Shown here in pieces: positions 1-64,000 of a stretch of DNA of 64,000 bases; the first letter of the stretch is position 1, and each line of letters opens with the position of its first letter. The position numbers were made by a program, and so were the translations under genes. The notes under the pieces are model-generated. The model searched no databases. It was not told the origin of the DNA and saw only the letters and a list, made by a program, of their open reading frames with translations. This stretch comes from an uncultured Bacilli bacterium (GTDB lineage: Bacteria; Bacillota_I; Bacilli_A; RFN20; CAG-449). The stretch spans positions 217,620 through 281,619 of the forward strand of contig CALVJL010000001.1 in assembly GCA_944332075.1 (NCBI GenBank). The letters run 5' to 3'.

Positions 1-148
1 CAGGAAGGTTACTTGCAGCATTATTAGCCATTGCGCCTTTATATGTAGCAAAGAACACAATTCCTAAGATAATAGCCAAGATAATATCGCAAATAACGAT
101 ATAATATCCAGCTGCCTTACCTTTAAATAAACTTTTAACTTTTTCCAT
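1..148 (-). CDS. Small membrane protein downstream of GH3 (partial, runs off window start)
   Basis: Not in ORF track. ATG at 148, 2 nt after the GH3 stop; reads MEKVKSLFKGKAAGYYIVICDIILAIILGIVFFATYKG..., hydrophobic, open to position 1. Confidence 0.75.
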   Translation of the reverse strand, partial: MEKVKSLFKGKAAGYYIVICDIILAIILGIVFFATYKGAMANNAASNLP

Positions 149-150
149 AA

Positions 151-3096
151 CTATTGCTCCTTCTTTTCTTCTTTGCTTTTACGGCCCTTGAAGAAATCAA
201 AGTAGACATATAATCCTAATGAAACAACGGTCAATCCAATGACGACTCCGTCAATAGAATAGACAACTGTCTTCCACCAAGGATTGAGATTAGCATTAAT
301 TAAATCATCATTAGCTGCAGCATTATCACCCATCCATGATTGTAATAAAGCATACATGATATACTTATTAGATTCTTGCATAATCTTGACAAAGTTACCA
401 TCATCTGTCGATTCGACATAGTCGACTAATTGACTACCTCTTTGTCCGTCAAGACAGAAGATGTTTGTTCCAGCCGCGGCCATTGATGGTCCGTTAGAAT
501 AAGTTGAATAGTTAGATCCAGTCAAAGCATCATCAATAATGAAGCCTTTATATGCCCATTCTTTTCTCATAATGTCATTCATTAAAACTTCGTGGCAAGC
601 AGCATAGGTTAAGCCAATTCTGTTGTAAGAAGTCATAATGCCTAAACTTTCACCTCTGGTGAGGGCACCTTCGAAAGGTTTTAAATAAATTTCTCTAATC
701 GCTTGTTCGTTACTGAATGTTGCAACGCCTTGACGATTTGTTTCTTGGTTATTGAGGAAGCAGTGCTTAATATTCATAATCAAGCCTTTTTTACGAGCTG
801 CTCCGATAATATTACTTGCGACATAGTAGTTCATAATTCCGTCTTCAGACATATATTCAGAAGCACGAGAACCATATGGAGTACGGTTAATATTAGCACC
901 TGGAGCGTTAACGCAGGCGACACCGCAGAAGAGAGCTTCTTCACCATACATCGCACCGAATTTTTGTTGAATCTTATGATCCCATGATGCTGTATAGATA
1001 GGTCCTGTAGCAAATCCAGTTGCCGATCTCTTATCGCCATATTGGAATGTAGCTAATAATCCTTCAGGTCCTTCAGCAATGGAGTTAGATGGCTTATTGA
1101 CTGATGCAACTGCTAAAATTCCGCGGTTATCAGACATAGAAGTTGCTAAGTCTTTTAATGATAATTGTTTAATGAATTCATCCCATTTTGGATCATCAAT
1201 AGGGACACCGGCCATGTCAGAGAATTTAATTCTATATTCATTGCCTTCTTCATCTTTTGGTGTAACTGAGTAAAGTGTGCCTTCTCCAGCTTTATAACTT
1301 GGAGCGTCGCTTGGTTTAGAATATGTATTCATATTCATACTAGCTTTCATTTTGTCGTTGATGGTTAATTTTTCCATCTTTGTTGGGAAGGTTCCTTGCC
1401 AATCTTGACGTGTTGTGTAAGTGATCTTTTCATCATCATTGCACCAATAGTTAACATCAGCATCATCAAATTTATTTGTAACTTCAACTGTGTCATCGTA
1501 ATGTGACATCTTGTAAGTTTCAAAATCTTCTGCAACTTCAACTTTATAAGCACCTTTTGCATTTGGTGTATATTCTTCACCGAGGTGATCGTATAAAGTT
1601 GCGTCTGGAGCTGTTTGACCAAGAATATTATTTAATGCTTCGTGAGCTCCATTACCGATTGCGAAGTAATAATCTCCGCCTTCTAAAATATATTGTTTGA
1701 GATTATTTTCATCATAGCTAGCCATGAAATATCTGTCGAATGTGACAGTTGTTGAAACTGTTTCGCCAGCTTTAACATCGACTTTTTCATATCCCATTAA
1801 AGCGACTGCTGATTTCTCGACAAGATTTTCTTTATCATAGTCAGTATATGGTGATTGAACGTAAACTTGAACAGAAGATTTTCCATCTACTTCACCAGTG
1901 TTGGTTACTGAGACATTAACTGAATATGTATCATCCTCTTCATTATATGTAACTCCGGTGATTTCTTGTTCAAAGGTTGTGTAAGATAAGCCAAAGCCAT
2001 ATGGATAAGCGACTTCATCTGCATAATTCCAGTTTGTCGCCCCATTAGATGCTCCAGCAGAACCGCCAGCATTACCTTGATTTTTAATTAAATCTTCATA
2101 ACGTGTTTCATAGTATTTGTATCCAACATAGATACCTTCTTTATAAACGACATAGCCGCGAACATTATCAAGGCCGCTTGCATCGCCTGTAAAGGAATTA
2201 TTACCAAAGTTTTGATAAGCAGCTGAGTTTGTTGAGTAAGCAGCAAAAGTATTTGGAGTATGTCCGGAAGGATTCTTTTCGCCAGTCAATAAATTGACGA
2301 CACCGGTTAATGAATAATATCCCGGAACACCGAACCAAAGAATAGCATCAACACCGAGTTCTGGATCATCAGCCCAGTCTAATCCCATTGGCATAGCACC
2401 ATTAAGCAAGACGATTGTCTTTTTAAATTGCCCGCCATCATGAATCATCTTTAATAAATCTTTTTCTTCTTGAGTAATATCAAGAATTCCGGCTGCCGGG
2501 TCAGAGTTTTCGGTACCAACTCTAACAAAGGTAACGATAGCTACATCGTTATACGCGCCAAATGTTGCCTTGACATCATCTGTATAAATTGAAACTGGTG
2601 ATTCATTAATAGAATTGACCGTCGGATCGCCTCCACCTGTATAAAGATTCCAAACAGTTTTATTATATTCAAATCCTTTAGATTCAAATGCATCATTTAA
2701 ATGAACAACTAAATCTTGGTTTGGAGCAGCACCGCCAGCACCAGAACGCAAGCATAAGTGCGCGCTATTACGTCCAAATAAGGTGACATTTCTTTCTTCT
2801 TCTGTTAATGGCAATGCATTATTTTCATTTTTAAGAAGAACTGCACCTTCTTCCTCTTCTTGAATACAAAAATCATAAGAGTCTTTAATCATGCGTTTCC
2901 AACCTTCATCGGTTAAATTACCATTTTCATCAGCATAATCAGATCTCTTTGAGGATTCGATTCTTGTACCGTTTAAGCCTAAGACATCGTTAATGAGCAT
3001 TTCATTATCCATTGCAACATTCGTGACCGATATTAATGCACTGGAGAGCAGAATGCCTGTTGCCAAAAGGCCTAACCACATTTTCCCTTTTCTCAT
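151..3096 (-). CDS. Membrane-anchored GH3 beta-glucosidase (GH3_C - Fn3 - GH3_N order)
   Basis: GAVLLKNENNALPL, EGIYVGYKYYET, YPYGFGLSYTTF, NIKHCFLNNQE, EIYLKPFEG, IMTSYNRIG; hydrophobic N- and C-terminal segments. Confidence 0.92.
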   Translation of the reverse strand: MRKGKMWLGLLATGILLSSALISVTNVAMDNEMLINDVLGLNGTRIESSKRSDYADENGNLTDEGWKRMIKDSYDFCIQEEEEGAVLLKNENNALPLTEEERNVTLFGRNSAHLCLRSGAGGAAPNQDLVVHLNDAFESKGFEYNKTVWNLYTGGGDPTVNSINESPVSIYTDDVKATFGAYNDVAIVTFVRVGTENSDPAAGILDITQEEKDLLKMIHDGGQFKKTIVLLNGAMPMGLDWADDPELGVDAILWFGVPGYYSLTGVVNLLTGEKNPSGHTPNTFAAYSTNSAAYQNFGNNSFTGDASGLDNVRGYVVYKEGIYVGYKYYETRYEDLIKNQGNAGGSAGASNGATNWNYADEVAYPYGFGLSYTTFEQEITGVTYNEEDDTYSVNVSVTNTGEVDGKSSVQVYVQSPYTDYDKENLVEKSAVALMGYEKVDVKAGETVSTTVTFDRYFMASYDENNLKQYILEGGDYYFAIGNGAHEALNNILGQTAPDATLYDHLGEEYTPNAKGAYKVEVAEDFETYKMSHYDDTVEVTNKFDDADVNYWCNDDEKITYTTRQDWQGTFPTKMEKLTINDKMKASMNMNTYSKPSDAPSYKAGEGTLYSVTPKDEEGNEYRIKFSDMAGVPIDDPKWDEFIKQLSLKDLATSMSDNRGILAVASVNKPSNSIAEGPEGLLATFQYGDKRSATGFATGPIYTASWDHKIQQKFGAMYGEEALFCGVACVNAPGANINRTPYGSRASEYMSEDGIMNYYVASNIIGAARKKGLIMNIKHCFLNNQETNRQGVATFSNEQAIREIYLKPFEGALTRGESLGIMTSYNRIGLTYAACHEVLMNDIMRKEWAYKGFIIDDALTGSNYSTYSNGPSMAAAGTNIFCLDGQRGSQLVDYVESTDDGNFVKIMQESNKYIMYALLQSWMGDNAAANDDLINANLNPWWKTVVYSIDGVVIGLTVVSLGLYVYFDFFKGRKSKEEKKEQ

Positions 3097-3243
3097 AGAA
3101 ACTCCTTTTTTAAAATATTTTGCAAGAAATAATTATGTTCACTGCAGTTTTCTTGCTAGTCATATTTTGTACTTTCATTGTAGAAAAGGTCACAGCTTCA
3201 AAAAATGACAATCATGCGTATGCATATTGGTAAAAGTTGATTA

Positions 3244-3257
3244 TTTAAGCGCTTACT
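3244..3257. promoter_or_regulatory. cre/LacI-type operator palindrome
   Basis: TTTAAGCGCTTACT with perfect core TAAGCGCTTA, in the GH3/araC divergent intergenic region. Confidence 0.6.
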
Positions 3258-3310
3258 TTTATCTTTTTGTATGATTATTTTGCGATTTAATATATATTAT
3301 ATTATTTTTT

Positions 3311-3324
3311 TGTAAGCGCTTATA
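3311..3324. promoter_or_regulatory. cre/LacI-type operator palindrome
   Basis: TGTAAGCGCTTATA, one mismatch from the perfect palindrome TGTAAGCGCTTACA. Confidence 0.7.
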
Positions 3325-3331
3325 TTTTTGT

Positions 3332-3360
3332 TTGATTTTTATTTTTGACAGTGATAACAT
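3332..3360 (+). promoter_or_regulatory. Sigma-A promoter of araC gene
   Basis: TTGATT(3332)-17 nt-TAACAT(3355) with extended TG; ATG follows 7 nt later. Confidence 0.5.
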
Positions 3361-3367
3361 TCTTGGT

Positions 3368-4354
3368 ATGGAGAATAATTACGAACTAATCAATCACTCA
3401 AAGCTTAAACACGTAAAAATCATTGTGAATAGGATTGTTTCCTGTAACACCCACATCCACAACGATTTTGAATTATCTTTAGTATTAAGAGGAAATGGAA
3501 TAATTAAGATAAACAACACCTCTTACAATGTCAAGCAAGGTGATTTAATTTTAATCAATACTTGCGACAGCCATAGCTATAGCACCTTATCTGAAGAAGC
3601 CTATAAATCTTCAGAAGAGTTTTCAGAAAGTGTACCTGTAATACTAATTGTTCAAATTTCCAATCATTTTTTAAGGGAATATTATCCAAATTTGAGAAAT
3701 ACTCTTTTTAAATCTGGATCAGTAACTGACTTCTTCTCAAGCGGTGAAATCCTTTATTTAAAAAAATTATTATTAAAATCAGCAATCGCCTATTTTAGTG
3801 AAGAGGATTTCTATCAGCTGCAAATTGTCTCATATATCTCCAAATTATTTCAGAAGTGTTATGAAAGGATACCATACCATTTAATTAGTGAAGAAGAAAA
3901 AGAGATATTAAAAAAGCGTAATGAGAGAATACAACGTATTATTTCTTATATTGATGAAAATTTTACTTCTCGTATCCATTTAGAAGATATCGCTGCAATG
4001 GAAAATATCACAACAACCCATGTCTCACATATCTTTACAGACTCGTTTGGATTATCATTCCAAGAATATGTTAATTTAAAACGCCTAGAAGAAAGTATCC
4101 GCTTGATGTCAAATTCGGATAAAAAATTAATTGATATCGCTTTTGAAAGTGGATTTTCTGATCCAAAATATATGAATAAAATGTATCAAAAATATTTCAA
4201 TTGCCGTCCAAAAGAATTTAAATCTCAAGCCAAAATCACTTTTGAGAATAATCCTCAATTTAAATCTATTAAAGATGAATCGCTTTATCATGATAAAATG
4301 GCATTAGAAGCAATAAAAGATTTCATTGCGCAAAAAAAGATAGATTTATTGTAA
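3368..4354 (+). CDS. AraC-family transcriptional regulator
   Basis: N-terminal cupin (HIHNDFELSLVLRG) and C-terminal double HTH (IDIAFESGFSDPKYMNKMYQKYFNCRPKEF). ATG 3368 preferred over TTG 3332. Confidence 0.92.
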   Translation: MENNYELINHSKLKHVKIIVNRIVSCNTHIHNDFELSLVLRGNGIIKINNTSYNVKQGDLILINTCDSHSYSTLSEEAYKSSEEFSESVPVILIVQISNHFLREYYPNLRNTLFKSGSVTDFFSSGEILYLKKLLLKSAIAYFSEEDFYQLQIVSYISKLFQKCYERIPYHLISEEEKEILKKRNERIQRIISYIDENFTSRIHLEDIAAMENITTTHVSHIFTDSFGLSFQEYVNLKRLEESIRLMSNSDKKLIDIAFESGFSDPKYMNKMYQKYFNCRPKEFKSQAKITFENNPQFKSIKDESLYHDKMALEAIKDFIAQKKIDLL

Positions 4355-4375
4355 AATAAACTATCTATCTTAGCT

Positions 4376-4414
4376 AAAAAAAGGTTGCCGATTTCATAAG
4401 TAGCAACCTTTTTT
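4376..4414. terminator. Bidirectional intrinsic terminator
   Basis: AAAAAAAGGTTGC...GCAACCTTTTTT inverted repeat after araC. Confidence 0.8.
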
Positions 4415-4446
4415 ACTATTCAAAACTTAAACTCAAATCGCTTTTA

Positions 4447-4509
4447 TTAGAATGTACAACCGCAACTAGATAACAATCCAAGAACAACTAAAAAATATTT
4501 CTTCTGCAT
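4447..4509 (-). pseudogene. 20-codon lipoprotein signal peptide ORF (remnant or mini-lipopeptide)
   Basis: SD AAGGGG, then MQKKYFLVVLGLLSSCGCTF*; lipobox LSS-C followed by a stop four residues later. Confidence 0.5.
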
Positions 4510-4728
4510 AAATCAATCCCCTTTCTTCACACAAGTATTTTTTTATTGCCTAGATTGTAGTCGTTTTTTGACAATATCAATGTTTTTCATAGTAACCATG
4601 ATTATTTAATTTAGATTTATTTTTTACACGATAAAATTATATTTATTAAATATTAAAGTTTTGAAATATATAAAAAACTGTTTATTAAGTCCCTTTGACA
4701 TTTTAGACTAATAAACAGTTTATTTTTT

Positions 4729-7575
4729 TTATACTCTTGTTGCTGTTTTATTTACAACATTTAATTCATCATTTTGATGAAGAGCGATGAAATTATTCAT
4801 TTCGGTTAAATTAACTTCTTGGCCGACATCAACTAAATTAAGTTCAGCAGCAAGTTTGATTGTGATACCAACGCTAATATTGAAATTAATATCAATTCCG
4901 CTTAACATTGAAGTTTCTTTATCAACGCGGATTTTAACAGTTAACGATTGTAAATCTGGATTTTGAGCAATTTCTGCAATATCGACATCAATATAGAAAT
5001 ATGATCCTTCTTCGTTGTAATAGAAATCTTTTAAGATATTTTCATATTTAATTTGTCCAACTGAGCCAGTGTCAGATTTTTGAATTTGATCCATAACCCA
5101 GTCTTTTAATCCCATTATTACGCTGCCGAAATAATATAAGATATTATCCATGAAGTAATCTAACTTGCAAACAGAAGTATAATTGACATCATAAGTTTTA
5201 GTGAAAAATAAGCCATCAGTAACGCGGTCATTTCTATTTATGTAAACTAATCCATCTTGATAATAGATACTAGCTGTACGCGAGTTAGTTCTCGTATAAT
5301 CTGGATCACCATTTACCAAACCGATAACCGGAATGCTCGTGAAGTCTATAGATAAAGAAACATTTCCTTTATCATTTTTAATTTTTAAATCTAATGGAAC
5401 GTCTTCATTGATTATTCCAAGCAAATTAAGATTAACTTTTCCAGTAATATGATAATCGTTAAATTGTGAAGTAGTAATGCCTAATGACAATAATAATTCA
5501 ATATCAGAGAAATCAAAGTAAGTATCCATTGGATCAAGTCTTGTTGATTCAAGGGAAGAATCAAATTCATTTAAATCAACGCTTAGAGAGATAGTTTCCC
5601 CGCCAAGCTCTAATCCAGTAATCTCAATACCATATAAATTATTCTGATCATAATTGACCTTGATATGCATTACGCTATCAAGACCAACAAGTGCACCGCT
5701 TAAATCAAATTCAATTGTTGTTGGGGTCACCTGAATGTTACTAAATGTATCAGTTGCAAATAGAATTCCAATATCACCATTTAAAGCTTGATATAGAGGT
5801 GTTGCACTAATTGTATTTAGGATATCACCAAATAATTCCATAAAGTGATCATCTTTGTTATTAACTATTTCATCAATCATTGAAGAAAGATCATCAATAG
5901 CTGCGCCATCCATCTTTCCTCTTAATTTATCGTTATATTCAAAGAGAAGTGTTCTATCTTGGCGATAATCAACTTCAATATTATGAGTATAAGCATCTCT
6001 ATCGACAATACTTACTGAGCCATATCCGAAAGCATTTGATATATCAAATTGAAGTCCGCCATTAATTGTGATTGGGCTAACATCTGTTTGAGATGACTCT
6101 ACTTCACCATTAAATTCAAATCTAAATTGATCACGGTTTACTAAATCAAGAATTGTTGGAACAAGTTCAACAGCTGGATCTAATGAAACATATTCAGAAG
6201 CATCTGGAACAACTAAATTAAAATCTTTGACATCAATATCTAAATTTACGATATAACCTTGATAAATATAATCATCTAAATGGATACCGAGTAATGTCTG
6301 TTTATCTAACGAAGCATAAATGACTATTTCATTGATATTTAATCCAAAAACTGACAAATCTAAAGTAATAGCAACTTTATTTTCTTGAACATCAATTGCA
6401 GTAATCCAAGAATTAAGATTTTCAAGATTACCGAGTACATCAGTTAAGGCTGAAGAACTCATTGACGTAGTTAAATCATCAAGTAAAGATTTAATCGCAT
6501 CATCATTAATTTGTCCTAATAAATAAGCAACTAAATTTAAAATTGTATTATTTTGGATTGATATTTTATTGATATCGGCTTGATTCAAATACAAGGCATT
6601 GTTATTAAGATATAAACCTAATTTATGAAGTCTTTCATTTTCGCTGATGCTGACATCTAGCGACGCGGCATTGTTATTTAAATCATAAGAGAGATTTCCG
6701 TTTAAATCTATTAATTCCTCATTTTCGCTTTCACCTTGTTTTTGAAGGTTAACATGTAAAGCAAAAGTATTTGTCTTACTATTAAAAACATTAACTAGCC
6801 CATTCACTAAATTCAATGCTGGTCTAAACGATTGATATTTTGGAGCGTTTTCAATTTTTTCTGGGTTAACTAATTCTGTCGAAGCTGAACTACTATTAAT
6901 ATCGCAATCTAAGAAAACAAATAAATCTTTATAGAAAAATTTATTAGTTCTAAGTCCGGTGAATTGATAATCAAAATCACTTTTGAAGAATAAAGAAATG
7001 GTATCGTTTAAAGCGAATTCAAACATATAGCCATCTGGGCAAGAAACAGGCTCCATGTCAGTTAACTTTGAAGAAATAGCATTTAAATCTAAATTTTTTA
7101 TTTCATCAGGTAAAGCGATGTTAATTCCCATTGTCGGCAACATATCAACAAAATCAAATAATTCTGTTTGCTCAAGTTTTAAATGGCTTTGATTATAATC
7201 AAGATAAATTGTTGAATCAAAGTAACCTAAAGTTCCCGCGATATGTGAAGATCCGTATGTAGCATCTAAATCCCCGGTGATTTTTAAATTTGAAAGATCA
7301 GAAATATCCGCGATTCCATCAATATCAATCTTTCCATGTGTCATATCTTCTTGATAAGTAAATTCTAAACTCGCATTGATATCGAATTTATCTAAACTCA
7401 TTAAAGATGTGAATAAAACTTCAGATGGTTTAAGCGGTTCATCAATAACCGGTGGAACAATGTCAACTGGCTCTGTAGAACGATTTTGATAACAGAAATA
7501 ATAAGTTAATCCACCTGATAAACCAAATATTGACGCAAATAATACTGCTTGTTTTAACGCAAATGAATGTTTCAT
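4729..7575 (-). CDS. Large N-terminally anchored surface protein with about four internal repeats
   Basis: 948 aa, N-terminal hydrophobic helix, acidic and beta-rich; SD AAGGGGG upstream. Confidence 0.8.
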   Translation of the reverse strand: MKHSFALKQAVLFASIFGLSGGLTYYFCYQNRSTEPVDIVPPVIDEPLKPSEVLFTSLMSLDKFDINASLEFTYQEDMTHGKIDIDGIADISDLSNLKITGDLDATYGSSHIAGTLGYFDSTIYLDYNQSHLKLEQTELFDFVDMLPTMGINIALPDEIKNLDLNAISSKLTDMEPVSCPDGYMFEFALNDTISLFFKSDFDYQFTGLRTNKFFYKDLFVFLDCDINSSSASTELVNPEKIENAPKYQSFRPALNLVNGLVNVFNSKTNTFALHVNLQKQGESENEELIDLNGNLSYDLNNNAASLDVSISENERLHKLGLYLNNNALYLNQADINKISIQNNTILNLVAYLLGQINDDAIKSLLDDLTTSMSSSALTDVLGNLENLNSWITAIDVQENKVAITLDLSVFGLNINEIVIYASLDKQTLLGIHLDDYIYQGYIVNLDIDVKDFNLVVPDASEYVSLDPAVELVPTILDLVNRDQFRFEFNGEVESSQTDVSPITINGGLQFDISNAFGYGSVSIVDRDAYTHNIEVDYRQDRTLLFEYNDKLRGKMDGAAIDDLSSMIDEIVNNKDDHFMELFGDILNTISATPLYQALNGDIGILFATDTFSNIQVTPTTIEFDLSGALVGLDSVMHIKVNYDQNNLYGIEITGLELGGETISLSVDLNEFDSSLESTRLDPMDTYFDFSDIELLLSLGITTSQFNDYHITGKVNLNLLGIINEDVPLDLKIKNDKGNVSLSIDFTSIPVIGLVNGDPDYTRTNSRTASIYYQDGLVYINRNDRVTDGLFFTKTYDVNYTSVCKLDYFMDNILYYFGSVIMGLKDWVMDQIQKSDTGSVGQIKYENILKDFYYNEEGSYFYIDVDIAEIAQNPDLQSLTVKIRVDKETSMLSGIDINFNISVGITIKLAAELNLVDVGQEVNLTEMNNFIALHQNDELNVVNKTATRV

Positions 7576-7590
7576 ACAAACTACCCCCTT

Positions 7591-8484
7591 CTATTCGTAT
7601 GTGCAATCTGTTAGTAAATCCGGAATAGATAATGTCGCATCCGGATAATAATAATCATTTATATAGGAATCAGATTGATGAAATCCTAATTTGAAAACCT
7701 CGTATTGTTCATGAACTTGACGGCTAATTAAATTTAAATTTTCGTCTAAAGTAAATGTCATTTCAACCAAGCTAAATGTCGGATATCTTTCTAGCCCGGA
7801 TAATTCTTTCATCTGTTTCACGTAACGGATAACAGATAAAGTAGGATCAAGGCTCATTTCGACAATATAATTGTTATTTTCATCAATTGTGTATGAACTA
7901 TTTAAAACGGTTTTTGAAGAGATGACATATATTGAAGAACGAGATAGTTGCTTGCCATAAGCTTCTTCATATTCAGATGCGGTAAATTCTTTTTCAGGAT
8001 TAGCATCCCATTTAGCAGTAGATCCATTTTTTATAGAAGAACCAGCATAAACATCTATTTCATCTGCAGTATCTTGATAAAATCTTTTAGCCACTTGCAC
8101 TAATGCCGAAACCGAGATTGATTCATTGAAATAGCTATTCTCGTTTCTAATAGTTGTTCCTTTAATCGTCTGGGTGACTCCGGTAGCTTCAACATATCCA
8201 TCGGTCTTACAGTAATGATTAGTTGTTTGATCATATTTATTTAAACTTATATTAACTAATTCATAACCTTTAAAATTAGCATAATCACCTTTTGCATTTT
8301 CATATTTTTTCATTAAAAGCGATGAATCATCTTCAAGAGCTTCCGCAGAAAAATTGTAATTTTGCTCTGGCTTAAGATATTTCATACCAAAAAATAGTCC
8401 TAGTCCTGCGCCGGTTGCTAAGGCAAGAGAACAGATGACTGATGTAACAATAATGTGATTTGTTTTCTGACTTAACTTTTTCAT
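7591..8484 (-). CDS. Membrane-anchored hypothetical protein
   Basis: Probable start MKKLSQK at 8484, followed by a TM helix; co-oriented with the 948-aa gene, 15 nt apart. Confidence 0.75.
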   Translation of the reverse strand: MKKLSQKTNHIIVTSVICSLALATGAGLGLFFGMKYLKPEQNYNFSAEALEDDSSLLMKKYENAKGDYANFKGYELVNISLNKYDQTTNHYCKTDGYVEATGVTQTIKGTTIRNENSYFNESISVSALVQVAKRFYQDTADEIDVYAGSSIKNGSTAKWDANPEKEFTASEYEEAYGKQLSRSSIYVISSKTVLNSSYTIDENNNYIVEMSLDPTLSVIRYVKQMKELSGLERYPTFSLVEMTFTLDENLNLISRQVHEQYEVFKLGFHQSDSYINDYYYPDATLSIPDLLTDCTYE

Positions 8485-8649
8485 ACATCTTATATTATAA
8501 GAGTGAAAAATAAAATAGCACCCTATTGCTACAGCCCTGCAAAAGAGAGCCGTTTCCACTAAAAATAGAGTGTATCGAACTTATCTCCTAAAAAGAGAAT
8601 ATGGCTAAATCATTGCATAAATCGAACATTTCGCTATATAATTAAACAT

Positions 8650-9252
8650 ATGAAAAACATTAAAGAAATTGTTGGAGAGAATCTTCAATTACTGAGAAAA
8701 GAAAGAAAATTAACTCAATTAGAGGTTGCTGAAATCTTTGGCTATTCAGACAAAGCCATTTCAAAATGGGAAAATGGAGACACTTTACCGGATTTAGAAA
8801 CGCTTTATCGAATCTCATTATTTTATGGAGTTACTCTTGATTTTTTAATCCAAGAAGGCGATGAAAAAACAAGAGAACAATTTAGAATAAAAACATCTAA
8901 CAAGATTTCAATTGTTTGCTTGTTAGTCTCTTTAATTTGGATGATAGCCACTATTATTTTTGTTTGGTTAGGACTTATCAATGATATTTGGCCATGGCAA
9001 GTTTTTGCTTGGTCTGTCCCAGTGTCTTGTTTATTATTACTCTATCTTAACCATCTCTGGGGAAGAAGAGTATATATCTTCTATATAATGACGGTATTGA
9101 TTTGGTCATTGATTACTTCATGTTACCTACAGTTTCTCGCCTACAACCTTTGGCCATTATTTATTTTAGGAATACCTGCTCAAATATCTTTATTGCTTTG
9201 GGTCGGTATTAAAGATAATATTTTTCATAAAAAAGATAAGCAGCAAAAGTGA
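8650..9252 (+). CDS. XRE-family HTH regulator with C-terminal TM helices
   Basis: LTQLEVAEIFGYSDKAISKWENGDTLPD HTH followed by about four hydrophobic helices; TTGCAT(8613)/TATAAT(8637) promoter. Confidence 0.88.
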   Translation: MKNIKEIVGENLQLLRKERKLTQLEVAEIFGYSDKAISKWENGDTLPDLETLYRISLFYGVTLDFLIQEGDEKTREQFRIKTSNKISIVCLLVSLIWMIATIIFVWLGLINDIWPWQVFAWSVPVSCLLLLYLNHLWGRRVYIFYIMTVLIWSLITSCYLQFLAYNLWPLFILGIPAQISLLLWVGIKDNIFHKKDKQQK

Positions 9253-9263
9253 TGCTGCTTTTT
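9238..9263. terminator. Intrinsic terminator between convergent genes
   Basis: AAGCAGCA-aaagtga-TGCTGCTT followed by T-tract. Confidence 0.7.
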
Positions 9264-9280
9264 ATTTTTTTATCCAATTA

Positions 9281-9907
9281 TCACTCTTTATCAGGTTGCT
9301 GCCCATCATGGCTAAGCCATTGGCATTCACCAAAATCAAAATTTGAAAATTTTGCTGTAAACGATGATTCTTCAGGTGAGCAAGCATAAACTCCAAACGA
9401 AATAACTCCATCGCCTTTAGAAAGATGACAAATTCTCATTTGTTCAAAATTTATTCCGTCTGCTGAGCATTCAATTTTATAATCATCTTCCCTCCGGCTT
9501 AGCCGGTACCACATTTCTTTTACCTTAGCAGAAATATTGGTTGTCGCCCAATCAGAATAACCATTATTGGTGACGACACTTCCTAAATGTTGGAAGGTTT
9601 CATTTTCGTATTCAATTGAACCTTTAATCCAGTTTTCGCTATCAAGATAGAGAATTACACCGCATTGATCAAAGCGATGTTTTGCCTCTTTAAATGATGT
9701 TTTAACAGTAAATGAAAAATATTTTCCAACTGTTTTAATCTGAAAACATGGAGCGTTATCATTTCTAAAATGATAATACGTTCTCTGCCATAAATCAGTA
9801 TGTTCTTCTGTTGTTATTTCAAGAACATCATCTTTTATAGTCCATTTTTTTGGTTCTCTAACCCAAGTAAAATCTTTCAAATTCATTTTCATAATTAACC
9901 TCATCAT
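9281..9907 (-). CDS. DUF1349 (ConA-like fold) protein
   Basis: TDLWQRTYYHFRNDNAP, FDQCGV, WIKGSIEYE, LGSVVTNNGYSDW, GVYACSPE. True start may be a few codons downstream. Confidence 0.85.
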   Translation of the reverse strand: MMRLIMKMNLKDFTWVREPKKWTIKDDVLEITTEEHTDLWQRTYYHFRNDNAPCFQIKTVGKYFSFTVKTSFKEAKHRFDQCGVILYLDSENWIKGSIEYENETFQHLGSVVTNNGYSDWATTNISAKVKEMWYRLSRREDDYKIECSADGINFEQMRICHLSKGDGVISFGVYACSPEESSFTAKFSNFDFGECQWLSHDGQQPDKE

Positions 9908-10042
9908 GTATTATACTATCAAAAAAACATTCATATTTAATATAACTTAATAAAATTCAGCATTAGAAAAATATGATTAAGTTATTGTTAAAATCAATGT
10001 ATCTAATAAATAGACTTGGCTATGAAATTTAGACTACTAAAT

Positions 10043-10330
10043 TTATAATTTTTCAATACAATTTATAAAATAACTCTCATCTTTATCTGTCGTATCTTCT
10101 ATATTAAAGTCGTAATCACATTTTATGACTAAAAACGGATAACCAACGTCACATCCAATAGAAACGTAGATTTCACATTGAAGGATATCTTTTAACAATT
10201 TAGAATATTGTTTTGACATATCAATGCCGTATTTTTCTTTCATTATTCTAATAGCATCTTGATTAAGCACCATCCCTGATGAGTATGCCTCTAAATCTGG
10301 TCTATAGACTTTGCATAAAGCTTCAGCAAT
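10043..10330 (-). pseudogene. arsC: Arsenate reductase (LMW-PTP/ArsC type) remnant lacking its N-terminal P-loop
   Basis: Frame reads IAEALCKVYRPDLEAYSSGMVLNQDAIRIMKEKYGIDMSKQYSKLL...SIGCDVG...IEDTT; no CxxNSCRS loop upstream. Confidence 0.75.
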
Positions 10331-10850
10331 TGGTAAAGTACCAAAAATATCAGCATACCTCGGTGCTCATAAAATTGTTACTAGAGGCCCTCCATACCAA
10401 TTATTTTCTCCTAATATATTTTGAATCCAAAAATCATGGATAACATTATGTATTATGCAGTCAATACCAACGCCAATTATGATATATAAAACAACTTTTT
10501 TATAGGTTTGAACCATTTAATCTTTAGCATATATTTAAACGCTCTTTCACGGTTAATGTTGGTGATTCTATATCAATTGATCCTCCATGTTTAACAAAAT
10601 TTCCAACATGATTTCCTAAAATATTTTTTCAATAATTGTCCCACCGATAAATACTAATATTAAACCAACTACAACATAAGCAATGACTATTTCCCAACCA
10701 AAGAAATAGGCGAGTAACATTAACGATTATAAATCAACTATTGGACTAGAAATTAAAAATCTAAAAGTTGCCACGCTAGGCAAACCGGCTCTTGTGAATC
10801 CGATAAAAACGTGAACAACAAAGGCAAATACAAAAGTTACTTTAGGATGC
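10316..10850 (-). pseudogene. ArsP/DUF318-type permease remnant
   Basis: Across stops and frameshifts: GFTRAGLP..FLISSPIVDL, AYVVVGLILVFIGGTIIEK, SIDIESPTLT, KKVVLYIIIGVGI, ILGENN, YADIFGTLPIAEAL. Confidence 0.75.
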
Positions 10851-11336
10851 AATAATATATAAGGTGATAGTGGCAGCTGAAAGATGCACGTCTTCTCACG
10901 TTGACGAGAAGATAATCAAAATTGTTCGTAGAGGTTTTAAATCAAGGCGTGATAGAAAAAGAAGATTACAAATTTCGGTTTTGAATCAATAAATTAATGA
11001 CTATCATAGATGAGATAAAAAAATTGAAGAGCTTATTATAAGGAATATGAAAAATCATCAGACTTTCCAATTTTTTCATATAAATACTTAAAAGAATACA
11101 GCTATCAAATTAAGAAGTATAATGATGCAGAGGCAAGATGCGATACATCTTTTGAAGAAAACAAAAAAGAAAGTTCAAATACATTAGTATCTTTGTATGC
11201 AATGAAACTATTAAAAACTGTAATCACCTACTACTTGAATTCAGTAAATAACTGTTCTATATCAATTAATAGATTGATGTATAGTTATCATATTTAGTCT
11301 GTGAAATATCCAAAAAACTACATTACATATTTATAT

Positions 11337-12356
11337 TTATTGAAACTTTTTAATTGCATTTTCTAAAGCCTCATATTTCTGTTTAGTATCATCTCGGTCG
11401 TTAAATAACGCGACAGAATCTAAAATTTTGTCTTTGTCCTTAAAGATTATTCCTACTCGTGCTTCATTCAAAACAAGAGAATTTATATAACAAACATCTA
11501 CTGCATAAATTTTTCTTACCCTATAGATATATTCATCATCCATACTCATATAACCATAAGTTTTGTATTTATTATTAGGAGGAATAATTGCATCACCTTT
11601 TATTTTAGACATTGCGATAATTTTACTAAATAATGTATTATTTTGAGTATTATTTTTGAACATGATGTGATTAAGTAATAGCATTCTAGTAGGCGATAAT
11701 GGTACTAAACAATGCAAATGAATATTTACTCCTCCAACTGGAAACACTTCTAAAGTCGGATAAATATCCGAAAGGATAAATTGACCACCTCTTGCATCCA
11801 CGAACGTCATATAAAACCCCATTAAATCATTAGTAAAATCCAGTTTGATAATAGGGTCGATTAATTCAGAATGTTGAATATCTTCATAATTTCTGCAAGA
11901 TGCAAGGACATCCAGTTCTCTTTTCCACAATTCTTCAAAGTTACCATCTGGTTGAAATTTTATTAATATATTTCTAGTAGACTCATCAAATGCATTATTT
12001 TTGTATTGTTCCATCCTAGAATTTGATCTAAAAGACATAAGAGTAATAAAAATTCGCAGTTTTTCTAGCTCAATTCTTTTAAGAACAATTTCGCTCTTAT
12101 TTAGTATTTTATTTGAAATCAGCTCAGCAATTTCGCGCTCAAAAAGGGAGAATTTTGTTTCAATTTGTGTAGGATCTTCTCTATTGATAGCTTCATCTCT
12201 ATACATATCGATATTCATAAAGACGCTTTTAGTATTTCTTTTCTCAAGCTTATTGGTTGCTTTATTCCAATATTTAACTTGCTCGTTTTCATCATTAAAA
12301 TTTCTAAGAATAAATTGAGGTATATAATGATGCTTTCTAGCTTCTTGCTTATTCAT
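11337..12356 (-). CDS. DUF4238-domain protein
   Basis: N-terminal KHHYIPQFILRNF motif; SD AGGAG supports ATG at 12356. Confidence 0.75.
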   Translation of the reverse strand: MNKQEARKHHYIPQFILRNFNDENEQVKYWNKATNKLEKRNTKSVFMNIDMYRDEAINREDPTQIETKFSLFEREIAELISNKILNKSEIVLKRIELEKLRIFITLMSFRSNSRMEQYKNNAFDESTRNILIKFQPDGNFEELWKRELDVLASCRNYEDIQHSELIDPIIKLDFTNDLMGFYMTFVDARGGQFILSDIYPTLEVFPVGGVNIHLHCLVPLSPTRMLLLNHIMFKNNTQNNTLFSKIIAMSKIKGDAIIPPNNKYKTYGYMSMDDEYIYRVRKIYAVDVCYINSLVLNEARVGIIFKDKDKILDSVALFNDRDDTKQKYEALENAIKKFQ

Positions 12357-12440
12357 TTTATAATCTCCTACACAAATCAATTATACAATAATTTTAAGTC
12401 TATTAACGATTACACTAATATTTAATAGTCGAAATATATA

Positions 12441-12478
12441 AAAAAAGACAATACTTTCTATTGTATCGTCTTTGTGTT
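12441..12478 (-). terminator. Terminator after tRNA-Gly
   Basis: Minus strand AAAGACGATAC-loop-GTATTGTCTTT plus T-tract. Confidence 0.65.
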
Positions 12479-12483
12479 AATAA

Positions 12484-12557
12484 TGGAGCACGCAACGGGA
12501 ATCGAACCCGCCTATTCAGCTTGGGAAGCTAACGTTCTACCAATGAACTATGCATGC
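12484..12557 (-). tRNA. tRNA-Gly(CCC)
   Basis: GCATGCATAGTTCATTGGTAGAACGTTAGCTTCCCAAGCTGAATAGGCGGGTTCGATTCCCGTTGCGTGCTCCA; cloverleaf with anticodon CCC and encoded CCA. Confidence 0.95.
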
Positions 12558-12635
12558 AAGTAAATTTATTTTACTAAACTTTAGAGAAAAATCAATATCT
12601 TAAGCTTTTTACAGTCTAGCAATTAACAATAAGAC

Positions 12636-13301
12636 ATGGTATTATTAGCATGTGACCATAATATGAATCTATTTGTTATCATTTTATTCTATTTTATTTT
12701 TTGCACTATCGAATTATTTTTTGCTTACACAGAAAACGAAAGACTCAGAAAGCTTTTTAAATGCCTTCCTCTGTTTATGCTTTTTCTAGGAGCTTTGATA
12801 AGTGAACCAAATAATTATCTTCTATATTTACCATTTTTATTTTATGTCATTGGTGATGCTTTCTTGTTATCAATGCAAAAAAAGTATTTTGTCTATGGAA
12901 CGATTTGCTTTTTAATCGGTCATTTAATAACCACGATTAATGTGCAGGTTGATAGTATTATTTATTTATATGAGCACTTATTTATTCAATTTGCTGCATT
13001 AATTGCTGGATGTGTTCTAGTATTGATTTTCTTAAGAAAACATTTAAAGAAAGATACCTTATCTGGAGGAATATATTTTGGAACACTACTAGGCAACAGC
13101 GTTTTAACTTTTATAATCGGTTATTTAAATTCAAACCCAGTTTATTATTGTCTAGCTCTTGGTTTTGCATTATATTTCTTTAGCGATTTGATGGTCGTAT
13201 ATAAACGTTTTTATCACCGTGTAAAACGCGATGATTTTTATATCATGTCTAGTTATTATTTAGCGGTTTTCTTCGTATTTCTAGGCTTGTTTCTTCTCTA
13301 A
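12636..13301 (+). CDS. YhhN/TMEM86 lysoplasmalogenase-like membrane protein
   Basis: KCLPL, GDAFLL, GTICFLIGHL, YFFSDLMV motifs; multi-TM. Confidence 0.7.
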   Translation: MVLLACDHNMNLFVIILFYFIFCTIELFFAYTENERLRKLFKCLPLFMLFLGALISEPNNYLLYLPFLFYVIGDAFLLSMQKKYFVYGTICFLIGHLITTINVQVDSIIYLYEHLFIQFAALIAGCVLVLIFLRKHLKKDTLSGGIYFGTLLGNSVLTFIIGYLNSNPVYYCLALGFALYFFSDLMVVYKRFYHRVKRDDFYIMSSYYLAVFFVFLGLFLL

Positions 13302-14189
13302 TTCTACTTTATGACGAGTCTTAGAATAAACATAGGCTTCTGTACCAACAGAAAGAATATTTGTCGTATAAATAAAGAAAGGTATAGCTAGGATTAACGC
13401 GTATAAAACGTTAAATAATAAGTAAAATAATATTACTAATAAAACAACAATCGCAAAAATAATCACATCTGATAAGAAGAAAAATAAGGCATTTTTAAGT
13501 GTGACAATTTCGCGGAATTTAATATGTCTATCATTATAAATAACGTATGCTTGAAATAGTGAGACATAGCTATTAAGTATTAAAATAATAAATAATGTGA
13601 TGAAAATAGATGGTGACCAGAGTGCACCAAAGAAGAAGACGATTGCAGTATAGAAAACAAAGGTAATCGGCTTAACAATATAAGAAATAATTTTTTGAGG
13701 TAAAGTCTTTCTAGCCGACGATCTTCTAATAGCCATTGATGTTAACAGGGAAGAGACTGGTATTGATAGCAAAATTAAAACGAGATTAACAGTTAAATTT
13801 CTTACTAAATTATTTACTGTTTGATTAACTAAATTATTGATATCTCCTTGAGCACCATCAAAGTTTTCAAATAGCAATTCTAGTAACCCATTTATCGCAT
13901 TTTTCAAAAAAGATCCATCGAAAAGTTGGATTAAAACATCAGCAACTGATCCATGAAAATTAATTTGTTGCAAAACACTATTAAGATAAGCTACGACAGA
14001 TTCACTTCCAACATCAACTTGCTCACCAACTAAAGAGCTAATTTGATTAATCAAATTCATTACATCTTGAGCCGATGAAGTAATAAAATTATAAAGGAAT
14101 ACTAAAATAGCCAGATAGACGATGCCCATCGGGATAAAAACGTAAAGAATATTTTTAAAAAAAATCTGTAAATTACTTTTGATAACCAT
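13281..14189 (-). CDS. Hypothetical multi-pass membrane protein
   Basis: 302 aa with about five hydrophobic segments and a helical soluble loop. Confidence 0.7.
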   Translation of the reverse strand: MVIKSNLQIFFKNILYVFIPMGIVYLAILVFLYNFITSSAQDVMNLINQISSLVGEQVDVGSESVVAYLNSVLQQINFHGSVADVLIQLFDGSFLKNAINGLLELLFENFDGAQGDINNLVNQTVNNLVRNLTVNLVLILLSIPVSSLLTSMAIRRSSARKTLPQKIISYIVKPITFVFYTAIVFFFGALWSPSIFITLFIILILNSYVSLFQAYVIYNDRHIKFREIVTLKNALFFFLSDVIIFAIVVLLVILFYLLFNVLYALILAIPFFIYTTNILSVGTEAYVYSKTRHKVELEKKQA

Positions 14190-14204
14190 TACTAATTATT
14201 TTAT

Positions 14205-14230
14205 AAAAAAAAGCTAGCTTTCGCTAGCGT
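14205..14230 (-). terminator. rpmB terminator
   Basis: GCTAGC-gaaa-GCTAGC followed by T7 on the minus strand. Confidence 0.7.
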
Positions 14231-14244
14231 TATTTTTATAAGTC

Positions 14245-14436
14245 TTAAGCTTTTTCAGCTTTACGGAGTGTCTTGATAGCTTTAGTAGAGAGCATAACTC
14301 TGCAAACGCGACCATCAATATTAACTTTAACTGGTTGTAAATTTACTCCCCATCTTCTGCGAGTAGCTCTTAATGAGTGTGAACGAGCATTTCCGCTTAA
14401 AGGTGCTTTACCAGTAAAAACACATACTCTTGACAT
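14245..14436 (-). CDS. rpmB: 50S ribosomal protein L28
   Basis: MSRVCVFTGKAPLSGNARSHSLRATRRRWGVNLQ; SD AGGAGG. Confidence 0.97.
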   Translation of the reverse strand: MSRVCVFTGKAPLSGNARSHSLRATRRRWGVNLQPVKVNIDGRVCRVMLSTKAIKTLRKAEKA

Positions 14437-14557
14437 TGATACGACCTCCTTTTCCTAAGACAATGGTTGGCATACTGATTTATTTTAGCAAAATACCAAC
14501 CTTATGGCAAATGTTTTATTTCCTAATTAGAAAATATTTTTTGTCACAAAACGTTTT

Positions 14558-15421
14558 TTAGCTTGCTGAGACATAATCATCAGGATTTAATAGGGTTCCT
14601 TCATAAGAAGGAAAGTCTCCTTGGTAATAAGTAGTTGTCACAGTTACGTCTTGCCAGTTGGCTTTAACTGCCCCAGCATAGAGTTCATCACTAGTTTTTA
14701 TTTCACTAGATATCACAAAATTATTTTCAACAATAAAAGTTGCTGCATTACGTAAAATTCTAGCAGGCGTTTGAGTTCCTTGGACATACTGAGTTATTGA
14801 ATAAGAATAAGAGTACTCACCATCTCCATTAATCAAATCGCCTTCAAAAGTAATACTATAGTTTTCTAAACCATCAAAATTTTTTAGGTTTTGCAAAGAA
14901 AGAATTTCATTAAAAGTAAATCCAATATTTAAATTTGCTTCCTCATAATTTGCTTCATAAGGCAAAACTGTCTTTTGATCACCATCATCAGTATTTTCAT
15001 AATCGATAATTTGATAAAAATAATTATCATCATGGAATCTTTGCATGATATAAGGTGAAACATCTTCATCATCTTCAAAATAGAAATTACCTATTCTTTC
15101 AATCATTCCGTTTCCGTCATTAACATAACGCGTGACATCAAAATCATCAAAAGAAGTAATGGTTAATGGGTCATAATCTGTTAAATAATTAATGCTTGTA
15201 ACCATTTGGGCGACAGCTTTATATGTTTTATCGGTAATAGCTGATAAATCTTCAATTAAGCCATCAATTGTTTGTTCCTCAGGAACTGATGAAATAGATG
15301 AAGGCGAAATAGAAGTCATCGAGGAAGTAGGTGTTTCGGAAGTAGCTACGGATGTTGATGTCTGTCCGCAGCTAAATAGTGAAACTGCTAGAAGTAAGAA
15401 TAAACACGTTTTATGTTTCAT
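14558..15421 (-). CDS. Lipoprotein, unknown function
   Basis: Lipobox LFS-C, Ser/Thr linker, acidic body. Confidence 0.8.
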   Translation of the reverse strand: MKHKTCLFLLLAVSLFSCGQTSTSVATSETPTSSMTSISPSSISSVPEEQTIDGLIEDLSAITDKTYKAVAQMVTSINYLTDYDPLTITSFDDFDVTRYVNDGNGMIERIGNFYFEDDEDVSPYIMQRFHDDNYFYQIIDYENTDDGDQKTVLPYEANYEEANLNIGFTFNEILSLQNLKNFDGLENYSITFEGDLINGDGEYSYSYSITQYVQGTQTPARILRNAATFIVENNFVISSEIKTSDELYAGAVKANWQDVTVTTTYYQGDFPSYEGTLLNPDDYVSAS

Positions 15422-15424
15422 AGA

Positions 15425-17410
15425 TTAAGCCTCTAAAGGTTCCGCGATAAAGTCTCTAGTTGTATAAGCCTCTTCATCATCAAAGGAAATCGCGCTTAAA
15501 TCATCAAGAATCTTACCTTCAGAGAAAGAGTAAACTGGACCTAATCCACTAGCTTCATCATCTTGATAATTTTCAAAATAAACAATGTTATCTTCTAATC
15601 TCCATTCAAAGTCGAAATGATATATCGCATCAGAATCTTCAATTTGATATCCAGTTCCGTCTTCTGAAAAGTATAAAGTATACGTATTTTTTGCATCCGT
15701 CCAATAATCTTTTACAGTAAGAACAAATTTATGAGTCAATAATAAGTTTAAATACTCATCCTCTGTTGATGGTGCAACGACTTTGATTGTGACCTCATCC
15801 TTAATTTCTGGATTTTCTTTAGCTGCGACAGTAATCGTTGTCTCACCTTCTTTAAGAGCCGTGATAGTTAAGGTTTTTTCATTAATGGTTGCAGAAGCGA
15901 CTTCAGCATCACTTGATGTAACAGTAAAATCTAATTTAGCTGTTGCAGGAGCGACACCTAAAGTTAAAGATACGCTATTGCCAACAACTAAAGAATAATT
16001 ATTAAGAGATAAATCATAGGTTGGAATAGTAATGCTTTCAACTGGATCAAATTCATTAATGGTGATAGTTTTTGAAACTCTCTTTTCACGGTAAACGCCA
16101 TTATCTAAGCCAAAATAAGACCAGGTTAATGTGGTCGTGCCGCTAGAAACTACTTCAAAAAAACCACCATCAAGTTTTACGACATCGGTTTCGGATGAAG
16201 AAACAGGTGATAATGAATATTCATCTAATCCTACAGTTTGAGAAGGAGTATAGACTGAAGGTAAAGCAAATATCAATGATGTTTCTTTTGGAACATTAGT
16301 AGCAGGGACTTCTTCTCTTGCCTCATTCAATATTTTTACATCTTCAACATTAGATAAGAAGAAATCATTTGCATCAATTAATGCTGCTTCAGACGAAGTT
16401 TTTTCACCATAAGTTAATTCAGCCTCTAAAGCACTAGTGACAATTGCCGCATCATCTTCTTCTCCTAAGAAATAGGATTTATTAGTATTTTCATAATCAA
16501 CAGCTAGAAGATAGTCTTTTTCTAAATCGATGGTGAAAGAAAGATCAATTGTAATATCAACAACATCTCCCATATCGCCATTATAACTATAAGCAATATT
16601 TGTTTTGTAGGTAGCTTCATTACCTTCTTGTTTTTCTAAGGTAAAACTATCAATGCCAGTTTGAGAAATCTGTGGGTCAGTAATAAATGTATGGACATAA
16701 TTATATAATGTCGCACCTAACTGGAAGGTTAAGGCTAATGGTACATCTTCTTCAACGAGATATGTTGATTCATCTAAAGAAGAATCAGCTTCTGGAAGAA
16801 TAAATAATTTTGATGTTACATCTTTATAATCATTAGATTTATAGGCATCATTTACATAGTTTTCAACATGATAAAACATCTTATAATCGTCGACATCTTT
16901 AGTTTCTGGATCTTCAATTTTATCAGTTTGTACTTGGCTGCGTTGTTGATATGTATCGGTGATAGTTTCTTCATCTGAGCTATCAGTATGGGTTAAAGTT
17001 CCCATGCCAAATGAAGATTGATCATCATAAACATCCAAAGATACATCTAAAATCGTTGTTAAAGTCGATGAATAAACACTTGTATCAGTAGTTTTCTTCT
17101 TTTCGTTTGAAGCAAAACGCTCATTATACATGGCATTATCTAGATATCCGGTTAAGGCTTCATCAAAAGTTAATGTTTCCGGTGCTTCAATCGGTGCAGA
17201 TGAAGCAGGTGCAGAAGTTGTTGAGGTTGCTATAGAAGTTGTAGATACCGATGATTCTACACTTACAGATGGTTCCGAAGCAGAACTAACCGCGGTCGAA
17301 ACATTAGTTATTTCTGATGTAGATGCACCAGTAGATAATGTTCCCCCACCGCAAGCAACTAACAATAAAGTAGTTGAAATAACAAAAAAAGATAGTTTGC
17401 GCTTATTCAT
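15425..17410 (-). CDS. Lipoprotein with a bacterial Ig-like (Big_2) domain
   Basis: Lipobox LVA-C, long Ser/Thr linker; LVVGNSVSLTLGVAPATA...VTSSDAEVASA...ITALKEGETTITVAA. Confidence 0.8.
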   Translation of the reverse strand: MNKRKLSFFVISTTLLLVACGGGTLSTGASTSEITNVSTAVSSASEPSVSVESSVSTTSIATSTTSAPASSAPIEAPETLTFDEALTGYLDNAMYNERFASNEKKKTTDTSVYSSTLTTILDVSLDVYDDQSSFGMGTLTHTDSSDEETITDTYQQRSQVQTDKIEDPETKDVDDYKMFYHVENYVNDAYKSNDYKDVTSKLFILPEADSSLDESTYLVEEDVPLALTFQLGATLYNYVHTFITDPQISQTGIDSFTLEKQEGNEATYKTNIAYSYNGDMGDVVDITIDLSFTIDLEKDYLLAVDYENTNKSYFLGEEDDAAIVTSALEAELTYGEKTSSEAALIDANDFFLSNVEDVKILNEAREEVPATNVPKETSLIFALPSVYTPSQTVGLDEYSLSPVSSSETDVVKLDGGFFEVVSSGTTTLTWSYFGLDNGVYREKRVSKTITINEFDPVESITIPTYDLSLNNYSLVVGNSVSLTLGVAPATAKLDFTVTSSDAEVASATINEKTLTITALKEGETTITVAAKENPEIKDEVTIKVVAPSTEDEYLNLLLTHKFVLTVKDYWTDAKNTYTLYFSEDGTGYQIEDSDAIYHFDFEWRLEDNIVYFENYQDDEASGLGPVYSFSEGKILDDLSAISFDDEEAYTTRDFIAEPLEA

Positions 17411-17522
17411 ATATTAGATTTTCCCCCTTATTAATTACCTATAAAACTAACACAGGAAGAATTAATGGTCAAGAAAAGAATAGAATATAAGAAAAATATT
17501 GCAAACTATCTAAAAATTTAAA

Positions 17523-18407
17523 TTATAAAATTATACTTCCAGAAATTCCAACGACGATTTTCAGTAAATCCTCTAATACTTTTTCATAATCATCTTCTTG
17601 TTGGTATGTAAGAAGATTTACGTTATGGCGAACTTGATTATAATAGAAATCAGCTTGTGTCTTTTGTTCGGTTTTAACTGATGTTACCCCGTCCGAAGTA
17701 TAATCACCGGTCAAGGAAGATCTATAACTATCTAGTGTTCCATTAGGATTAATCGTAACTATTGTTTCTCCTTCCATAGTTACAGATGATGCAAGAGAAG
17801 CATTGTAAGTAATACGATATGACCCATCCTCACCAACTTCAAGTTTTGTATAAGTTTCAGCATTAAGCAGACCTTCAATATCTATGAAACCACTGGCTGC
17901 TTGAATAATATTGTAATAAGCATCTTCTTCAACAGTAGGATTATCAGCGGATTTTACTTGATTTTCAATTTTAACTTTGTTGATTCTAACCATTTCTGTA
18001 TCGTAATTACCTTCACTATCAACTGCAGTAATAACTTCAGCTGCACCATCGATAGCTAAAATAGTTTTTTCGCTATTCTGGATAACAAATAAATACAAAT
18101 AGTTTCCTTCATTTTCCATTGAAATATAACCTTGAATTGAATCATCATTCATCGCTACTTCAAATGCCATATCTAAATCCATTTTTTGTGATAAGCCATA
18201 GGCTGCTGTCATTCCGCTAATTGATACGGTAAATCCAGCAGATTTATAATCGGCAGGTGTTTGTACTTTTTGACTAATCATTGCGACAGCTTCATCATAT
18301 TCAGCTGACCCCTTGGTAAGCTCTGTGTATTTAACCCCTCCACAAGAAGTCAAAATCAAAGTTGCTCCAAGTAAAAGAAATAATTTATTTTTTTTCATAT
18401 AACTCAC
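17523..18407 (-). CDS. Lipoprotein, unknown function
   Basis: Lipobox LTS-C; SD GAGGTG favours ATG near 18398. Confidence 0.8.
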   Translation of the reverse strand: MSYMKKNKLFLLLGATLILTSCGGVKYTELTKGSAEYDEAVAMISQKVQTPADYKSAGFTVSISGMTAAYGLSQKMDLDMAFEVAMNDDSIQGYISMENEGNYLYLFVIQNSEKTILAIDGAAEVITAVDSEGNYDTEMVRINKVKIENQVKSADNPTVEEDAYYNIIQAASGFIDIEGLLNAETYTKLEVGEDGSYRITYNASLASSVTMEGETIVTINPNGTLDSYRSSLTGDYTSDGVTSVKTEQKTQADFYYNQVRHNVNLLTYQQEDDYEKVLEDLLKIVVGISGSIIL

Positions 18408-18567
18408 CTCTTCATAATTATTATAAAAGAAATTAAGGTATTTAGAATATTTTTTATAATTTCATTATTATTAAAGTAACAAATTTCAAGTAATTTGGCG
18501 TCAGTTGCCTATTTTTTATTAAAAATTAATTTATTTTTTATTTTTCTTGACATAAAAAATAATCATT

Positions 18568-18600
18568 AATATGGCAAAAAAAATACCAAATATGGCAAAA
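18568..18600 (+). repeat. 12-bp direct repeat at 21-bp spacing (candidate AraC-type site)
   Basis: AATATGGCAAAA at 18568 and 18589. Confidence 0.6.
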
Positions 18601-18735
18601 TTTGCAATTATACTTTAATAATTAATTAGCACATGCAAATTATTTTTTTAGAATTTTTTTAATAAAATGGATTTATTTTTTTTCTTCTTTTTTTCAGTAG
18701 TTTTTTATCAATTTTTGATTTATTCTAATATATGA

Positions 18736-18749
18736 TGAAAACGCTTTCT
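18736..18749. promoter_or_regulatory. cre/LacI-type operator palindrome
   Basis: TGAAAACGCTTTCT; its reverse complement matches the site at 49470 at 13 of 14 positions. Confidence 0.7.
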
Positions 18750-18771
18750 TATAAATATGGGAGGTTTATTT

Positions 18772-20745
18772 ATGGCAGAAAGTACTAAACAAAGGAAAAG
18801 TGTCTTTGATAACCCATTGCTGTCTACAAAAATCAAATCAGCGAAAGTTAAAATTTTCCCTGAAGCTGGCATTGGATACTTCATCGGACCGACTTTAGCC
18901 CTTTTATCTAACTCGATTCTTTCAAATTTCTTGAATCGTTACATGACCGATGTTCTCGGTTTAGCTGGTGCTCAATATCAGTTGTATCTCATTCTCTTAC
19001 CATTAATTTCCGTTATCTTCGTTATCTTAGGTAACATCTTAGTCGGTAGATTAATGGATAAAATGAAAACTAGAGCTGGTAAAGCTCGTCCATTAATCTT
19101 AGTGGCAATTCCATTATCGATTATCGCTTTACTCTTCCTCTTCTTATTGACACCATTAAATTTTGATGCGGATGGTAAAGCCGCTCCAACAGTTGCAACA
19201 TTAGCAATGTTCGCAATTGGCTACAATTTATGGTTTGCTATCGCATATCCATTCTATTTTACAAATCACTCAGCATTAATTAACTTATCAACTCGTTCGA
19301 GTAAAGATAGATCATTGTTGGCAACTATCTCAAATGCGACAACCTTAGCTGCTATGGGTCTTACATCCATGGTTATCCCAACATTCTTTATGGGTATGCT
19401 GTTCGTTGAAGGTAGCAACGGCGTTGATGCTCAACCATCATGGAATGCTTGGAAAGTCTTCATCATCGGTGTCATGATTCTTTCAATTGTTGGTATGTTG
19501 CTTGAATACTATTTCACAAGAGAAAGAATTACCGAAGAATCATTTACATCAACAGTCGATAGTTCAACCCGTTCTTCTGAAGAACAAGGTAAAAAAGCTC
19601 TCGCAGTCAAAAAGCAAGCCAAAATTTGTTTCAAGGATAAATTCTGGTGGATTATGATGGCATTCTTCTTCCTTTACCAATTAGGTGGATGCTTAAAGAA
19701 TTTCTCATTAACTTACTACGCTCAATCATGGTTTGCTGATGCAAACGGAAATTATTCCTCAACTTTTGGTGGACAAATGCAAGGTATTTTGTCTATTATC
19801 GGTGCTATCCCAACAGCTTTAGGTATGTTAATCGTTTGGCCTTTAACTAATAAAATTGGTAAAGGAAAAGCCATCTTATTAGGTGCTGTTGTCGCTGTTA
19901 TCGGCGGGGCAATCGGATTTATCGCTCCTGATAATTTTGCTGTTGTCGCTGTTTCATTTGCAATTAAAGCATTGGGTTCTACCCCAGCTATGTACATTTC
20001 ATTAGCACTTCTCGCTGATATTCTTGACCACCAAGAAGCGATGAAAGGCGCTCGTACTGATAGTTTCTCTATGACTGTCTACGGAGCGATTATGGCCGGC
20101 ATGACCGGATTAGTCAATGGTATCATCAACATCGCTATTTCCTCAGCTGGTTATGATACAAGTACCTTAGCTACAAATGAAACTTTAAGAACAGTCTTAC
20201 TCTGGGTCTTTACCGGTGGTGAAACAATCTGCTATGGTCTTATCTTTATCTTATTCCTCTTTATGAAAGTTGAGAGATATTCAACTCTTGACCATATCGC
20301 AATTGAAGGCGATCAAAGAGCAGTTGCCGCTAAGAAAGGTATTGAATTTGTTCCAGCATCTGTCCGTCTTGAATTAGAAGAAAAGAAGGCTAATGAAGAT
20401 GTCTGGATTGCTGAAAAAGCAGAATTAAAAGCTACCTGCGCTAAAAAAGGTCTTAACTACGAAGAAGAGTTAAGAAAATTAACAGAAAAGCACGAAGCCG
20501 CTATCAAGGCTGCCGAAGAAAAGAAGAAAGCTGCTGAAGAGAAAAAATCTGAAAAAGAAAGATTACTCAAAGAAAAGCACGAAGCCAAACTCGCTAGTAT
20601 GTCATCTGCTGAAAGAGAAGCTTATGAAAAAACTCAAGCAGAAAAAGCTGAAAAGAAAGCTAAATATGATGCTGAAGTCAAAGTTGAATTTGAAAAGCTT
20701 CGTGAAGAAAATGCAGCTGATAGAGATGCTCTTCTCAGTTTATAA
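18772..20745 (+). CDS. GPH-family (MFS) sugar:cation symporter with a charged C-terminal tail
   Basis: GRLMDKMKTRAGKARPLIL, DILDHQE..GARTD motifs; about 12 TMs; SD GGAGG before ATG 18772. Confidence 0.9.
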   Translation: MAESTKQRKSVFDNPLLSTKIKSAKVKIFPEAGIGYFIGPTLALLSNSILSNFLNRYMTDVLGLAGAQYQLYLILLPLISVIFVILGNILVGRLMDKMKTRAGKARPLILVAIPLSIIALLFLFLLTPLNFDADGKAAPTVATLAMFAIGYNLWFAIAYPFYFTNHSALINLSTRSSKDRSLLATISNATTLAAMGLTSMVIPTFFMGMLFVEGSNGVDAQPSWNAWKVFIIGVMILSIVGMLLEYYFTRERITEESFTSTVDSSTRSSEEQGKKALAVKKQAKICFKDKFWWIMMAFFFLYQLGGCLKNFSLTYYAQSWFADANGNYSSTFGGQMQGILSIIGAIPTALGMLIVWPLTNKIGKGKAILLGAVVAVIGGAIGFIAPDNFAVVAVSFAIKALGSTPAMYISLALLADILDHQEAMKGARTDSFSMTVYGAIMAGMTGLVNGIINIAISSAGYDTSTLATNETLRTVLLWVFTGGETICYGLIFILFLFMKVERYSTLDHIAIEGDQRAVAAKKGIEFVPASVRLELEEKKANEDVWIAEKAELKATCAKKGLNYEEELRKLTEKHEAAIKAAEEKKKAAEEKKSEKERLLKEKHEAKLASMSSAEREAYEKTQAEKAEKKAKYDAEVKVEFEKLREENAADRDALLSL

Positions 20746-20753
20746 TTAAAAAT

Positions 20754-20788
20754 AAAAGCCAGTTCACACATTGAGAACTGGTTTTTTT
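20754..20788. terminator. Bidirectional terminator
   Basis: AAAAGCCAGTTC...GAACTGGTTTTTTT. Confidence 0.8.
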
Positions 20789-22073
20789 ATGCAATCTTTT
20801 TTCTTAATCCTTTCGGATAATGATTTTTAATTACACCTTTACTAACTTTTCCAATAGCAAACGGAATATGGTGATAAGTTAATAATTTGTAACCATCAGA
20901 AACATCTTCATTAACCGTTAAGCCATAGATATAATCTAATGTTTGCTTTTCATTTAATTCTACTCTTTCAAGCAAATCAAAATCGTATCTACCAAAGTTA
21001 TGATCATAAATCATTCCTCGCTTTGAGTCATATCTACCAATTTTAACTCCATAGCGAAGAACGTGTAGTCTTTTAACATCGACCAAATGGCTCAGAAAAT
21101 AATAATTATCCTCTTGTTTGATTACTTGATAGTGAATATTTCCTTCATACGGTAATTTGCCATTTCCTTTAAGGTATGGATATTCTTTAATCAATGTTCC
21201 CGGTTTTCTAATTTTTGCGATAAAGTGTCCTTCCCCGTGATATCGATGCGGAAGTAGATGGATAGCTTCCTTTAAGTCGCTGCGGTATTCACCTTCAATA
21301 TGCGGAAGAGAAATTAATTCTGCATCACTATTAGCTAAGAGATAAGAAATCACCTCTTCATCCTCTTCATAAGAATATGAACAGGTAGAATAAACCATCT
21401 CTCCACCTTCTTTTAACATTGAATAAGCGCGAAGAATTAACTCTTTTTGCAGAGATGAAAGCCTTTTTACCTTTTCTAAAGACCAATCATCAAGCATTTT
21501 GTTTTCTTTTCTAAACATTCCTGATCCTGAGCATGGAGCGTCGAGAATTATTTTAGAAAACGTATCATCAAACCTTTTTTCTAAAGTCTCACTATCTTCG
21601 TTGATAATAAGCATATTAACTCTTCCATATTTTTCGCTATTGGAAGATAAAGTTAAACATCTTTCCCGGCTAATTTCATTAGAAATTATCAAACCTTTAT
21701 TATGCATTAAAAATGAGGCTTCAATACTCTTTCCCCCTGGAGCCGCGGCTAAATCTAAGACTAAATCATCTTCAGCAGGATTCAAAAAATAACTAACCAG
21801 CGGCGAGCATGGCTCAAAAAGATAAAAGGCCCCAGTTTCAAAAAGCAAGCTCTTACCGAGTTGATGCTGCCTTTTATCATAAAGCAAAACATTATCAATA
21901 AATGGATGATCTTCTAAAAAAGGATAGATTTCTTTTAATTTTTCCTTTGTAATTTTTTCTTCATCAAAAGCTAGAGCTTCATAAACTTGTTCTTGCTTTA
22001 GGCTTTCACTTAATTTATGACGTTCTTCAGCAGGTAAATAATTTAAAGTTTCTATAAACGAATCAATGTCCAT
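20787..22073 (-). CDS. rsmF: RsmF/NOL1-NOP2-Sun rRNA m5C methyltransferase
   Basis: VLDLAAAPGGKS, ILDAPCSGSGMFRK, YSTCS, GEGHFIAK and a C-terminal PUA-like region. Confidence 0.88.
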   Translation of the reverse strand: MDIDSFIETLNYLPAEERHKLSESLKQEQVYEALAFDEEKITKEKLKEIYPFLEDHPFIDNVLLYDKRQHQLGKSLLFETGAFYLFEPCSPLVSYFLNPAEDDLVLDLAAAPGGKSIEASFLMHNKGLIISNEISRERCLTLSSNSEKYGRVNMLIINEDSETLEKRFDDTFSKIILDAPCSGSGMFRKENKMLDDWSLEKVKRLSSLQKELILRAYSMLKEGGEMVYSTCSYSYEEDEEVISYLLANSDAELISLPHIEGEYRSDLKEAIHLLPHRYHGEGHFIAKIRKPGTLIKEYPYLKGNGKLPYEGNIHYQVIKQEDNYYFLSHLVDVKRLHVLRYGVKIGRYDSKRGMIYDHNFGRYDFDLLERVELNEKQTLDYIYGLTVNEDVSDGYKLLTYHHIPFAIGKVSKGVIKNHYPKGLRKKIA

Positions 22074-22154
22074 ATATTTATATTATATTATCTTATTTTT
22101 CTTTAGAAAACAAACTAGGTTTATAAATTATTAAATATATGTTAAAATTAAAGT

Positions 22155-22778
22155 ATGAATCCTATACTTAAAAATCTAGAAGATCTTTTTTCCGAAGATA
22201 AACAAATCGTTTATCAAGCGTTAAATAACAAAAGAGATGATATTCTTCACTCTTTTTATTTGTTACTTAATAATGATGAAGAAACGTTAAATCTATTAAA
22301 AGACGGATATCTTCCATTTACAAAGTTATTTATTAATCCATCTTTAGTTAATAAAGAAATCTATAATCAGGTTTTTGATGCCTTTAATAATAATTTTCGG
22401 GTTTGTTATTTTTATAAAAATCTTGATGTATCATACGTAGCTAGTGATCAAATTATTGTTAAGGTCAATTTTAAAGATTTAGATAAAGCTTCATATTTGG
22501 TTACTTTTCCAAATTTTTATCAAACATTGCCTGCTAAAGAAATAACTTTAAATAACAATCTAACAACCATTGATTTAATTAAACTCGCTTTAGATGATAA
22601 TCTCGGCGATTATGTATTAATCATGGATGCCTCTTTAACTAAAAATAATCGTTTTTACCTCCCATTTTGCGAAGAAGTATACTTCCCAGCAGATTTTGAT
22701 GAGAAGGTAATGGAAGCATTCACTTCATCAGTCAAAGGGAGGAAAATAAATGCCAAACGAATTCACTCTGATAAATAA
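22155..22778 (+). CDS. Hypothetical protein
   Basis: 207-aa ORF overlapping the next start; extended -10 TGtTAAAAT just upstream. Confidence 0.7.
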   Translation: MNPILKNLEDLFSEDKQIVYQALNNKRDDILHSFYLLLNNDEETLNLLKDGYLPFTKLFINPSLVNKEIYNQVFDAFNNNFRVCYFYKNLDVSYVASDQIIVKVNFKDLDKASYLVTFPNFYQTLPAKEITLNNNLTTIDLIKLALDDNLGDYVLIMDASLTKNNRFYLPFCEEVYFPADFDEKVMEAFTSSVKGRKINAKRIHSDK

Positions 22779-23898
22779 AGTCCAATTCCACGCTCTATAT
22801 AAAACATTAAATATTGCCAGCGAAGAATTAGAAGATTATTTCTTTGAAATTTTTCATAATGTTAATCAAGAATTATTAAAGCTTTTTCATAATTCTTTAA
22901 GATTAATTATTGAGCAGCAATCAATTCTTGAATATCTCCGCGATGAGTATCTTTTTCTTAATCCGAGTAAAGATCCTATTGAAGCTAAAAAACTTTTAAG
23001 CAATGCTGATTTCCGTAAGCAATTAACAAAAATTTTAACTGATAAAATCGTTTTTTGCGAAATGACCCCGTATCATCCAGTTTCTTTAATTAGCGAATCT
23101 TCCCCGGTCATTTCAACAATTGAATTATATGTAAATTTTATTCTTAACCGCATTGATGCGATTAAAAAAGTTAATAATGAAGATAACATTTTAATCAATA
23201 TGTTTAGTAAGGTCTTTTTAATGTTTAAATCATTAAATTACCTTTTATCTAATGGGTTTGAAACCGAAGCCTTTGCCAACTGGCGAACTATTCATGAATT
23301 AGAATGCATTATTGCGATTATGGCTAATAATCCTTATCTAATCCCGGTTTATCTCCAACATATCGTCTATAACAATGCTTTCAGAAATACCTTTGAAGAC
23401 AAAGATGAACAGCAAAGAGTTATCGATGATTTAAAAATGCATATGAAAGAACATGACTTAAAGAGTAAAGATATGAAAAAATATATCGAATACGGCTGGT
23501 TATATTCTTTAAAAGATATTGATTCCTATCCGGATTTTAAGCTAAATTTCCGGAACGGATTAGAATTAATCGCTAACCTCAACCGCTATTCTAAAGATTA
23601 TGAAATGTCAAGCGAGGTCGCTCATTCTTCACCTCTATTAATTTTTTCTAACAAAAAATTCTTTAAGGAATTAACTTTAGTAAGAAGCTATGAAACCTTT
23701 ATCCGTTTAGAAAGCCTCTTCACTAAACTTTTAATTACTAATTACTCAACATTAGATAATAACGGCTATCTAAGCATGCGTAAGCTCTATTTAGAGATTG
23801 TAAAAAGCATCTTACAAAGAGAAAGCGATATTCTTAATAAATTAATCGCAGCTTCAAGTAAAAACACTTCTAAGCCATATAAAAAAGACGTTAAATAA
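22750..23898 (+). CDS. DUF5677-like helical protein
   Basis: EAFANWRTIHELE, EYGWL, YEMSSEVAHSS pattern. Confidence 0.6.
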   Translation: MPNEFTLINKVQFHALYKTLNIASEELEDYFFEIFHNVNQELLKLFHNSLRLIIEQQSILEYLRDEYLFLNPSKDPIEAKKLLSNADFRKQLTKILTDKIVFCEMTPYHPVSLISESSPVISTIELYVNFILNRIDAIKKVNNEDNILINMFSKVFLMFKSLNYLLSNGFETEAFANWRTIHELECIIAIMANNPYLIPVYLQHIVYNNAFRNTFEDKDEQQRVIDDLKMHMKEHDLKSKDMKKYIEYGWLYSLKDIDSYPDFKLNFRNGLELIANLNRYSKDYEMSSEVAHSSPLLIFSNKKFFKELTLVRSYETFIRLESLFTKLLITNYSTLDNNGYLSMRKLYLEIVKSILQRESDILNKLIAASSKNTSKPYKKDVK

Positions 23899-23910
23899 TT
23901 ATTTAACGTC
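23887..23910. repeat. Perfect 24-bp palindrome formed by two abutting stop-codon ends
   Basis: GACGTTAAATAATTATTTAACGTC. Confidence 0.95.
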
Positions 23911-25554
23911 CTGATAGCAAGAATGTCCGATAAACTCTTGTAAGATAGAATTACATGGTACCCAGCGGTCATCCATCACCACGAAATATTTTAAGTATTT
24001 AATTAAGCGATTCGCCTGAATATAGTAAGGCGAATCTTTATTTACTTGCCGTAAAATCGCTAAGGCATCATCTTTTAAGACGCAGTGTTCATAAAAGAGT
24101 AATGAGTTAAAAACAAAATCAGCATCTTCTTGAGTATCATAAATCCATTTAAATTCGCCCCGGCGGACACTTGGCCACATGCTTAAGGTTTCTTCAGGTG
24201 AAGAATTCCGGAACTTATAATCTCTAACTAATCTTCTAATTAAACGCAAATTAGTTAAGCTAACCGGGTTATGGTTATCAAGATTAATCTGTTCCTGCGG
24301 GCAAATATAGATTTTATACTTTTGATGTTTTGGAATTTTATAAGTCAATTTTTCATTTAACGCGTGAATTCCTTCAATGATAATTAACTGATCAGATGAT
24401 AATTTATAAGTTGGTCCATCTTCTCTTTTATTAGTCTTAAAGTTATAATGCGGAATTGTGACGGTTTCCCCGCGAATTAACGCGGCCATATTCTCATTAA
24501 ACAACGGAACATCTAAAGCGTTAAGAGCTTCTAAATCAGGATTACCGAATTCATCGAGAGGTACTTGCTCTTTAGTTAAATAATAATCATCTAATGATAT
24601 ACGGATTGGGCGAATTCCATATGAGAGAAGTTCGCTTTTTAAGCGATTAGCAAAGGTGGTTTTGCCTGAAGATGATGGTCCGGCAATACAGATTAACCTT
24701 AACTCATTAATTCTTCTTTTAATTTCTCTTCCTAAATCGGAAAGCATGTTGTTATGATGAGCTTCGCAGAGATTGATAAAATCCACTTCTCCGCTTTCTT
24801 CGACATGGTGATTAACCTTAGTAACCGTATCAGTTGAAACCATCTTGGCCCATTCATAGGAATCATCAAGGGTCTTAGAATAACGCGGAGATGGATTATA
24901 TTGAGGAATTTCTCCGTTGGTTTCATAACGCGGATAAAATACTAAGAATCCATGTTCATCGTGATAAAGTATTTTCCACTTATTGATATAGCCGATGCTA
25001 GGAGCCATATATCCATACATATAATTATAATAGCCATTGCATTCATAGAAGTGGACGGTCTTCTCCGGGCGATATTTTAAAAGTTCAATTTTATCTTCCA
25101 TATTAAACTTTTGATAGATTTCTTTTGCTTCTTCATTCGGTACAATTTTTTTATTTAATGGATAATCATTTTTAACAATTTCCCGCATCTTATTATTTAA
25201 AGCGACGATGAATTTATCATCGACAATAATATTCTCATTTAAGATTATTCCGAAAAGTGAACGCGATTCATAATAAGATATCTTTAAATCAATATCTTTA
25301 TTTAATTCATATAAAGCCATCGCTAGGAGGTAGCGAAGCGTCGCTTCGTAAACATACATTCCCTCTTCATCGCTAATATCGATGAATTCAATATCAGCAT
25401 CATAAAAGACTGTATAATTTAATTCATGCAAATGATTATTAACTTTCGCGCAGAAATACTTTTTCTTATCATGATCTGGTAAGAGATCAATTAATTTTAC
25501 TTCGTGATTAAATACTTTTGTTTGATTAAAATATTTTAAGGTGAATTCCTCCAT
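23899..25554 (-). CDS. Nucleoside (uridine) kinase with ThrRS-like N-terminal domain
   Basis: AKVNNHLHEL TGS-like start; P-loop AGPSSSGKTT, ISLDDYY, IIEGIHALN, RLIRRLVRD. Confidence 0.88.
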   Translation of the reverse strand: MEEFTLKYFNQTKVFNHEVKLIDLLPDHDKKKYFCAKVNNHLHELNYTVFYDADIEFIDISDEEGMYVYEATLRYLLAMALYELNKDIDLKISYYESRSLFGIILNENIIVDDKFIVALNNKMREIVKNDYPLNKKIVPNEEAKEIYQKFNMEDKIELLKYRPEKTVHFYECNGYYNYMYGYMAPSIGYINKWKILYHDEHGFLVFYPRYETNGEIPQYNPSPRYSKTLDDSYEWAKMVSTDTVTKVNHHVEESGEVDFINLCEAHHNNMLSDLGREIKRRINELRLICIAGPSSSGKTTFANRLKSELLSYGIRPIRISLDDYYLTKEQVPLDEFGNPDLEALNALDVPLFNENMAALIRGETVTIPHYNFKTNKREDGPTYKLSSDQLIIIEGIHALNEKLTYKIPKHQKYKIYICPQEQINLDNHNPVSLTNLRLIRRLVRDYKFRNSSPEETLSMWPSVRRGEFKWIYDTQEDADFVFNSLLFYEHCVLKDDALAILRQVNKDSPYYIQANRLIKYLKYFVVMDDRWVPCNSILQEFIGHSCYQDVK

Positions 25555-25741
25555 ATTATCTTCCTTTCTTAAGCAGCATTACTATATTACTAAAGAAGAA
25601 GCGTTATTGCAAGAGCGAATGTAAGCCCTTTCCAGTTAACGATAATCTTTTATTAATAAATACATATGTAAAGTAATATTTTTATAAAAAAAGTACTTTA
25701 AATAAGTTAAAAAAATAAACGCTTATTTTCAAAAAAAACAC

Positions 25742-25771
25742 TTGCATTATATCCTGTATTAGTGTTATTAT
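25742..25771 (+). promoter_or_regulatory. tRNA operon promoter
   Basis: TTGCAT and extended TGtTATTAT upstream of tRNA-fMet. Confidence 0.6.
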
Positions 25772-25788
25772 TCTTAAGCAAGCCACAT

Positions 25789-25864
25789 CGCAGGGTAGAG
25801 CAGTTGGCAGCTCATCGGGCCCATAACCCGAAGGTCGGAGGTTCAAGTCCTTCCCCTGCAACCA
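25789..25864 (+). tRNA. Initiator tRNA-fMet(CAT)
   Basis: C1:A72 mismatch, GGG-CCC anticodon stem, anticodon CAT, encoded CCA. Confidence 0.96.
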
Positions 25865-25868
25865 ATAT

Positions 25869-25944
25869 GGATCAGTGGTGTAGCGGTTAACATGTCTCCC
25901 TGTCACGGAGAAGATCGCGGGTTCGATTCCCGTCTGATCCGCCA
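25869..25944 (+). tRNA. tRNA-Asp(GTC)
   Basis: GGATCAG...CCCTGTCACGG...GGTTCGATTCC...CTGATCCGCCA. Confidence 0.96.
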
Positions 25945-25947
25945 TTT

Positions 25948-26023
25948 GGCCCGATAGCTCAGTAGGTAGAGCAAGGGACTGAAAATCCCTGTGTCGCTGG
26001 TTCGATTCCTGCTTGGGCCACCA
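25948..26023 (+). tRNA. tRNA-Phe(GAA)
   Basis: GGCCCGA...GACTGAAAATCC...GGTTCGATTCC...TGGGCCACCA. Confidence 0.96.
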
Positions 26024-26034
26024 TTTGGTAAATT

Positions 26035-26067
26035 AAAACCTAGTACTGAAAAGTATTAGGTTTTTTT
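26035..26067 (+). terminator. tRNA operon terminator
   Basis: AAAACCTAGTAC-loop-GTATTAGGTTTTTTT. Confidence 0.8.
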
Positions 26068-26082
26068 AATGCTTAGAAATAA

Positions 26083-26108
26083 AAACGCCTAACAATTGTT
26101 AGACGTTT
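26083..26108 (-). terminator. Terminator of the gmk...thiN operon
   Basis: AAACGCCTAAC-aatt-GTTAGACGTTT, directly after the 26113 stop. Confidence 0.7.
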
Positions 26109-26112
26109 AATT

Positions 26113-26775
26113 TTAAAATAACGCTAAGAGAATGACTAGAAGTAAATCCGCGCCGAGGAAGACCCATTCCATAAACGGCAAGATTGATAACTTCTTTCGA
26201 TGATAAGTAATAATTCCGTTTTCTTCCTTTTTCTCAAGATACATCCATTTTTTTAATGGAGATATAATTAACGTTAATAAGAGTATCCCGGCGATAACAA
26301 ATAAGACAATGGCTAAAATATCATTATATGTATGTCGAAAATCAATATAGACAAATAATCCACAATAGACGTAGAGAATCACTGTTAAAGAAAAGATGAT
26401 GCTGGTAATAAACAAATGCTGCTTATATTTAGTTAAATCAAGCATAAATAAGCATAACGTAGCAATCGCGGTAACGACAAAAATGCTGCCGATGATATAG
26501 TCGTGAATGCTTTTTGATCCTTCAATTGAAAGAAAGAAAAATTCATTAAGCCCAAAGACTAAGAAAGAGGATGAGTAAAGAGAAACTAAAATTCTAAATA
26601 TTGAATTATGTTTCATCTTTTCGTTATCTTGCATTTCATAAGGAAATTCATTCAAGAAATTAAAGTTTTCCTTATCAAGAGGATTAACGAACTGGCTTTG
26701 ATAATTATAAAGTCCAAAGACAACAACCGTAATAGCCAAAACAACGGTTATTAACATCAAGATTAAACTAATCAT
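26113..26775 (-). CDS. Hypothetical multi-pass membrane protein
   Basis: 220 aa, about six TMs; overlaps the thiN stop. Confidence 0.75.
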   Translation of the reverse strand: MISLILMLITVVLAITVVVFGLYNYQSQFVNPLDKENFNFLNEFPYEMQDNEKMKHNSIFRILVSLYSSSFLVFGLNEFFFLSIEGSKSIHDYIIGSIFVVTAIATLCLFMLDLTKYKQHLFITSIIFSLTVILYVYCGLFVYIDFRHTYNDILAIVLFVIAGILLLTLIISPLKKWMYLEKKEENGIITYHRKKLSILPFMEWVFLGADLLLVILLALF

Positions 26776-27394
26776 CGCTATTATCCCTCGACTGAACCAT
26801 CAATACTCCGCCTTTATGAACGTCGATAGAAACAACTCTTTCAAGCAGTTCATTAGAGATTGCCTTCGTTTCAAAGAAAGACAATTTCATCTTTTTCATC
26901 GGATAAGCGGAATTATCTAGGCTAACTACAGCTTCTGGAAAGCCAAAGAATCCCACATAAGTAAATTCTTGTTTTTGAATTAAATGATTGCCTTTACCTA
27001 AATATGTCACAAAATTATTTTCATCTTCAATATAGACTTTACACTTCGGATAACGATTTGTTAATAAAAGTAAAGCATGAGTATGATCATAACGGCCCGA
27101 TAAAGATCCTAAGATAATAATTTCATCAAAGCCGAGTTTTTGCATATACTCAACCGCGGCTTCCGTATCTGATAAATCTTTATGAGTATTTAATCTAACG
27201 ATTTGATTAGGTTTAAGATATGTCATCGCTGATTCATAATTTAAAGTATCAAAGTCCCCGATTCCCAAAGCGATAGGAAGCGAGCATTTCGCGATTAATT
27301 CAATACCCTTTTCAATCCCGATTAACGGCAGAGAAGCGTATTTCATAATCGTTTTCTTGCTAGCGAGAGAAGTAACCAACACAACCTTTTTCAT
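26768..27394 (-). CDS. thiN: Thiamine pyrophosphokinase
   Basis: GDFDT, KDLSDTEAA, GGRYDH-like GRYDH motif; position after rpe. Confidence 0.9.
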   Translation of the reverse strand: MKKVVLVTSLASKKTIMKYASLPLIGIEKGIELIAKCSLPIALGIGDFDTLNYESAMTYLKPNQIVRLNTHKDLSDTEAAVEYMQKLGFDEIIILGSLSGRYDHTHALLLLTNRYPKCKVYIEDENNFVTYLGKGNHLIQKQEFTYVGFFGFPEAVVSLDNSAYPMKKMKLSFFETKAISNELLERVVSIDVHKGGVLMVQSRDNSDD

Positions 27395-28038
27395 CTTAGT
27401 TTCCCCGCATTCTCTTTCATATCACCTTTAAATAGATAAGATCCAGAAACGACGATATCTACTCCGTGAGCAAAGCATAATTCTCCGGTTTTATCGTTGA
27501 TTCCCCCATCGGCTTCGATTAAATAATGATAGTTATTTTCTTTCTTTTTCTTATCAAAATAAGCAATCTTATCAAGCGATGATTCCATAAACTTTTGTCC
27601 GCCGAAACCCGGTTCTACCGACATTACTAAAAGGTAATCAAGAAGCGGTAAGAATTTATCTAAGGTCTCAGCCTTCGTCGCTGGCTTTAAAGATAATCCA
27701 ACCTTATGATGTTTTTTTATTTCTAATAAACATTTCATTAAATCTTCTTCAGAAGCAAAAGATTCATAATGAACGATGATAACATCGAGGGGATTGTCTC
27801 CGTATTTATTAATATAATCAAAAGGATTTTCGACCATTAAATGGACTTCAAAAGGTAATGGAGAATACTCTCTAATACGCGAAAAAGTATCATCGTTAAA
27901 AGAAGTATTCGGCACAAAAACATTATCCATCACATCGAAATGGACAAAATCGATTTGGCTATCATTAACGCGTTTTAATTCTTCTTTTAATGCTGTCTTA
28001 TCCGCGGCTAATAACGAAGCAGAAATATATTTTCTCAT
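27391..28038 (-). CDS. rpe: Ribulose-phosphate 3-epimerase
   Basis: HFDVMDNVFVPN, EVHLMV, VMSVEPGFGGQKF, IEADGGIN. Confidence 0.96.
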   Translation of the reverse strand: MRKYISASLLAADKTALKEELKRVNDSQIDFVHFDVMDNVFVPNTSFNDDTFSRIREYSPLPFEVHLMVENPFDYINKYGDNPLDVIIVHYESFASEEDLMKCLLEIKKHHKVGLSLKPATKAETLDKFLPLLDYLLVMSVEPGFGGQKFMESSLDKIAYFDKKKKENNYHYLIEADGGINDKTGELCFAHGVDIVVSGSYLFKGDMKENAGKLR

Positions 28039-28892
28039 GAGAAGCGCTCCTTTCTGTAAATCAGTTCATCATAGATTGCTAAGTAATTTTCGTAATGAAC
28101 TTTTTTTATTATACCACTTTCAAGAGCTTCTTTCACCTTGCAGCCTTTTTCATTAATATGCACGCAGTCTTGGAAGAAACAAGGCTCTTTAACTATTGAA
28201 AAAAACGGGAAATAATCTTTTAATTCTTCTTTATAAATATTTAATTCTAGTGAAGAGAAACCTGGAGTATCAGCGATAAATCCCTCATTATACGGAAGTA
28301 ATTTCACCTCTTTAGTTTGATGTTTACCTCTTTTCAAAGCTAAAGAGAATTCGCCTTCTTTTCTATTAAATTCCGGGAATAGCTGATTAATCAAGGTTGA
28401 TTTACCCGCGCCGGTCTGACCGCATAAAGCCACAACTTTATGACGGATTTTATCTTTGATTAAAGCAATTTTTTCTGTATCGCCGCGATGGAAAGAAATC
28501 ACATCAATGTTTAAAGACTTATAATCTTCAACGATACTTTTTACCTTTTCTTCATCATATAAATCTTCTTTAGTTAAGATGATACAAGGTTTTAAATGGT
28601 AAATATTAACTAAGGTTAAGAATTTGTCTAAGAGATAGCTAGAAAAATCAGGTTCGCTAAGAGACTGGATAATCATTACTAAATCAATGTTAGCAATTCT
28701 TGGGCGATATAAAAAATTTTCTCTCTCTTCGACTTTTGAGATAACATCATTTTCTATTTCTACTTTATCCCCGACAACTAAATTAACTTTTAAATGACGG
28801 AGTTTGCCGCGCGGAGAATAAGTAATCGTCTGTCCGTTTTCTAAATAGACTTCATACTTTCCCGCGATCATCGATAATATTATTCCCTTCAT
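28035..28892 (-). CDS. rsgA: Ribosome small subunit-dependent GTPase
   Basis: RPRIANID, GQTGAGKSTLIN, RGKHQT, DTPGFSS, C-F-DC-H-E-C zinc motif. Confidence 0.95.
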   Translation of the reverse strand: MKGIILSMIAGKYEVYLENGQTITYSPRGKLRHLKVNLVVGDKVEIENDVISKVEERENFLYRPRIANIDLVMIIQSLSEPDFSSYLLDKFLTLVNIYHLKPCIILTKEDLYDEEKVKSIVEDYKSLNIDVISFHRGDTEKIALIKDKIRHKVVALCGQTGAGKSTLINQLFPEFNRKEGEFSLALKRGKHQTKEVKLLPYNEGFIADTPGFSSLELNIYKEELKDYFPFFSIVKEPCFFQDCVHINEKGCKVKEALESGIIKKVHYENYLAIYDELIYRKERFS

Positions 28893-29767
28893 ACGCGGTG
28901 GAAAAGCTTCTGCCAGAACGACCTTTTCTTAATTAAAGTCGGTTCTCTTAAAATTCTATCGATATCCTTACGCATTTCAAAAACATCTTTATAACGGTCG
29001 CTAGGTGATTTCGCGCAGGCCTTAAGGATAATCTTTTCGATGATAATTGGGGTTTTGGAATTATATTTACGCGGCGAAGGAAATTTTTCTTTGATATGCT
29101 TTAAAGCGACTGTCACCGGTGATTCATCATCAAAAGGAACGCGTCCGGTTATTAATTCAAAGAAGGTAATACCTAAAGCATAGATATCAGATTGCACTGA
29201 AGCCGGTGCCCCCTGCGATAGTTCTGGAGCTAAATAATGAACAGATCCGACAACTACTTCGGATTTAGTGACGCGGGAATTGATATCTTTAAATGTTGCA
29301 ATACCAAAATCGCTAAGTTTAACCGTGCCATCTTTGGTGATAAAAACATTCTCTGGCTTAATGTCGCGGTGGATAACTCCGTGCTGATGCGCATGTAAAA
29401 CCGCGGAGCAAAGCTGATACATAATATCGCATGCCTCTAAAAAAGTAAATTTTCCTCTTTTACGGAGCACTTCTTTTAAGGTCTGTCCCTTGATTAATTC
29501 ATTAACCATAAAAGGACGCGATTCATAAGTTCCAATATTAATGACTCTAACGACATTTTGATGGTTAAGGGACGCAGCTGCACGAGCCTCTCTTTCAAAG
29601 CGCGTTAAATTAATCGGATTTTTCATCGTTTCTTGCTTAATAATTTTTAAAGCGACGTCTTTTTTAGAAATCAAGTCAAAAGCGAGGTAGACTTGAGCCA
29701 TACCTCCTTCGCCGAGTAAGGATTTTATTCTGTATCTGTCCGCGATGACATCGTTAGGCTTAATCAT
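28889..29767 (-). CDS. prkC: Ser/Thr protein kinase, kinase domain only
   Basis: LGEGGMAQVY, VALK, HRDIKPEN, DFGIA, GSVHYLAPE; ends shortly after the kinase domain. Confidence 0.9.
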   Translation of the reverse strand: MIKPNDVIADRYRIKSLLGEGGMAQVYLAFDLISKKDVALKIIKQETMKNPINLTRFEREARAAASLNHQNVVRVINIGTYESRPFMVNELIKGQTLKEVLRKRGKFTFLEACDIMYQLCSAVLHAHQHGVIHRDIKPENVFITKDGTVKLSDFGIATFKDINSRVTKSEVVVGSVHYLAPELSQGAPASVQSDIYALGITFFELITGRVPFDDESPVTVALKHIKEKFPSPRKYNSKTPIIIEKIILKACAKSPSDRYKDVFEMRKDIDRILREPTLIKKRSFWQKLFHRV

Positions 29768-29768
29768 A

Positions 29769-30494
29769 TTAATCCTTCCTTAAAAGGCAGACGGAAACAT
29801 TATCCTTTCCCCCGCGCATATTAGCTCTCGTAATTAATCTTTTCGCTGCTTTTTCAACGTCATCTGGATATTTTTTGATGACTTCTAACATAGTTTTATC
29901 GTCAATCATGTTATATAAGCCGTCACTGCAGCAAAGCAAATAATCATAATTATCCGTTATTTCTAAAATATTGACTTGGACTTTATCATATCCGCCTAAA
30001 GAGTTTGTTAAAACATTTCTTTGAGGATGGGTTAACATTTCATCTCTAGTGATCTTACCTTGTTCAAATAAGAATTCAACATAGGTCTCATCAACAGATT
30101 TTTGGATGATATTATCACCCTTAACAATATATCCGCGGCTGTCGCCAATATAAGATAAATATGTTTTATTTTTATGAATTAAGAATAAAGTGACTGTCGT
30201 TCCCATGCCTTTTAAACGAGGTTGTTCGTTAGAAAGGCGAAAGAGCATGCTGTTGGTTTTTCTTAAAACTTTCTTTATCCAAGATTTAATTTTGAATGAA
30301 AAGAAACGCTTATCAACAAACTGTGAAGAAATATATTCTTTAGCTTTATTTGAGGCTAAATCGCCTTTGCTATGGCCTCCCATGCCATCGAGAACCATCA
30401 TCAAAACATCGCCGTATTTATTTTCGACGATTAAGCAAGTATCTTCATTTTTTTCTCTGACTTTTCCCGGATTAGTCTCAAAAGCGTATTTCAT
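29769..30494 (-). CDS. prpC: PP2C-type Ser/Thr phosphatase
   Basis: GKVREKNED, LDGMGGH, IGDSRGY, LLCCSDGL, GGKDNVS. Confidence 0.93.
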   Translation of the reverse strand: MKYAFETNPGKVREKNEDTCLIVENKYGDVLMMVLDGMGGHSKGDLASNKAKEYISSQFVDKRFFSFKIKSWIKKVLRKTNSMLFRLSNEQPRLKGMGTTVTLFLIHKNKTYLSYIGDSRGYIVKGDNIIQKSVDETYVEFLFEQGKITRDEMLTHPQRNVLTNSLGGYDKVQVNILEITDNYDYLLCCSDGLYNMIDDKTMLEVIKKYPDDVEKAAKRLITRANMRGGKDNVSVCLLRKD

Positions 30495-31525
30495 AATCTA
30501 CCTTCATTCTTCGCGCGTAACTGTCCGCATGCAGCATCGATATCGCTGCCGAATTCTTTTCTAATTGTCGCGTTAACTCCATGTTTCATCAAATAGTCCA
30601 TAAATTTTTTACTATTTTCTGAACGGTGGAAGCCGTTTTCATCAACTTCATTATACGGAATTAAATTAACATAGGCAAAGACTGGTCTAATTAATCTAGC
30701 TAATTCTTCCGCGTCTTTAAGCGAATCATTAACGCCTTTCAATAAAATATATTCAAAAGTAACCCTTCTTGAGGCCACGACATTATATTCTTTAACCGCG
30801 GCAATTAATTCTTTTAATGGATAAGCTTTATTAATCGGCATTAACTGATTTCTTAATTCATCGTTGCTAGCGTGTAATGAGATAGCTAAATTAACCTGTA
30901 TACCTAAACGCGCATATTCTCTAATCTTATCAGGAATTCCACAGGTGGAAACCGTGATATGCCGCGCGCCGATAGCTAAACCGCGTTGTTCATTGATAAT
31001 TTTAATAAATTCAATAACGTTATCATAATTATCAAATGGCTCACCCGTTCCCATAACTACGACGTGAGTAACTCTTTTTCCTTCTTCTTTTAAAAGATCA
31101 TTTAATAATAAAATTTCTCCGACCATTTCTTCCGGAGCTAAGTTTCTCTGCTTTTTTAAAAGACCAGACGCGCAGAACTTGCAGCCCATATTACAGCCGA
31201 CTTCACTTGAGACACAAGCAGCTAAGCCGTAATTATAACGCATTAAAACTGTTTCAACTTTTGCATGATCGGCAAATTCAACGAGTAATTTAATCGTCCC
31301 ATCTTCAGATACTTGTTTTTGATAAATAGTCGGTTTAACTAAACAATATTTTTCTTTTAAAACCTCGATAAACTTTTTCGAGATATCGGTCATTTTTTCA
31401 AAATCGGTCTCGCCTTTTTCATAAATCCAGCTATAAAGTTGACGCGCGCGATATTTGTTTTGACCTTCATTTACCATCATCTCTTCTAGATGCGGAAGAG
31501 AAACACCATATAAATTAATCATCAT
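30491..31525 (-). CDS. rlmN: 23S rRNA m2A2503 radical-SAM methyltransferase
   Basis: CVSSEVGCNMGCKFCAS, VMGTGEPFDN, DIDAACGQL; SD AGGAG favours a start at 31525/31522. Confidence 0.96.
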   Translation of the reverse strand: MMINLYGVSLPHLEEMMVNEGQNKYRARQLYSWIYEKGETDFEKMTDISKKFIEVLKEKYCLVKPTIYQKQVSEDGTIKLLVEFADHAKVETVLMRYNYGLAACVSSEVGCNMGCKFCASGLLKKQRNLAPEEMVGEILLLNDLLKEEGKRVTHVVVMGTGEPFDNYDNVIEFIKIINEQRGLAIGARHITVSTCGIPDKIREYARLGIQVNLAISLHASNDELRNQLMPINKAYPLKELIAAVKEYNVVASRRVTFEYILLKGVNDSLKDAEELARLIRPVFAYVNLIPYNEVDENGFHRSENSKKFMDYLMKHGVNATIRKEFGSDIDAACGQLRAKNEGRL

Positions 31526-32786
31526 TTTCTCCTTTCCGCAATACTGCATAATAAACGCCGTCTGAAGGAATTTCATGGGCAAAAATCATTCTTTCTTCTT
31601 CTAAAGTGAACTCTTGATGATTTTCTAAAAAAGTTTTAATCATCGAGGTCGTTTCTTTTTTGTTATAGGTATAGCAAGCATAAATTAATTTGCCGCCATC
31701 TTTAATAAATAAAGAGCCTTCCTCTAACATCTTTCTTTGAGTATTTAAAAGATTATCAATTTCCTCCATCTTCAAAGATAATAATTCTTGAGGATTTCTT
31801 CTAATTAAGCCAAAGTTAGTGGAAGGAACAAACATTAAAGCTTTATCGACTGAATCATATGGCATATAGGTTAATAATAAGTCAATATTACAATTAAAGA
31901 CTTCCGGGAATTGATTATTAAAACGCATTAAATAATTTTTAAGCATTCTCTCTTCGACTAAGTCATTCATCATTACTTGTAACTTGCCGATTTTTTCCAT
32001 CTTCTTGCTAACTTCATTAACTAATACATCGCGCTTAGGATAAATCAAAAGCACATTATCAAGAGGTTCAGCATCAAGTTTACTTTCAAGAAGCTGAGTC
32101 ACTTCATCTTCAACGATAATTTCATTATTTTTGAAAAGTGGATGGGCGATGATATTTTTTCCGAGATAATAAAGCGAGCCATCAACAAGTTTACCTTTTT
32201 GGAAATCATTTGGATATTTACTTAAAATCTCTTCAGAGGTAGTTTTATCTAGATTCACTTTAACAGTTAAAGGAATATTTTTTCTTGAAGAAGACAATGC
32301 TTTATAGGTAGTTTTATGTCCGTGATGTTTAGTTAACATCTTAACAATCCATAAAGGATAAGAGAAATGTAAAGAGACATATTTAGCAAAATGCTTGCTA
32401 TCTTCTTCAGGAATTGGATAAAAAGCATGGTTTAATGAAAGTAATTCACTAAAGCGTTTTTCAACATCAATCTCTGGAGTAAAAAGTTCTTTATCTTCGC
32501 TTAAAGCTTTGCAGATATCATCATCATGAAAATCTTTAAAATAGTGATAAACACCTAAAACAGCGATAAAATAATCTTTTTGATTTTCATCAAGTTCTTT
32601 AAAAACATTATTAACTTCATATTCTAAGAAATAATAACGGTTGACTAACGCTTTTAACGTATCGCGGAAAAAAGCTCTTGAGAAGCTATCGCTTTCCGAT
32701 AAACCTTTATTAATAAAATTTAAAAAATTGATCTCTCTAGATTTAATTTGTTCTAAATATTGGTAAGCTTGATAAATTTTTGACAT
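31515..32786 (-). CDS. rsmB: RsmB/Sun homolog with degenerate catalytic motifs
   Basis: Position between priA and rlmN; recognisable GLIRRNP, Q..LL, GGKLIY, DGVYYAVL, but SAM-binding and Cys motifs are altered. Confidence 0.75.
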   Translation of the reverse strand: MSKIYQAYQYLEQIKSREINFLNFINKGLSESDSFSRAFFRDTLKALVNRYYFLEYEVNNVFKELDENQKDYFIAVLGVYHYFKDFHDDDICKALSEDKELFTPEIDVEKRFSELLSLNHAFYPIPEEDSKHFAKYVSLHFSYPLWIVKMLTKHHGHKTTYKALSSSRKNIPLTVKVNLDKTTSEEILSKYPNDFQKGKLVDGSLYYLGKNIIAHPLFKNNEIIVEDEVTQLLESKLDAEPLDNVLLIYPKRDVLVNEVSKKMEKIGKLQVMMNDLVEERMLKNYLMRFNNQFPEVFNCNIDLLLTYMPYDSVDKALMFVPSTNFGLIRRNPQELLSLKMEEIDNLLNTQRKMLEEGSLFIKDGGKLIYACYTYNKKETTSMIKTFLENHQEFTLEEERMIFAHEIPSDGVYYAVLRKGENDD

Positions 32787-32802
32787 AGTTATTCCTCAAT
32801 AG

Positions 32803-33219
32803 TTATTTTATTTCTGAAAAAATATCGATATTCTCTTCATCATCCTCATCCGCAGCTTCGACGACTACTGAATTCTTCTCAGTGACGAAAAGAGGGTATT
32901 CTTCATCGATACGTGAATAGACTTCATTATCTTCATAATGAAATTCGACATGGCTATGAACCGAGAAGTCCTCGCTTGCCGATAAGAGATAATTTTTCAT
33001 CTCTTGCTCATGCTTTTTAAAAGCTGAAGGAGCTTCAACATGGAAAAATAAATGATACGACGTTTGATCGACACCTTGGTGATAGATAATTGAATTAACC
33101 GCGATAAAGAGAATTTCTTCCTCTTTTATTTGATAAATTTTGGCTAATCTTCCCGACATCATTGAGCTGATATCGTGGCCTAAGAATTCATCCGCGCCAT
33201 ACATATAAATTTTGACCAT
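32803..33219 (-). CDS. Hypothetical protein (DUF1904/tautomerase-like, tentative)
   Basis: SD AGGAG before MVKIYMYG at 33219; acidic C-terminus. Confidence 0.55.
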   Translation of the reverse strand: MVKIYMYGADEFLGHDISSMMSGRLAKIYQIKEEEILFIAVNSIIYHQGVDQTSYHLFFHVEAPSAFKKHEQEMKNYLLSASEDFSVHSHVEFHYEDNEVYSRIDEEYPLFVTEKNSVVVEAADEDDEENIDIFSEIK

Positions 33220-33282
33220 ACAATGCTCCTTTTTCTCTGATAATATATTTATAAAATAAATATAAGTAATAAACAAGCAAAA

Positions 33283-35466
33283 TCAATAATCTTGCTCTGG
33301 GTCGACATCGATAGTTAACTGAAGTTTACTTTGCGAAGAGATGATATCTTGCAAAGTAATTAACGTGTCTTTAACTAGCGAAAAATCTTTATACTTAAGA
33401 ATAAACTTTCTCCGGTAACGATTCAAATATTTATTAATAAACATCGTACTCGGCCCTAAAATTTCCACCTGATTAATATCTAAATGAAACAATAGATATT
33501 TTTTTATTTCATCCATTTTTTCAACTAAGAAGTCTTCATCCTCACTAGATAAAATTAACATTGTTAAATAAGTATATGGAGGATTTTGAAGCAGATGACG
33601 ATACCGTAACTCTTTATTAAAGAAGGTATCGTAATCTTGTTTAGCTGCGAGATTAATCACAAAATTATCCGGTAAATATGTTTGAATAATTGCTTTTCCG
33701 GCATTTCGTCTCCCAGCCCGGCCAATCGTTTGAGTTAACAAAGAAAAGGTTCTTTCATTAGCTTTATAACTCGGCAAAGATAAAGCGATATCCGCTAAGA
33801 CAACACCGATAAGATTAACATGCGGAAAATCGTGTCCTTTACTAACTATTTGCGTTCCAACTAAAATATCTGCTTCATGATTAGAAAATTTATCGATAAC
33901 CGATTTAATACCGTTTTTGCGTTTGCTAATATCCGAATCTAAGCGAAGAATACGGGCTTCTGGAAAAAGCTTTTTTGTTTCATCAACAACTCTTTCTGTG
34001 CCAAATCCCGATTTATATACCTTAGATGAATGGCATTTTGGACAGGTTAAAATCATGTCTTCTTCATATCCGCAGTGATGGCAAACTAATTTATTGATAT
34101 CTTTATGATAGGTTAACGCCGTATCGCAAGACGGGCATTTCATAATATGTCCGCAGCTTTTGCAAGAGATAAAAGGAGCAAATCCTCTTCTATTAACAAG
34201 TAAGATAACTTGTTCTTGTTTTTCTAAGTTGTCTTTAATTAATTCTCTTAACCTTTTAGATATTAAAAAGGAATTCCTATCGATATTATGATAATCCGAC
34301 ATATCGACGATTTCGCATTCTGGAAGGGAAATATCATTAACTCTTTTAGTTAATCTAAGTTCATGGTAACGTTTCTTTAACGCGCGGGCTTTACTTTCTA
34401 AAGACGGAGTTGCTGATCCTAAAAGTAATTTGCCATTTATTAACCGCATTTTTGCTACGGTTAAGGCATTATAATAAGGCAGATTATCTTCTTGTTTATA
34501 AGTATCGGCATGCTCTTCATCAATGATGATTAATCCTAAATTATCTAATGGGGCAAAAATTGCTGAACGCGTTCCAATAACTACATCATATTCACCTTTT
34601 TTAATGTTTCGGTATGTATCATAACGTTCCCCGTCGCTTAATGAGCTATGTAAAACTGCAACCTTATCAAAAAGCGAAGTAAAGCGTTCCACCATTAAAT
34701 AAGATAAGGCAATCTCCGGCACGAGAATTAAGACTTTTTGGTTTCTTTCTAAGTAATAACGAGTTAAATTTAAATAAATTTCAGTTTTACCAGAGCCAGT
34801 TACCCCATATAAAAGATAAACCTTGTCATCAGAAGATATAAAATCCTCATAAGCAATTTTTTGTTCATCATTTAATTCGTGAAGCTGATATTTTTTATCG
34901 CTTTCTAATTTAAGACGGTTCCTTTCAATATTAACTAATCTAACCTTATTTTTCTTTAAAAGATTTTCGACAATCGTCTTTGATAAATCGCGTTTTAATA
35001 TTTTTCCTTGATTAAGCTTATAGAAGACTTCTGCCTGCCTAACCGTTAAATTATCAAAAGTCGCTCCCGGCAAAGCCTCGACATAAGTATCAAAAGCGAC
35101 TTTAACTCCGTGAAGAGAGGATTTATTTGGTTTTAAAGACGGAGGTAACATCGCTAAAATAACGCTGATTAACGGGCAGAGATAATAATCGGCAACTTTT
35201 TTAGCTAATGAAAATAATTCTTCGCTAATTAATGGTTCTTCATCGATAACTTGATCAATATTTTTGATGATGACTCCAGTTTTTTTCTGATATTCATCAA
35301 GAGAATCCGTTTCGATAATATCGATAACAAAACCGACGCATTGACGATTATTAAAAGAGACGATAACCCGCGAATAAAGAGGGATATCGCCATTATAAAC
35401 ATATGAAAAAGGACGATTTAGTTTACTAGCTACGTACTCGACAAGTACTTGATAGACTTTCATCAA
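33283..35466 (-). CDS. priA: Primosomal protein N'
   Basis: GVTGSGKTE, IIIDEEH, GSATPSLES, four CxxC pairs, QTIGRAGR. Confidence 0.97.
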   Translation of the reverse strand: MMKVYQVLVEYVASKLNRPFSYVYNGDIPLYSRVIVSFNNRQCVGFVIDIIETDSLDEYQKKTGVIIKNIDQVIDEEPLISEELFSLAKKVADYYLCPLISVILAMLPPSLKPNKSSLHGVKVAFDTYVEALPGATFDNLTVRQAEVFYKLNQGKILKRDLSKTIVENLLKKNKVRLVNIERNRLKLESDKKYQLHELNDEQKIAYEDFISSDDKVYLLYGVTGSGKTEIYLNLTRYYLERNQKVLILVPEIALSYLMVERFTSLFDKVAVLHSSLSDGERYDTYRNIKKGEYDVVIGTRSAIFAPLDNLGLIIIDEEHADTYKQEDNLPYYNALTVAKMRLINGKLLLGSATPSLESKARALKKRYHELRLTKRVNDISLPECEIVDMSDYHNIDRNSFLISKRLRELIKDNLEKQEQVILLVNRRGFAPFISCKSCGHIMKCPSCDTALTYHKDINKLVCHHCGYEEDMILTCPKCHSSKVYKSGFGTERVVDETKKLFPEARILRLDSDISKRKNGIKSVIDKFSNHEADILVGTQIVSKGHDFPHVNLIGVVLADIALSLPSYKANERTFSLLTQTIGRAGRRNAGKAIIQTYLPDNFVINLAAKQDYDTFFNKELRYRHLLQNPPYTYLTMLILSSEDEDFLVEKMDEIKKYLLFHLDINQVEILGPSTMFINKYLNRYRRKFILKYKDFSLVKDTLITLQDIISSQSKLQLTIDVDPEQDY

Positions 35467-35490
35467 ATCCTCCTTTATTAACTATTGATA

Positions 35491-36075
35491 TTATATATCT
35501 TTTTGCATTTCCATGCGTTTTTTGATAATTTGGCTAATGCGTTTAGTCGCATCGGCTAATTTATCATTTTTGACAACATATTGATAATTGCTAGAGAGAT
35601 TGATCTCTTTTTGGGCTTTAGCTAATCTTTCTTGAATAATGTTATCTGGTTCGCTCTTTCTGCCGCGAATTCTTCTTTCGAGTTCTTCTAGTGATGGAGG
35701 TATTAAAAAGATTGATACGACATCATCGTTTTTGCATCTCTCCATAACTTGCTTAGCTCCCTCGACTTCAATTTCTAAGAACACGTTTTTACCTTCATTA
35801 CGTAACTTCTCGACGTATTCAAGAGGTGTTCCATAGTAATTACCGACGAAATAAGTATATTCAAGTAACTTATTTTCTTTAATCATTTCTTTAAATTTAT
35901 CTTGCGATACAAAGAAATAATCGACCCCATCCTGTTCCATGTTCCGCGGTTGACGCGTAGTCATAGAAATAGAATAAGCTAAATTTAAGGATTCATCTTT
36001 AAAGACTTTTTTTCTGACCGTTCCTTTACCAACTCCGGAAGGTCCGGAAAGAACGATTAATAAACCCTTTTTCAT
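35491..36075 (-). CDS. gmk: Guanylate kinase
   Basis: GPSGVGKGT, SMTTRQPR, YYGT, LEIEVEGA; start MKKGLLIV at 36075 with SD GGGAG. Confidence 0.97.
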   Translation of the reverse strand: MKKGLLIVLSGPSGVGKGTVRKKVFKDESLNLAYSISMTTRQPRNMEQDGVDYFFVSQDKFKEMIKENKLLEYTYFVGNYYGTPLEYVEKLRNEGKNVFLEIEVEGAKQVMERCKNDDVVSIFLIPPSLEELERRIRGRKSEPDNIIQERLAKAQKEINLSSNYQYVVKNDKLADATKRISQIIKKRMEMQKDI

Positions 36076-36232
36076 AAACTCTCCCTTCTCTACAATATAT
36101 AATAATATAATATCTAAATTATATGAGCCTGACCACATTCTTGCAAGAAAGATTTTTCAAAGTTGATTTTCTTGCAATTTTCTGACAATTATTTTATTTA
36201 AAGCAGTGCTCTAGCGTGCTAAAATACTTGAT

Positions 36233-37801
36233 ATGGGAATTTCTAATTTTACTTTAAAACGCATTTATGAACAAATATCACCTTCGCTGGTGAATGCTAA
36301 AATTGAAAGAATTATCAATATAGCTGATAACGCCTTTCTTTTTTCACTTTTTTCAAACGGAAAAATGACTAATCTTTTGCTTTCTCTTGATCCGTCTTTG
36401 CCATTGATGGTTATGGCATCTTCATTAAAAATCGACGCCTTAAACACGAGCAACTATCAATGCAATATGCTAAGAAAGTATCTCGATAAGGGAACAATTG
36501 AATGGACTAAGAAAATAAAAGATGACCGGATTATCCTTTTCAAGGTCAAAAAATGGACGCAGACTTATCAGTTAATTGAAACGACGATGATTTTTGAACT
36601 ATTTCCGTTGTCGCCGAATATCATTTTTGTCGATGATAATTATACAATTCTCGACGCCTTTAAAAAGTCAGAAACCCTTGATAGCAAGCATCCGATTATT
36701 AACGGCATGAAATACGATTTTCCTCCAGCGACGAATAAAGACTTTGATGAAAATACCAAAGTTGGAGATATGATTGGCAAAGTTAATAAATCTGAATATC
36801 GTTACCTTCTTTCTTTATCTCCAGAAGAATATCAAAAATCATTAAGCCAAATGCTTAAAGAAGACGCTTATTACGTCTATAAAAACGATGTTTCTTCTCT
36901 AAGAATTAATGAAGAAGCTCAAAAAGTGGATTTAAACCACCTCTATGAAAGAGTTTTATCGCAGAAAACCGAAGAAAATAAAGAAGCGAGATATTTCCAT
37001 ATCTATCACCTTGTCGAAAGTAAAATCAAAGCCTGCAAGAAAAAGCTTCTTAATCTTGAAAGCGATCAAAAACGTTTCCTCGGCTACGATAAATATCAAG
37101 AATATGGAAATCTTCTTTATTTAGGCGAAGATATCTATCATCGCGGCGACAAAGAAATAACTATTGAAGGAATTAAAATCCCTCTTGATGTTAAACTTGA
37201 TTTACATCAAAACGCTCAGCATTATTTTAAGCTTTATAAAAAATCTAAATCGGGAATTAAGCAAGTAGAAATTCAAAAGCAATTAGCCAAAGAAGAACTC
37301 GCTTATTTTGAAAATATCGCTCAAGAGATGAAATTTGCTACCTTTAAAGATTTAGAAGAAATCATCCTAGATTTAACCGATCATAAATATATTAAAGATA
37401 AGAAAAACGCTAAAGCTAAAAAAGCTCCTGGCAATAAAAAATATAACCCGCATATTATCAAAGCTAAAGATACAAAGTTTGGCTATGGCTTATCTTCTTA
37501 TCAAAACGAAGAATTGACTTTCTCCTTAGCTCATAAAGATGATATGTATCTGCACGTTAAAGATTATCATGGCCCGCATGTAATTATCTTTAATGATAAC
37601 CCAACCGAAGATCAACTATTATTCGGAGGGGAAATCGCCTTATATTTTGCTTCTTTAAGCGCGGGTGAAGTTTATTATACAAAGCGTAAAAACGTCAAAA
37701 AAGTCCCTGAGCATCGTGGATTAACCACGCTCAAGGACGAAAAAGTAATGGTTATTAATCAAATTAGAGAAGAATCACTCGAGATTCTTAAGCGACTTTA
37801 A
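36233..37801 (+). CDS. rqcH: RqcH/NFACT (FbpA-like) ribosome quality-control protein
   Basis: IPLDVKLDLHQNAQHYFKLYKKSK; NFACT-R region QNEELTF..HVKDYHGPHVI. Confidence 0.85.
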   Translation: MGISNFTLKRIYEQISPSLVNAKIERIINIADNAFLFSLFSNGKMTNLLLSLDPSLPLMVMASSLKIDALNTSNYQCNMLRKYLDKGTIEWTKKIKDDRIILFKVKKWTQTYQLIETTMIFELFPLSPNIIFVDDNYTILDAFKKSETLDSKHPIINGMKYDFPPATNKDFDENTKVGDMIGKVNKSEYRYLLSLSPEEYQKSLSQMLKEDAYYVYKNDVSSLRINEEAQKVDLNHLYERVLSQKTEENKEARYFHIYHLVESKIKACKKKLLNLESDQKRFLGYDKYQEYGNLLYLGEDIYHRGDKEITIEGIKIPLDVKLDLHQNAQHYFKLYKKSKSGIKQVEIQKQLAKEELAYFENIAQEMKFATFKDLEEIILDLTDHKYIKDKKNAKAKKAPGNKKYNPHIIKAKDTKFGYGLSSYQNEELTFSLAHKDDMYLHVKDYHGPHVIIFNDNPTEDQLLFGGEIALYFASLSAGEVYYTKRKNVKKVPEHRGLTTLKDEKVMVINQIREESLEILKRL

Positions 37802-38476
37802 ATATTCTATCGCTCTCTTAGCGATAACAAGCGAGGCTCCATCAACGCAGTACATTAATGAAGCAATAAAATCTTGTTTCACGCTTGGAGCTTCATCAGA
37901 ATAACAAACCTCAACATCTTTGATACCCTCTTTTCTTAAAGCTAAACGAATCTTCTTAGCTAAAGGGCAATAAGATGTTTTTTCTATGTCAGCAATTTTA
38001 AAACGCATCGGATTATATTTATTACCAGTTCCCATTGAAGAAATAATTTTAACATTTTCCTTTTTGCATTCTTTAATTAAAGCAATTTTTGCTTTTACAT
38101 CATCGATGCAGTCGATAACCAAATCATAGGATGCGATATCTAGAGAAGGAATATTATTTTCATCGATAAAAAACGGATAGACGTTAACTTTAATCGTATT
38201 ATCAATATCATATATTCTCTTAGCAAAAGCCTGGCATTTATTCATTCCGAGACTGGAATCACAGGCGATAATCTGCCGGTTAAAATTACTTTCTTCAACT
38301 GAGTCACCATCAATTAAGGTTATCTCGCGAATCCCGGTTCTCGCGATTATTTCGGTAACTAATCCTCCGACTCCACCTAAGCCGACAATCATGACCTTAG
38401 AATGCTGATATTTTAATAAATTCTCTTCGCTTTTAAAAAAAGGAAGCATTCTTACGTACTTATTTATCAAACTCAT
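37775..38476 (-). CDS. tcdA: tRNA threonylcarbamoyladenosine dehydratase (ThiF/E1 family)
   Basis: VGLGGVGG, DGDSVEESNFNRQ, IDCIDD, SSMGTGNK, CPLAKKIR. Confidence 0.85.
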   Translation of the reverse strand: MSLINKYVRMLPFFKSEENLLKYQHSKVMIVGLGGVGGLVTEIIARTGIREITLIDGDSVEESNFNRQIIACDSSLGMNKCQAFAKRIYDIDNTIKVNVYPFFIDENNIPSLDIASYDLVIDCIDDVKAKIALIKECKKENVKIISSMGTGNKYNPMRFKIADIEKTSYCPLAKKIRLALRKEGIKDVEVCYSDEAPSVKQDFIASLMYCVDGASLVIAKRAIEYLKSLKNLE

Positions 38477-38978
38477 TTAAAAAATCCTGTCCTTTAAAAG
38501 TTTCATAAGTTGAAAGATCAAAGTAGTTTTGCTGCCTCATCGCTTCATAAGAAACAATCGCGACACAGTTAGAAAGATTTAATGAGCGGGCATTAGCTTT
38601 CATCGGAATTCTTAAGCAGTGATCGAGGTGATCGCGTAAGATTTCATAATCTATCCCGGTTGATTCTGCGCCAAACATAAAGAAATAATCCTTAACTGGC
38701 GAAGAAACATCAACTGAGGTAAAAACCTTTTGACCATATCTAGTTATATAATAAATTTCTGCTCCAGGATTCTTTTGATAGAATTCTTCAACGTTTTCAT
38801 AGACATGAATTGGGCAGTCGAGAATATAATCCATCCCTGCTCTTAGAAAGGACTTTTCATCCAAAGAAAAGCCTAAAGGTTTAATTAAATGTAATTCGGC
38901 ATTAATCGCCTGACAAGTCCTGACAATATTGCCGCAATTTGCAGCAATTTCCGGATGATACAATACTATATTAATCAT
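38460..38978 (-). CDS. trmL: tRNA (cytidine34-2'-O)-methyltransferase
   Basis: PEIAANCGNIVRTC, RAGMDY, FGAESTG, RSLNLSN. Confidence 0.94.
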   Translation of the reverse strand: MINIVLYHPEIAANCGNIVRTCQAINAELHLIKPLGFSLDEKSFLRAGMDYILDCPIHVYENVEEFYQKNPGAEIYYITRYGQKVFTSVDVSSPVKDYFFMFGAESTGIDYEILRDHLDHCLRIPMKANARSLNLSNCVAIVSYEAMRQQNYFDLSTYETFKGQDFLNEFDK

Positions 38979-39044
38979 AATTTCTCACCGACTCTATTGT
39001 AGCAAAAAGAGACAAGTGTTTTCAAAAGACTTTAAGCATGTATT

Positions 39045-40751
39045 TTATTCGTATAAGGCTAATTCGTAAATGGACCAGTAATTATTGCTCGCTTGGCCTA
39101 TTAAAGAGATTTTTAATTTTTTAATATTCATCTTTGTAAAAGAAATAAACTGAGAACCGATTTGTCCGTCATATTCACCTAATAAACGATAATTATCATT
39201 CTCACTAATTTTGCATTCGATTCTTAGTTTTCTGCCATAATCGCAGTCAGGCGAAAATAAGAAAATTTGACCGACATCATGGTATTTTTGGAAAGTAATC
39301 TCTAAATAACTGCTGCCATCAGAAGTCTGAGCTGCACCGTTGCTAAACCGCGTTTGATAATCTAAATCGCTTAAATTGCTAACTGGACTTAGATATTCTT
39401 CTTTTGAAGCAGCGATATCGTATAACGATGGAGATATTCTCTGATTTTCTAAAGGATTAATCGGGCCAGTTGATTGCTTGATTAAATCTTTTAAAAAGGC
39501 ATTCTCTTGGTAATAGCTAGTTTGATAATGGCTGAGTTTTTCTTTAATTGTTTCTAAAGAATCTTCTTGCCAGTTGACCGTTACCGCATCGGGAGCTAAA
39601 AATAATCCCCAATTATTAGAAAAATCGGTGTCGGTATTTTTATAAGTCCAGCTCGTCCACGCGATATTTAATGAATTTAAAGTATTCATAAACGTTAACC
39701 ACGCATCAGAAATAGGGAAGAAATTATATTCTCCAGCTAGTAAAGGAATGTTATAAGCTTTTTGATATTGTTTTAAGTATGTAATTTGTCCATTAGCGAA
39801 GCCAACTTGTCCATTATAAGAATGGTCGCTATCGTTATAATGATGCGTTTCATAAACAACATTTGTCCAGTTATAATCAAGAGGATTGCCAATATCATCA
39901 TAGGAATAAAACGCACCGATGACGATGATATGATCTTTGTCAATAGCTCTTACTGCATCATAAAGTAAATCGTACATTTCACCGCGGCTTAATAAAGTAT
40001 CCTCGCTCGGAACTGGTTCATTTAATAATCCATATCCCATCACTGCTTCTTCTCCGTTATAACGTTCAGCGATTGCTTTCCATATTTTAACGGTAAGCTT
40101 TTGGTATTCAGTATTAGTCCATAATTCATTTGACCCGGTTTGTCCGCCAGTTAACCAGCCATTGCTTTGTCCGCCAGGAGCACCGTGAAGATCAATAAGC
40201 GTATATATACCTCTTTTTTTACCTTCATTAATCGCCCAATCAAGATTTTCAAAAGCACTTTCTTTAATATTGCCTTCATCATCCATGAGCTCCATATAAT
40301 AAACAGGAATTCTAATTAAATTTAATCCTAAAGAAGCGATATAATCTAAGTCATCTTCAGTAAAATATATGCTTTGATAATAAGACATTATTTCTTCGTA
40401 TTCGGCATTTGAAAATCGATTTTTTAAAGCAGTTCTAACCGCATAATCGTTATTATCATTTCCTCCACCGTCCATCCAGCCTTCTAAATGTAACCATCCT
40501 CCGATATTGATTCCTTGTAAGGAAATAATCTCACCATCTTGATTAACATAATTTGTATCTTTAGCAATTAAAAAATCCTTGTCTTGAAGCATTTTATCAT
40601 CAAAGGAAGAGCTAGAAGAAATGGATGTTGAAGTAACTGAACTATCATTATTACTTACAAAAGAACTACTACTTGAAGGTATGTTATTTTGACAAGCGAA
40701 GAGAAGTGATACGCTTAAAAGCGACATTAATATATATTTTATCTTTTTCAT
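39045..40751 (-). CDS. Lipoprotein GH5 glucanase with C-terminal F5/8 (CBM32-like) module
   Basis: Lipobox LFA-C, Ser linker; GINIGGWLHLEGWM, LIDLHGAPGGQ, LLNEP (acid/base), LAGEY (nucleophile), WTSWTYK; C-terminal TRFSNG..Q and WSIYEL. Confidence 0.88.
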   Translation of the reverse strand: MKKIKYILMSLLSVSLLFACQNNIPSSSSSFVSNNDSSVTSTSISSSSSFDDKMLQDKDFLIAKDTNYVNQDGEIISLQGINIGGWLHLEGWMDGGGNDNNDYAVRTALKNRFSNAEYEEIMSYYQSIYFTEDDLDYIASLGLNLIRIPVYYMELMDDEGNIKESAFENLDWAINEGKKRGIYTLIDLHGAPGGQSNGWLTGGQTGSNELWTNTEYQKLTVKIWKAIAERYNGEEAVMGYGLLNEPVPSEDTLLSRGEMYDLLYDAVRAIDKDHIIVIGAFYSYDDIGNPLDYNWTNVVYETHHYNDSDHSYNGQVGFANGQITYLKQYQKAYNIPLLAGEYNFFPISDAWLTFMNTLNSLNIAWTSWTYKNTDTDFSNNWGLFLAPDAVTVNWQEDSLETIKEKLSHYQTSYYQENAFLKDLIKQSTGPINPLENQRISPSLYDIAASKEEYLSPVSNLSDLDYQTRFSNGAAQTSDGSSYLEITFQKYHDVGQIFLFSPDCDYGRKLRIECKISENDNYRLLGEYDGQIGSQFISFTKMNIKKLKISLIGQASNNYWSIYELALYE

Positions 40752-40769
40752 AAATCACCTACAAAAAGA

Positions 40770-40790
40770 GGAGTTAGATTAACTAACTCC
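40770..40790 (-). terminator. Intra-operon hairpin/terminator upstream of GH5
   Basis: Minus strand GGAGTTAG-ttaat-CTAACTCC followed by TCTTTTT. Confidence 0.65.
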
Positions 40791-40796
40791 CCTGAC

Positions 40797-41132
40797 TTAT
40801 CCTAACGGGACATAAGGCAAATCAACATTATCTTCATCATCAGATATAATAACGCTGCTAGATGAACCTGTGCTTTCTGAAGAGGATGGAGCACTAGAGC
40901 TACTTGATGAAGCTCCTGCGCTACTAGAAACAGAAATAGTTACACTAGAAGGTGAAGAAACACTAACAGACGCTGACGAAGTAACGCTATTTTGGGAGCT
41001 TGACGATGTTAATTCAGATTGACTAGTTGATAGAGGGTTAGATGAAGTAACTAAACTTGAATTCCCACCGCATGAAGCAATAAAGCCCAGTCCGGCCAGA
41101 GTTAAGACGCTAAATAATAGAATTTTTTTCAT
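40797..41132 (-). CDS. Small Ser-rich lipoprotein
   Basis: Lipobox IAS-C, almost entirely Ser/Thr linker, short acidic tail DDEDNVDLPYVPLG. Confidence 0.75.
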   Translation of the reverse strand: MKKILLFSVLTLAGLGFIASCGGNSSLVTSSNPLSTSQSELTSSSSQNSVTSSASVSVSSPSSVTISVSSSAGASSSSSSAPSSSESTGSSSSVIISDDEDNVDLPYVPLG

Positions 41133-41134
41133 AA

Positions 41135-41272
41135 TTAGAAAATATCTTTCTCATTTGGCCATATATCAAATTCGTCCCAGACACCTTCAATTGGTTCAGT
41201 AGAAGTCGCAATAATATCATCAAGACTAATTTGTTCAATTACAATTTTTGGTTCAATATAATTCTTTTTCAT
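41135..41272 (-). CDS. Unannotated 45-aa peptide with a YxxPxI leader-like N-terminus
   Basis: SD AGGAGG; MKKNYIEPKIVIEQISLDDIIATSTEPIEGVWDEFDIWPNEKDIF*; stop is 2 nt before the next ATG. Confidence 0.8.
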   Translation of the reverse strand: MKKNYIEPKIVIEQISLDDIIATSTEPIEGVWDEFDIWPNEKDIF

Positions 41273-41291
41273 TTTATTTGCCTCCTACTAA

Positions 41292-43964
41292 TTAATAGCT
41301 AAACGCTAAAACAGGTTCATGGAATCTAACATTTGACTTGAAACTAACATTACCGATTGTGACAAAAACTAAATCAGCATTTTCTGAGAATCTGCCATCA
41401 TTTAATCCTTCATTCAAGGTGCCGGATTCAAATGCACAATTTTTATCGCCACCATGTTCAAATAACATATCGTATAAAGTAATGTTACCTTCGCTATCGG
41501 TGTAAACGTAAATACCTTTAGCAATACAAGGATTTGCATTATTATCAATAAATCCTTTTGAATTATAAAGAGTAAATAATTTCAATGTTTCAGTTCCGCC
41601 AGACATATTGGTGAAATCAAGAGTTCTTGCTGCGTTGATACCGTCAAAAGTATATCCACCATCTTTTACTGAAATGCTAATTTCGCTAGCACCTTCAGCT
41701 AAAACACCAGCATAACTATTTTTAATCTTTAATGTAGTTGCAGATTCTTTATCTAAAGTAAGAGCAACATTACTTAAAGGTGATCCGGTATTATTTGAAG
41801 CAACAGGATATTGAGCATCGCCGACAATATCTAAAGTCGAACCTTTTAAAGTTAAATTAGTTCCTCCGGCAGCTAAAGCGTAACGGCCATAGGAAGCAAC
41901 TGTGATAGTTGAAGCGGCAGCTTCCATCTTTCCGTTTAAATAGAATCCATATCCAAATCCAGTAACAGTAATTTTTGAACCTTCTGCAGTGATATATCCA
42001 GCTGTTAAACCAGCTTTATCATTATCATAAACAGAGATTTCATTTTCAGTTTTAACATCAACTGTTGCATTAGTTAAAGTCAAGCCGCTTCCTGCTTGTC
42101 CAGCTGGAGATTCAACTTTAATGCCTTCAGCTTTTACATCGCCAATTTCGCCTTGTAAATCAACATCTGCTTCATTACGAGAATGAATAGTTGCTTGATA
42201 GTCAACATTTTCCATCACGGCATCACCATAGAATCTCGCACTGCCATCAACTGTTACTTTAGCTTTTTCTTCACTAGAAGATTTTAATGTGACAACTTGT
42301 TTTTCATTATTGCTATTGCCAACGTATAAGCTATACTCTAAATCTTCAATAGCTTCAGTATTATCACCAACTGTATGACGTCTGCCTTTTTCTGTAAAGG
42401 CTGCACCGGAAACTGTTAAACTGCCATCAACAACTAAATCAGCTGAAGAATTATAAACAAAGATTCCGCCATCAATAACTGCATCTTTTGCAAACGTAAT
42501 GGTATATTTATCTTCTTTATTATTATAAGTGATTGAATATAATTCACTATCTGCTTCTTGTAACGTATAAGGACTAAACTCTTTATCACCGATTTTTATA
42601 CCAGAAACGATGCTAACAGAAATATTTTGTCCGTTAAATGATAAGATACCTGTTTCATTAATCCAGTTAGGTCCATCAACTGTATCTTGATGGCTTAACT
42701 GAGAATTTTGAGTATAAGTGGTACCTTCTGATAATGAAGGAATTTCAGTTTGCTCAAAAACAAATTCATCGTATTTTTTGCCCATTAAGCCACTTTCAGT
42801 TTCGGTTGGTGAAACCAATAATGTATAATTTTGCATCTTAATTTCATCTTTATGCTCATAAGCAACGGCCGAAGCGCAGTAGTTCGTGGCAGCTTGATAA
42901 AGAGACAAATCAGCTTCTTCTAAATCATTATCTGACAAATTTTTCATATATGTACTAATTGAATAATGCAAAGTTTGTCCAAAAGAATATAAATCATCCG
43001 GTTTATCTAAAGTGTAGCATTGGAAAGTTAATGTAACTTCGGAAGTAAATTGAGCCGCGGTAATTGTATCAACAGATAATTCATATACATTACCATCTTG
43101 TCCGTTAACTGAGACTCCTTCTTGAACTGGATTACCGAATTCAACTTTTTCTGTCACATATTGATTATCACCAATAGTTGTTGTCAAGCGTAATCCGTGG
43201 GTAGTTGCAAGCATTGAAACCCAGTTATTAGCAATGAAAACGCGGAATTTTAAAACTAAGCTGTCAGCAAAAACAACATTACCTCCGAGCCAAGCAATAT
43301 CTGGAGAACTTTCTCCATCAACTAAATATTTAGATGTTAATGAAGAAGTATCGATTGTATTACCGTTTTCTGTTAATCCAAATTCTTCAAGTAAATCAGA
43401 TGCTAACGTATCTGTTTTATGTCCGGTTTTAACTTGAGCAGCCGCGGCATAAGATAATGTATCAGCAGCGATATCTTTTAAATATTCATCATCATTTTCA
43501 GCAACGACTTTTCCTAAATAATCAGCAACTGAAGTGGTAAGAGTTTGATCAGCAACGCTGATTTCCATCTCATCAATAACGCATTGAGGAGTAATTTTGT
43601 CTAAAACATATTTGTATCCGCCTAAGGATTCATCATATGTTCCTTCAATTGTTCTCATTTCTAATGTTTCAACAAATTTTACAGTCATAGAAGGAGCAGT
43701 TTCTTGCTGTCCAACTTTATAGACAAAATTCATCTTTAAATCGTGTGAAAGCGTTAAAGATCCATCAATAAGACTTGTTTGATTGTCAGCTCTTCTTAAA
43801 TTAGTCGCTGGCATTGTTACATCAATAACGGTTTTTTCTTCGCTAACCTGACTAATGTCATCATGAGATAAAGAAGGCAGTACATTATAAGATGATGCGA
43901 TTCCTATTCCCCCACATAACATCGCAAGTAAAGCAACATTAACTAGTAAATTTCTTTTTTTCAT
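41292..43964 (-). CDS. Large secreted protein: tandem N-terminal domains plus probable beta-helix
   Basis: Signal peptide; two similar units; Gly/Ala/Thr-rich stacked-strand C-terminal half; SD AGGAGG. Confidence 0.75.
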   Translation of the reverse strand: MKKRNLLVNVALLAMLCGGIGIASSYNVLPSLSHDDISQVSEEKTVIDVTMPATNLRRADNQTSLIDGSLTLSHDLKMNFVYKVGQQETAPSMTVKFVETLEMRTIEGTYDESLGGYKYVLDKITPQCVIDEMEISVADQTLTTSVADYLGKVVAENDDEYLKDIAADTLSYAAAAQVKTGHKTDTLASDLLEEFGLTENGNTIDTSSLTSKYLVDGESSPDIAWLGGNVVFADSLVLKFRVFIANNWVSMLATTHGLRLTTTIGDNQYVTEKVEFGNPVQEGVSVNGQDGNVYELSVDTITAAQFTSEVTLTFQCYTLDKPDDLYSFGQTLHYSISTYMKNLSDNDLEEADLSLYQAATNYCASAVAYEHKDEIKMQNYTLLVSPTETESGLMGKKYDEFVFEQTEIPSLSEGTTYTQNSQLSHQDTVDGPNWINETGILSFNGQNISVSIVSGIKIGDKEFSPYTLQEADSELYSITYNNKEDKYTITFAKDAVIDGGIFVYNSSADLVVDGSLTVSGAAFTEKGRRHTVGDNTEAIEDLEYSLYVGNSNNEKQVVTLKSSSEEKAKVTVDGSARFYGDAVMENVDYQATIHSRNEADVDLQGEIGDVKAEGIKVESPAGQAGSGLTLTNATVDVKTENEISVYDNDKAGLTAGYITAEGSKITVTGFGYGFYLNGKMEAAASTITVASYGRYALAAGGTNLTLKGSTLDIVGDAQYPVASNNTGSPLSNVALTLDKESATTLKIKNSYAGVLAEGASEISISVKDGGYTFDGINAARTLDFTNMSGGTETLKLFTLYNSKGFIDNNANPCIAKGIYVYTDSEGNITLYDMLFEHGGDKNCAFESGTLNEGLNDGRFSENADLVFVTIGNVSFKSNVRFHEPVLAFSY

Positions 43965-43979
43965 AATACCCTCCTTTTT

Positions 43980-44648
43980 CTAGTAAGTGCTGTAATGCGC
44001 AAAGGTATCGAGAATATCTTTATAAAAAATATTGTCGGTAACTGTATTACTTTCATTTTCGTTTTGAGCTTGAGTTACAATCACTTTTCTCGCGCAGACA
44101 TATTGATCATAGACATAATCTGGGTCCGCGCTTAATAAAGAAAAGTCATAGACAGCGTCAGCTTGGGCATGCATCGTCCAACTGCCAAGATTTGCCGTAT
44201 TAGCCGAAATATCTGAGCCGAAAATCTGTTCGCTTCCAGATGTCGGATTAGATAATGAGACAATATATTTTCCATTTTCTTCATCTAAATAGTTATAGGT
44301 AAAGGTGCCGGAAATATCGACTGATAATCTCGCGACTTCAAGATTTCCCCAGTCGCCTGGATTGCCTAAGATGATGGAATATTGATAGTTATAGGTATAG
44401 TCTCTTGATAAGACTAGTCTTTGGTCAATTCGATAAAGAATATTTTGATTAACGGTCATATCTCTTTGAGGATAAATCGAACAATAGAGATAGTCGCCAT
44501 CTTGAATTTCTTTTTTAAACTGCGTCGTAATCGCATCGTTATAAGTAAAGGTACCCCGTAAGGCGCTTTCTTTAACGATTTCCTGCTGTCCTTGGCAAGA
44601 TGCGAAAACCAATAGAGCTAAAGATAAAGTTAATATTTTCTTTTTCAT
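43980..44648 (-). CDS. Lipoprotein, unknown function
   Basis: SD GGAGG before MKKKILTLSLALLVFAS-C at 44648. Confidence 0.8.
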   Translation of the reverse strand: MKKKILTLSLALLVFASCQGQQEIVKESALRGTFTYNDAITTQFKKEIQDGDYLYCSIYPQRDMTVNQNILYRIDQRLVLSRDYTYNYQYSIILGNPGDWGNLEVARLSVDISGTFTYNYLDEENGKYIVSLSNPTSGSEQIFGSDISANTANLGSWTMHAQADAVYDFSLLSADPDYVYDQYVCARKVIVTQAQNENESNTVTDNIFYKDILDTFAHYSTY

Positions 44649-44653
44649 CGTGA

Positions 44654-45658
44654 TTACCTCCAGTTCAAAATCGGTAAGTGCCAAGCCGAACCAAGTGCAT
44701 AGAACGTGCAGCCGTTAACTTTAACTTGGTAAGCATCTCCGTCATAAACACCTTCGCTATTGGTGTAGCCTTGCATATCGACCAATCCCTGATTAAACTG
44801 ACTAGATTTAAATGTCGATTGATAATATGCCGGATTATAAGCATAAGCAAAATTAAATCTCGTCTCGTTGCCGTTTCCGTCATTGAAGACATAAATTCCT
44901 TCAACTTCAATTGGTTCAGTGATATTAGCATTAAAATTATTTGATGATTTAGTAACGTATAGAGTTAAAGTTTCTTTTCCTCCATCAGCGTTAATGAAAT
45001 CAAGAATTCGATCTTCGTTATCAACTAATGCATTAGGATCAGATGTAAAGTTAAATGAATAAGATAATGGCCCGGCTAACAAGGAAATCTTTCCTTGATA
45101 GAAGGTTTCATGTTTACCAGGAGTGACAGAAATCGAATAGTAATAATCCGGTAAAACAATAACTGTATCATCGATATTTGGATATTCCACCGGCTTAGTA
45201 AATTCTGTAGCCGCGCCGCTTAGTTCAGCCCAGACCAACATTCCTGATGTATCCCATTCTCCACTAGAATTTTGATATATTTCATCATTTCTAACATCAA
45301 TATGTCTAACCATATAGACTTCTACAGGATAATAAGCATTGTAAATTTTATTTCCTTCAGTAAAGGTATAGGTAACCATCTTACTGCCGGCATTTGAGAA
45401 ATCATTAGTAATTGTATATTCATCTGGATTTAATGTTTTGCCGTCAACAATAAAATTAATACCAGTCGGATTAAATTCTTCGCCGATAAGATATTCAGTC
45501 CGCGCGGCAGGTGAAACTTCTAATTCTCCGCTTAGATAGGTAACTTCATCTGAGGAATTTAACCCGGCCCAGCTAAGAAGTGATGCGCATAAAATAACAG
45601 TAACTCCCGCGGAAACAGAATAGATAATCTTGCTAGTTTTAGAACTCATATTGCTCAC
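44654..45658 (-). CDS. Anchored protein with a bacterial Ig-like domain
   Basis: N-terminal hydrophobic helix; RTEYLIGEEFNPTGI Ig-like motif. Confidence 0.7.
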   Translation of the reverse strand: MSNMSSKTSKIIYSVSAGVTVILCASLLSWAGLNSSDEVTYLSGELEVSPAARTEYLIGEEFNPTGINFIVDGKTLNPDEYTITNDFSNAGSKMVTYTFTEGNKIYNAYYPVEVYMVRHIDVRNDEIYQNSSGEWDTSGMLVWAELSGAATEFTKPVEYPNIDDTVIVLPDYYYSISVTPGKHETFYQGKISLLAGPLSYSFNFTSDPNALVDNEDRILDFINADGGKETLTLYVTKSSNNFNANITEPIEVEGIYVFNDGNGNETRFNFAYAYNPAYYQSTFKSSQFNQGLVDMQGYTNSEGVYDGDAYQVKVNGCTFYALGSAWHLPILNWR

Positions 45659-46106
45659 CTTCTTTCTTTTTAATCATTGGGAAGAAGGCAGCAATAACTG
45701 TTAAAATTACAGCGATAACGTAACAGCCCACTCCGACAAAGCAAAGAGGTACGCCTTTTGCATATGTTTCCATATCACCCATATTTACGGTAAAGAGAAT
45801 GCCGATTGGTGATAAACATGGTATCAAGAAATAAGCAAAGGAAATCATTAAAGCAAAGACATTTATTACATAGAAGATACTGACTAAACGCGGACGATCC
45901 CCGGCAAGGAAACCATTGATTAATAGAAATAATGTTCCGTATATCGCAATAATAGTCAAAGCGATAACAAACTTATCATAGCTATATGAAAAAGTATTGA
46001 AGGTTAGGAAGAAATAGATAAAACCGACTATGGTCAAAATTAACGATGCGAGCAATAAATAGAATCCTGCTCCCATACTTTTTAATCTATTGAGCATGCT
46101 CATCAC
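45639..46106 (-). CDS. Small 4-TM membrane protein coupled to GH3
   Basis: Overlaps the GH3 stop; four hydrophobic segments. Confidence 0.8.
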   Translation of the reverse strand: MMSMLNRLKSMGAGFYLLLASLILTIVGFIYFFLTFNTFSYSYDKFVIALTIIAIYGTLFLLINGFLAGDRPRLVSIFYVINVFALMISFAYFLIPCLSPIGILFTVNMGDMETYAKGVPLCFVGVGCYVIAVILTVIAAFFPMIKKKEGEQYEF

Positions 46107-49100
46107 CTCCTTGAGAGACTTCAGTTTCTAAATTGTCTTTCTTCTTATAGAAGGTAAAGAAAACAATTCCGCCAATTGTGGCTAAAGCTAAACCGCCAAA
46201 GCCAGATGATAAGCCGATTAACATATATTCCCAGCTCGATCTTTGATCAGCGACGATAACTGTATCAGCATCATAACCATTTAAAGCTGAAGAATTTGCT
46301 AAGGCATACATGTAGTAATGCATATTTTCATATAAGGCTTTGCAGAGGTTAGGATCATTTCTAACTTTATTTTTATCGTTATAATCAGGCCAGCTATTCT
46401 TTAAGAGATTTTCAGCATTACTTGTCGCCATGAAGGTAACGTTATTAATAATTGAATCTTGAGGGTTAAAGAAACGTCCGCCGACGACCATATCGGTAGA
46501 AATTAATCCTTTATAGCCCCATTCTCCTCTTAGAATATTTTTCATTAAACCAGTATGAGCATTCACGCCGCAGCAACCGATTCTTGAGAACGATGTCATT
46601 AAGCCTAAAGCATTGATTTCATTGCCTTCATCGTTAACGTATTCAACATCTTCGGCTAAGCCTTGGAACGCTCTTAATTCCATTTCACGAGCTGACTGCT
46701 CTTCCATAAACTGAGTTAAACCTTCACGGTAGGATTCTTGAGTATTGAAAGCGAAGTGCTTTGCCGCTAAAATCATACCTTTAGATAATCCGCCGCGAAC
46801 AAAAGCTGTTCCTAAAATATTAGTTAACATTGGATCTTCTGAATAATATTCATGGTTACGGGAATTAAATGGTGTCCGGTGTAAATTCATTCCTGGAGCC
46901 CACTGGATTTGGTTACGGCTCCAAATTCCATCTTCACCATAAATCTTGCCTTCTTCTTCAATTAAATCTTGATCAAAAGTAGCAGCAACTAATGGTTCAA
47001 CTGGCATATCGCAGGACATATAGTTAGCATTAGGATCGTTTTTCGAAATTGAAAGATATCCTGAGGTTGGAGCTTTATTAGAAACAGATCTTGTAACATT
47101 GCCGTTAGGTCCATCAATTTGCCATACTTCAGGAGCGTTTACGGATTTAAAAGGTTTACAAGAAGTTCCGCCATAAGGTGAGAATTGCCAAGCTTCATCA
47201 AAAGTGATTTGCTCTAATAGATAATCCCATTCTTCATCATCATAGGCTTTGCCTTTGTATTCGGCGATTGATTTATTTTCTAATGGGTTGCCATCAGCAT
47301 CTTCATCAAGAGAATGATCAACGCCGAAATTAACACCCGATGAGCCTCCGCTAGTGAAGGAATAAACTCTTCCGCCATTGCTATCGTCTGTTCCGAGGTA
47401 TTTTCTCATCTCTTCAGTGATTTCTATTTCACTTGTATAAGAAATCGGGAAAGTATCTTTCCAGTTATTACGAGATAAATAGGTAACAGTATTATTTTTA
47501 AAATAGTTATAATCAGCATCTTCAAGTTGATTTTCAGTTATAACTCCTTCTTCCGAAGTATTTAATAAAGTCGCATTGACTGAATCGACAAAACTTCCGC
47601 CATCTTGTGAAGTTAATCCTGCTTCAAGAGCTGGATTCCAGCTCATCGCTAAAGCAGTATCAATTGTTTGATTATCAAAGGAATATAATTTATCAACCGA
47701 CGATGGATTTTTAATAGCTAAAACATTATTTAAAGCTTGGTGAGCACCATTTCCAATAGAGAAATAGTAATCGCCGTCTTCTAAAATATATCCGCCGGTT
47801 TTTCCATCATGCTCAGCAGTTTTATCATATGAAGCAAAATATTTTAAATCAGCTTTTAAAGTTACAACTTCACTATTAGGCTTTTCTTCTGATGCTTCAG
47901 AAAGAGGATAAAGAGTTTGGGTTTTATCAAAAGTGATTAATTGAATCGCGCTTTTTTCAACGCCGTGATCAATATCATATTGAGTATATGGTGAAGAGAC
48001 ATAAAGCTGAACCGCATCCTTAGCAGCATAATCACCGACATTAGTGACTTTGACATTAAACGTTAAAGATTTATCTTCAGGATCATAGCTATACATCGCC
48101 CCATTTTCATCAGCGACAAATTCATATGAAAATTCGCTGTAGCTTAAACCATATCCAAAAGGATAGACTACTTCATTTTCATATTTCCAAGATTGATTAT
48201 CGCCCTCTCTACCTGAGCCAACGATATCTTGAGCATTACCTCTATTTTCAATTACATCATTATAACGGGTTTCGTAGTAATAATAACCGGTATAAATATC
48301 TTCTGCTAAAACGACATAGTGATAATTATCGGCATGTTTATACACTCCGCCAAACTCATCAGCGTTTTCCCAAACAAAATCACCAGAACCATCAACTGCA
48401 CTAACACCATAGTTTTGAGCAGCTGGTGAAGCTGAAGCATCGACAGCATAGGTATCTGGTAAATGTCCAGAAGGTGAAGTTTTGCCGGATATTATATCCG
48501 CTACACCATTCATTCCATATGAACCAGGAATACCAATCCACATTACCGATGAAACTAAATCACCTAATTCATTGCCGTCTCTTAATTCAGAAATTTCCAT
48601 TGCAACTGCTGAATTAACTAAAACGATAACATTATCAGAAATTTGTTTAGCTTGACGAATTAAATTTCTTTCATTATCTGATAAATTTAATGATGACTTT
48701 GATCCATCGCTTTTATCAGCAATTCCGTTTTGACCAGGGAAATATTCTCTTCCTTCGCCGGAAGCCCGACCAATTACGACAATCGCGGCATCACTATATT
48801 GATCAGTATTTTCAAAATCGCTTGCTTCCACATAAGGCTCATTAATTGAAAATGGTCCCCCTTGTTGACCATTAGCCTCGGACCCAGATGGTAAAGAAGG
48901 ATAATTTAAATTAGAATAAACATTTTTTGATGATGGGTTAACTTCAATTCCTCTGCTAGTTAAAGCATCTTCTAAAGTAATAGGAACATTATAAGTACCA
49001 TCTTCAACAGTTACTGTTTGCTGACGAATCGGACTGCCGACGATACCTCCATATGTCGCTAAGGAAGTATCTCTTAATGTTCCCGAGCTAGTATAAGTAA

Positions 49101-49431
49101 AAGCTCGTGAACCGAGGATGGTTACTTTCTTATTGCCTCCTGCTAACGGCAAAGAATCATTTTTGTTTTTGAGTAAAACACTTCCATCAGCAGCAAGCTG
49201 TTCAGCTATTTGTTTCCGGTGAGTATAAAGTTCTGTTGTACTTTCATATTCGCTTGGGAACTTATAAGTAGCTGACCCCCCCCCGGCTGCAGAATTGTTC
49301 ACTCCGAAGACTCCATCGACCATTGACTTATAATCAGATGATGAGGTTGCAATTAACTCCAATGTCAAAAACAACGCACTGAAGAAAGACAAAGATACGC
49401 AGAGTCCCCTTAATAGTCTTTTTTTATTCAT
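46087..49431 (-). CDS. Membrane-anchored GH3 beta-glucosidase (GH3_C - Fn3 - GH3_N order)
   Basis: GSVLLKNKNDSLPL, EDIYTGYYYYET, YPFGYGLSYS, AKHFAFNTQE, RAFQG, LMTSFSRIG, ISTDMV; C-terminal TM; start MNKKRLL at 49431 with SD GGAGG. Confidence 0.92.
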   Translation of the reverse strand: MNKKRLLRGLCVSLSFFSALFLTLELIATSSSDYKSMVDGVFGVNNSAAGGGSATYKFPSEYESTTELYTHRKQIAEQLAADGSVLLKNKNDSLPLAGGNKKVTILGSRAFTYTSSGTLRDTSLATYGGIVGSPIRQQTVTVEDGTYNVPITLEDALTSRGIEVNPSSKNVYSNLNYPSLPSGSEANGQQGGPFSINEPYVEASDFENTDQYSDAAIVVIGRASGEGREYFPGQNGIADKSDGSKSSLNLSDNERNLIRQAKQISDNVIVLVNSAVAMEISELRDGNELGDLVSSVMWIGIPGSYGMNGVADIISGKTSPSGHLPDTYAVDASASPAAQNYGVSAVDGSGDFVWENADEFGGVYKHADNYHYVVLAEDIYTGYYYYETRYNDVIENRGNAQDIVGSGREGDNQSWKYENEVVYPFGYGLSYSEFSYEFVADENGAMYSYDPEDKSLTFNVKVTNVGDYAAKDAVQLYVSSPYTQYDIDHGVEKSAIQLITFDKTQTLYPLSEASEEKPNSEVVTLKADLKYFASYDKTAEHDGKTGGYILEDGDYYFSIGNGAHQALNNVLAIKNPSSVDKLYSFDNQTIDTALAMSWNPALEAGLTSQDGGSFVDSVNATLLNTSEEGVITENQLEDADYNYFKNNTVTYLSRNNWKDTFPISYTSEIEITEEMRKYLGTDDSNGGRVYSFTSGGSSGVNFGVDHSLDEDADGNPLENKSIAEYKGKAYDDEEWDYLLEQITFDEAWQFSPYGGTSCKPFKSVNAPEVWQIDGPNGNVTRSVSNKAPTSGYLSISKNDPNANYMSCDMPVEPLVAATFDQDLIEEEGKIYGEDGIWSRNQIQWAPGMNLHRTPFNSRNHEYYSEDPMLTNILGTAFVRGGLSKGMILAAKHFAFNTQESYREGLTQFMEEQSAREMELRAFQGLAEDVEYVNDEGNEINALGLMTSFSRIGCCGVNAHTGLMKNILRGEWGYKGLISTDMVVGGRFFNPQDSIINNVTFMATSNAENLLKNSWPDYNDKNKVRNDPNLCKALYENMHYYMYALANSSALNGYDADTVIVADQRSSWEYMLIGLSSGFGGLALATIGGIVFFTFYKKKDNLETEVSQGGDEHAQ

Positions 49432-49469
49432 GACTAGGGTGTCCTCCATTTGATAAAAATATTATAAGC

Positions 49470-49483
49470 TGAAAGCGTTTTCA
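49470..49483. promoter_or_regulatory. cre/LacI-type operator palindrome
   Basis: TGAAAGCGTTTTCA, adjacent to a minus-strand TATAAT (49461-49466). Confidence 0.75.
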
Positions 49484-49797
49484 ATTTATATAGGTGGCAA
49501 TTTAATTGAAAAAATATCTCAAAATCTATCAATTTTTGTCAAAAATAATCATAAATAATCAAATTACATATAAATTTCTAATTTTTTATAGTCATACCAT
49601 AAATTTTATATTTACTGGTAAAATAATTATTTTAAATTTGTATTTTTCTTCAATTTATATAAAAGAATCTATTATTTATTAACAATATTCATTAGTTTTT
49701 ATAGTTTGCCTATTGTTTAGATTAGCATATTCAATTAGAATAGGTGATGGACAGTTGACCACTGCGAGCTTTTACTATTAAAAGGATTTAACAAAAA

Positions 49798-50676
49798 ATG
49801 AAAAAAATAAATAAAGTATTAATTCCGTGCGCTGGACTCGGAACGAGGTTTTTACCGGCGACAAAATCATTACCGAAAGAAATGTTTCCGATTATCGATA
49901 CTCCAACGCTTCAATATATTGTTGATGAAGCCAATAAAAGCGGCATTGATGAAATTGGTATTATCATTAGCCAAGCTAAGCCGATGATCCAATCGCATTT
50001 TACAGTTAATGAAGAACTTGAGCAAAGATTACGCGCTTTAAATAAAAATGAAGAAGCTGATTTAATCCATAGCATCGCTAAAATGGCTAAGATTACTTTT
50101 ATTAATCAACCAGAGCCTAAAGGCTTAGGACATGCTATTCTCTGCGCGGAAGAGTTTATCAACGGAGAAGATTTCGCCATCATGCTCGGCGATGATTTAA
50201 TCATGAATTTTGATGATGAAAATAATCCGGTTATGAAACAGCTCGTTTCCGCTTATGAAAAATATGATGCTTCAGTGTTAGGCGTTCAAGAAGTACCTCT
50301 TGAAGATGTATCTAAATACGGAATTATTAAGGTTAATAAAGAAGATGGCCGTTATTTAGAAATGTCCGGTATGGTAGAAAAGCCTAAGAAAGAAGTAACT
50401 CCGTCTAGATATGCTGTTTTAGGCAGATATGTCTTAAAAAATGAAATCTTTGATTATTTAAGAAAAGTTACACCAAATAAAAACGGAGAAATTGGATTAA
50501 CCGAAGGAATTGATCTTCTTTTAAGAGATGAAAAAGTCTACGCCTATAACTTTATTGGTACGCGTTATGATATCGGTAATAAATTCGGTTATGTCAAAGC
50601 GACAATCGACTTTGCCTTAAGACGCGATGATTTAAAAGATAAAGTAAAAGAGTATTTAAAAAAGATTGGTTATTAG
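49798..50676 (+). CDS. galU: UTP-glucose-1-phosphate uridylyltransferase
   Basis: AGLGTRFLPATKSLPKEMFPI, QPEPKGLGHAI, MVEKP, RYDIGNK. Confidence 0.96.
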   Translation: MKKINKVLIPCAGLGTRFLPATKSLPKEMFPIIDTPTLQYIVDEANKSGIDEIGIIISQAKPMIQSHFTVNEELEQRLRALNKNEEADLIHSIAKMAKITFINQPEPKGLGHAILCAEEFINGEDFAIMLGDDLIMNFDDENNPVMKQLVSAYEKYDASVLGVQEVPLEDVSKYGIIKVNKEDGRYLEMSGMVEKPKKEVTPSRYAVLGRYVLKNEIFDYLRKVTPNKNGEIGLTEGIDLLLRDEKVYAYNFIGTRYDIGNKFGYVKATIDFALRRDDLKDKVKEYLKKIGY

Positions 50677-50685
50677 CCAATCTTT

Positions 50686-52740
50686 TTATTTGCCTTTTAA
50701 TTCTAAGCAAGCATCAATCTGAGCTAAGATTTTTGGATTAAATTCATAATCGCGCGCTTCTTCTAACGCTTTAAATAGCTTTTCATCGGAAATATATTGT
50801 TCAACATCAATATTCCCTAATGCTTGAACAGCGATAGTTCTTATCATCGCCGATTCGCTATTGAGTAACAGATGGAATAAGGCTGGATAATAAGTTTTAC
50901 TTTCATTAATATACATCACAATAGTCAAGATATTATAAAAATACCGCGGAGGATAGATAATGTTAATTTCAATTGGCACTATCTCTTTATCAGGTAAACT
51001 ATCGTTATAAATCTTAATTAATTCATCTTTATCAATAGATGATTTAACAGTTAATAATACACTTAAGAGAAGATAGTTCTTTTGAGGATTTTTTAAATAA
51101 AATGATTTTAATAATTCAACTGGATAATATTCATAATCGAGTAATAATTCGTCAATTGGGAAAGAAATAGTCTTATTATGCAATAGATAATTATCAATTT
51201 TTTTCTTAACGACTTTCTCTGGGTAATTATTTCCTAATTCGTCCGCTAAATCATATGGAGTCTTATTTTCTGTTAAAGAATCAACTCTGCTTAACCAAGC
51301 TAGTTGCTCGAGATTATCAGAATATCCCGCGTCCATAATCGTCAATAAGTTATCAGTAACAACATTATCTAAATCTTCCGGATGGAAAATTAAATAATGG
51401 GTAATCAAAACTCTTAAAGCGTTGTAGGTATCATGGTTTTCTTTAAAGTCGATTGAACCGTTGATAATAGAAACGCTATAAGTATTAAGCAGTTCTTTAA
51501 AGTTATAATTGTTTAAAATAATCTCGCTAAGAGGATAACTGAACTCTTGATATTTTAAATAGACTTTATAGAAATACTTTAAATGCTCTGGAAATCCCCC
51601 ATCAAGCGAATCGATAAAGTCAAAAGCTGCTTCAGGATTGTTGCTCTTTAAACAATGGATAAAGGCTCTTTCCATTATATTAGTTCTGAGCAGAGCCCGA
51701 TAAGAATAACGTCTAGTCGCATCTTTTTCCATATGTAACAAGTCAATAATTAAATAATCGCGATAATCATTGTTCTGATATAAGTCTTTTTGAGCGAATA
51801 ATCCTAATCCGATATTATTAATAATATAGCAGGTTGAAAGCGAAGCAAATAAACAAGCTAAAGTTCTTTTGCTCATCGCTAGAGTATTATTTTGATATAA
51901 ATAGTAATAACTATTAATAACATCATCAGTTACAGAATAAATAACATCGGCATCAAACTTTTCAGCAGTATAACCGATTCTAATAAAACGGAGCATCTGA
52001 TCAAAAGTTATATAAGCATGCTTATTTTGTTTAATTGTTTCAATAAAGTAGTTATGGACTTCATCTTTAGTCATTTCTAAAGAATTATCTAATAGATATT
52101 TTTTTGAGAAGGCTAACGCGCATAACGCGGCAAAGTCATTTTTATATAAAGTTGATAAAGTTAGATGTTTATGCTTATGGCAAACTCTCTTTTTGTATTC
52201 CATATAGGCTTTAAAGATAAAAACTGGAATCAAGCCTTCAGAAATAACGTATGGACGGAAAGCTGGAGAATAAAAGGTTCTAGTTAAAACGACATCCCCG
52301 GTAAAATCAAACTCTTCGTCAGTCAAAGAAAAATAAGTTTCATCGTTTAAATCATAATGAACATTAACTAATATTTTCTTAGCTAGTTCTACCTTATTTT
52401 TAAATAAAGCTTTATTTAAATTATGCAAAACCCGTTCGGCAAATAAAATTTCTTCAACGCGTTCTGCACGGGTAATCAAAGCTGTGCAATAATTAAAAAT
52501 TATTTTTTTAAACTCACGGCTTTCTTTTTGAGTGAAGGTCATATCTCTAGCTAAAAACAAAAGGTTATAATCATTTAAAGATGCTAATCTTTCATCAGTC
52601 AAAGTCTTATTTAAAAGTTCTGTTTTTATTTCTTTACTCAATAGATGGTTGCTTTGATGATGAGTTGCAAAATATTTTTTAAGCAAATGATCGAGATTTT
52701 GATTGTCTAGAGTTAAGATGTATTTATTAAAGATATCCAT
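50686..52740 (-). CDS. Hypothetical helical protein
   Basis: 684-aa ORF; HEAT-like C-terminal segment; no family recognised. Confidence 0.7.
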   Translation of the reverse strand: MDIFNKYILTLDNQNLDHLLKKYFATHHQSNHLLSKEIKTELLNKTLTDERLASLNDYNLLFLARDMTFTQKESREFKKIIFNYCTALITRAERVEEILFAERVLHNLNKALFKNKVELAKKILVNVHYDLNDETYFSLTDEEFDFTGDVVLTRTFYSPAFRPYVISEGLIPVFIFKAYMEYKKRVCHKHKHLTLSTLYKNDFAALCALAFSKKYLLDNSLEMTKDEVHNYFIETIKQNKHAYITFDQMLRFIRIGYTAEKFDADVIYSVTDDVINSYYYLYQNNTLAMSKRTLACLFASLSTCYIINNIGLGLFAQKDLYQNNDYRDYLIIDLLHMEKDATRRYSYRALLRTNIMERAFIHCLKSNNPEAAFDFIDSLDGGFPEHLKYFYKVYLKYQEFSYPLSEIILNNYNFKELLNTYSVSIINGSIDFKENHDTYNALRVLITHYLIFHPEDLDNVVTDNLLTIMDAGYSDNLEQLAWLSRVDSLTENKTPYDLADELGNNYPEKVVKKKIDNYLLHNKTISFPIDELLLDYEYYPVELLKSFYLKNPQKNYLLLSVLLTVKSSIDKDELIKIYNDSLPDKEIVPIEINIIYPPRYFYNILTIVMYINESKTYYPALFHLLLNSESAMIRTIAVQALGNIDVEQYISDEKLFKALEEARDYEFNPKILAQIDACLELKGK

Positions 52741-52838
52741 TTATGTCTCCTAATAGTAAAACTTTATCAAATCGTCATTACAACTATTAATTTACTACAA
52801 GTTAAATATAAACTAATAGAAGAAAATAAAATACATAA

Positions 52839-52870
52839 AAAAATGCAATAATCTCGCGACTATTGCATTA
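52839..52870 (-). terminator. Intrinsic terminator
   Basis: Minus strand AATGCAATAG-loop-TTATTGCATT followed by T-tract. Confidence 0.7.
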
Positions 52871-52885
52871 CTAATTTCACTAAAA

Positions 52886-53671
52886 TTATAATTTATCAAT
52901 GATATCTTTACGCTTAGCAGCGTATTCTTCATCATCGATTAAGCCTTTTTCGTGTAAGTCTTTAATCTTAGCTAATTTTTCTTCAACTGTGGCTTTTTCT
53001 TCTTTTGGTTCAGGTAATGGCTTATCCTCTTTTTCTTCTGGTTTAGCTGGATTCTCTGGAGCAAATACCTTTTTAAAATCAACATCATATAATTCAACAT
53101 AAGCTGCCCCGACAAGAGTGGTTATAATCATGAAGACTAAGAAAGCAACTGTAAATCCTGATGCAGTAGAGCAAATCATAATCAATGTGACGAATAATAA
53201 GATAAATCCAACTCCCGCGATAATTTTTTCAATCATTGGTTTATCCCATTTCTTCAGCATTAATCCAAAAGCAACTGCGCCTATAACTTCAAAGACCATC
53301 AACGGGATTGCTGTCCCGCCTAAATCAATTGATCCAATTGTTGAGAAATGGATAATGACTATCAGTTGTTCAACAAATAAAACTGCTAGATACACGCCTA
53401 GTAATAAGCAAGCGAGTTTAATATCATGTTTTTCTTTAACTTCTTTTTCTTTTATTAATTGCACGAGCATTTTAATAGAAAAAACAAGAACAACTACGCT
53501 TAAAGCTAATTCTAATAGCCAAGCAACAAAGCTGCTCCAAGTTAATTCCATATAGTCAAATAAGTCAATAACATCCCCAATACTTACTAAACTACTAATG
53601 AATAACATGAAAAAAGTAAGAGTTAATAAGCCAAAAAAGGCTATAGCTAATGATTTAGAAAGCTTTTTCAT
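52886..53671 (-). CDS. Membrane protein with C-terminal SHOCT domain
   Basis: About seven TMs, then EEKLAKIKDLHEKGLIDDEEYAAKRKDII. Confidence 0.85.
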   Translation of the reverse strand: MKKLSKSLAIAFFGLLTLTFFMLFISSLVSIGDVIDLFDYMELTWSSFVAWLLELALSVVVLVFSIKMLVQLIKEKEVKEKHDIKLACLLLGVYLAVLFVEQLIVIIHFSTIGSIDLGGTAIPLMVFEVIGAVAFGLMLKKWDKPMIEKIIAGVGFILLFVTLIMICSTASGFTVAFLVFMIITTLVGAAYVELYDVDFKKVFAPENPAKPEEKEDKPLPEPKEEKATVEEKLAKIKDLHEKGLIDDEEYAAKRKDIIDKL

Positions 53672-53765
53672 TTTGTGTCCCTCTCTTTTATTTAATTTTA
53701 TTTTAAATTATTTATTGAAAATTTTCAATATCGCAGTTTAGCGGCGATTAGTTATCATTAATATT

Positions 53766-54214
53766 TCACTTTTTACTTTTCCATAAAGTATAAAGAATAT
53801 CTTTTAAAACAAGCATGGCATCTAAATCATTAAACTTATATTCTAATTTCAAATCATCAAGTAGCTTATTTATTCTTAATGCATATTTTCAATATCTATT
53901 TGCTTTTGATATTCACCTAAAATTGGGTATTTTTTACTCCAAGCTTTAGTCCAATCAATTTTATTAATTAGATTATCATTTGTATTATTAATAATATTTT
54001 GTATTTCAATATATTCTTTATCGTAATCATATAGTTCATCAATAGAAACATTATAAAGATTTGCAAGATCTTTAAACTGACAAATATTGGGAAGAGTCTC
54101 ATCGCTTTCACATTTAGAAATAGTCTGACGAGAAATATTTAATTTTTCTGCAACCTATTCTTGTGATACACCAGCTTTTTTTCTTGCAGAAAATAAGCTT
54201 TGTCCAATTTTCAT
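53766..54214 (-). pseudogene. XRE-family regulator pseudogene
   Basis: MKIGQSLFSARKKAGVSQE*VAEKLNISRQTISK...IDWTKAWSKKYPIL; TAG at 54155-54157 and a 1-nt frameshift near 53888. Confidence 0.85.
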
Positions 54215-54423
54215 AATTAGAAACAGAATCATCAGAAGATCTTTTTACCAATGATGATTTGATTCTTTTTGGTGAAATAGATATTTAATATTACATAGAT
54301 TTCTTAATCTATAACTAATTAATTGATAAGTATAATAATTAAGTAAAATCATAATAAAAAATACTTAAAATAGTTTATATTTAACAATTTTAATTTTAGT
54401 ATCAAAATAAAATAATAGTCATA

Positions 54424-54452
54424 TTGACACTAAAAAAATTTTTTTATAAAAT
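54424..54452 (+). promoter_or_regulatory. Sigma-A promoter of the kinase operon
   Basis: TTGACA-17 nt-TAAAAT. Confidence 0.75.
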
Positions 54453-54471
54453 ATTTTAAGGTGATACAATA

Positions 54472-55329
54472 ATGAAAGATTTTTCTAAATATAACATAGA
54501 TTTAGATGTATTTTATTCTGGTGCAGAACGTAAAAATCAAATTACTATCAACGATAATAGGTACATAATAAAATATCAAAAGAACTCAGAAATCGGACTT
54601 ATTTATAATCATGTCAGCGAATATTTAGGAAGTCACATATTTGACCTTTTAGGCATTCCGGTCCAGGATACCCGCCTTGGAACATATGCTGGTGAAAATG
54701 TTGTTATAGTCAGAAATTTCTGTGAAGAAGGCGAAGTTCTTGTGCATTTCAACGATATCGGAGAAAGTTCTTTAGAAGAGGATAAAGAACTATTTCAATA
54801 CTCCTATGACGATATTCAAAAGATGTTAGAAGAAAACAGAAAGCTAACCCGAGTTCAAGAAACAATAGAAAGATTTTGGGATATGTTTATTGTTGACGCT
54901 TTAAATGGTAACTTTGATAGACATGGAGGAAACTGGGGATTTATTAAAAAAGATAATAAGTATTCAATGGCTCCTGTTTATGATAATGGATCAAGTATGT
55001 ATCCAAGAATCAATACCGATGAAAGAATATTAGAAATATTAAACAATCAAGAAGAGATTGATAGACGAATTTATCAATTTCCGACATCACATATAAAGCT
55101 TAACGGTAGGAAAAGTTCATATTATGAAGTAATAAATAGTTTACAGTTTGAAGAATGCAATAAGGCATTAAAAAAAATTGTTCCAAAAATTGATTTCGAA
55201 AAAATTGATAAATTAATCGATTCTATAGAAAGCATCAGCGATATAAGAAAGAAATTTTATAAAACGATGTACCATTATCGTTATGAAAAAATACTAAAAT
55301 TAGCTTTAGATAAATTAAAAGGCAGGTGA
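54472..55329 (+). CDS. HipA-superfamily (CtkA-like) kinase
   Basis: YSGAERK loop, YIIKY, SEYLGSHIF, NFDRHGGNWG, APVYDNGSS. Confidence 0.85.
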   Translation: MKDFSKYNIDLDVFYSGAERKNQITINDNRYIIKYQKNSEIGLIYNHVSEYLGSHIFDLLGIPVQDTRLGTYAGENVVIVRNFCEEGEVLVHFNDIGESSLEEDKELFQYSYDDIQKMLEENRKLTRVQETIERFWDMFIVDALNGNFDRHGGNWGFIKKDNKYSMAPVYDNGSSMYPRINTDERILEILNNQEEIDRRIYQFPTSHIKLNGRKSSYYEVINSLQFEECNKALKKIVPKIDFEKIDKLIDSIESISDIRKKFYKTMYHYRYEKILKLALDKLKGR

Positions 55330-55333
55330 TAAT

Positions 55334-56218
55334 ATGCAGCATAATGAATATAATACGCCGATAAATATGCGTCCATATTTTAGAAATATTGGTCTCATAA
55401 AAGTCTATGATAGAGATAATAATACTTACTTAGTTGGTGAGATAGTTTTTGAAAGATTTGATGATCAGAATTATCAATACATCATTAAGCCGTATTGGAA
55501 CTGTATTGATAGTCTGCCTAAGGGATTATTTCAAGGAATTCCAGGGATTAACATGGACTTACGTAAAGAAGCTTATTACCGCGTTAATATGACACCGAGT
55601 TTTATTAGCATGCGTACTCCGAGTCAATCTAGAGAAGATGTTGACAATTTGATGAAATCTGTCGGCCTTGATTATTATGATAGATTTGAATGGTTATTAA
55701 GAAGCGAAATAAAATGCGGTGATGATAATCTTTTAGTCGTGAGAAAATCTTCAAAACCTCAGACAATCAAAGGCTTTGAAAATATCGCTGAATATAACCT
55801 TTCTCCAGATGATATTTTATCAATAGATAGTTTAAGCGATTTTCAAGCAACTAATGCAAGTATAGTTAGAAAAATTTATCAACTATTGCAGTCGTGGGTC
55901 AATATTTATATTGAAAGCGAGAATAGATATTTGCAAGATAATGAAAGAAAAGCAATGCTATATTTATTAAGAAATATACTTGTCATTATGGATAGAAACA
56001 TTAAAACCAACCGCGAAAATGGACGGGAGCAAGCAAAAGCTTTAAAACATTATCGCGGCAGAAAACCAATAAAGGTAGATTATCATCAGTTAAAACAGAT
56101 TCTCTATGAATTTGAGAATAATTTAATTTCTGAACAAGAAGCAATGCATAGGCTATCAATTAATTCAAGATCAACATTTTATAGAAAACTAAAGCTAGTA
56201 CGTAATAATTGCTTGTAA
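55334..56218 (+). CDS. Putative antitoxin/regulator: HipS-like N-terminus fused to a degenerate serine-resolvase body and HTH
   Basis: FISMRTPSQSRED...GLDYYDRFEWL; DDILSIDSLSDF in place of GDTLVV.KLDRLGR; AKALKHYRGRKP; SRSTFYRKLK. Confidence 0.6.
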   Translation: MQHNEYNTPINMRPYFRNIGLIKVYDRDNNTYLVGEIVFERFDDQNYQYIIKPYWNCIDSLPKGLFQGIPGINMDLRKEAYYRVNMTPSFISMRTPSQSREDVDNLMKSVGLDYYDRFEWLLRSEIKCGDDNLLVVRKSSKPQTIKGFENIAEYNLSPDDILSIDSLSDFQATNASIVRKIYQLLQSWVNIYIESENRYLQDNERKAMLYLLRNILVIMDRNIKTNRENGREQAKALKHYRGRKPIKVDYHQLKQILYEFENNLISEQEAMHRLSINSRSTFYRKLKLVRNNCL

Positions 56219-56387
56219 ATAAAAATGTATAACCTTTTTTCTTAAAATACTCAATAATAATTATAAATGTTATTAATGACTTATTATTTTATCCATATAT
56301 TAAAAGGTTTAATCAATTTAGTTTTTATTAATTTTGCTCATTATATTTGACATAAATAAAACAAGATTTACCTTAGTCATTTTGCTA

Positions 56388-56753
56388 TTAATCACCGTTA
56401 TGTTCAATCTTTTTCCATTTAACTTTTTTAAATAACGCAATCAAGGATAATGGAACATAGATAAAGCAAGAAAATGGGAAGAAGAAACAAGCCAAGAACT
56501 GATAAGACACCTTGCAGTCAACTTTTTTATAAGTAACAAAGAAAGTACATAATCCTGAGATAAAGGAAACGATAAAATATACCCCAATAAATGAATAGGT
56601 ACATCTTAAGATATTCATCCATCCTTCAAAATTACTAACGTTATGCAAGGCAAAAGCATCAATGCCAAATAAAACACTTTCGAATGAAACGATTAAGTTT
56701 TTAAAAACAAAAGAATATTCAACCCAAATAAATAATTTTATATCTATATACAA
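56388..56753 (-). pseudogene. C-terminal fragment of a GT2 membrane glycosyltransferase
   Basis: TM helices ending in IALFKKVKWKKIEH, typical of GT2 C-termini; no catalytic domain upstream. Confidence 0.5.
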
Positions 56754-56803
56754 AATCTGTCTTTGAGAAGCTACATATAAACTAATGTATTTTTAGTAAA
56801 AGA

Positions 56804-56906
56804 TATACCTTATAGGGTATAAATTATTTGATTATACATATTAAACACCCGATAGGGTATAAATATAACTATAAGCATTGACAAGAACCCCGAACGGGTA
56901 TAAAAT
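56804..56906 (+). promoter_or_regulatory. hipB promoter with three palindromic operator repeats
   Basis: CCY-N4-GGGTATAAA with GGGTAT at 56815, 56855 and 56896; TTGACA(56878)-17 nt-TAAAAT(56901). Confidence 0.8.
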
Positions 56907-56913
56907 TTAGTAT

Positions 56914-57120
56914 ATGAATGTAATTGCCGACTATGTAAAAAAGAATAGAAAAAAACTTGGTCTTACCCAAAAAGAATTTGCTACACGCGCAGGATTAGGT
57001 CTTCGCTTTGTACGCGAACTTGAAGAGGGCAAGAAGACTTTACGTCTTGACAAGGTCAATCAGGCGCTTGCCATGTTTGGTATGGAAGCAATTCCTGGGA
57101 GGATAGAACATGACGAATGA
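56914..57120 (+). CDS. hipB: HipB-like (Y4mF-type) HTH protein
   Basis: RKKLGLTQKEFATRAGLGLRFVRELEEGKKTLRLDKVNQAL. Confidence 0.85.
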   Translation: MNVIADYVKKNRKKLGLTQKEFATRAGLGLRFVRELEEGKKTLRLDKVNQALAMFGMEAIPGRIEHDE

Positions 57121-57445
57121 AAACTTCCGCATGGCTTATGTCTATGTTCGCAAAACCTTTGCAGGTATATTAAAGGAGACTGACGAAGGTTATTCATTTC
57201 AATATGATAACGACTATGCTTCAGATTCTTCCAATGCTCCTGTCAGCCTCACTCTTCCTCTACAAAAAGAAGAATACACATCGAAATGGCTTTTTCCATT
57301 CTTTGACGGACTTATCCCCGAAGGTTGGCTTTTAGACATAGTAACGCATAACTGGAAACTTGATTACCGTGACAGATTCGGTATTTTATTGGTTGCTTGT
57401 AAAGACGCAATAGGTGCAGTCAGCATAAGGAGTGAAAAGAAATGA
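57110..57445 (+). CDS. hipS: Stand-alone HipA N-terminal domain (HipS-like)
   Basis: YSFQYD, PVSLTLP, FPFFDGLIPEGW, DAIGAVS. Confidence 0.85.
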   Translation: MTNENFRMAYVYVRKTFAGILKETDEGYSFQYDNDYASDSSNAPVSLTLPLQKEEYTSKWLFPFFDGLIPEGWLLDIVTHNWKLDYRDRFGILLVACKDAIGAVSIRSEKK

Positions 57446-58392
57446 AATGCTTATGTTGCAACAAAATTATAGCCGATAACGCTTCCGACAATGAAAAAAT
57501 CAATGATTGGCATACTAAGTGCGTCAAACAATTTTTTGGAACTTCAAAATTCCCGATGATAGATATTTCAAGCAAAAATCTTGTAGAAATTGCAAGAGAA
57601 AGTACAAATAAAGGTTTTACTGTTCCTGGTGTACAGAAGAAACTATCTCTCCACTTTGAAGGTGGAGCTAAGCCAAGACTCACTTTGTCAAACTATCCTA
57701 CAGGTTATATACTTAAACCGCAGACTGAAGAATACAAAGCTCTGCCAGAAGCTGAATTTTTAGTAATGAGCATGGCGAAAATTACGGGCATTAAAACAGT
57801 ATTGTTCGCACTTGTAAAACTTGACAATGGCTATGCCTATATAACCAAAAGAATTGATCGAGAAGGCGAAAATATGCTTGCTATGGAAGACTTCTGCCAG
57901 CTTGATGAAAGACTAACCCAAGACAAATACAAAGGCTCTTATGAGCGTTGCGCAAAACTAATAGATAGATATTCCGAGCAAAGAGGTTTTGATATGTCTG
58001 AACTCTTCTTGCGACTTGTATTCAGCTTTGTTGTAGGCAATTCTGATATGCATTTGAAAAACTTTTCGCTAATTGAAGATGGTGCAGGCAGTCAGAAATA
58101 TATGCTTTCATCTGCATACGATTTGTTACCTGTCAATGCCATACTGCCCGAAGATGACGAGCAGTTTGCTCTTACCATTAACGGCAAAAAGCGCAATATT
58201 CACAAAAAAGATTTTCTTTTATTCGCTGAAAATGTTGGCATACCTGCTTTAGCAGCAAAAAAAATCATAGCCGATATAGTATCCCTTGAAGATACTTATA
58301 TCTCAATGTGTAAAGATAGCTATCTGCCTGAACATTTAAAAGCAGCTTTGATTGATATAATTACATCACGTACGAGCGTTTTGCGGAGCTGA
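57442..58392 (+). CDS. hipT: HipA C-terminal kinase toxin (HipT-like)
   Basis: TVPGVQKKLSL, YILKP, EDFCQL, GNSDMHLKNFS, SAYDLL; N-terminal CxxC...HxxC. Confidence 0.85.
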   Translation: MKCLCCNKIIADNASDNEKINDWHTKCVKQFFGTSKFPMIDISSKNLVEIARESTNKGFTVPGVQKKLSLHFEGGAKPRLTLSNYPTGYILKPQTEEYKALPEAEFLVMSMAKITGIKTVLFALVKLDNGYAYITKRIDREGENMLAMEDFCQLDERLTQDKYKGSYERCAKLIDRYSEQRGFDMSELFLRLVFSFVVGNSDMHLKNFSLIEDGAGSQKYMLSSAYDLLPVNAILPEDDEQFALTINGKKRNIHKKDFLLFAENVGIPALAAKKIIADIVSLEDTYISMCKDSYLPEHLKAALIDIITSRTSVLRS

Positions 58393-58458
58393 GCATCCAA
58401 TTAATGTCTTATTATAAAATTATTTTTTTACAAAAGCTCTCATAAAAGATGACTATGT

Positions 58459-59091
58459 TTGAGAAAAATAGATGATAAATTATCTGAATTCATATATTGT
58501 GAACGAAATGGGAAGCTTTTGAAGAAAACCAATAAAACAATTTTATTAGAAAGCGAAATTGTCTACCCATTTGTAAAGGCACCTAGTATAGATGATAATG
58601 AAATAACAAGTACCGAATTATATTGTATATTTCCATATCCAATGGGTGCTAAGCAACCTTATGATTTAAAGTATGTAAGAACTCATTATCCACATTTTTA
58701 TAATTTCCTTATGTCTAAAGAGGTTCAACATGCAATTAATACTTCATCATCATATAACCAAAGAATACAAAATGTTGGTGATAATTATGGAATATTTAGG
58801 GTGGGAGAGTATACATGGTCAGACTGGTTTTTGATAACAAGAGATAACACTAAATCATCATTTGCTGTTTGCGGAAAGCTTAAAACACCTTGGGGAGAAA
58901 TTAAACAGCCTATATTTGATGGGCATGTAAATTATGTGTCTCGTGATGAAAACGGAAATCCAATAACTAAAGCTAGGGCATATGATTTATTTAAAAAGTT
59001 TACAAGAGAAGGTGTTAAATTATACGTTAAATGCTCTTCTGATTCTCGCTCAATATCAGGAAGATTGTATAATGATATCGATTTAAGTTAA
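58459..59091 (+). pseudogene. Probable C-terminal fragment of a DNA methyltransferase / RM protein
   Basis: No SD, TTG start directly after hipT; YPFVK..IFPY and RVGEYTW..RDNTK..PWG patterns recall MTase target-recognition regions; no catalytic motifs. Confidence 0.35.
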
Positions 59092-59311
59092 AATTTTTAA
59101 AGACCATTTTAGTTTTTATAAAATAAGTATGCTTTATATATATTGAGTAAAAGTAATTTTTTAAAATAATAAGTATATTAATCGTGTCAATATAATAGTA
59201 ACCAATTTGGATGCAGAACATTTTACCACTTTTGGTGAAATCGTAAACATCCTTGATGGTTACTTTTTAATTAGGGTACATTATTTCCTATATAAAGGAG
59301 GATGAATAACA

Positions 59312-60537
59312 ATGGAAATATGTACTAACCTTATAGGTGAATTATCTTGCTTAAAAATGATGAATATTAAACCTAATTTTTCAGATTTATCTAGAAGATA
59401 TAAGATAGATCGACATACTATTGCTAAATATTATAGAGAAGGGGGAAAATTTACAAAAAAAAAGCGAAAAAATCAAAATTCTGTCTATGATAAATATTTA
59501 AATGAAATTATAGAAATATTATCTCAACCCGGAGTAAGTAAAGTTGCTGCTTACCAATATCTAGTTGGAAAATATCAAGACTTTCATAAAAACTATAATA
59601 CATTTAAATCTTTTACATTAAGAAAAAATATTACACCTACTAAAACTAAAGTTGAACCGCATGTTCGATACGAAACTAAACCAGGAGAACAATTACAAGT
59701 TGATTGGAAGAAAAGTGTGAAAATGACATCTAAAACAGGAGAAGTATTTGATTTTAATATCTTTACTGCCACTATGGGTTATTCTAGATTACATTTATTT
59801 TCTTATTCTAAAACTAAAACGACTGAAGATTTTATCCGGTGCACAATTGAAACATTTAGAAAGTTAGGTGGTCTTCCTAACCATATCTTAACTGATAACA
59901 TGTCCACAGTTGTTTCTATTACCAATGGGACTAAATTCAAAAATTATAAAATTAAACAATTTGAAAAAGATATTGGTTTAAAAATTAAATTATGCAAGAC
60001 TAAGTCACCTGAAACAAAAGGTAAAGATGAATCTTCTAATCGATTTATTTCTTGGTTATTGCCATATGATGGGAAATTTGCTGATGAATCGGAATTGATA
60101 TCAATTATTGATAAAATCAATCAACAAGTTAATAGACAATCTAATAGGACCACTAATATGCCTCCTATTACTCTTTCCCTAAAGAAAAAGAATATCTAAA
60201 ACCTCTTCCTAATAAACTTCTTCTTGAATCTTATATAGAAGGAGTTTTGACTCAAACTGTGCCATCAACACTGCTTGTTTCTTATAAAGGCTCTGGATAT
60301 TCTGTTCCACCGAAATTTATTAACAAAAGGGTCAAACTAATTCCTATTGATAATAAACTCTATATTTATTATAACGAGTTATTAGTTACTGTTCATTCTT
60401 TATCATCAAATATATTTAATTATAAAAACGAACATTATAAAGATGCTTTGAAAATTAGAATTTCTTCTAAAGGTGATGATTCAATTGAAGAAATGGCTTC
60501 TAACAATCTTAAAATGTTTGATTATATGAAAAAATAA
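59312..60537 (+). pseudogene. istA: IstA transposase, frameshifted near 60180
   Basis: RYETKPGEQLQVDW, LTDNMSTV, PETKGKDE; continuation KEKEYLKPLP...YSVPP lies in the -1 frame. Confidence 0.85.
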
Positions 60538-60545
60538 GGAGTATT

Positions 60546-61304
60546 ATGCAAAATAATTTTACTAAATTAATAAACAATCTTAATGAACTTTCTTTATTTA
60601 AGATTTCTAATAACATTGAAAATTACATTACTGCAATCAGCAATGGTAATATGTCTATTGTTGATGCACTTTATGAACTTACCAATCTTGAAATTGACTT
60701 AAAACATGAAAGAGCTATGAATGCTTGTGTTAAAGTTGCTAATTTCCCTTTTATTAAAACTTTTGATGATTTTGATTTTTCTTTTCAGCCTTCCATTAAC
60801 AAAGATCAAATTGTTAACTTTAAGTATTTATCTTTTATTGGAAATAAAGAAAACATCATCTTTATTGGCACTCCAGGAGTTGGCAAAACTCATCTGGCTA
60901 CGTCTATTGGAATCGAAGCTGCTAAACAAAGAACTTGTACTTATTTTATTTCTTGTAACGATCTAGTTCTTCAATTAAAGAGAGCTCGCATTGAAAATAG
61001 ATTAGAACAACGCATTAAATTCTTTTGTAAGTATAAATTATTAATTATTGATGAAGTTGGTTTTCTTCCGTTAGATGTCGAATCTAGTAATCTTTTCTTT
61101 CAATTGATTGCTAAAAGATATGAAATATCTTCTACTATTATTACTACTAACAAACCTTTATCTAAATGGGGTGAGATATTTGGCGATGCTGTTCTTGCTA
61201 ATGCCATCCTTGATAGATTACTTCATCACGCGAATGTTATTAATATTGTCGGTCGTTCTTATAGAACTAAAAACTTAATTTCAGAATTGGAGGATGATAA
61301 TTAA
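60546..61304 (+). CDS. istB: IstB ATPase
   Basis: GTPGVGKTHLA, LLIIDEVGF, RYE, ILDRLLHH. Confidence 0.95.
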   Translation: MQNNFTKLINNLNELSLFKISNNIENYITAISNGNMSIVDALYELTNLEIDLKHERAMNACVKVANFPFIKTFDDFDFSFQPSINKDQIVNFKYLSFIGNKENIIFIGTPGVGKTHLATSIGIEAAKQRTCTYFISCNDLVLQLKRARIENRLEQRIKFFCKYKLLIIDEVGFLPLDVESSNLFFQLIAKRYEISSTIITTNKPLSKWGEIFGDAVLANAILDRLLHHANVINIVGRSYRTKNLISELEDDN

Positions 61305-61368
61305 TTACTTAAATCAAAATTGGTTATTAAAGTTTCGCCCAAATTGGTTACTATTATATTGACACGAT

Positions 61369-61579
61369 TGCGTCCATATTTTAGAAATATTGGTCTCATA
61401 AAAGTCTATGATAGAGATAATAATACTTACTTAGTTGGTGAAATAGTTTTTGAAAGATTTAATGATCAGAATTATCAATACATCATTAAGCCATATTGGG
61501 ACTGTATTGATAGTCTACCTAAGGGATTATTTCAAGGAATTCCAGAGATTAACATGGACTAACGTAAAGAAGCCTATTA
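61369..61579 (+). repeat. 211-bp diverged copy of 55368-55578
   Basis: TGCGTCCATATTTTAGAAATATTGG...GAAGC(C/T)TATTA; about eight substitutions by manual comparison, one creating TAA. Confidence 0.92.
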
Positions 61580-62393
61580 GTATGTATTTAATATTTTCTA
61601 AACACTTCGCAGGATAATTATAGTTGATTTATAACCAATTAAGTTTTCTTTTTTATCAACAATAAATGCTGAATTGATTCCATTTGATGAAGTAGCACAT
61701 ATATTCATCTTTGAAGAAATCAGAAAAGTATTTACAGTTATTAATTTTACTACCAACATCAAAATCAATAATAATTGTATATGATTCTGTCTTACCTTTG
61801 AATGTAATGACTGTCCAGCTTTCTAGAGTATGCAAAACATCTTCTATAGTCTGAGGCTTTTTATCAGAAATCCAAGCTGAACTAGATATGAATAGTGCCT
61901 ATATTTATCGACGGACGACAATTCAAAACGATTTTTTCCATTATGTGTGTATTGCAATCCTACAGCAAATGTTGTACAGATATTTGCGATTAATCCTATT
62001 AACTTTTTGCATAAGGCAACAGCATTTTTATATTTTAATTCAACCTCCTTTTCATCATTAGGGAAAGTAAATGTAAATACTATTGTACTTTCATAAAATT
62101 CGACTTTTTTATCAGCACTATTAACATCTACAATCTTTGTAGTTACTCCTTCATGGTTTTGTCTAATTAAAGGTAAAACAAATTTTTCTAAAAAGTATTA
62201 TAAATCTTTCCAAAAGATTATCAGCAATATTCTTCTATAATGATTCTATTGGTAAGCAAATTATTTAATTTACTAATAAGTTAAAATAATGTTTTAATAA
62301 TAAATTTTTAGATAATCCATGATAAAAATTCAATAATAATTTATTGTAAATTTCGTTTGATATATGTTAATTATTTTTGAAAAAATGCTATTA

Positions 62394-63611
62394 CTACTTT
62401 ATAGATTTATGAAAAATATGAATTTCTTCATCTTTTAAAAATATACCAAGCAGCAAAAAATAAGAACATCCAGATATTCCACCAATATTAAATCCTAATC
62501 CCATTGCCAAAACATATAAAAATAAGGTATATGCAGCATATTGTTTATTTTTTTCACCTAGTTTATTTATGTATGCAAATATAATTAATAAAAAAATTAA
62601 AAATACCATCGTTCCAATAAACCCAAATTGTCCTATAATCATTGAATAATAAGTATCTGATAAATACATACCATCATCACCAGGCATCATTCCATAAATA
62701 TGATTAAATCCATATTCATAATATAGATACGAATAATCCTGTTTTGCAATAGTCGATCCATATGTAGCAAACCCACTTCCGAATGGAAAATATCGCAATG
62801 CAGTAATAATGCCATAATAAATCATTAAATATCTTACTGCACTAGTATTTGTAAGATAATTTGTTATTTCATCCATTGATAACATCACTATAACAATTCC
62901 AAATAATATTACATACCTAATCTTTGGTCTAAAATACTTGAGAAATAAAAAGAAATAAATAATTAGTAATAGCCCTAATTTTCCAATTCCAGAATCTATT
63001 GCAAAAATAATAATAGCTGCCATAATACCATATATAATATTTGTTTTACTTTTTGATGAACAAATTATTGTCAAACAAAGAATTATTGGATTTGCTATTG
63101 ATCCGGCATGTGTTGCTAAAAAGCCAAAAGCATTCTTATCAAATATTGAGTAAAATACAGCTTTACTAGTAGCAATAAAAATAAGAAAGCTAGCAAAAAC
63201 AATAACAATTGTGGCTTTAGATAAAACCCTAATCGATTTTAAAGTTAAATCTGATTTATCTTTTAAAAGCATTCCAAATAAGAAAAATATAAATGGTTTT
63301 ACAAACAAAAAAATATCAGTAATATTATTGATAACATTCATATTGGAAAAATTAACGACAGAACTTATCAATCCAATTACGCATATTATGGTGATTGTTA
63401 AAATAAATGGTAGCATTGATCGCTTAATGTTGTCATAAACAAATGCAAAAAGCAAATATAACAACATTAATATCGCTATTAGTTCATCCAAATAAGGAAT
63501 ATTAATAAATCTTATTAAATCCATTGATATGAAGACTAAGAATGCAAAAATAGAAATAAGTATATTAATGTTAAAAATGTTAAATTTCTTGTTAATCAAT
63601 GTAATATCCAT
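62394..63611 (-). CDS. wzy: Wzy-like polysaccharide polymerase
   Basis: About 11 TMs; RYLMIYYG..FPFGSGFATYGS, SDTYYSMIIGQFGFIG; next to a flippase-like gene. Confidence 0.7.
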   Translation of the reverse strand: MDITLINKKFNIFNINILISIFAFLVFISMDLIRFINIPYLDELIAILMLLYLLFAFVYDNIKRSMLPFILTITIICVIGLISSVVNFSNMNVINNITDIFLFVKPFIFFLFGMLLKDKSDLTLKSIRVLSKATIVIVFASFLIFIATSKAVFYSIFDKNAFGFLATHAGSIANPIILCLTIICSSKSKTNIIYGIMAAIIIFAIDSGIGKLGLLLIIYFFLFLKYFRPKIRYVILFGIVIVMLSMDEITNYLTNTSAVRYLMIYYGIITALRYFPFGSGFATYGSTIAKQDYSYLYYEYGFNHIYGMMPGDDGMYLSDTYYSMIIGQFGFIGTMVFLIFLLIIFAYINKLGEKNKQYAAYTLFLYVLAMGLGFNIGGISGCSYFLLLGIFLKDEEIHIFHKSIK

Positions 63612-63750
63612 AAAATATATTATCTTATAATGAATACAATAAAATCAACTATGTACATAATAATTTTTATCATTTAAATTTAGAAATTATAAAATTTTAT
63701 ATAGAACTATTCCATTTAGTAGATAATTTATTAATAGTCATTAAATCTTT

Positions 63751-64000
63751 TTATTTTTTCTTTATAATTCTTTTTAAAAAATTTTTAGTAATTTCATATA
63801 CAAATTTATCTCGAATTATTAATTCTAATACATAATATACAAAAGCACCAGAAAAAATTGATACAGACAATGTAATAAAATTATTTGCAATTTTTTCCAT
63901 AATATTTATAATTACCAAAGTAATAACTAGCATAACAGTTGAACTAATTAATGGCTTTATTATAGGTTTAAAAACAGTTTTTATCCCGATATATTTAATT
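63751..64000 (-). CDS. wzx: C-terminal part of a Wzx-like flippase (partial)
   Basis: Frame open to window end: IKPLISSTVMLVI...GAFVYYVLELIIRDKFV, typical of flippase C-termini. Confidence 0.55.
   Translation of the reverse strand, partial: IKYIGIKTVFKPIIKPLISSTVMLVITLVIINIMEKIANNFITLSVSIFSGAFVYYVLELIIRDKFVYEITKNFLKRIIKKK

Follow-up and report, generated by a model that had tools for sequence, protein, structure and literature searches.

Does the 45-codon open reading frame (ORF) that lies between the gene for an 890-aa secreted protein and a lipoprotein gene in an uncultured Bacilli bacterium of the chicken gut encode a genuine peptide, and, if so, is that peptide the precursor of a ribosomally synthesized and modified product (RiPP) or a partner of the adjacent surface protein? 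A reading of the sequence alone had drawn attention to its strong Shine-Dalgarno sequence, its translational coupling, its YxxPxI leader-like motif and its acidic Trp-containing tail in the absence of a nearby maturase, and had proposed an uncharacterized peptide/surface-protein system, exemplified by a donor beta-strand that completes a fold in the 890-aa protein or by a RiPP matured in trans. We examined the window, by which we mean the whole 64,000-nt stretch of contig CALVJL010000001.1 that was analysed, and then sought relatives of the peptide elsewhere. The analysis indicates that the ORF is a real, conserved small gene from a large undescribed family of gut and rumen peptides that begin like a RiPP leader, end in an acidic tryptophan-rich tail, and almost always sit just after the gene for a big secreted surface protein; no function is yet known for them.

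The small gene and its conservation

Every feature that the sequence-only reading described in the DNA was found to be present (Table 1), and its observation is upheld. The peptide has no hydrophobic signal sequence. The window comes from a low-GC (32%) MAG lineage, sibling contigs of which keep the same gene order: GH3, membrane protein, Big_3 protein, lipoprotein, 890/894-aa protein, peptide, Ser-rich lipoprotein and GH5. In these relatives a 7-nt deletion turns the junction with the upstream gene into an ATGA overlap, and a stop-to-Glu change adds two residues so that the ORF overlaps the downstream ATG. The ORF is conserved in at least 16 variants of the lineage, which are 87-100% identical; residues 1-25 vary only by V11I and S16N, whereas the tail varies at six positions. 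Between the window and one sibling contig (L001) there are four synonymous and three conservative replacement changes, which are too few for a rate test but compatible with purifying selection. Two metatranscriptomes hold only thin contigs over parts of the operon, touching the peptide ORF only at 41135-41150, which is not evidence of translation.

Table 1. Features of the window that bear on the 45-codon gene.
Position	Strand	Feature	Observations
41135..41272	-	Small gene, 45 codons plus TAA (41135-41137), encoding MKKNYIEPKIVIEQISLDDIIATSTEPIEGVWDEFDIWPNEKDIF	Conserved as an ORF in sibling genomes
41201..41272	-	Leader-like N-terminal 24 residues: MKK, Y5-x-x-P8-x-I10, alternating hydrophobics, A22-x-S24	Same motif starts at least 115 distinct short ORFs elsewhere; modelled by AF2 as extended, pLDDT 72-76
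41138..41200	-	Acidic aromatic tail, residues 25-45: 7 D/E, 1 K, net charge -6, W32, F35, W38, F45	AF2 confidence falls along the tail (block means 58, 53, 49); no secondary structure assigned
41281..41286	-	Shine-Dalgarno AGGAGG, 8-nt spacer to the ATG	GGAGG kept in relatives
41292..43964	-	Upstream partner: 890-aa secreted or surface protein with N-terminal signal/anchor; stop at 41292-41294, 19 nt before the peptide ATG	Orphan without Pfam or NCBIfam domain; only homologue a 97% identical cluster; AF2 model unusable (pLDDT 36)
41364..41636	-	C-terminal domain of about 92 aa in the 890-aa protein, shared with the 334-aa Big_3 protein (44744-45019)	blastp 35% identity, E 1e-10
40797..41132	-	Translationally coupled 111-aa Ser-rich lipoprotein (lipobox ..FIASC); ATG (41130-41132) 2 nt after the peptide stop	Same order in relatives
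40767..40793	-	Terminator-like hairpin, 11 pairs plus a T run, closing the 890-aa protein-peptide-lipoprotein unit	No terminator-like site between the 890-aa gene and the peptide
43980..49449	-	Rest of the co-oriented surface glycan locus: 234-aa lipoprotein, 334-aa Big_3 protein, 155-aa membrane protein, 1120-aa GH3	Synteny kept in three sibling contigs (L001-L003)
39045..40751	-	GH5 cellulase-family lipoprotein downstream of the terminator	PF00150, E 5e-30
151-8559		Second GH3 locus	Unrelated orphan proteins; no peptide

Searches by sequence similarity found few homologues. Pfam and NCBIfam have no model for the peptide, the 890-aa protein, the 234-aa lipoprotein or the 111-aa lipoprotein, and no paralogue of the peptide was found in the window. 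A word-indexed search and an exhaustive phmmer search of 1.8 billion representatives found only the sibling cluster and one eukaryote-like repeat protein (P0002), which is spurious.

The sequence-only reading had stated that no RiPP enzyme or RRE (the leader-binding element of lasso and other RiPP systems) is encoded in the window, and this agrees with Pfam and NCBIfam scans of 28 of the larger ORFs, mostly in 1-28 kb and 39-49.5 kb, and with inspection of the small free ORFs: no RRE, peptidase, modifying enzyme or exporter was seen among them. The scans were not exhaustive, leaving out several ORFs between 28 and 39 kb and beyond 50 kb. The only radical-SAM gene is rlmN-like, an assignment that rests on its translation and on the precomputed Pfam families of its ortholog in L001 rather than on a scan of the window ORF itself.

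A family of peptides and its genomic context

A scan of one genome per species seeded with MKKNYIE found two further ORFs in Prevotella/Prevotellaceae MAGs, which share 58-63% identity over residues 1-24, have acidic aromatic tails and lie 39-65 nt after a secreted protein; a third turned up in the protein collection. The same seed applied to metagenomes gave 539 stretches, none of which was confirmed by tblastn. From these four sequences (the window peptide and three Prevotella-type peptides) we wrote a degenerate DNA pattern for M-K-K-x-Y-x-x-P-x3-h-x2-h-x-h-x2-h-h-A-x-S, with hydrophobic positions written as NTN codons. It has no match in 2.9 million viral contigs and at least 120 matches in metagenomes, mostly from rumen and human-gut samples. 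Because the motif was derived from the query and the metagenome scan was not exhaustive, the counts are lower bounds and the sample is biased toward the exact motif; assignment of the metagenome loci to Prevotella-like Bacteroidota rests on two labelled MAGs and on a shared C-terminal domain (see below).

Nearly every match opens a short ORF of 37-96 aa (median 57), giving 115 distinct sequences. No match yields an ORF shorter than 37 aa, apart from one cut at a contig end, and only one, also cut at a contig end, runs on past 96 aa. The pattern fixes only 24 codons, and with roughly 3/64 stops per codon we infer that about half of chance matches should end within 13 more codons, yet none does. 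Family members have three parts: a conserved N-terminus of about 24 residues, with a consensus close to MKK-T-Y-I-x-P-E-x-E-V-V-K-V-E-L-Q-Q-M-I-A-A-S; a variable G/D/E/S-rich stretch; and an acidic C-terminus carrying Trp, Phe or Tyr. The composition of the tails, which the pattern does not constrain, is strongly non-random: D+E make up 25%, G 11% and W 3.5% of residues; mean net charge is -6; W falls within the last 15 residues in 86 of 115 sequences and some aromatic residue does in 112 of 115; and many Bacteroidota-type tails end in ..SR(E/R)x2-6[WF][DE][DE][DE]. Codons at the fixed residues vary freely, with P8 using all four codons and S24 using both TCN and AGY, so that conservation is at the level of the protein, and DNA-level conservation or a recombination site is rejected as an explanation for the motif.

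The window peptide carries the full N-terminal motif, and its length and tail also lie within the family pattern. Agreement with a motif partly derived from this peptide is to that extent circular, but at positions that the pattern did not fix, the peptide still fits family preferences better than chance (+1.7 bits against a null of -18.7 +/- 8.1, p about 0.005). Its nearest look-alikes are the Firmicutes-type peptides MKKNYEMPEIEFIQLNILDIIATS... (the L015 group of loci) and MKKEYEAPKLTIEEVSVLDIIALS... (locus L019). None of 89 members matches a Pfam family, and 7 of the 89 give weak, sub-threshold hits to lasso precursor models (NF033528 and NF033524), six of them to NF033528 (lasso_cyano, best E 0.005) and one to the paeninodin model. 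A profile of the family found nothing in the PDB. Small ORFs like this are largely invisible to curated resources. Automatic gene calling does find such ORFs (entries P0001 and P0032-P0034 of the protein collection), but none carries a name or a curated family, and full-text literature searches for sequence strings of the leader and of the C-terminal domain found nothing relevant, nor did searches combining T9SS with small proteins or with RiPP terms.

Tabulation of the neighbours of N-terminal relatives had been suggested in advance as one way to check the proposed pairing, and it gave a consistent answer. Of 103 distinct members with enough upstream sequence, 97 have a same-strand ORF ending within 200 nt, with a median gap of 34 nt; the complete upstream proteins have a median of 697 aa and reach 2534 aa, whereas the downstream neighbour is variable and often on the other strand. 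The window peptide, behind its 890-aa signal-bearing partner, conforms. All-against-all BLAST of 538 neighbouring ORFs gives one large component of 123 proteins in 95 loci, 88 of them the immediate upstream gene, and nothing else recurs beyond redundancy. The shared part is a C-terminal domain of about 100 residues (..FYKV..AxKAYL..FDDETTGI..YDLQGRRVxxPTKGLYIVNGKKVIVK), present in 81 of the 97 upstream proteins, which Pfam PF18962 and TIGR04183 barely see, but the profile of which hits the C-termini of three solved glycoside-hydrolase or beta-helix chains and, weakly, the RgpB C-terminal domain; we infer that it is a short Prevotella-type T9SS sorting domain. Starting from the protein side, 8 of 12 further proteins with this domain in the same loci are also followed by a YxxP peptide that the pattern had missed, and these members found without the pattern mostly carry A-x-S as well. 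The remaining partners are also mostly secreted proteins: BspA-type LRR and Listeria-Bacteroides repeat proteins, PA14/DUF7601 proteins of Firmicutes, a serpin lipoprotein and a dockerin protein. A local HMM of the Prevotella-type domain (..YxLxGxRVxxxxKGxYIxNGKKVxxK) does not hit the 890-aa protein, the 334-aa protein or the other Firmicutes partners, and a link between the 890-aa protein and this domain is rejected. The common denominator across phyla is therefore a large exported protein encoded just upstream. The recurrence of similar peptides next to large surface proteins in gut Firmicutes and Bacteroidetes, which the sequence-only reading had asserted, is thereby confirmed.

No enzyme accompanies the family in the same way. 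Among 148 other neighbours within 3.5 kb, no RiPP enzyme family is enriched: Radical_SAM appears four times, NTP_transf_5 twice and ABC twice, and PqqD, Asn-synthase and transglutaminase-like families are not among the 25 commonest families, beyond which the tabulation did not extend. No 60-130-aa ORF that could be a discrete RRE recurs near about 115 members. The exception is a Cys-rich branch of 89-96 aa (loci L009, L010, L032, L124 and others) that starts MKKQYRKPEIAIEDFVLNQFIAGS and also follows a 1500-aa surface protein. In L010 and L032 it is followed in turn by a 299-aa protein, a membrane protein, a radical-SAM enzyme, an NTP_transf_5 protein and an S24-like peptidase, and in L010 (probably also in L032, whose last ORF is cut and was not scanned) by an ABC exporter; next to these in L010 lie three ORFs that look like capsule genes from their translations. 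PDB searches with the 299-aa and 151-aa proteins of the L010 cluster gave nothing useful. This gene set resembles the recently described LPP clusters (PMC13381572), so that this type of N-terminus is used as a RiPP leader in at least one branch, although the pattern could have pulled in a convergent or only distantly related leader class.

Possible roles of the peptide

The analysis itself demonstrates that the ORF is a genuine small protein gene, that it belongs to a large, uncurated, cross-phylum family of gut and rumen Bacteroidota and Bacillota with a conserved leader and a variable acidic tail, that it is placed directly behind, and almost certainly co-transcribed with, the gene for a large secreted surface protein, and that no enzymes were seen locally; the mechanism that follows is inference. 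The interpretation offered by the sequence-only reading is partly supported: an uncharacterized peptide/surface-protein pairing, an N-terminal motif that recurs across phyla and resembles RRE-binding YxxP leaders, and one consistent neighbour are borne out, but neither of the mechanisms that it named was established. A donor strand for the 890-aa protein specifically is unlikely, because upstream partners share no domain across phyla and a peptide can be far better conserved than its partner, whereas maturation in trans is possible but was not tested.

Our preferred explanation, which is tentative, is a leader-guided peptide processed by machinery encoded elsewhere. In this view the YxxPxh segment would dock as a beta-strand onto an RRE-like or comparable peptide-binding protein that is common to all paralogues; the small-x-small A-x-S junction, which has the form of a signal-peptidase-type site, would be the processing site; and the acidic aromatic tail (here TEPIEGVWDEFDIWPNEKDIF) would be the functional product, made in step with the upstream surface protein and acting in the same cell-surface process. 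In the window, the peptide would be produced from the 890-aa protein-peptide-lipoprotein transcript of a GH3/GH5 glycan-degrading surface locus. Several findings favour a partner common to all copies over the individual upstream protein: the absence of a shared partner domain across phyla; a case in which the peptide is 84% identical while the C-terminal domain and the passenger of its partner are 57% and 24% identical; paralogues on one contig that keep the leader and change the tail; the Y-x-x-P-x-h motif, the best-conserved feature and the known RRE-binding determinant of lasso and LPP leaders; and the A-x-S junction, which also appears in most members found without the pattern. A leader function is further supported by the weak lasso-model hits, by the gene cluster of the Cys-rich branch, and by the extended AF2 model of the leader, as expected for a strand that folds on binding. 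Against this explanation stand the lack of recurrent processing genes, the failure of the window peptide itself to match any lasso or other curated model, the absence of evidence for translation or processing, and a survey of rumen isolates that finds RiPP and RRE clusters mostly in Bacillota and few in Bacteroidota (PMC13289728), which counts against trans maturation in the latter phylum; nor does a RiPP reading alone explain why the gene almost always follows a secreted-protein gene.

A bolder form of this explanation, doubtful but not excluded, is that the family constitutes a previously unrecognized two-gene module shared by gut Bacteroidota and Bacillota, in which a giant secreted surface protein is paired with a leader-guided acidic Trp peptide processed by a genome-wide, trans-acting recognition and cleavage system, and the tail takes part in export, anchoring or regulation of the surface protein with which it is co-translated. 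In Prevotella-type bacteria this would be a new, cargo-linked component of type IX secretion biology. If the peptides are processed in trans, they would be a large hidden pool of RiPP-like products without a biosynthetic cluster, which cluster-based genome mining cannot see; if they are helpers of their upstream proteins, they would bear on how giant adhesins, glycan-degrading enzymes and T9SS cargo are made or displayed. Either way the question is directly testable in cultivable Prevotella/Segatella species. The family has no Pfam, NCBIfam, PDB or literature counterpart in the resources searched, and it has a very regular position behind the genes of the largest surface proteins of abundant gut and rumen bacteria.

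The main alternative, possible but somewhat less likely, is an unmodified accessory peptide, made stoichiometrically with the upstream giant protein through translational coupling, that would add its N-terminal strand to a beta-sheet edge of the partner or of a conserved export or anchoring component, comparable to the cargo-specific helper genes placed after T9SS cargo genes. This better explains the strict gene order, and it is consistent with the lack of modifying enzymes nearby, with the position of the window peptide inside an operon of surface proteins closed by a terminator, and with the predicted extended structure, which is typical of peptides that fold on binding. However, the peptide has no signal peptide and so cannot follow its partner across the membrane, and a conserved leader with variable tails within one genome is not what a partner-specific subunit predicts, in addition to the points on partner domains and relative conservation above. 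Complexes were not modelled, and no fold search was attempted with the low-confidence model of the 890-aa protein.

A stand-alone secreted signal or bacteriocin-like peptide, exported and cleaved at A-x-S by a transporter encoded elsewhere and placed after surface-protein genes merely to use their promoters, is unlikely: the leader-plus-core layout, the many different tails per genome, and the dedicated ABC exporter and peptidase of the Cys-rich branch are in its favour, but there is no exporter near most members, the acidic, disordered, Cys-free tails are unlike known bacteriocins or pheromones, and chance promoter sharing would not give 97 of 103 cases behind one class of genes in two phyla. 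A true lasso peptide precursor, with a leader ending at T23-S24, a macrolactam between T25 and D33 and a Trp/Phe plug, is very unlikely despite the YxxPxI motif, Asp at core position 9 and the weak lasso-model hits of some relatives, because no B1/B2 or C genes were seen among the window ORFs scanned or recur near relatives, a core starting with Thr is atypical, and family tails do not conserve a ring-forming D/E position. A chance ORF or non-coding spacer is equally improbable, since the shortness of the ORF, the lack of proteomic evidence and the failure of phmmer to find homologues beyond the sibling lineage are outweighed by the conserved ORF, Shine-Dalgarno sequence and coupling and by at least 115 distinct ORFs of shared architecture and context.

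Comparison with known systems

The peptide works most like an LPP or lasso precursor in its leader, and like scattered trans-matured precursors in its genomic independence from enzymes. We do not regard it as a member of the LPP or lasso families: the curated lasso models are not matched, the defining enzyme sets were not found among the ORFs scanned, and the LPP motif is matched only in part. Strict placement after surface-protein genes has no described counterpart that we could find.

The LPP (linear polyphosphorylated peptide) precursors LppA of Bacillota (Popov et al. 2026, PMC13381572) are likewise short, with a conserved N-terminal YxxPx[VLI] leader followed by a highly variable C-terminus; the leader is bound as a strand by a discrete RRE and cut by a signal-peptidase-I-like (SpI-like) enzyme at a small-residue junction, and the clusters sit in cell-surface/capsule loci. 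The Cys-rich branch of the present family is flanked by NTP_transf_5, an S24-like peptidase and an MsbA-like ABC exporter. When the window peptide is compared by eye with the LPP consensus YxxPxVLxHQxIxFET|xxS, the Y, the P, the two hydrophobics and Q at +10 align but the FET junction and its spacing do not, a mixed outcome, without a scored LPP model, that does not settle whether the leader is of this type. Of the LPP cluster components (SpI-like peptidase, discrete RRE, HprK-like kinase, NTP transferase and MsbA-like exporter), none was found in the window among the ORFs scanned, and they are partly present only next to the Cys-rich relatives in L010 and L032. LPPs are reported only from Bacillota, whereas most members here are Bacteroidota-like, and LPP genes are not described as following giant surface-protein genes.

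Lasso precursors share the N-terminal Y-x-x-P-x-hydrophobic motif. Y5-I-E-P8-K-I10 is present in the window peptide, but T23 would lie at the expected -2 position only if cleavage follows S24, and the Y-to-T spacing is 18 rather than the usual ~15, so that the leader criterion for a lasso precursor can be read either way. The window peptide itself has no NCBIfam hit at E<=1, and neither the B protein (RRE plus transglutaminase-like protease) nor the Asn-synthetase-like cyclase (C) was found among the window ORFs scanned or among the commonest neighbour families of its relatives.

Orphan RiPP precursors matured in trans, such as the prochlorosins with one ProcM, provide a precedent for many paralogous precursors per genome that share one conserved leader, have diverse cores and lie scattered away from any enzyme gene; here, however, the leader class is different and no enzyme has been identified, and prochlorosin genes are not tied to one class of upstream gene. 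The nearest analogy for gene order is the cargo-specific helper gene placed directly after the gene of a T9SS-type cargo and dedicated to it, such as sprF/porP-like genes after type-B CTD cargo. Those helpers are outer-membrane proteins of about 300 aa with signal peptides, whereas the present peptides are of 40-60 aa, are cytoplasmic by sequence, and also occur in monoderm Bacillota that have no T9SS.

Other surface-protein and mobile-element loci of the window

The 890-aa protein and the 334-aa Big_3 protein share a C-terminal domain of about 92 aa, with 35% identity (E 1e-10), that is not covered by any Pfam or NCBIfam family. Within the gene for the Ser-rich lipoprotein, one metatranscriptome contig skips 66 nt, suggesting that the serine-rich repeat is polymorphic in length. 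A second, unrelated surface locus encodes a GH3 protein that is paralogous (31% identical) to the 1120-aa GH3, together with orphan proteins of 948 aa and 322 aa; no peptide follows this locus. Elsewhere in the window, translations indicate a region that looks like HipA-type kinase genes with an HTH gene, followed by an IS21-like element; none of these ORFs was compared with a family library. An 80-aa ORF in this region is nearly identical to the start of a 294-aa ORF, so that the region carries a duplicated gene fragment next to the insertion sequence.

Coordinates of features in the window and in the metagenome loci (L numbers)
Sequence	Coordinates	Strand	Feature
Window	41364-41636	minus	C-terminal domain of the 890-aa protein
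Window	44744-45019	minus	C-terminal domain of the 334-aa Big_3 protein
Window	40974-41041		Site of the 66-nt skip in the Ser-rich lipoprotein gene
Window	151-8559		Second surface locus with paralogous GH3
Window	54472-61562		Region with HipA-type kinase-like genes, HTH gene and IS21-like element
Window	55334-56218		294-aa ORF
Window	59312-61304		IS21-like element
Window	61320-61562		80-aa ORF
L010	3372-10160		Cys-rich branch locus
L032	6504-12692		Cys-rich branch locus
L089	4289-4468		Family member following a serpin lipoprotein
L095	7281-7460		Family member following a serpin lipoprotein

Upstream proteins and translation signals of the peptide family

The last ~100 residues of the upstream proteins in loci L005-L126 show a C-terminal domain (..FDDETTGI..YDLQGRRVxxPTKGLYIVNGKKVIVK) that is very common among surface proteins of rumen and gut Bacteroidota-like bacteria, yet almost invisible to TIGR04183 and PF18962. 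The same domain does occur at the C-termini of PDB chains 4kca, 7jvi and 8bbl, and it matches the C-terminal domain of RgpB only weakly. In four loci (L014, L049, L052 and L067), modules consisting of a cargo gene and a peptide gene are repeated in tandem on one contig; their leaders are similar or nearly identical, whereas their tails differ. Examination of the 20 nt upstream of the peptide ATG in loci L007-L126 shows a GGAG/GAGG/AGGA core before 42 of 114 family peptides, compared with 46 of 253 large ORFs in the same loci. This enrichment is unexpected, as Bacteroidota are said to lack Shine-Dalgarno use.

Radical-SAM genes next to family members

One family member (L089, L095) follows a serpin lipoprotein and overlaps by 19 nt the start of a radical-SAM gene, the product of which has an N-terminus that looks like a pyruvate formate-lyase activase; the overlap is probably coincidental. 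A Cys-rich branch of the same leader type (L009, L010, L032 and L124), with peptides of 89-96 aa, is encoded after a 1500-aa Firmicutes surface protein. In L010 and L032, the peptide gene precedes genes for a radical-SAM enzyme, an NTP_transf_5 protein and an S24-like peptidase, and in L010 also an ABC exporter, next to ORFs that look like capsule genes from their translations. This is an LPP-like RiPP cluster that has no discrete RRE ORF and an added radical-SAM gene.

Follow-up and report, generated by a model that had tools for sequence, protein, structure and literature searches.

The locus described here raises the question of what is accomplished by a HipA-type kinase that is encoded first in a two-gene operon, immediately ahead of a protein whose C-terminal half is derived from a serine resolvase. 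HipA-family kinases are central to persistence and toxin–antitoxin research. Kinase-first modules of clade XI are known only from a phylogenetic survey of 2021 and from the PADLOC candidate list. Our analysis of the window, the whole 64,000-nucleotide stretch of DNA under study, favors with moderate confidence the reading that the pair constitutes a kinase-first, two-gene toxin–antitoxin-like or defence module of the CtkA-like HipA branch (hipMP/PDC-M03).

Operon architecture, kinase and putative operator

The features on which this reading draws are as follows.

54399-54430, no strand assigned: putative operator (GTATCAAAAT-N12-ATATTGACAC), whose inverted arms match imperfectly and cover 32 bp from end to end
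54424-54452, + strand: sigma-70-type promoter (TTGACA, 17-nt spacer, TAAAAT)
54458-54464, + strand: kinase ribosome-binding site AAGGTGA, read directly from the sequence
54472-55329, + strand: gene for a CtkA-like Ser/Thr kinase assigned to the HipA superfamily, 285 aa, intact
54517-54534, + strand: kinase Gly-rich loop (HipA_C motif)
54907-54933, + strand: kinase catalytic loop D149-x-H151-x-x-N154 (HipA_C motif)
within 54976-54996, + strand: kinase Mg-binding D171 (HipA_C motif)
55292-55336, + strand: 3' end of the kinase gene and partner ribosome-binding site, an imperfect direct repeat of the leader at ~54429-54474
55334-56218, + strand: partner gene, 294 aa, predicted dead-resolvase fusion
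55334-55753, + strand: partner residues 1-140, kinase-companion N-domain (family conservation, adjacency to HipA_C kinases)
55754-55933, + strand: partner residues 141-200, remnant of the resolvase catalytic core (hmmsearch against PDB, hmmalign, AF2)
55937-56071, + strand: partner residues 202-246, helix E equivalent and minor-groove arm (AF2, hmmalign)
56081-56218, + strand: partner residues 250-294 and stop codon, resolvase-type HTH with recognition helix SRSTFYR

A single promoter drives the core HipA-type kinase and the closely spaced partner gene. Its hexamers, TTGACA at 54424-54429 and TAAAAT at 54447-54452, match 11 of 12 consensus positions and form the joint best consensus match within 53600-57000, an interval in which the total count of promoter-like matches does not exceed that in shuffled controls. 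We regard the promoter as real because both hexamers are conserved across 49 non-redundant related loci (per position, 94-100% for TTGACA and 76-92% for TATAAT). Four nucleotides (TAAT) separate the kinase stop codon TGA from the partner ATG at 55334 in the window sequence, and a three-way alignment places the two direct-repeat copies on either side of the kinase ORF. The consensus promoter and the kinase-first bicistron with its 4-nt gap and 294-aa second product had been proposed in a preliminary description of this DNA, which also called the kinase intact and CtkA-like, and the present data bear out each of these points.

The kinase matches Pfam HipA_C (PF07804) at 2e-18 and, over residues 15-278, H. 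pylori CtkA (3akj) at E 1.6e-45, with ~40% similarity to CtkA across its full length; the PADLOC PDC-M03A models also match along the full length, at 1e-32. Its Gly-rich loop (S16-G-A-E-R-K21), K34, GNFDRHGGN (146-154) and VYDNGSS (169-175) are kept in at least 97% of 71 homologues. The 285-residue protein comprises the kinase core only, without HipA N-subdomain 1, and its Gly-rich loop begins already at residue 16. Together, these profile matches and motifs place the predicted kinase in the HipA superfamily, within a CtkA-like, core-only subgroup.

The right arm of the inverted repeat overlaps the -35 box. Of 72 related loci, ~68 have a repeat of the form GT(A/G)TCAAAA...CTATTGACAC, spanning 30-32 bp, ahead of the kinase gene, and CCTATTGACAC is conserved at 76-100% per position in the 49 non-redundant loci, with a chance expectation for the left arm of ~0.002 per locus as estimated from base composition. 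Each arm presents an outer TGTC/TATC followed by an A/T-rich inner part, a layout that resembles the half-sites of Tn3 res (PMC9943657). Because it overlaps the -35 box and is so widely conserved, the putative operator argues for autorepression of the operon.

The two halves of the partner protein

The C-terminal half of the partner descends from a small serine recombinase. A profile of the partner family matches the Tn3, gamma-delta and Sin resolvases in the PDB (hmmsearch, E 5e-4 to 3e-3), 32 of 44 family members touch PF00239, and the AF2 model of the partner (pLDDT 86) returns resolvases as its top ten Foldseek matches, led by Tn3 resolvase 5cy1 (E 1e-4, probability 1.00), in agreement with the resolvase fold that the preliminary description had expected this half to adopt. 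Partner residues 141-200 are equivalent to resolvase ~45-100 (beta3, helix D, beta4), a helix is predicted by AF2 at 202-236, and the helix E and arm segment carries G230, A234, Y240, G242, R243 and GRKP.

The alignment by hmmalign reproduces the earlier pairing of LSPDDILSIDSLSDF with GDVILVKKLDRLGR, as well as the catalytic losses and the retained GRKP and SRSTFYR motifs noted at that time. Resolvase D67, R68, R71, E118, E124 and R125 align to partner S168, D169, A172, M219, T225 and N226; at the R68 and R71 positions Arg never occurs among the 44 family members, and D59 is retained as D160. The residues G129, A133, G141 and R142 of Tn3 resolvase align to G230, A234, G242 and R243 of the partner, and R172, T174 and Y176 to R279, T281 and Y283, all invariant in 44/44 members, with the K177 position occupied by R in every one of them. 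The recognisable resolvase part is confined to the equivalents of ~45-183, and alignments to resolvases begin at resolvase residues 31-37 at the earliest. No invariant Ser occurs in the partner family at the position corresponding to Ser10; the S10-bearing segment is absent or replaced by the N-domain, and in shorter partner relatives of 250 aa the resolvase core itself is partly deleted. The term "dead serine resolvase" used earlier is thus apt as regards the absence of Arg at R68/R71 and too narrow as regards the extent of change, which includes truncation beyond point mutation. This pattern suggests that the C-half has lost catalysis and kept the resolvase DNA-binding residues, and that the partner is probably a repressor-like derivative, not an enzyme. 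The idea that a recombinase scaffold was kept for DNA binding gains support from the invariant contact residues and from the conserved inverted repeat at the -35 box.

The N-terminal domain is the most conserved part of the partner family. Three strands forming a beta meander are followed by a further strand, helices and a last strand, and the domain carries the invariant motifs FQGIPG, YYRVN, RTPS.SRE and GLDYYDRFEWLLR..CGDDN. This domain is a module that accompanies HipA_C kinases whatever it is fused to: its profile finds 302 representative clusters with varied C-terminal ends, and five of the six informative examples lie directly downstream of a HipA_C kinase. Those directly 3' of HipA_C kinases include fusions to nSTAND3 NTPases (P0248, P0252) and to LRR repeats (P0157), together with a standalone form of 143 aa (P0160).

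The preliminary description had likened this half to HipS. The motifs quoted in support are present and conserved; the similarity itself was not significant in Pfam, NCBIfam, HHalign or Foldseek, and we do not classify the N-domain as a HipS homologue. Couple_hipA (PF13657/TIGR03071) gave no match at E up to 1 in Pfam and NCBIfam searches of the window partner and 44 relatives, and the window's genuine HipS scores 2e-25 against it. HHalign comparison of the N-domain with two HipS/HipA-N profiles yielded P 0.16-0.31 (including 0.28), with a reversed control at 0.42, for alignments that are colinear over 69-90 columns. For the N-domain model (pLDDT 74) every Foldseek match had an E of 0.26 or above, and neither this model nor the full-length one retrieved a HipS or HipA structure. 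By our own reading, the secondary-structure elements of the N-domain come in an order compatible with that of HipS. A functional analogy to HipS, and only that, is supported because in every architecture examined the N-domain adjoins HipA_C kinases that lack N-subdomain 1; any mechanism of neutralisation is accordingly argued from context, since HipS homology is not significant by any method.

A separate proposal takes Y81-Y-R-V-N85 as the Y-x-R-V-S motif of a resolvase in which Asn has replaced Ser; residues 80-294 would then be a whole resolvase with an insertion. This was rejected because the segment up to ~residue 140 travels independently, in standalone, LRR-fused and STAND-fused forms, and because the motif is only Y-x-R-x-N/D across the wider family.

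Proposed function and alternative readings

We infer a toxin–antitoxin or defence function in which the kinase would be toxic and the partner would neutralise it. The partner would dimerise through its resolvase-like core and helix E, bind the putative operator much as a resolvase binds a res subsite, and so repress the operon, and its N-domain would bind the kinase and hold it inactive, as HipS does for HipT. Depletion or displacement of the partner, for example through phage infection or loss of the locus, could then allow the kinase to phosphorylate an essential target, probably a translation factor by analogy with HipA and HipT, and growth would stop.

The two genes are closely paired. Of 80 genome loci selected by the partner, ~72 have the kinase immediately ahead of it, and all 78 metagenome loci that were selected by the kinase and have room for the partner carry it directly downstream. 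The kinase is the better conserved of the two (for example, 65% vs 46% identity); toxins are usually more conserved than antitoxins. Gene decay was considered as an indicator of toxicity and set aside, as orphan partners are balanced by broken partners beside intact kinases. In the closest relatives (L001, L002) the kinase has been lost, with no kinase ORF between the direct repeats and with promoter and operator abutting the partner ATG. Partners without a kinase also occur at L019 and L176, and kinase remnants at L023 and L030. Such orphans fit the expectation for a partner that does no harm by itself. Intact kinase ORFs are found beside truncated (L155, L153) and frameshifted (L120, L146, L147) partners, which a strict toxin should not tolerate unless these reflect assembly errors or silent kinases. 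Overall, the decay patterns favor neither gene clearly.

The partner family comprises more than 1,200 homologue clusters, mostly from gut Firmicutes. The partner was absent from the plasmids and phages searched, the kinase was represented there only by distant relatives (27-37% identical) in different gene contexts, and a scan of viral contigs with the kinase gave no match. A plasmid-addiction role is therefore unsupported, because no copies of the module were found on plasmids or phages. An IS21 element and an incomplete second copy of the partner gene occur close to the module, which sits in a defence-island setting. A canonical HipBST adjoins it in the window at 56914-58392, and related loci are surrounded by Gabija, a type I RM system and an AAA_21 gene (L001) or by Cas12a, Fic, RelA_SpoT, MqsRA and TIR-LRR genes (L174, L175).

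A broader reading, which we hold tentatively and consider rather doubtful, treats the N-domain as a universal leash or adaptor that plugs CtkA-like kinases into interchangeable control modules (the dead-resolvase DNA binder, LRR repeats or a STAND NTPase), so that the loci would form one modular, kinase-based immune family in place of a simple toxin–antitoxin pair. The resolvase-derived module would in that case read DNA to release the kinase, the DNA being its own operator and possibly the res-like or recombination-intermediate DNA of invaders. Through the STAND NTPase and LRR fusions, Hip kinases become connected with pattern-recognition-type immunity; if confirmed, this link would widen the range of known effectors in bacterial immune systems.

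Among the alternatives proper, it is unlikely, though worth weighing, that the partner works as a sensor or adaptor, switching the kinase on instead of inhibiting it, with the kinase serving as an abortive-infection effector. The N-domain would recruit the kinase and the C-terminal module (dead resolvase, STAND NTPase or LRR) would detect the invader, the signal here being perhaps phage DNA with a res-like or other structure. In STAND immune proteins the N-terminal position is usually taken by an effector or effector-recruiting domain; the N-domain holds that position in nSTAND3 NTPases and occurs in fusion with LRR repeats as well. The defence-island location agrees with such a role, the intact kinases beside broken partners at L155 and L153 would be more easily tolerated if the kinase were inactive by default, and DNA sensing has been proposed for HIRAN-containing partners (Gerdes 2021, PMC8262856). 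However, no conserved DNA target was found apart from the promoter of the module itself, a result that points to autoregulation, and the tight gene order and the faster evolution of the partner are in keeping with an antitoxin.

Somewhat less probable again is a non-toxic signalling pair, in which the kinase would phosphorylate the resolvase-derived repressor, for instance in its RTPS loop, and thereby switch transcription of its own operon and perhaps from operators elsewhere in the genome. The loop S92-M-R-T-P-S-x-S-R-E101 is invariant and has low pLDDT in the N-domain-only model, the putative operator is conserved, and orphan partners could survive as plain regulators. Against this, the N-domain also occurs without a DNA-binding module, in the standalone, LRR and STAND forms, the locus lies in defence islands, and, to our knowledge, every characterised bacterial HipA-family kinase is a growth-arresting toxin.

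We give very little credence to the kinase being a secreted, host-directed effector with the partner merely its transcriptional regulator. The full-length similarity to CtkA is the attraction here, together with the report that CtkA is a secreted kinase acting on host cells in H. pylori via tfs3 type IV secretion (PMC5536186). The C-terminal tail proposed as the CtkA secretion signal is nevertheless specific to H. pylori (PMC5536186), no secretion system lies near the module, and defence islands of many gut Firmicutes carry it. The least probable reading of all makes the partner an active, site-specific recombinase or invertase belonging to a mobile element, and the inverted repeat its crossover site. 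The sequence effectively refutes this: the resolvase similarity, the res-like repeat and the neighboring IS21 element and partner-gene copy are outweighed by the missing Ser10 segment, the absence of Arg at R68/R71 in all 44 members, the loss of E118 and E124, the partly deleted core in relatives, and the single site per locus, which lies on the promoter.

Three testable handles come with this large family: a predicted serine recombinase turned repressor with a defined putative operator of 30-32 bp, a separable kinase-companion domain without detectable relation to HipS, and natural strains in which the missing kinase gene is the sole difference.

Relation to known systems

CtkA (JHP0940; 3akj) is the closest solved structure and shares the length and fold of the kinase, with its D155 and D179 conserved as D149 and D171. 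It differs in being cargo of the tfs3 ICE, in its H. pylori-specific tail and in its reported host-directed role, and no partner of the resolvase-fused kind has been described for it. That reported role is not one of a toxin–antitoxin toxin, and as such it counts against a toxin–antitoxin explanation.

With the small serine recombinases (Tn3, gamma-delta, Sin) the partner shares helix E, the GR arm and a C-terminal HTH with the recognition helix (A/S)RST(V/F)Y(K/R), and resolvase targets share with the putative operator the geometry of a ~28-30 bp inverted repeat with outer TGTC and an A/T-rich inner part. In contrast to these enzymes, the partner is without the beta1/Ser10 segment, D67, R68 and R71, and it has one site, on the promoter, where res has three subsites.

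HipBST of E. coli O127 and Legionella likewise has a kinase without HipA N-subdomain 1 and a separate small domain encoded beside it, which is thought to neutralise the kinase, along with a DNA-binding component presumed to be an autoregulator. The gene order there is B-S-T, with the kinase last, whereas here the kinase is first; HipS is a clear Couple_hipA protein, whereas the companion domain has no detectable Couple_hipA similarity; and DNA is bound by a separate Xre-type HipB, whereas here a resolvase-type DNA binder is fused to the companion domain.

PADLOC PDC systems are unvalidated phage-defence candidates. At the level of profile matches the module fits the candidate PDC-M03, through the PDC-M03A match of the kinase and a weak PDC-M03B match (2.6e-5) at partner residues 57-133. 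The PDC-M03B models, of 232-245 positions, match the N-domain only and leave the resolvase-derived half uncovered.

The closest predicted counterpart is hipMP, a module of a HipM kinase and a putative HipP antitoxin (Gerdes, Baerentsen & Brodersen 2021, mBio, PMC8262856), whose gamma-delta-resolvase-like partners were postulated to be DNA-binding, autoregulating antitoxins (PMC8262856). The preliminary description had mentioned such a prediction and knew of no experimental characterisation; the survey confirms the first, and our literature search found no experimental work on hipMP, HipM/HipP, PDC-M03 or HipA-like anti-phage kinases. By its kinase length, gene order and resolvase-like partner the module appears to fit the predicted hipMP type: the core-only Hip kinase is short (279-321 aa in PMC8262856, 285 aa here), it comes first, and after a 4-nt gap it is followed by a partner similar to gamma-delta resolvase. 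Whereas hipMP was defined from five examples with HipP described only as resolvase-like (PMC8262856), the partner is here resolved into an N-domain and a truncated, apparently dead resolvase, and a conserved putative operator is added to the module.

Kinase, partner and promoter

The locus encodes an intact CtkA-like kinase of the HipA superfamily and, directly 3' of it, a 294-aa partner protein, both found as the preliminary description had read them, with the kinase TGA and the partner ATG 4 nt apart (TAAT).

Features of the kinase/partner operon
54399-54430 (no strand): putative operator, conserved inverted repeat
54424-54429 and 54447-54452 (+): promoter, -35 TTGACA, 17-nt spacer, -10 TAAAAT, 11 of 12 consensus positions
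upstream of 54472 (+): kinase ribosome-binding site AAGGTGA, read from sequence
54472-55329 (+): kinase ORF, 285 aa, ends TGA
55334-56218 (+): partner ORF, 294 aa, same orientation as the kinase

The kinase matches Pfam HipA_C at 2e-18, and its residues 15-278 align with H. pylori CtkA (PDB 3akj) at E 1.6e-45, whereas HipT-type kinases match it far more weakly (about 2e-3 at best). All four Hip kinase motifs are present, namely the Gly-rich loop S16-G-A-E-R-K21, K34, the catalytic loop D149-R-H151-G-G-N154 and D171 (VYDNGSS), and they are conserved at 97% or above among 71 kinase homologues. D149 and D171 pair in the 3akj alignment with the catalytic CtkA residues D155 and D179. The protein is without HipA N-subdomain 1, and the model for PDC-M03A, part of a PADLOC candidate phage-defence system, matches it over its full length (1e-32).

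The claimed consensus promoter is the joint best match within 53600-57000, the other being that of the next operon. The total of promoter-like sites in this interval does not exceed that of shuffled sequence, so the consensus match by itself is weak proof, and the real support comes from conservation of the hexamers in related loci, the nearest genome match being L002, an uncultured gut Bacilli MAG. The pairing is likewise recurrent: of 80 genome loci retrieved with the partner as query, about 72 have the kinase directly upstream, and of 80 metagenome loci retrieved with the kinase, all 78 with room for the partner have it directly downstream. The kinase is consistently the better conserved of the two.

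A resolvase scaffold and a putative operator

On its own the partner sequence drew no match from Pfam, NCBIfam or the PDB sequences; its homologues at E up to 0.001 number 1,248. A family profile built from 44 of them matched Tn3 resolvase, Sin and gamma-delta resolvase at E 5e-4 to 3e-3, aligning partner residues ~137-288 to resolvase residues ~36-181, and 32 of the 44 members touch PF00239 (best 1.6e-6). In the AlphaFold2 model (mean pLDDT 86) residues 202-236 form a 35-residue helix, with three short helices after it; the ten PDB entries that Foldseek ranks highest for this model are without exception resolvase-DNA complexes, of Tn3, gamma-delta or Sin (best E 1.2e-4, probability 1.00). The resolvase pattern proposed earlier, LSPDDILSIDSLSDF against GDVILVKKLDRLGR, was aligned correctly.

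Tn3 resolvase residues mapped onto the partner and its 44-member family
D59: partner D160, D in 43/44
D67: partner S168, not conserved in the family
R68: partner D169, never Arg in 44 members
R71: partner A172, never Arg in 44 members
E118: partner M219, lost
E124: partner T225, lost
G129, A133, G141, R142: partner G230, A234, G242, R243, invariant in 44/44
R172, T174, Y176: partner R279, T281, Y283, invariant in 44/44
K177: partner R284, Arg in 44/44

The catalytic losses first noted by eye are borne out by this mapping, and the resolvase beta1 strand, Ser10 and helix A lie outside every partner alignment. Shorter relatives, of 250 aa, lack ~23 residues of the core remnant and keep the helix, the GRKP arm and the HTH. 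With the catalytic residues and the Ser10 segment gone and helix, arm and HTH retained, the residue pattern identifies the C-terminal half as a resolvase that has lost its enzyme and would keep the DNA-binding and dimerising scaffold. Assignment of the partner as a serine recombinase was rejected because the defining catalytic features, when tested, were absent.

Alignment of the 130 nt 5' of the kinase across related loci reveals an imperfect inverted repeat, GT(A/G)TCAAAA(T/C)...CTATTGACAC, with an outer span of 30-32 bp in about 68 of 72 loci and the -35 hexamer within its right arm. Among 49 non-redundant loci CCTATTGACAC is conserved at 76-100% per position, well above what a -35 box requires, with TATAAT 17 nt after it; from base composition we estimate that a left arm would occur at the right distance by chance in about 0.002 per locus. 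The half-sites resemble Tn3 site III, TGTCTGATA...TAAGGTACA (PMC9943657), in having an outer TGTC or TATC followed by an A/T-rich tract. The same paper gives 25 bp for site III and 3 bp more for site I, so the T-to-A span here, 28-30 bp, fits the range of resolvase dimer sites. With the operator conserved and the partner's arm and recognition helix invariant, the most economical reading is that a partner dimer would bind the operator and autorepress the operon.

The partner N-domain

Residues 1-140, the N-domain, are the best-conserved part of the partner family. The preliminary description had called this half HipS-like, a likeness that fails in Pfam, HHalign and Foldseek statistics, and the domain should not be filed as HipS. 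None of the 44 family members matched Couple_hipA at E up to 1, while the genuine HipS encoded 900 bp downstream scored 2e-25; an N-domain alignment of 99 sequences, compared by HHalign with a HipS/HipA-N alignment of 52, gave P 0.28 (reversed control 0.42); and a Foldseek search using a model of the domain alone (pLDDT 74) returned nothing better than E 0.26, and neither HipS nor HipA. Two weaker observations lean towards HipS, namely an HHalign path colinear over 69-90 columns and an order of elements (three-strand meander, strand, helices, final strand) compatible with HipS; a very remote homology is conceivable.

A search of 1.8 billion proteins with a profile of the domain recovered 302 representative clusters, in which the N-domain is standalone (130-190 aa), joined to a resolvase-type C-terminal end (245-336 aa), fused to LRR_5 repeats (P0157) or N-terminal to nSTAND3 NTPases (P0248, P0252; about 1,470 aa). 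Its gene lies directly 3' of a HipA_C kinase in five of six informative cases, among them both STAND fusions, the LRR fusion and a standalone protein of 143 aa, the sixth being an orphan. PADLOC PDC-M03B models match partner residues 57-133. This kinase adjacency across architectures makes the N-domain a separable companion of these HipA_C kinases, whatever its fusion.

At two loci (L082 252-5526, L171 2144-7431) HipA_C kinases of 258-287 aa precede ~1,470-aa proteins that begin with the N-domain (first 130 residues) and continue as an nSTAND3 NTPase; by their domain content these pairs look like a kinase-effector STAND system. A 153-aa ORF after a 208-aa P-loop protein (L080 5962-6423) and an N-domain-only match (L081 1664-2074), both without a nearby kinase, may be orphans or remnants.

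The main rival to a restraining role, suggested by the STAND and LRR fusions of the N-domain, has the partner activate the kinase as a sensor or adaptor. We give somewhat better than even weight to an autoregulated module of the kinase/antitoxin or defence type, whose N-domain would hold the kinase in check and whose resolvase-derived partner dimer would repress the operon promoter.

Variation, neighbourhood and relation to known systems

The kinase is present or absent among near-identical strains. The two nearest relatives, L001 and L002, have no kinase ORF at all and keep promoter, operator and partner (protein identical and 98%, respectively), with promoter and operator abutting the partner ATG (L001 9940-10003, L002 5940-6003; compare window 54424-55336). 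An imperfect direct repeat of ~45 nt (leader and kinase 3' end) flanks the window kinase ORF, which suggests kinase loss by recombination between such repeats. Other loci hold orphan partners (L019, L176, those encoding P0207), kinase remnants (L023, L030), an intact kinase ORF with a truncated partner (L155, L153) or frameshifted partners (L120, L146, L147); with decay in both directions, gene decay singles out neither gene as a toxin.

Downstream features of the window
56878-58392: canonical HipB-HipS-HipT (HipBST) operon, directly downstream, genes overlapping
56878-56906: its own promoter, 11/12 match
56914-57120: HipB, Xre-type, TIGR03070 5.9e-22
57110-57445: HipS, Couple_hipA 2e-25
57442-58392: HipT, HipA_C 1.5e-44
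59312-61304: IS21-family element
59312-60199: rve-domain ORF, 295 aa, looks short for IstA
60546-61304: IstB, IstB_IS21 6.8e-75

Two different Hip kinase systems thus stand side by side. In L001 an AAA_21 gene pair precedes the locus, and genes of Gabija and a type I RM system come after it; in L174 and L175 the module lies amid SLFN-type helicase/MazG, MqsRA, TIR-LRR, Cas12a, nSTAND-UvrD, Fic and RelA_SpoT genes. The partner was not found in plasmid or phage collections.

In the window, the IS21 element stands where L001 has, after HipBST, its Gabija and type I RM genes. Just past the element, at 61369-61579, the 5' part of the partner gene (codons about 12-82) occurs a second time as a decayed 211-bp copy that carries a stop codon and shares about 95% identity with the intact gene. 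A 210-aa ORF (58459-59091), matched only by C-terminal parts of type II/IIG restriction-modification enzymes (PADLOC, about 1e-5), is probably a truncated remnant. Upstream, 53760-54214 (minus) is a pseudogene of a 148-aa Xre-type HTH protein intact in L001, a CAG-to-TAG change giving a stop at about codon 19; the adjoining AAA_21 ATPase and 220-aa gene pair of L001 is absent, as are about 240 bp present in L001 and L002, including the start of a 53-aa ORF. A 684-aa ORF (50686-52740, minus), conserved in L001 and without a Pfam match, sits between genes for a sugar-nucleotidyltransferase and a SHOCT-domain membrane protein.

The locus belongs to a predicted, uncharacterised kind. It fits PADLOC PDC-M03 and the description of hipMP, kinase-first modules defined from five examples, in which HipP was postulated to bind DNA and autoregulate (Gerdes et al. 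2021; PMC8262856); these are the kinase-first modules with resolvase-like partners that earlier surveys were said to have predicted. We found no experimental study of this module type in the literature searched. The preliminary interpretation largely holds for the kinase and the dead resolvase and is not supported for the HipS-like half; the toxin-antitoxin role it proposed is putative. What emerges is a large family, now with precise, testable parts. In outline it would resemble HipBST, with a split kinase, an adjoining companion domain and a DNA binder; it differs in that the gene order is kinase-first, the companion domain looks unrelated to HipS, and the DNA binder is recombinase-derived and fused to the companion domain.
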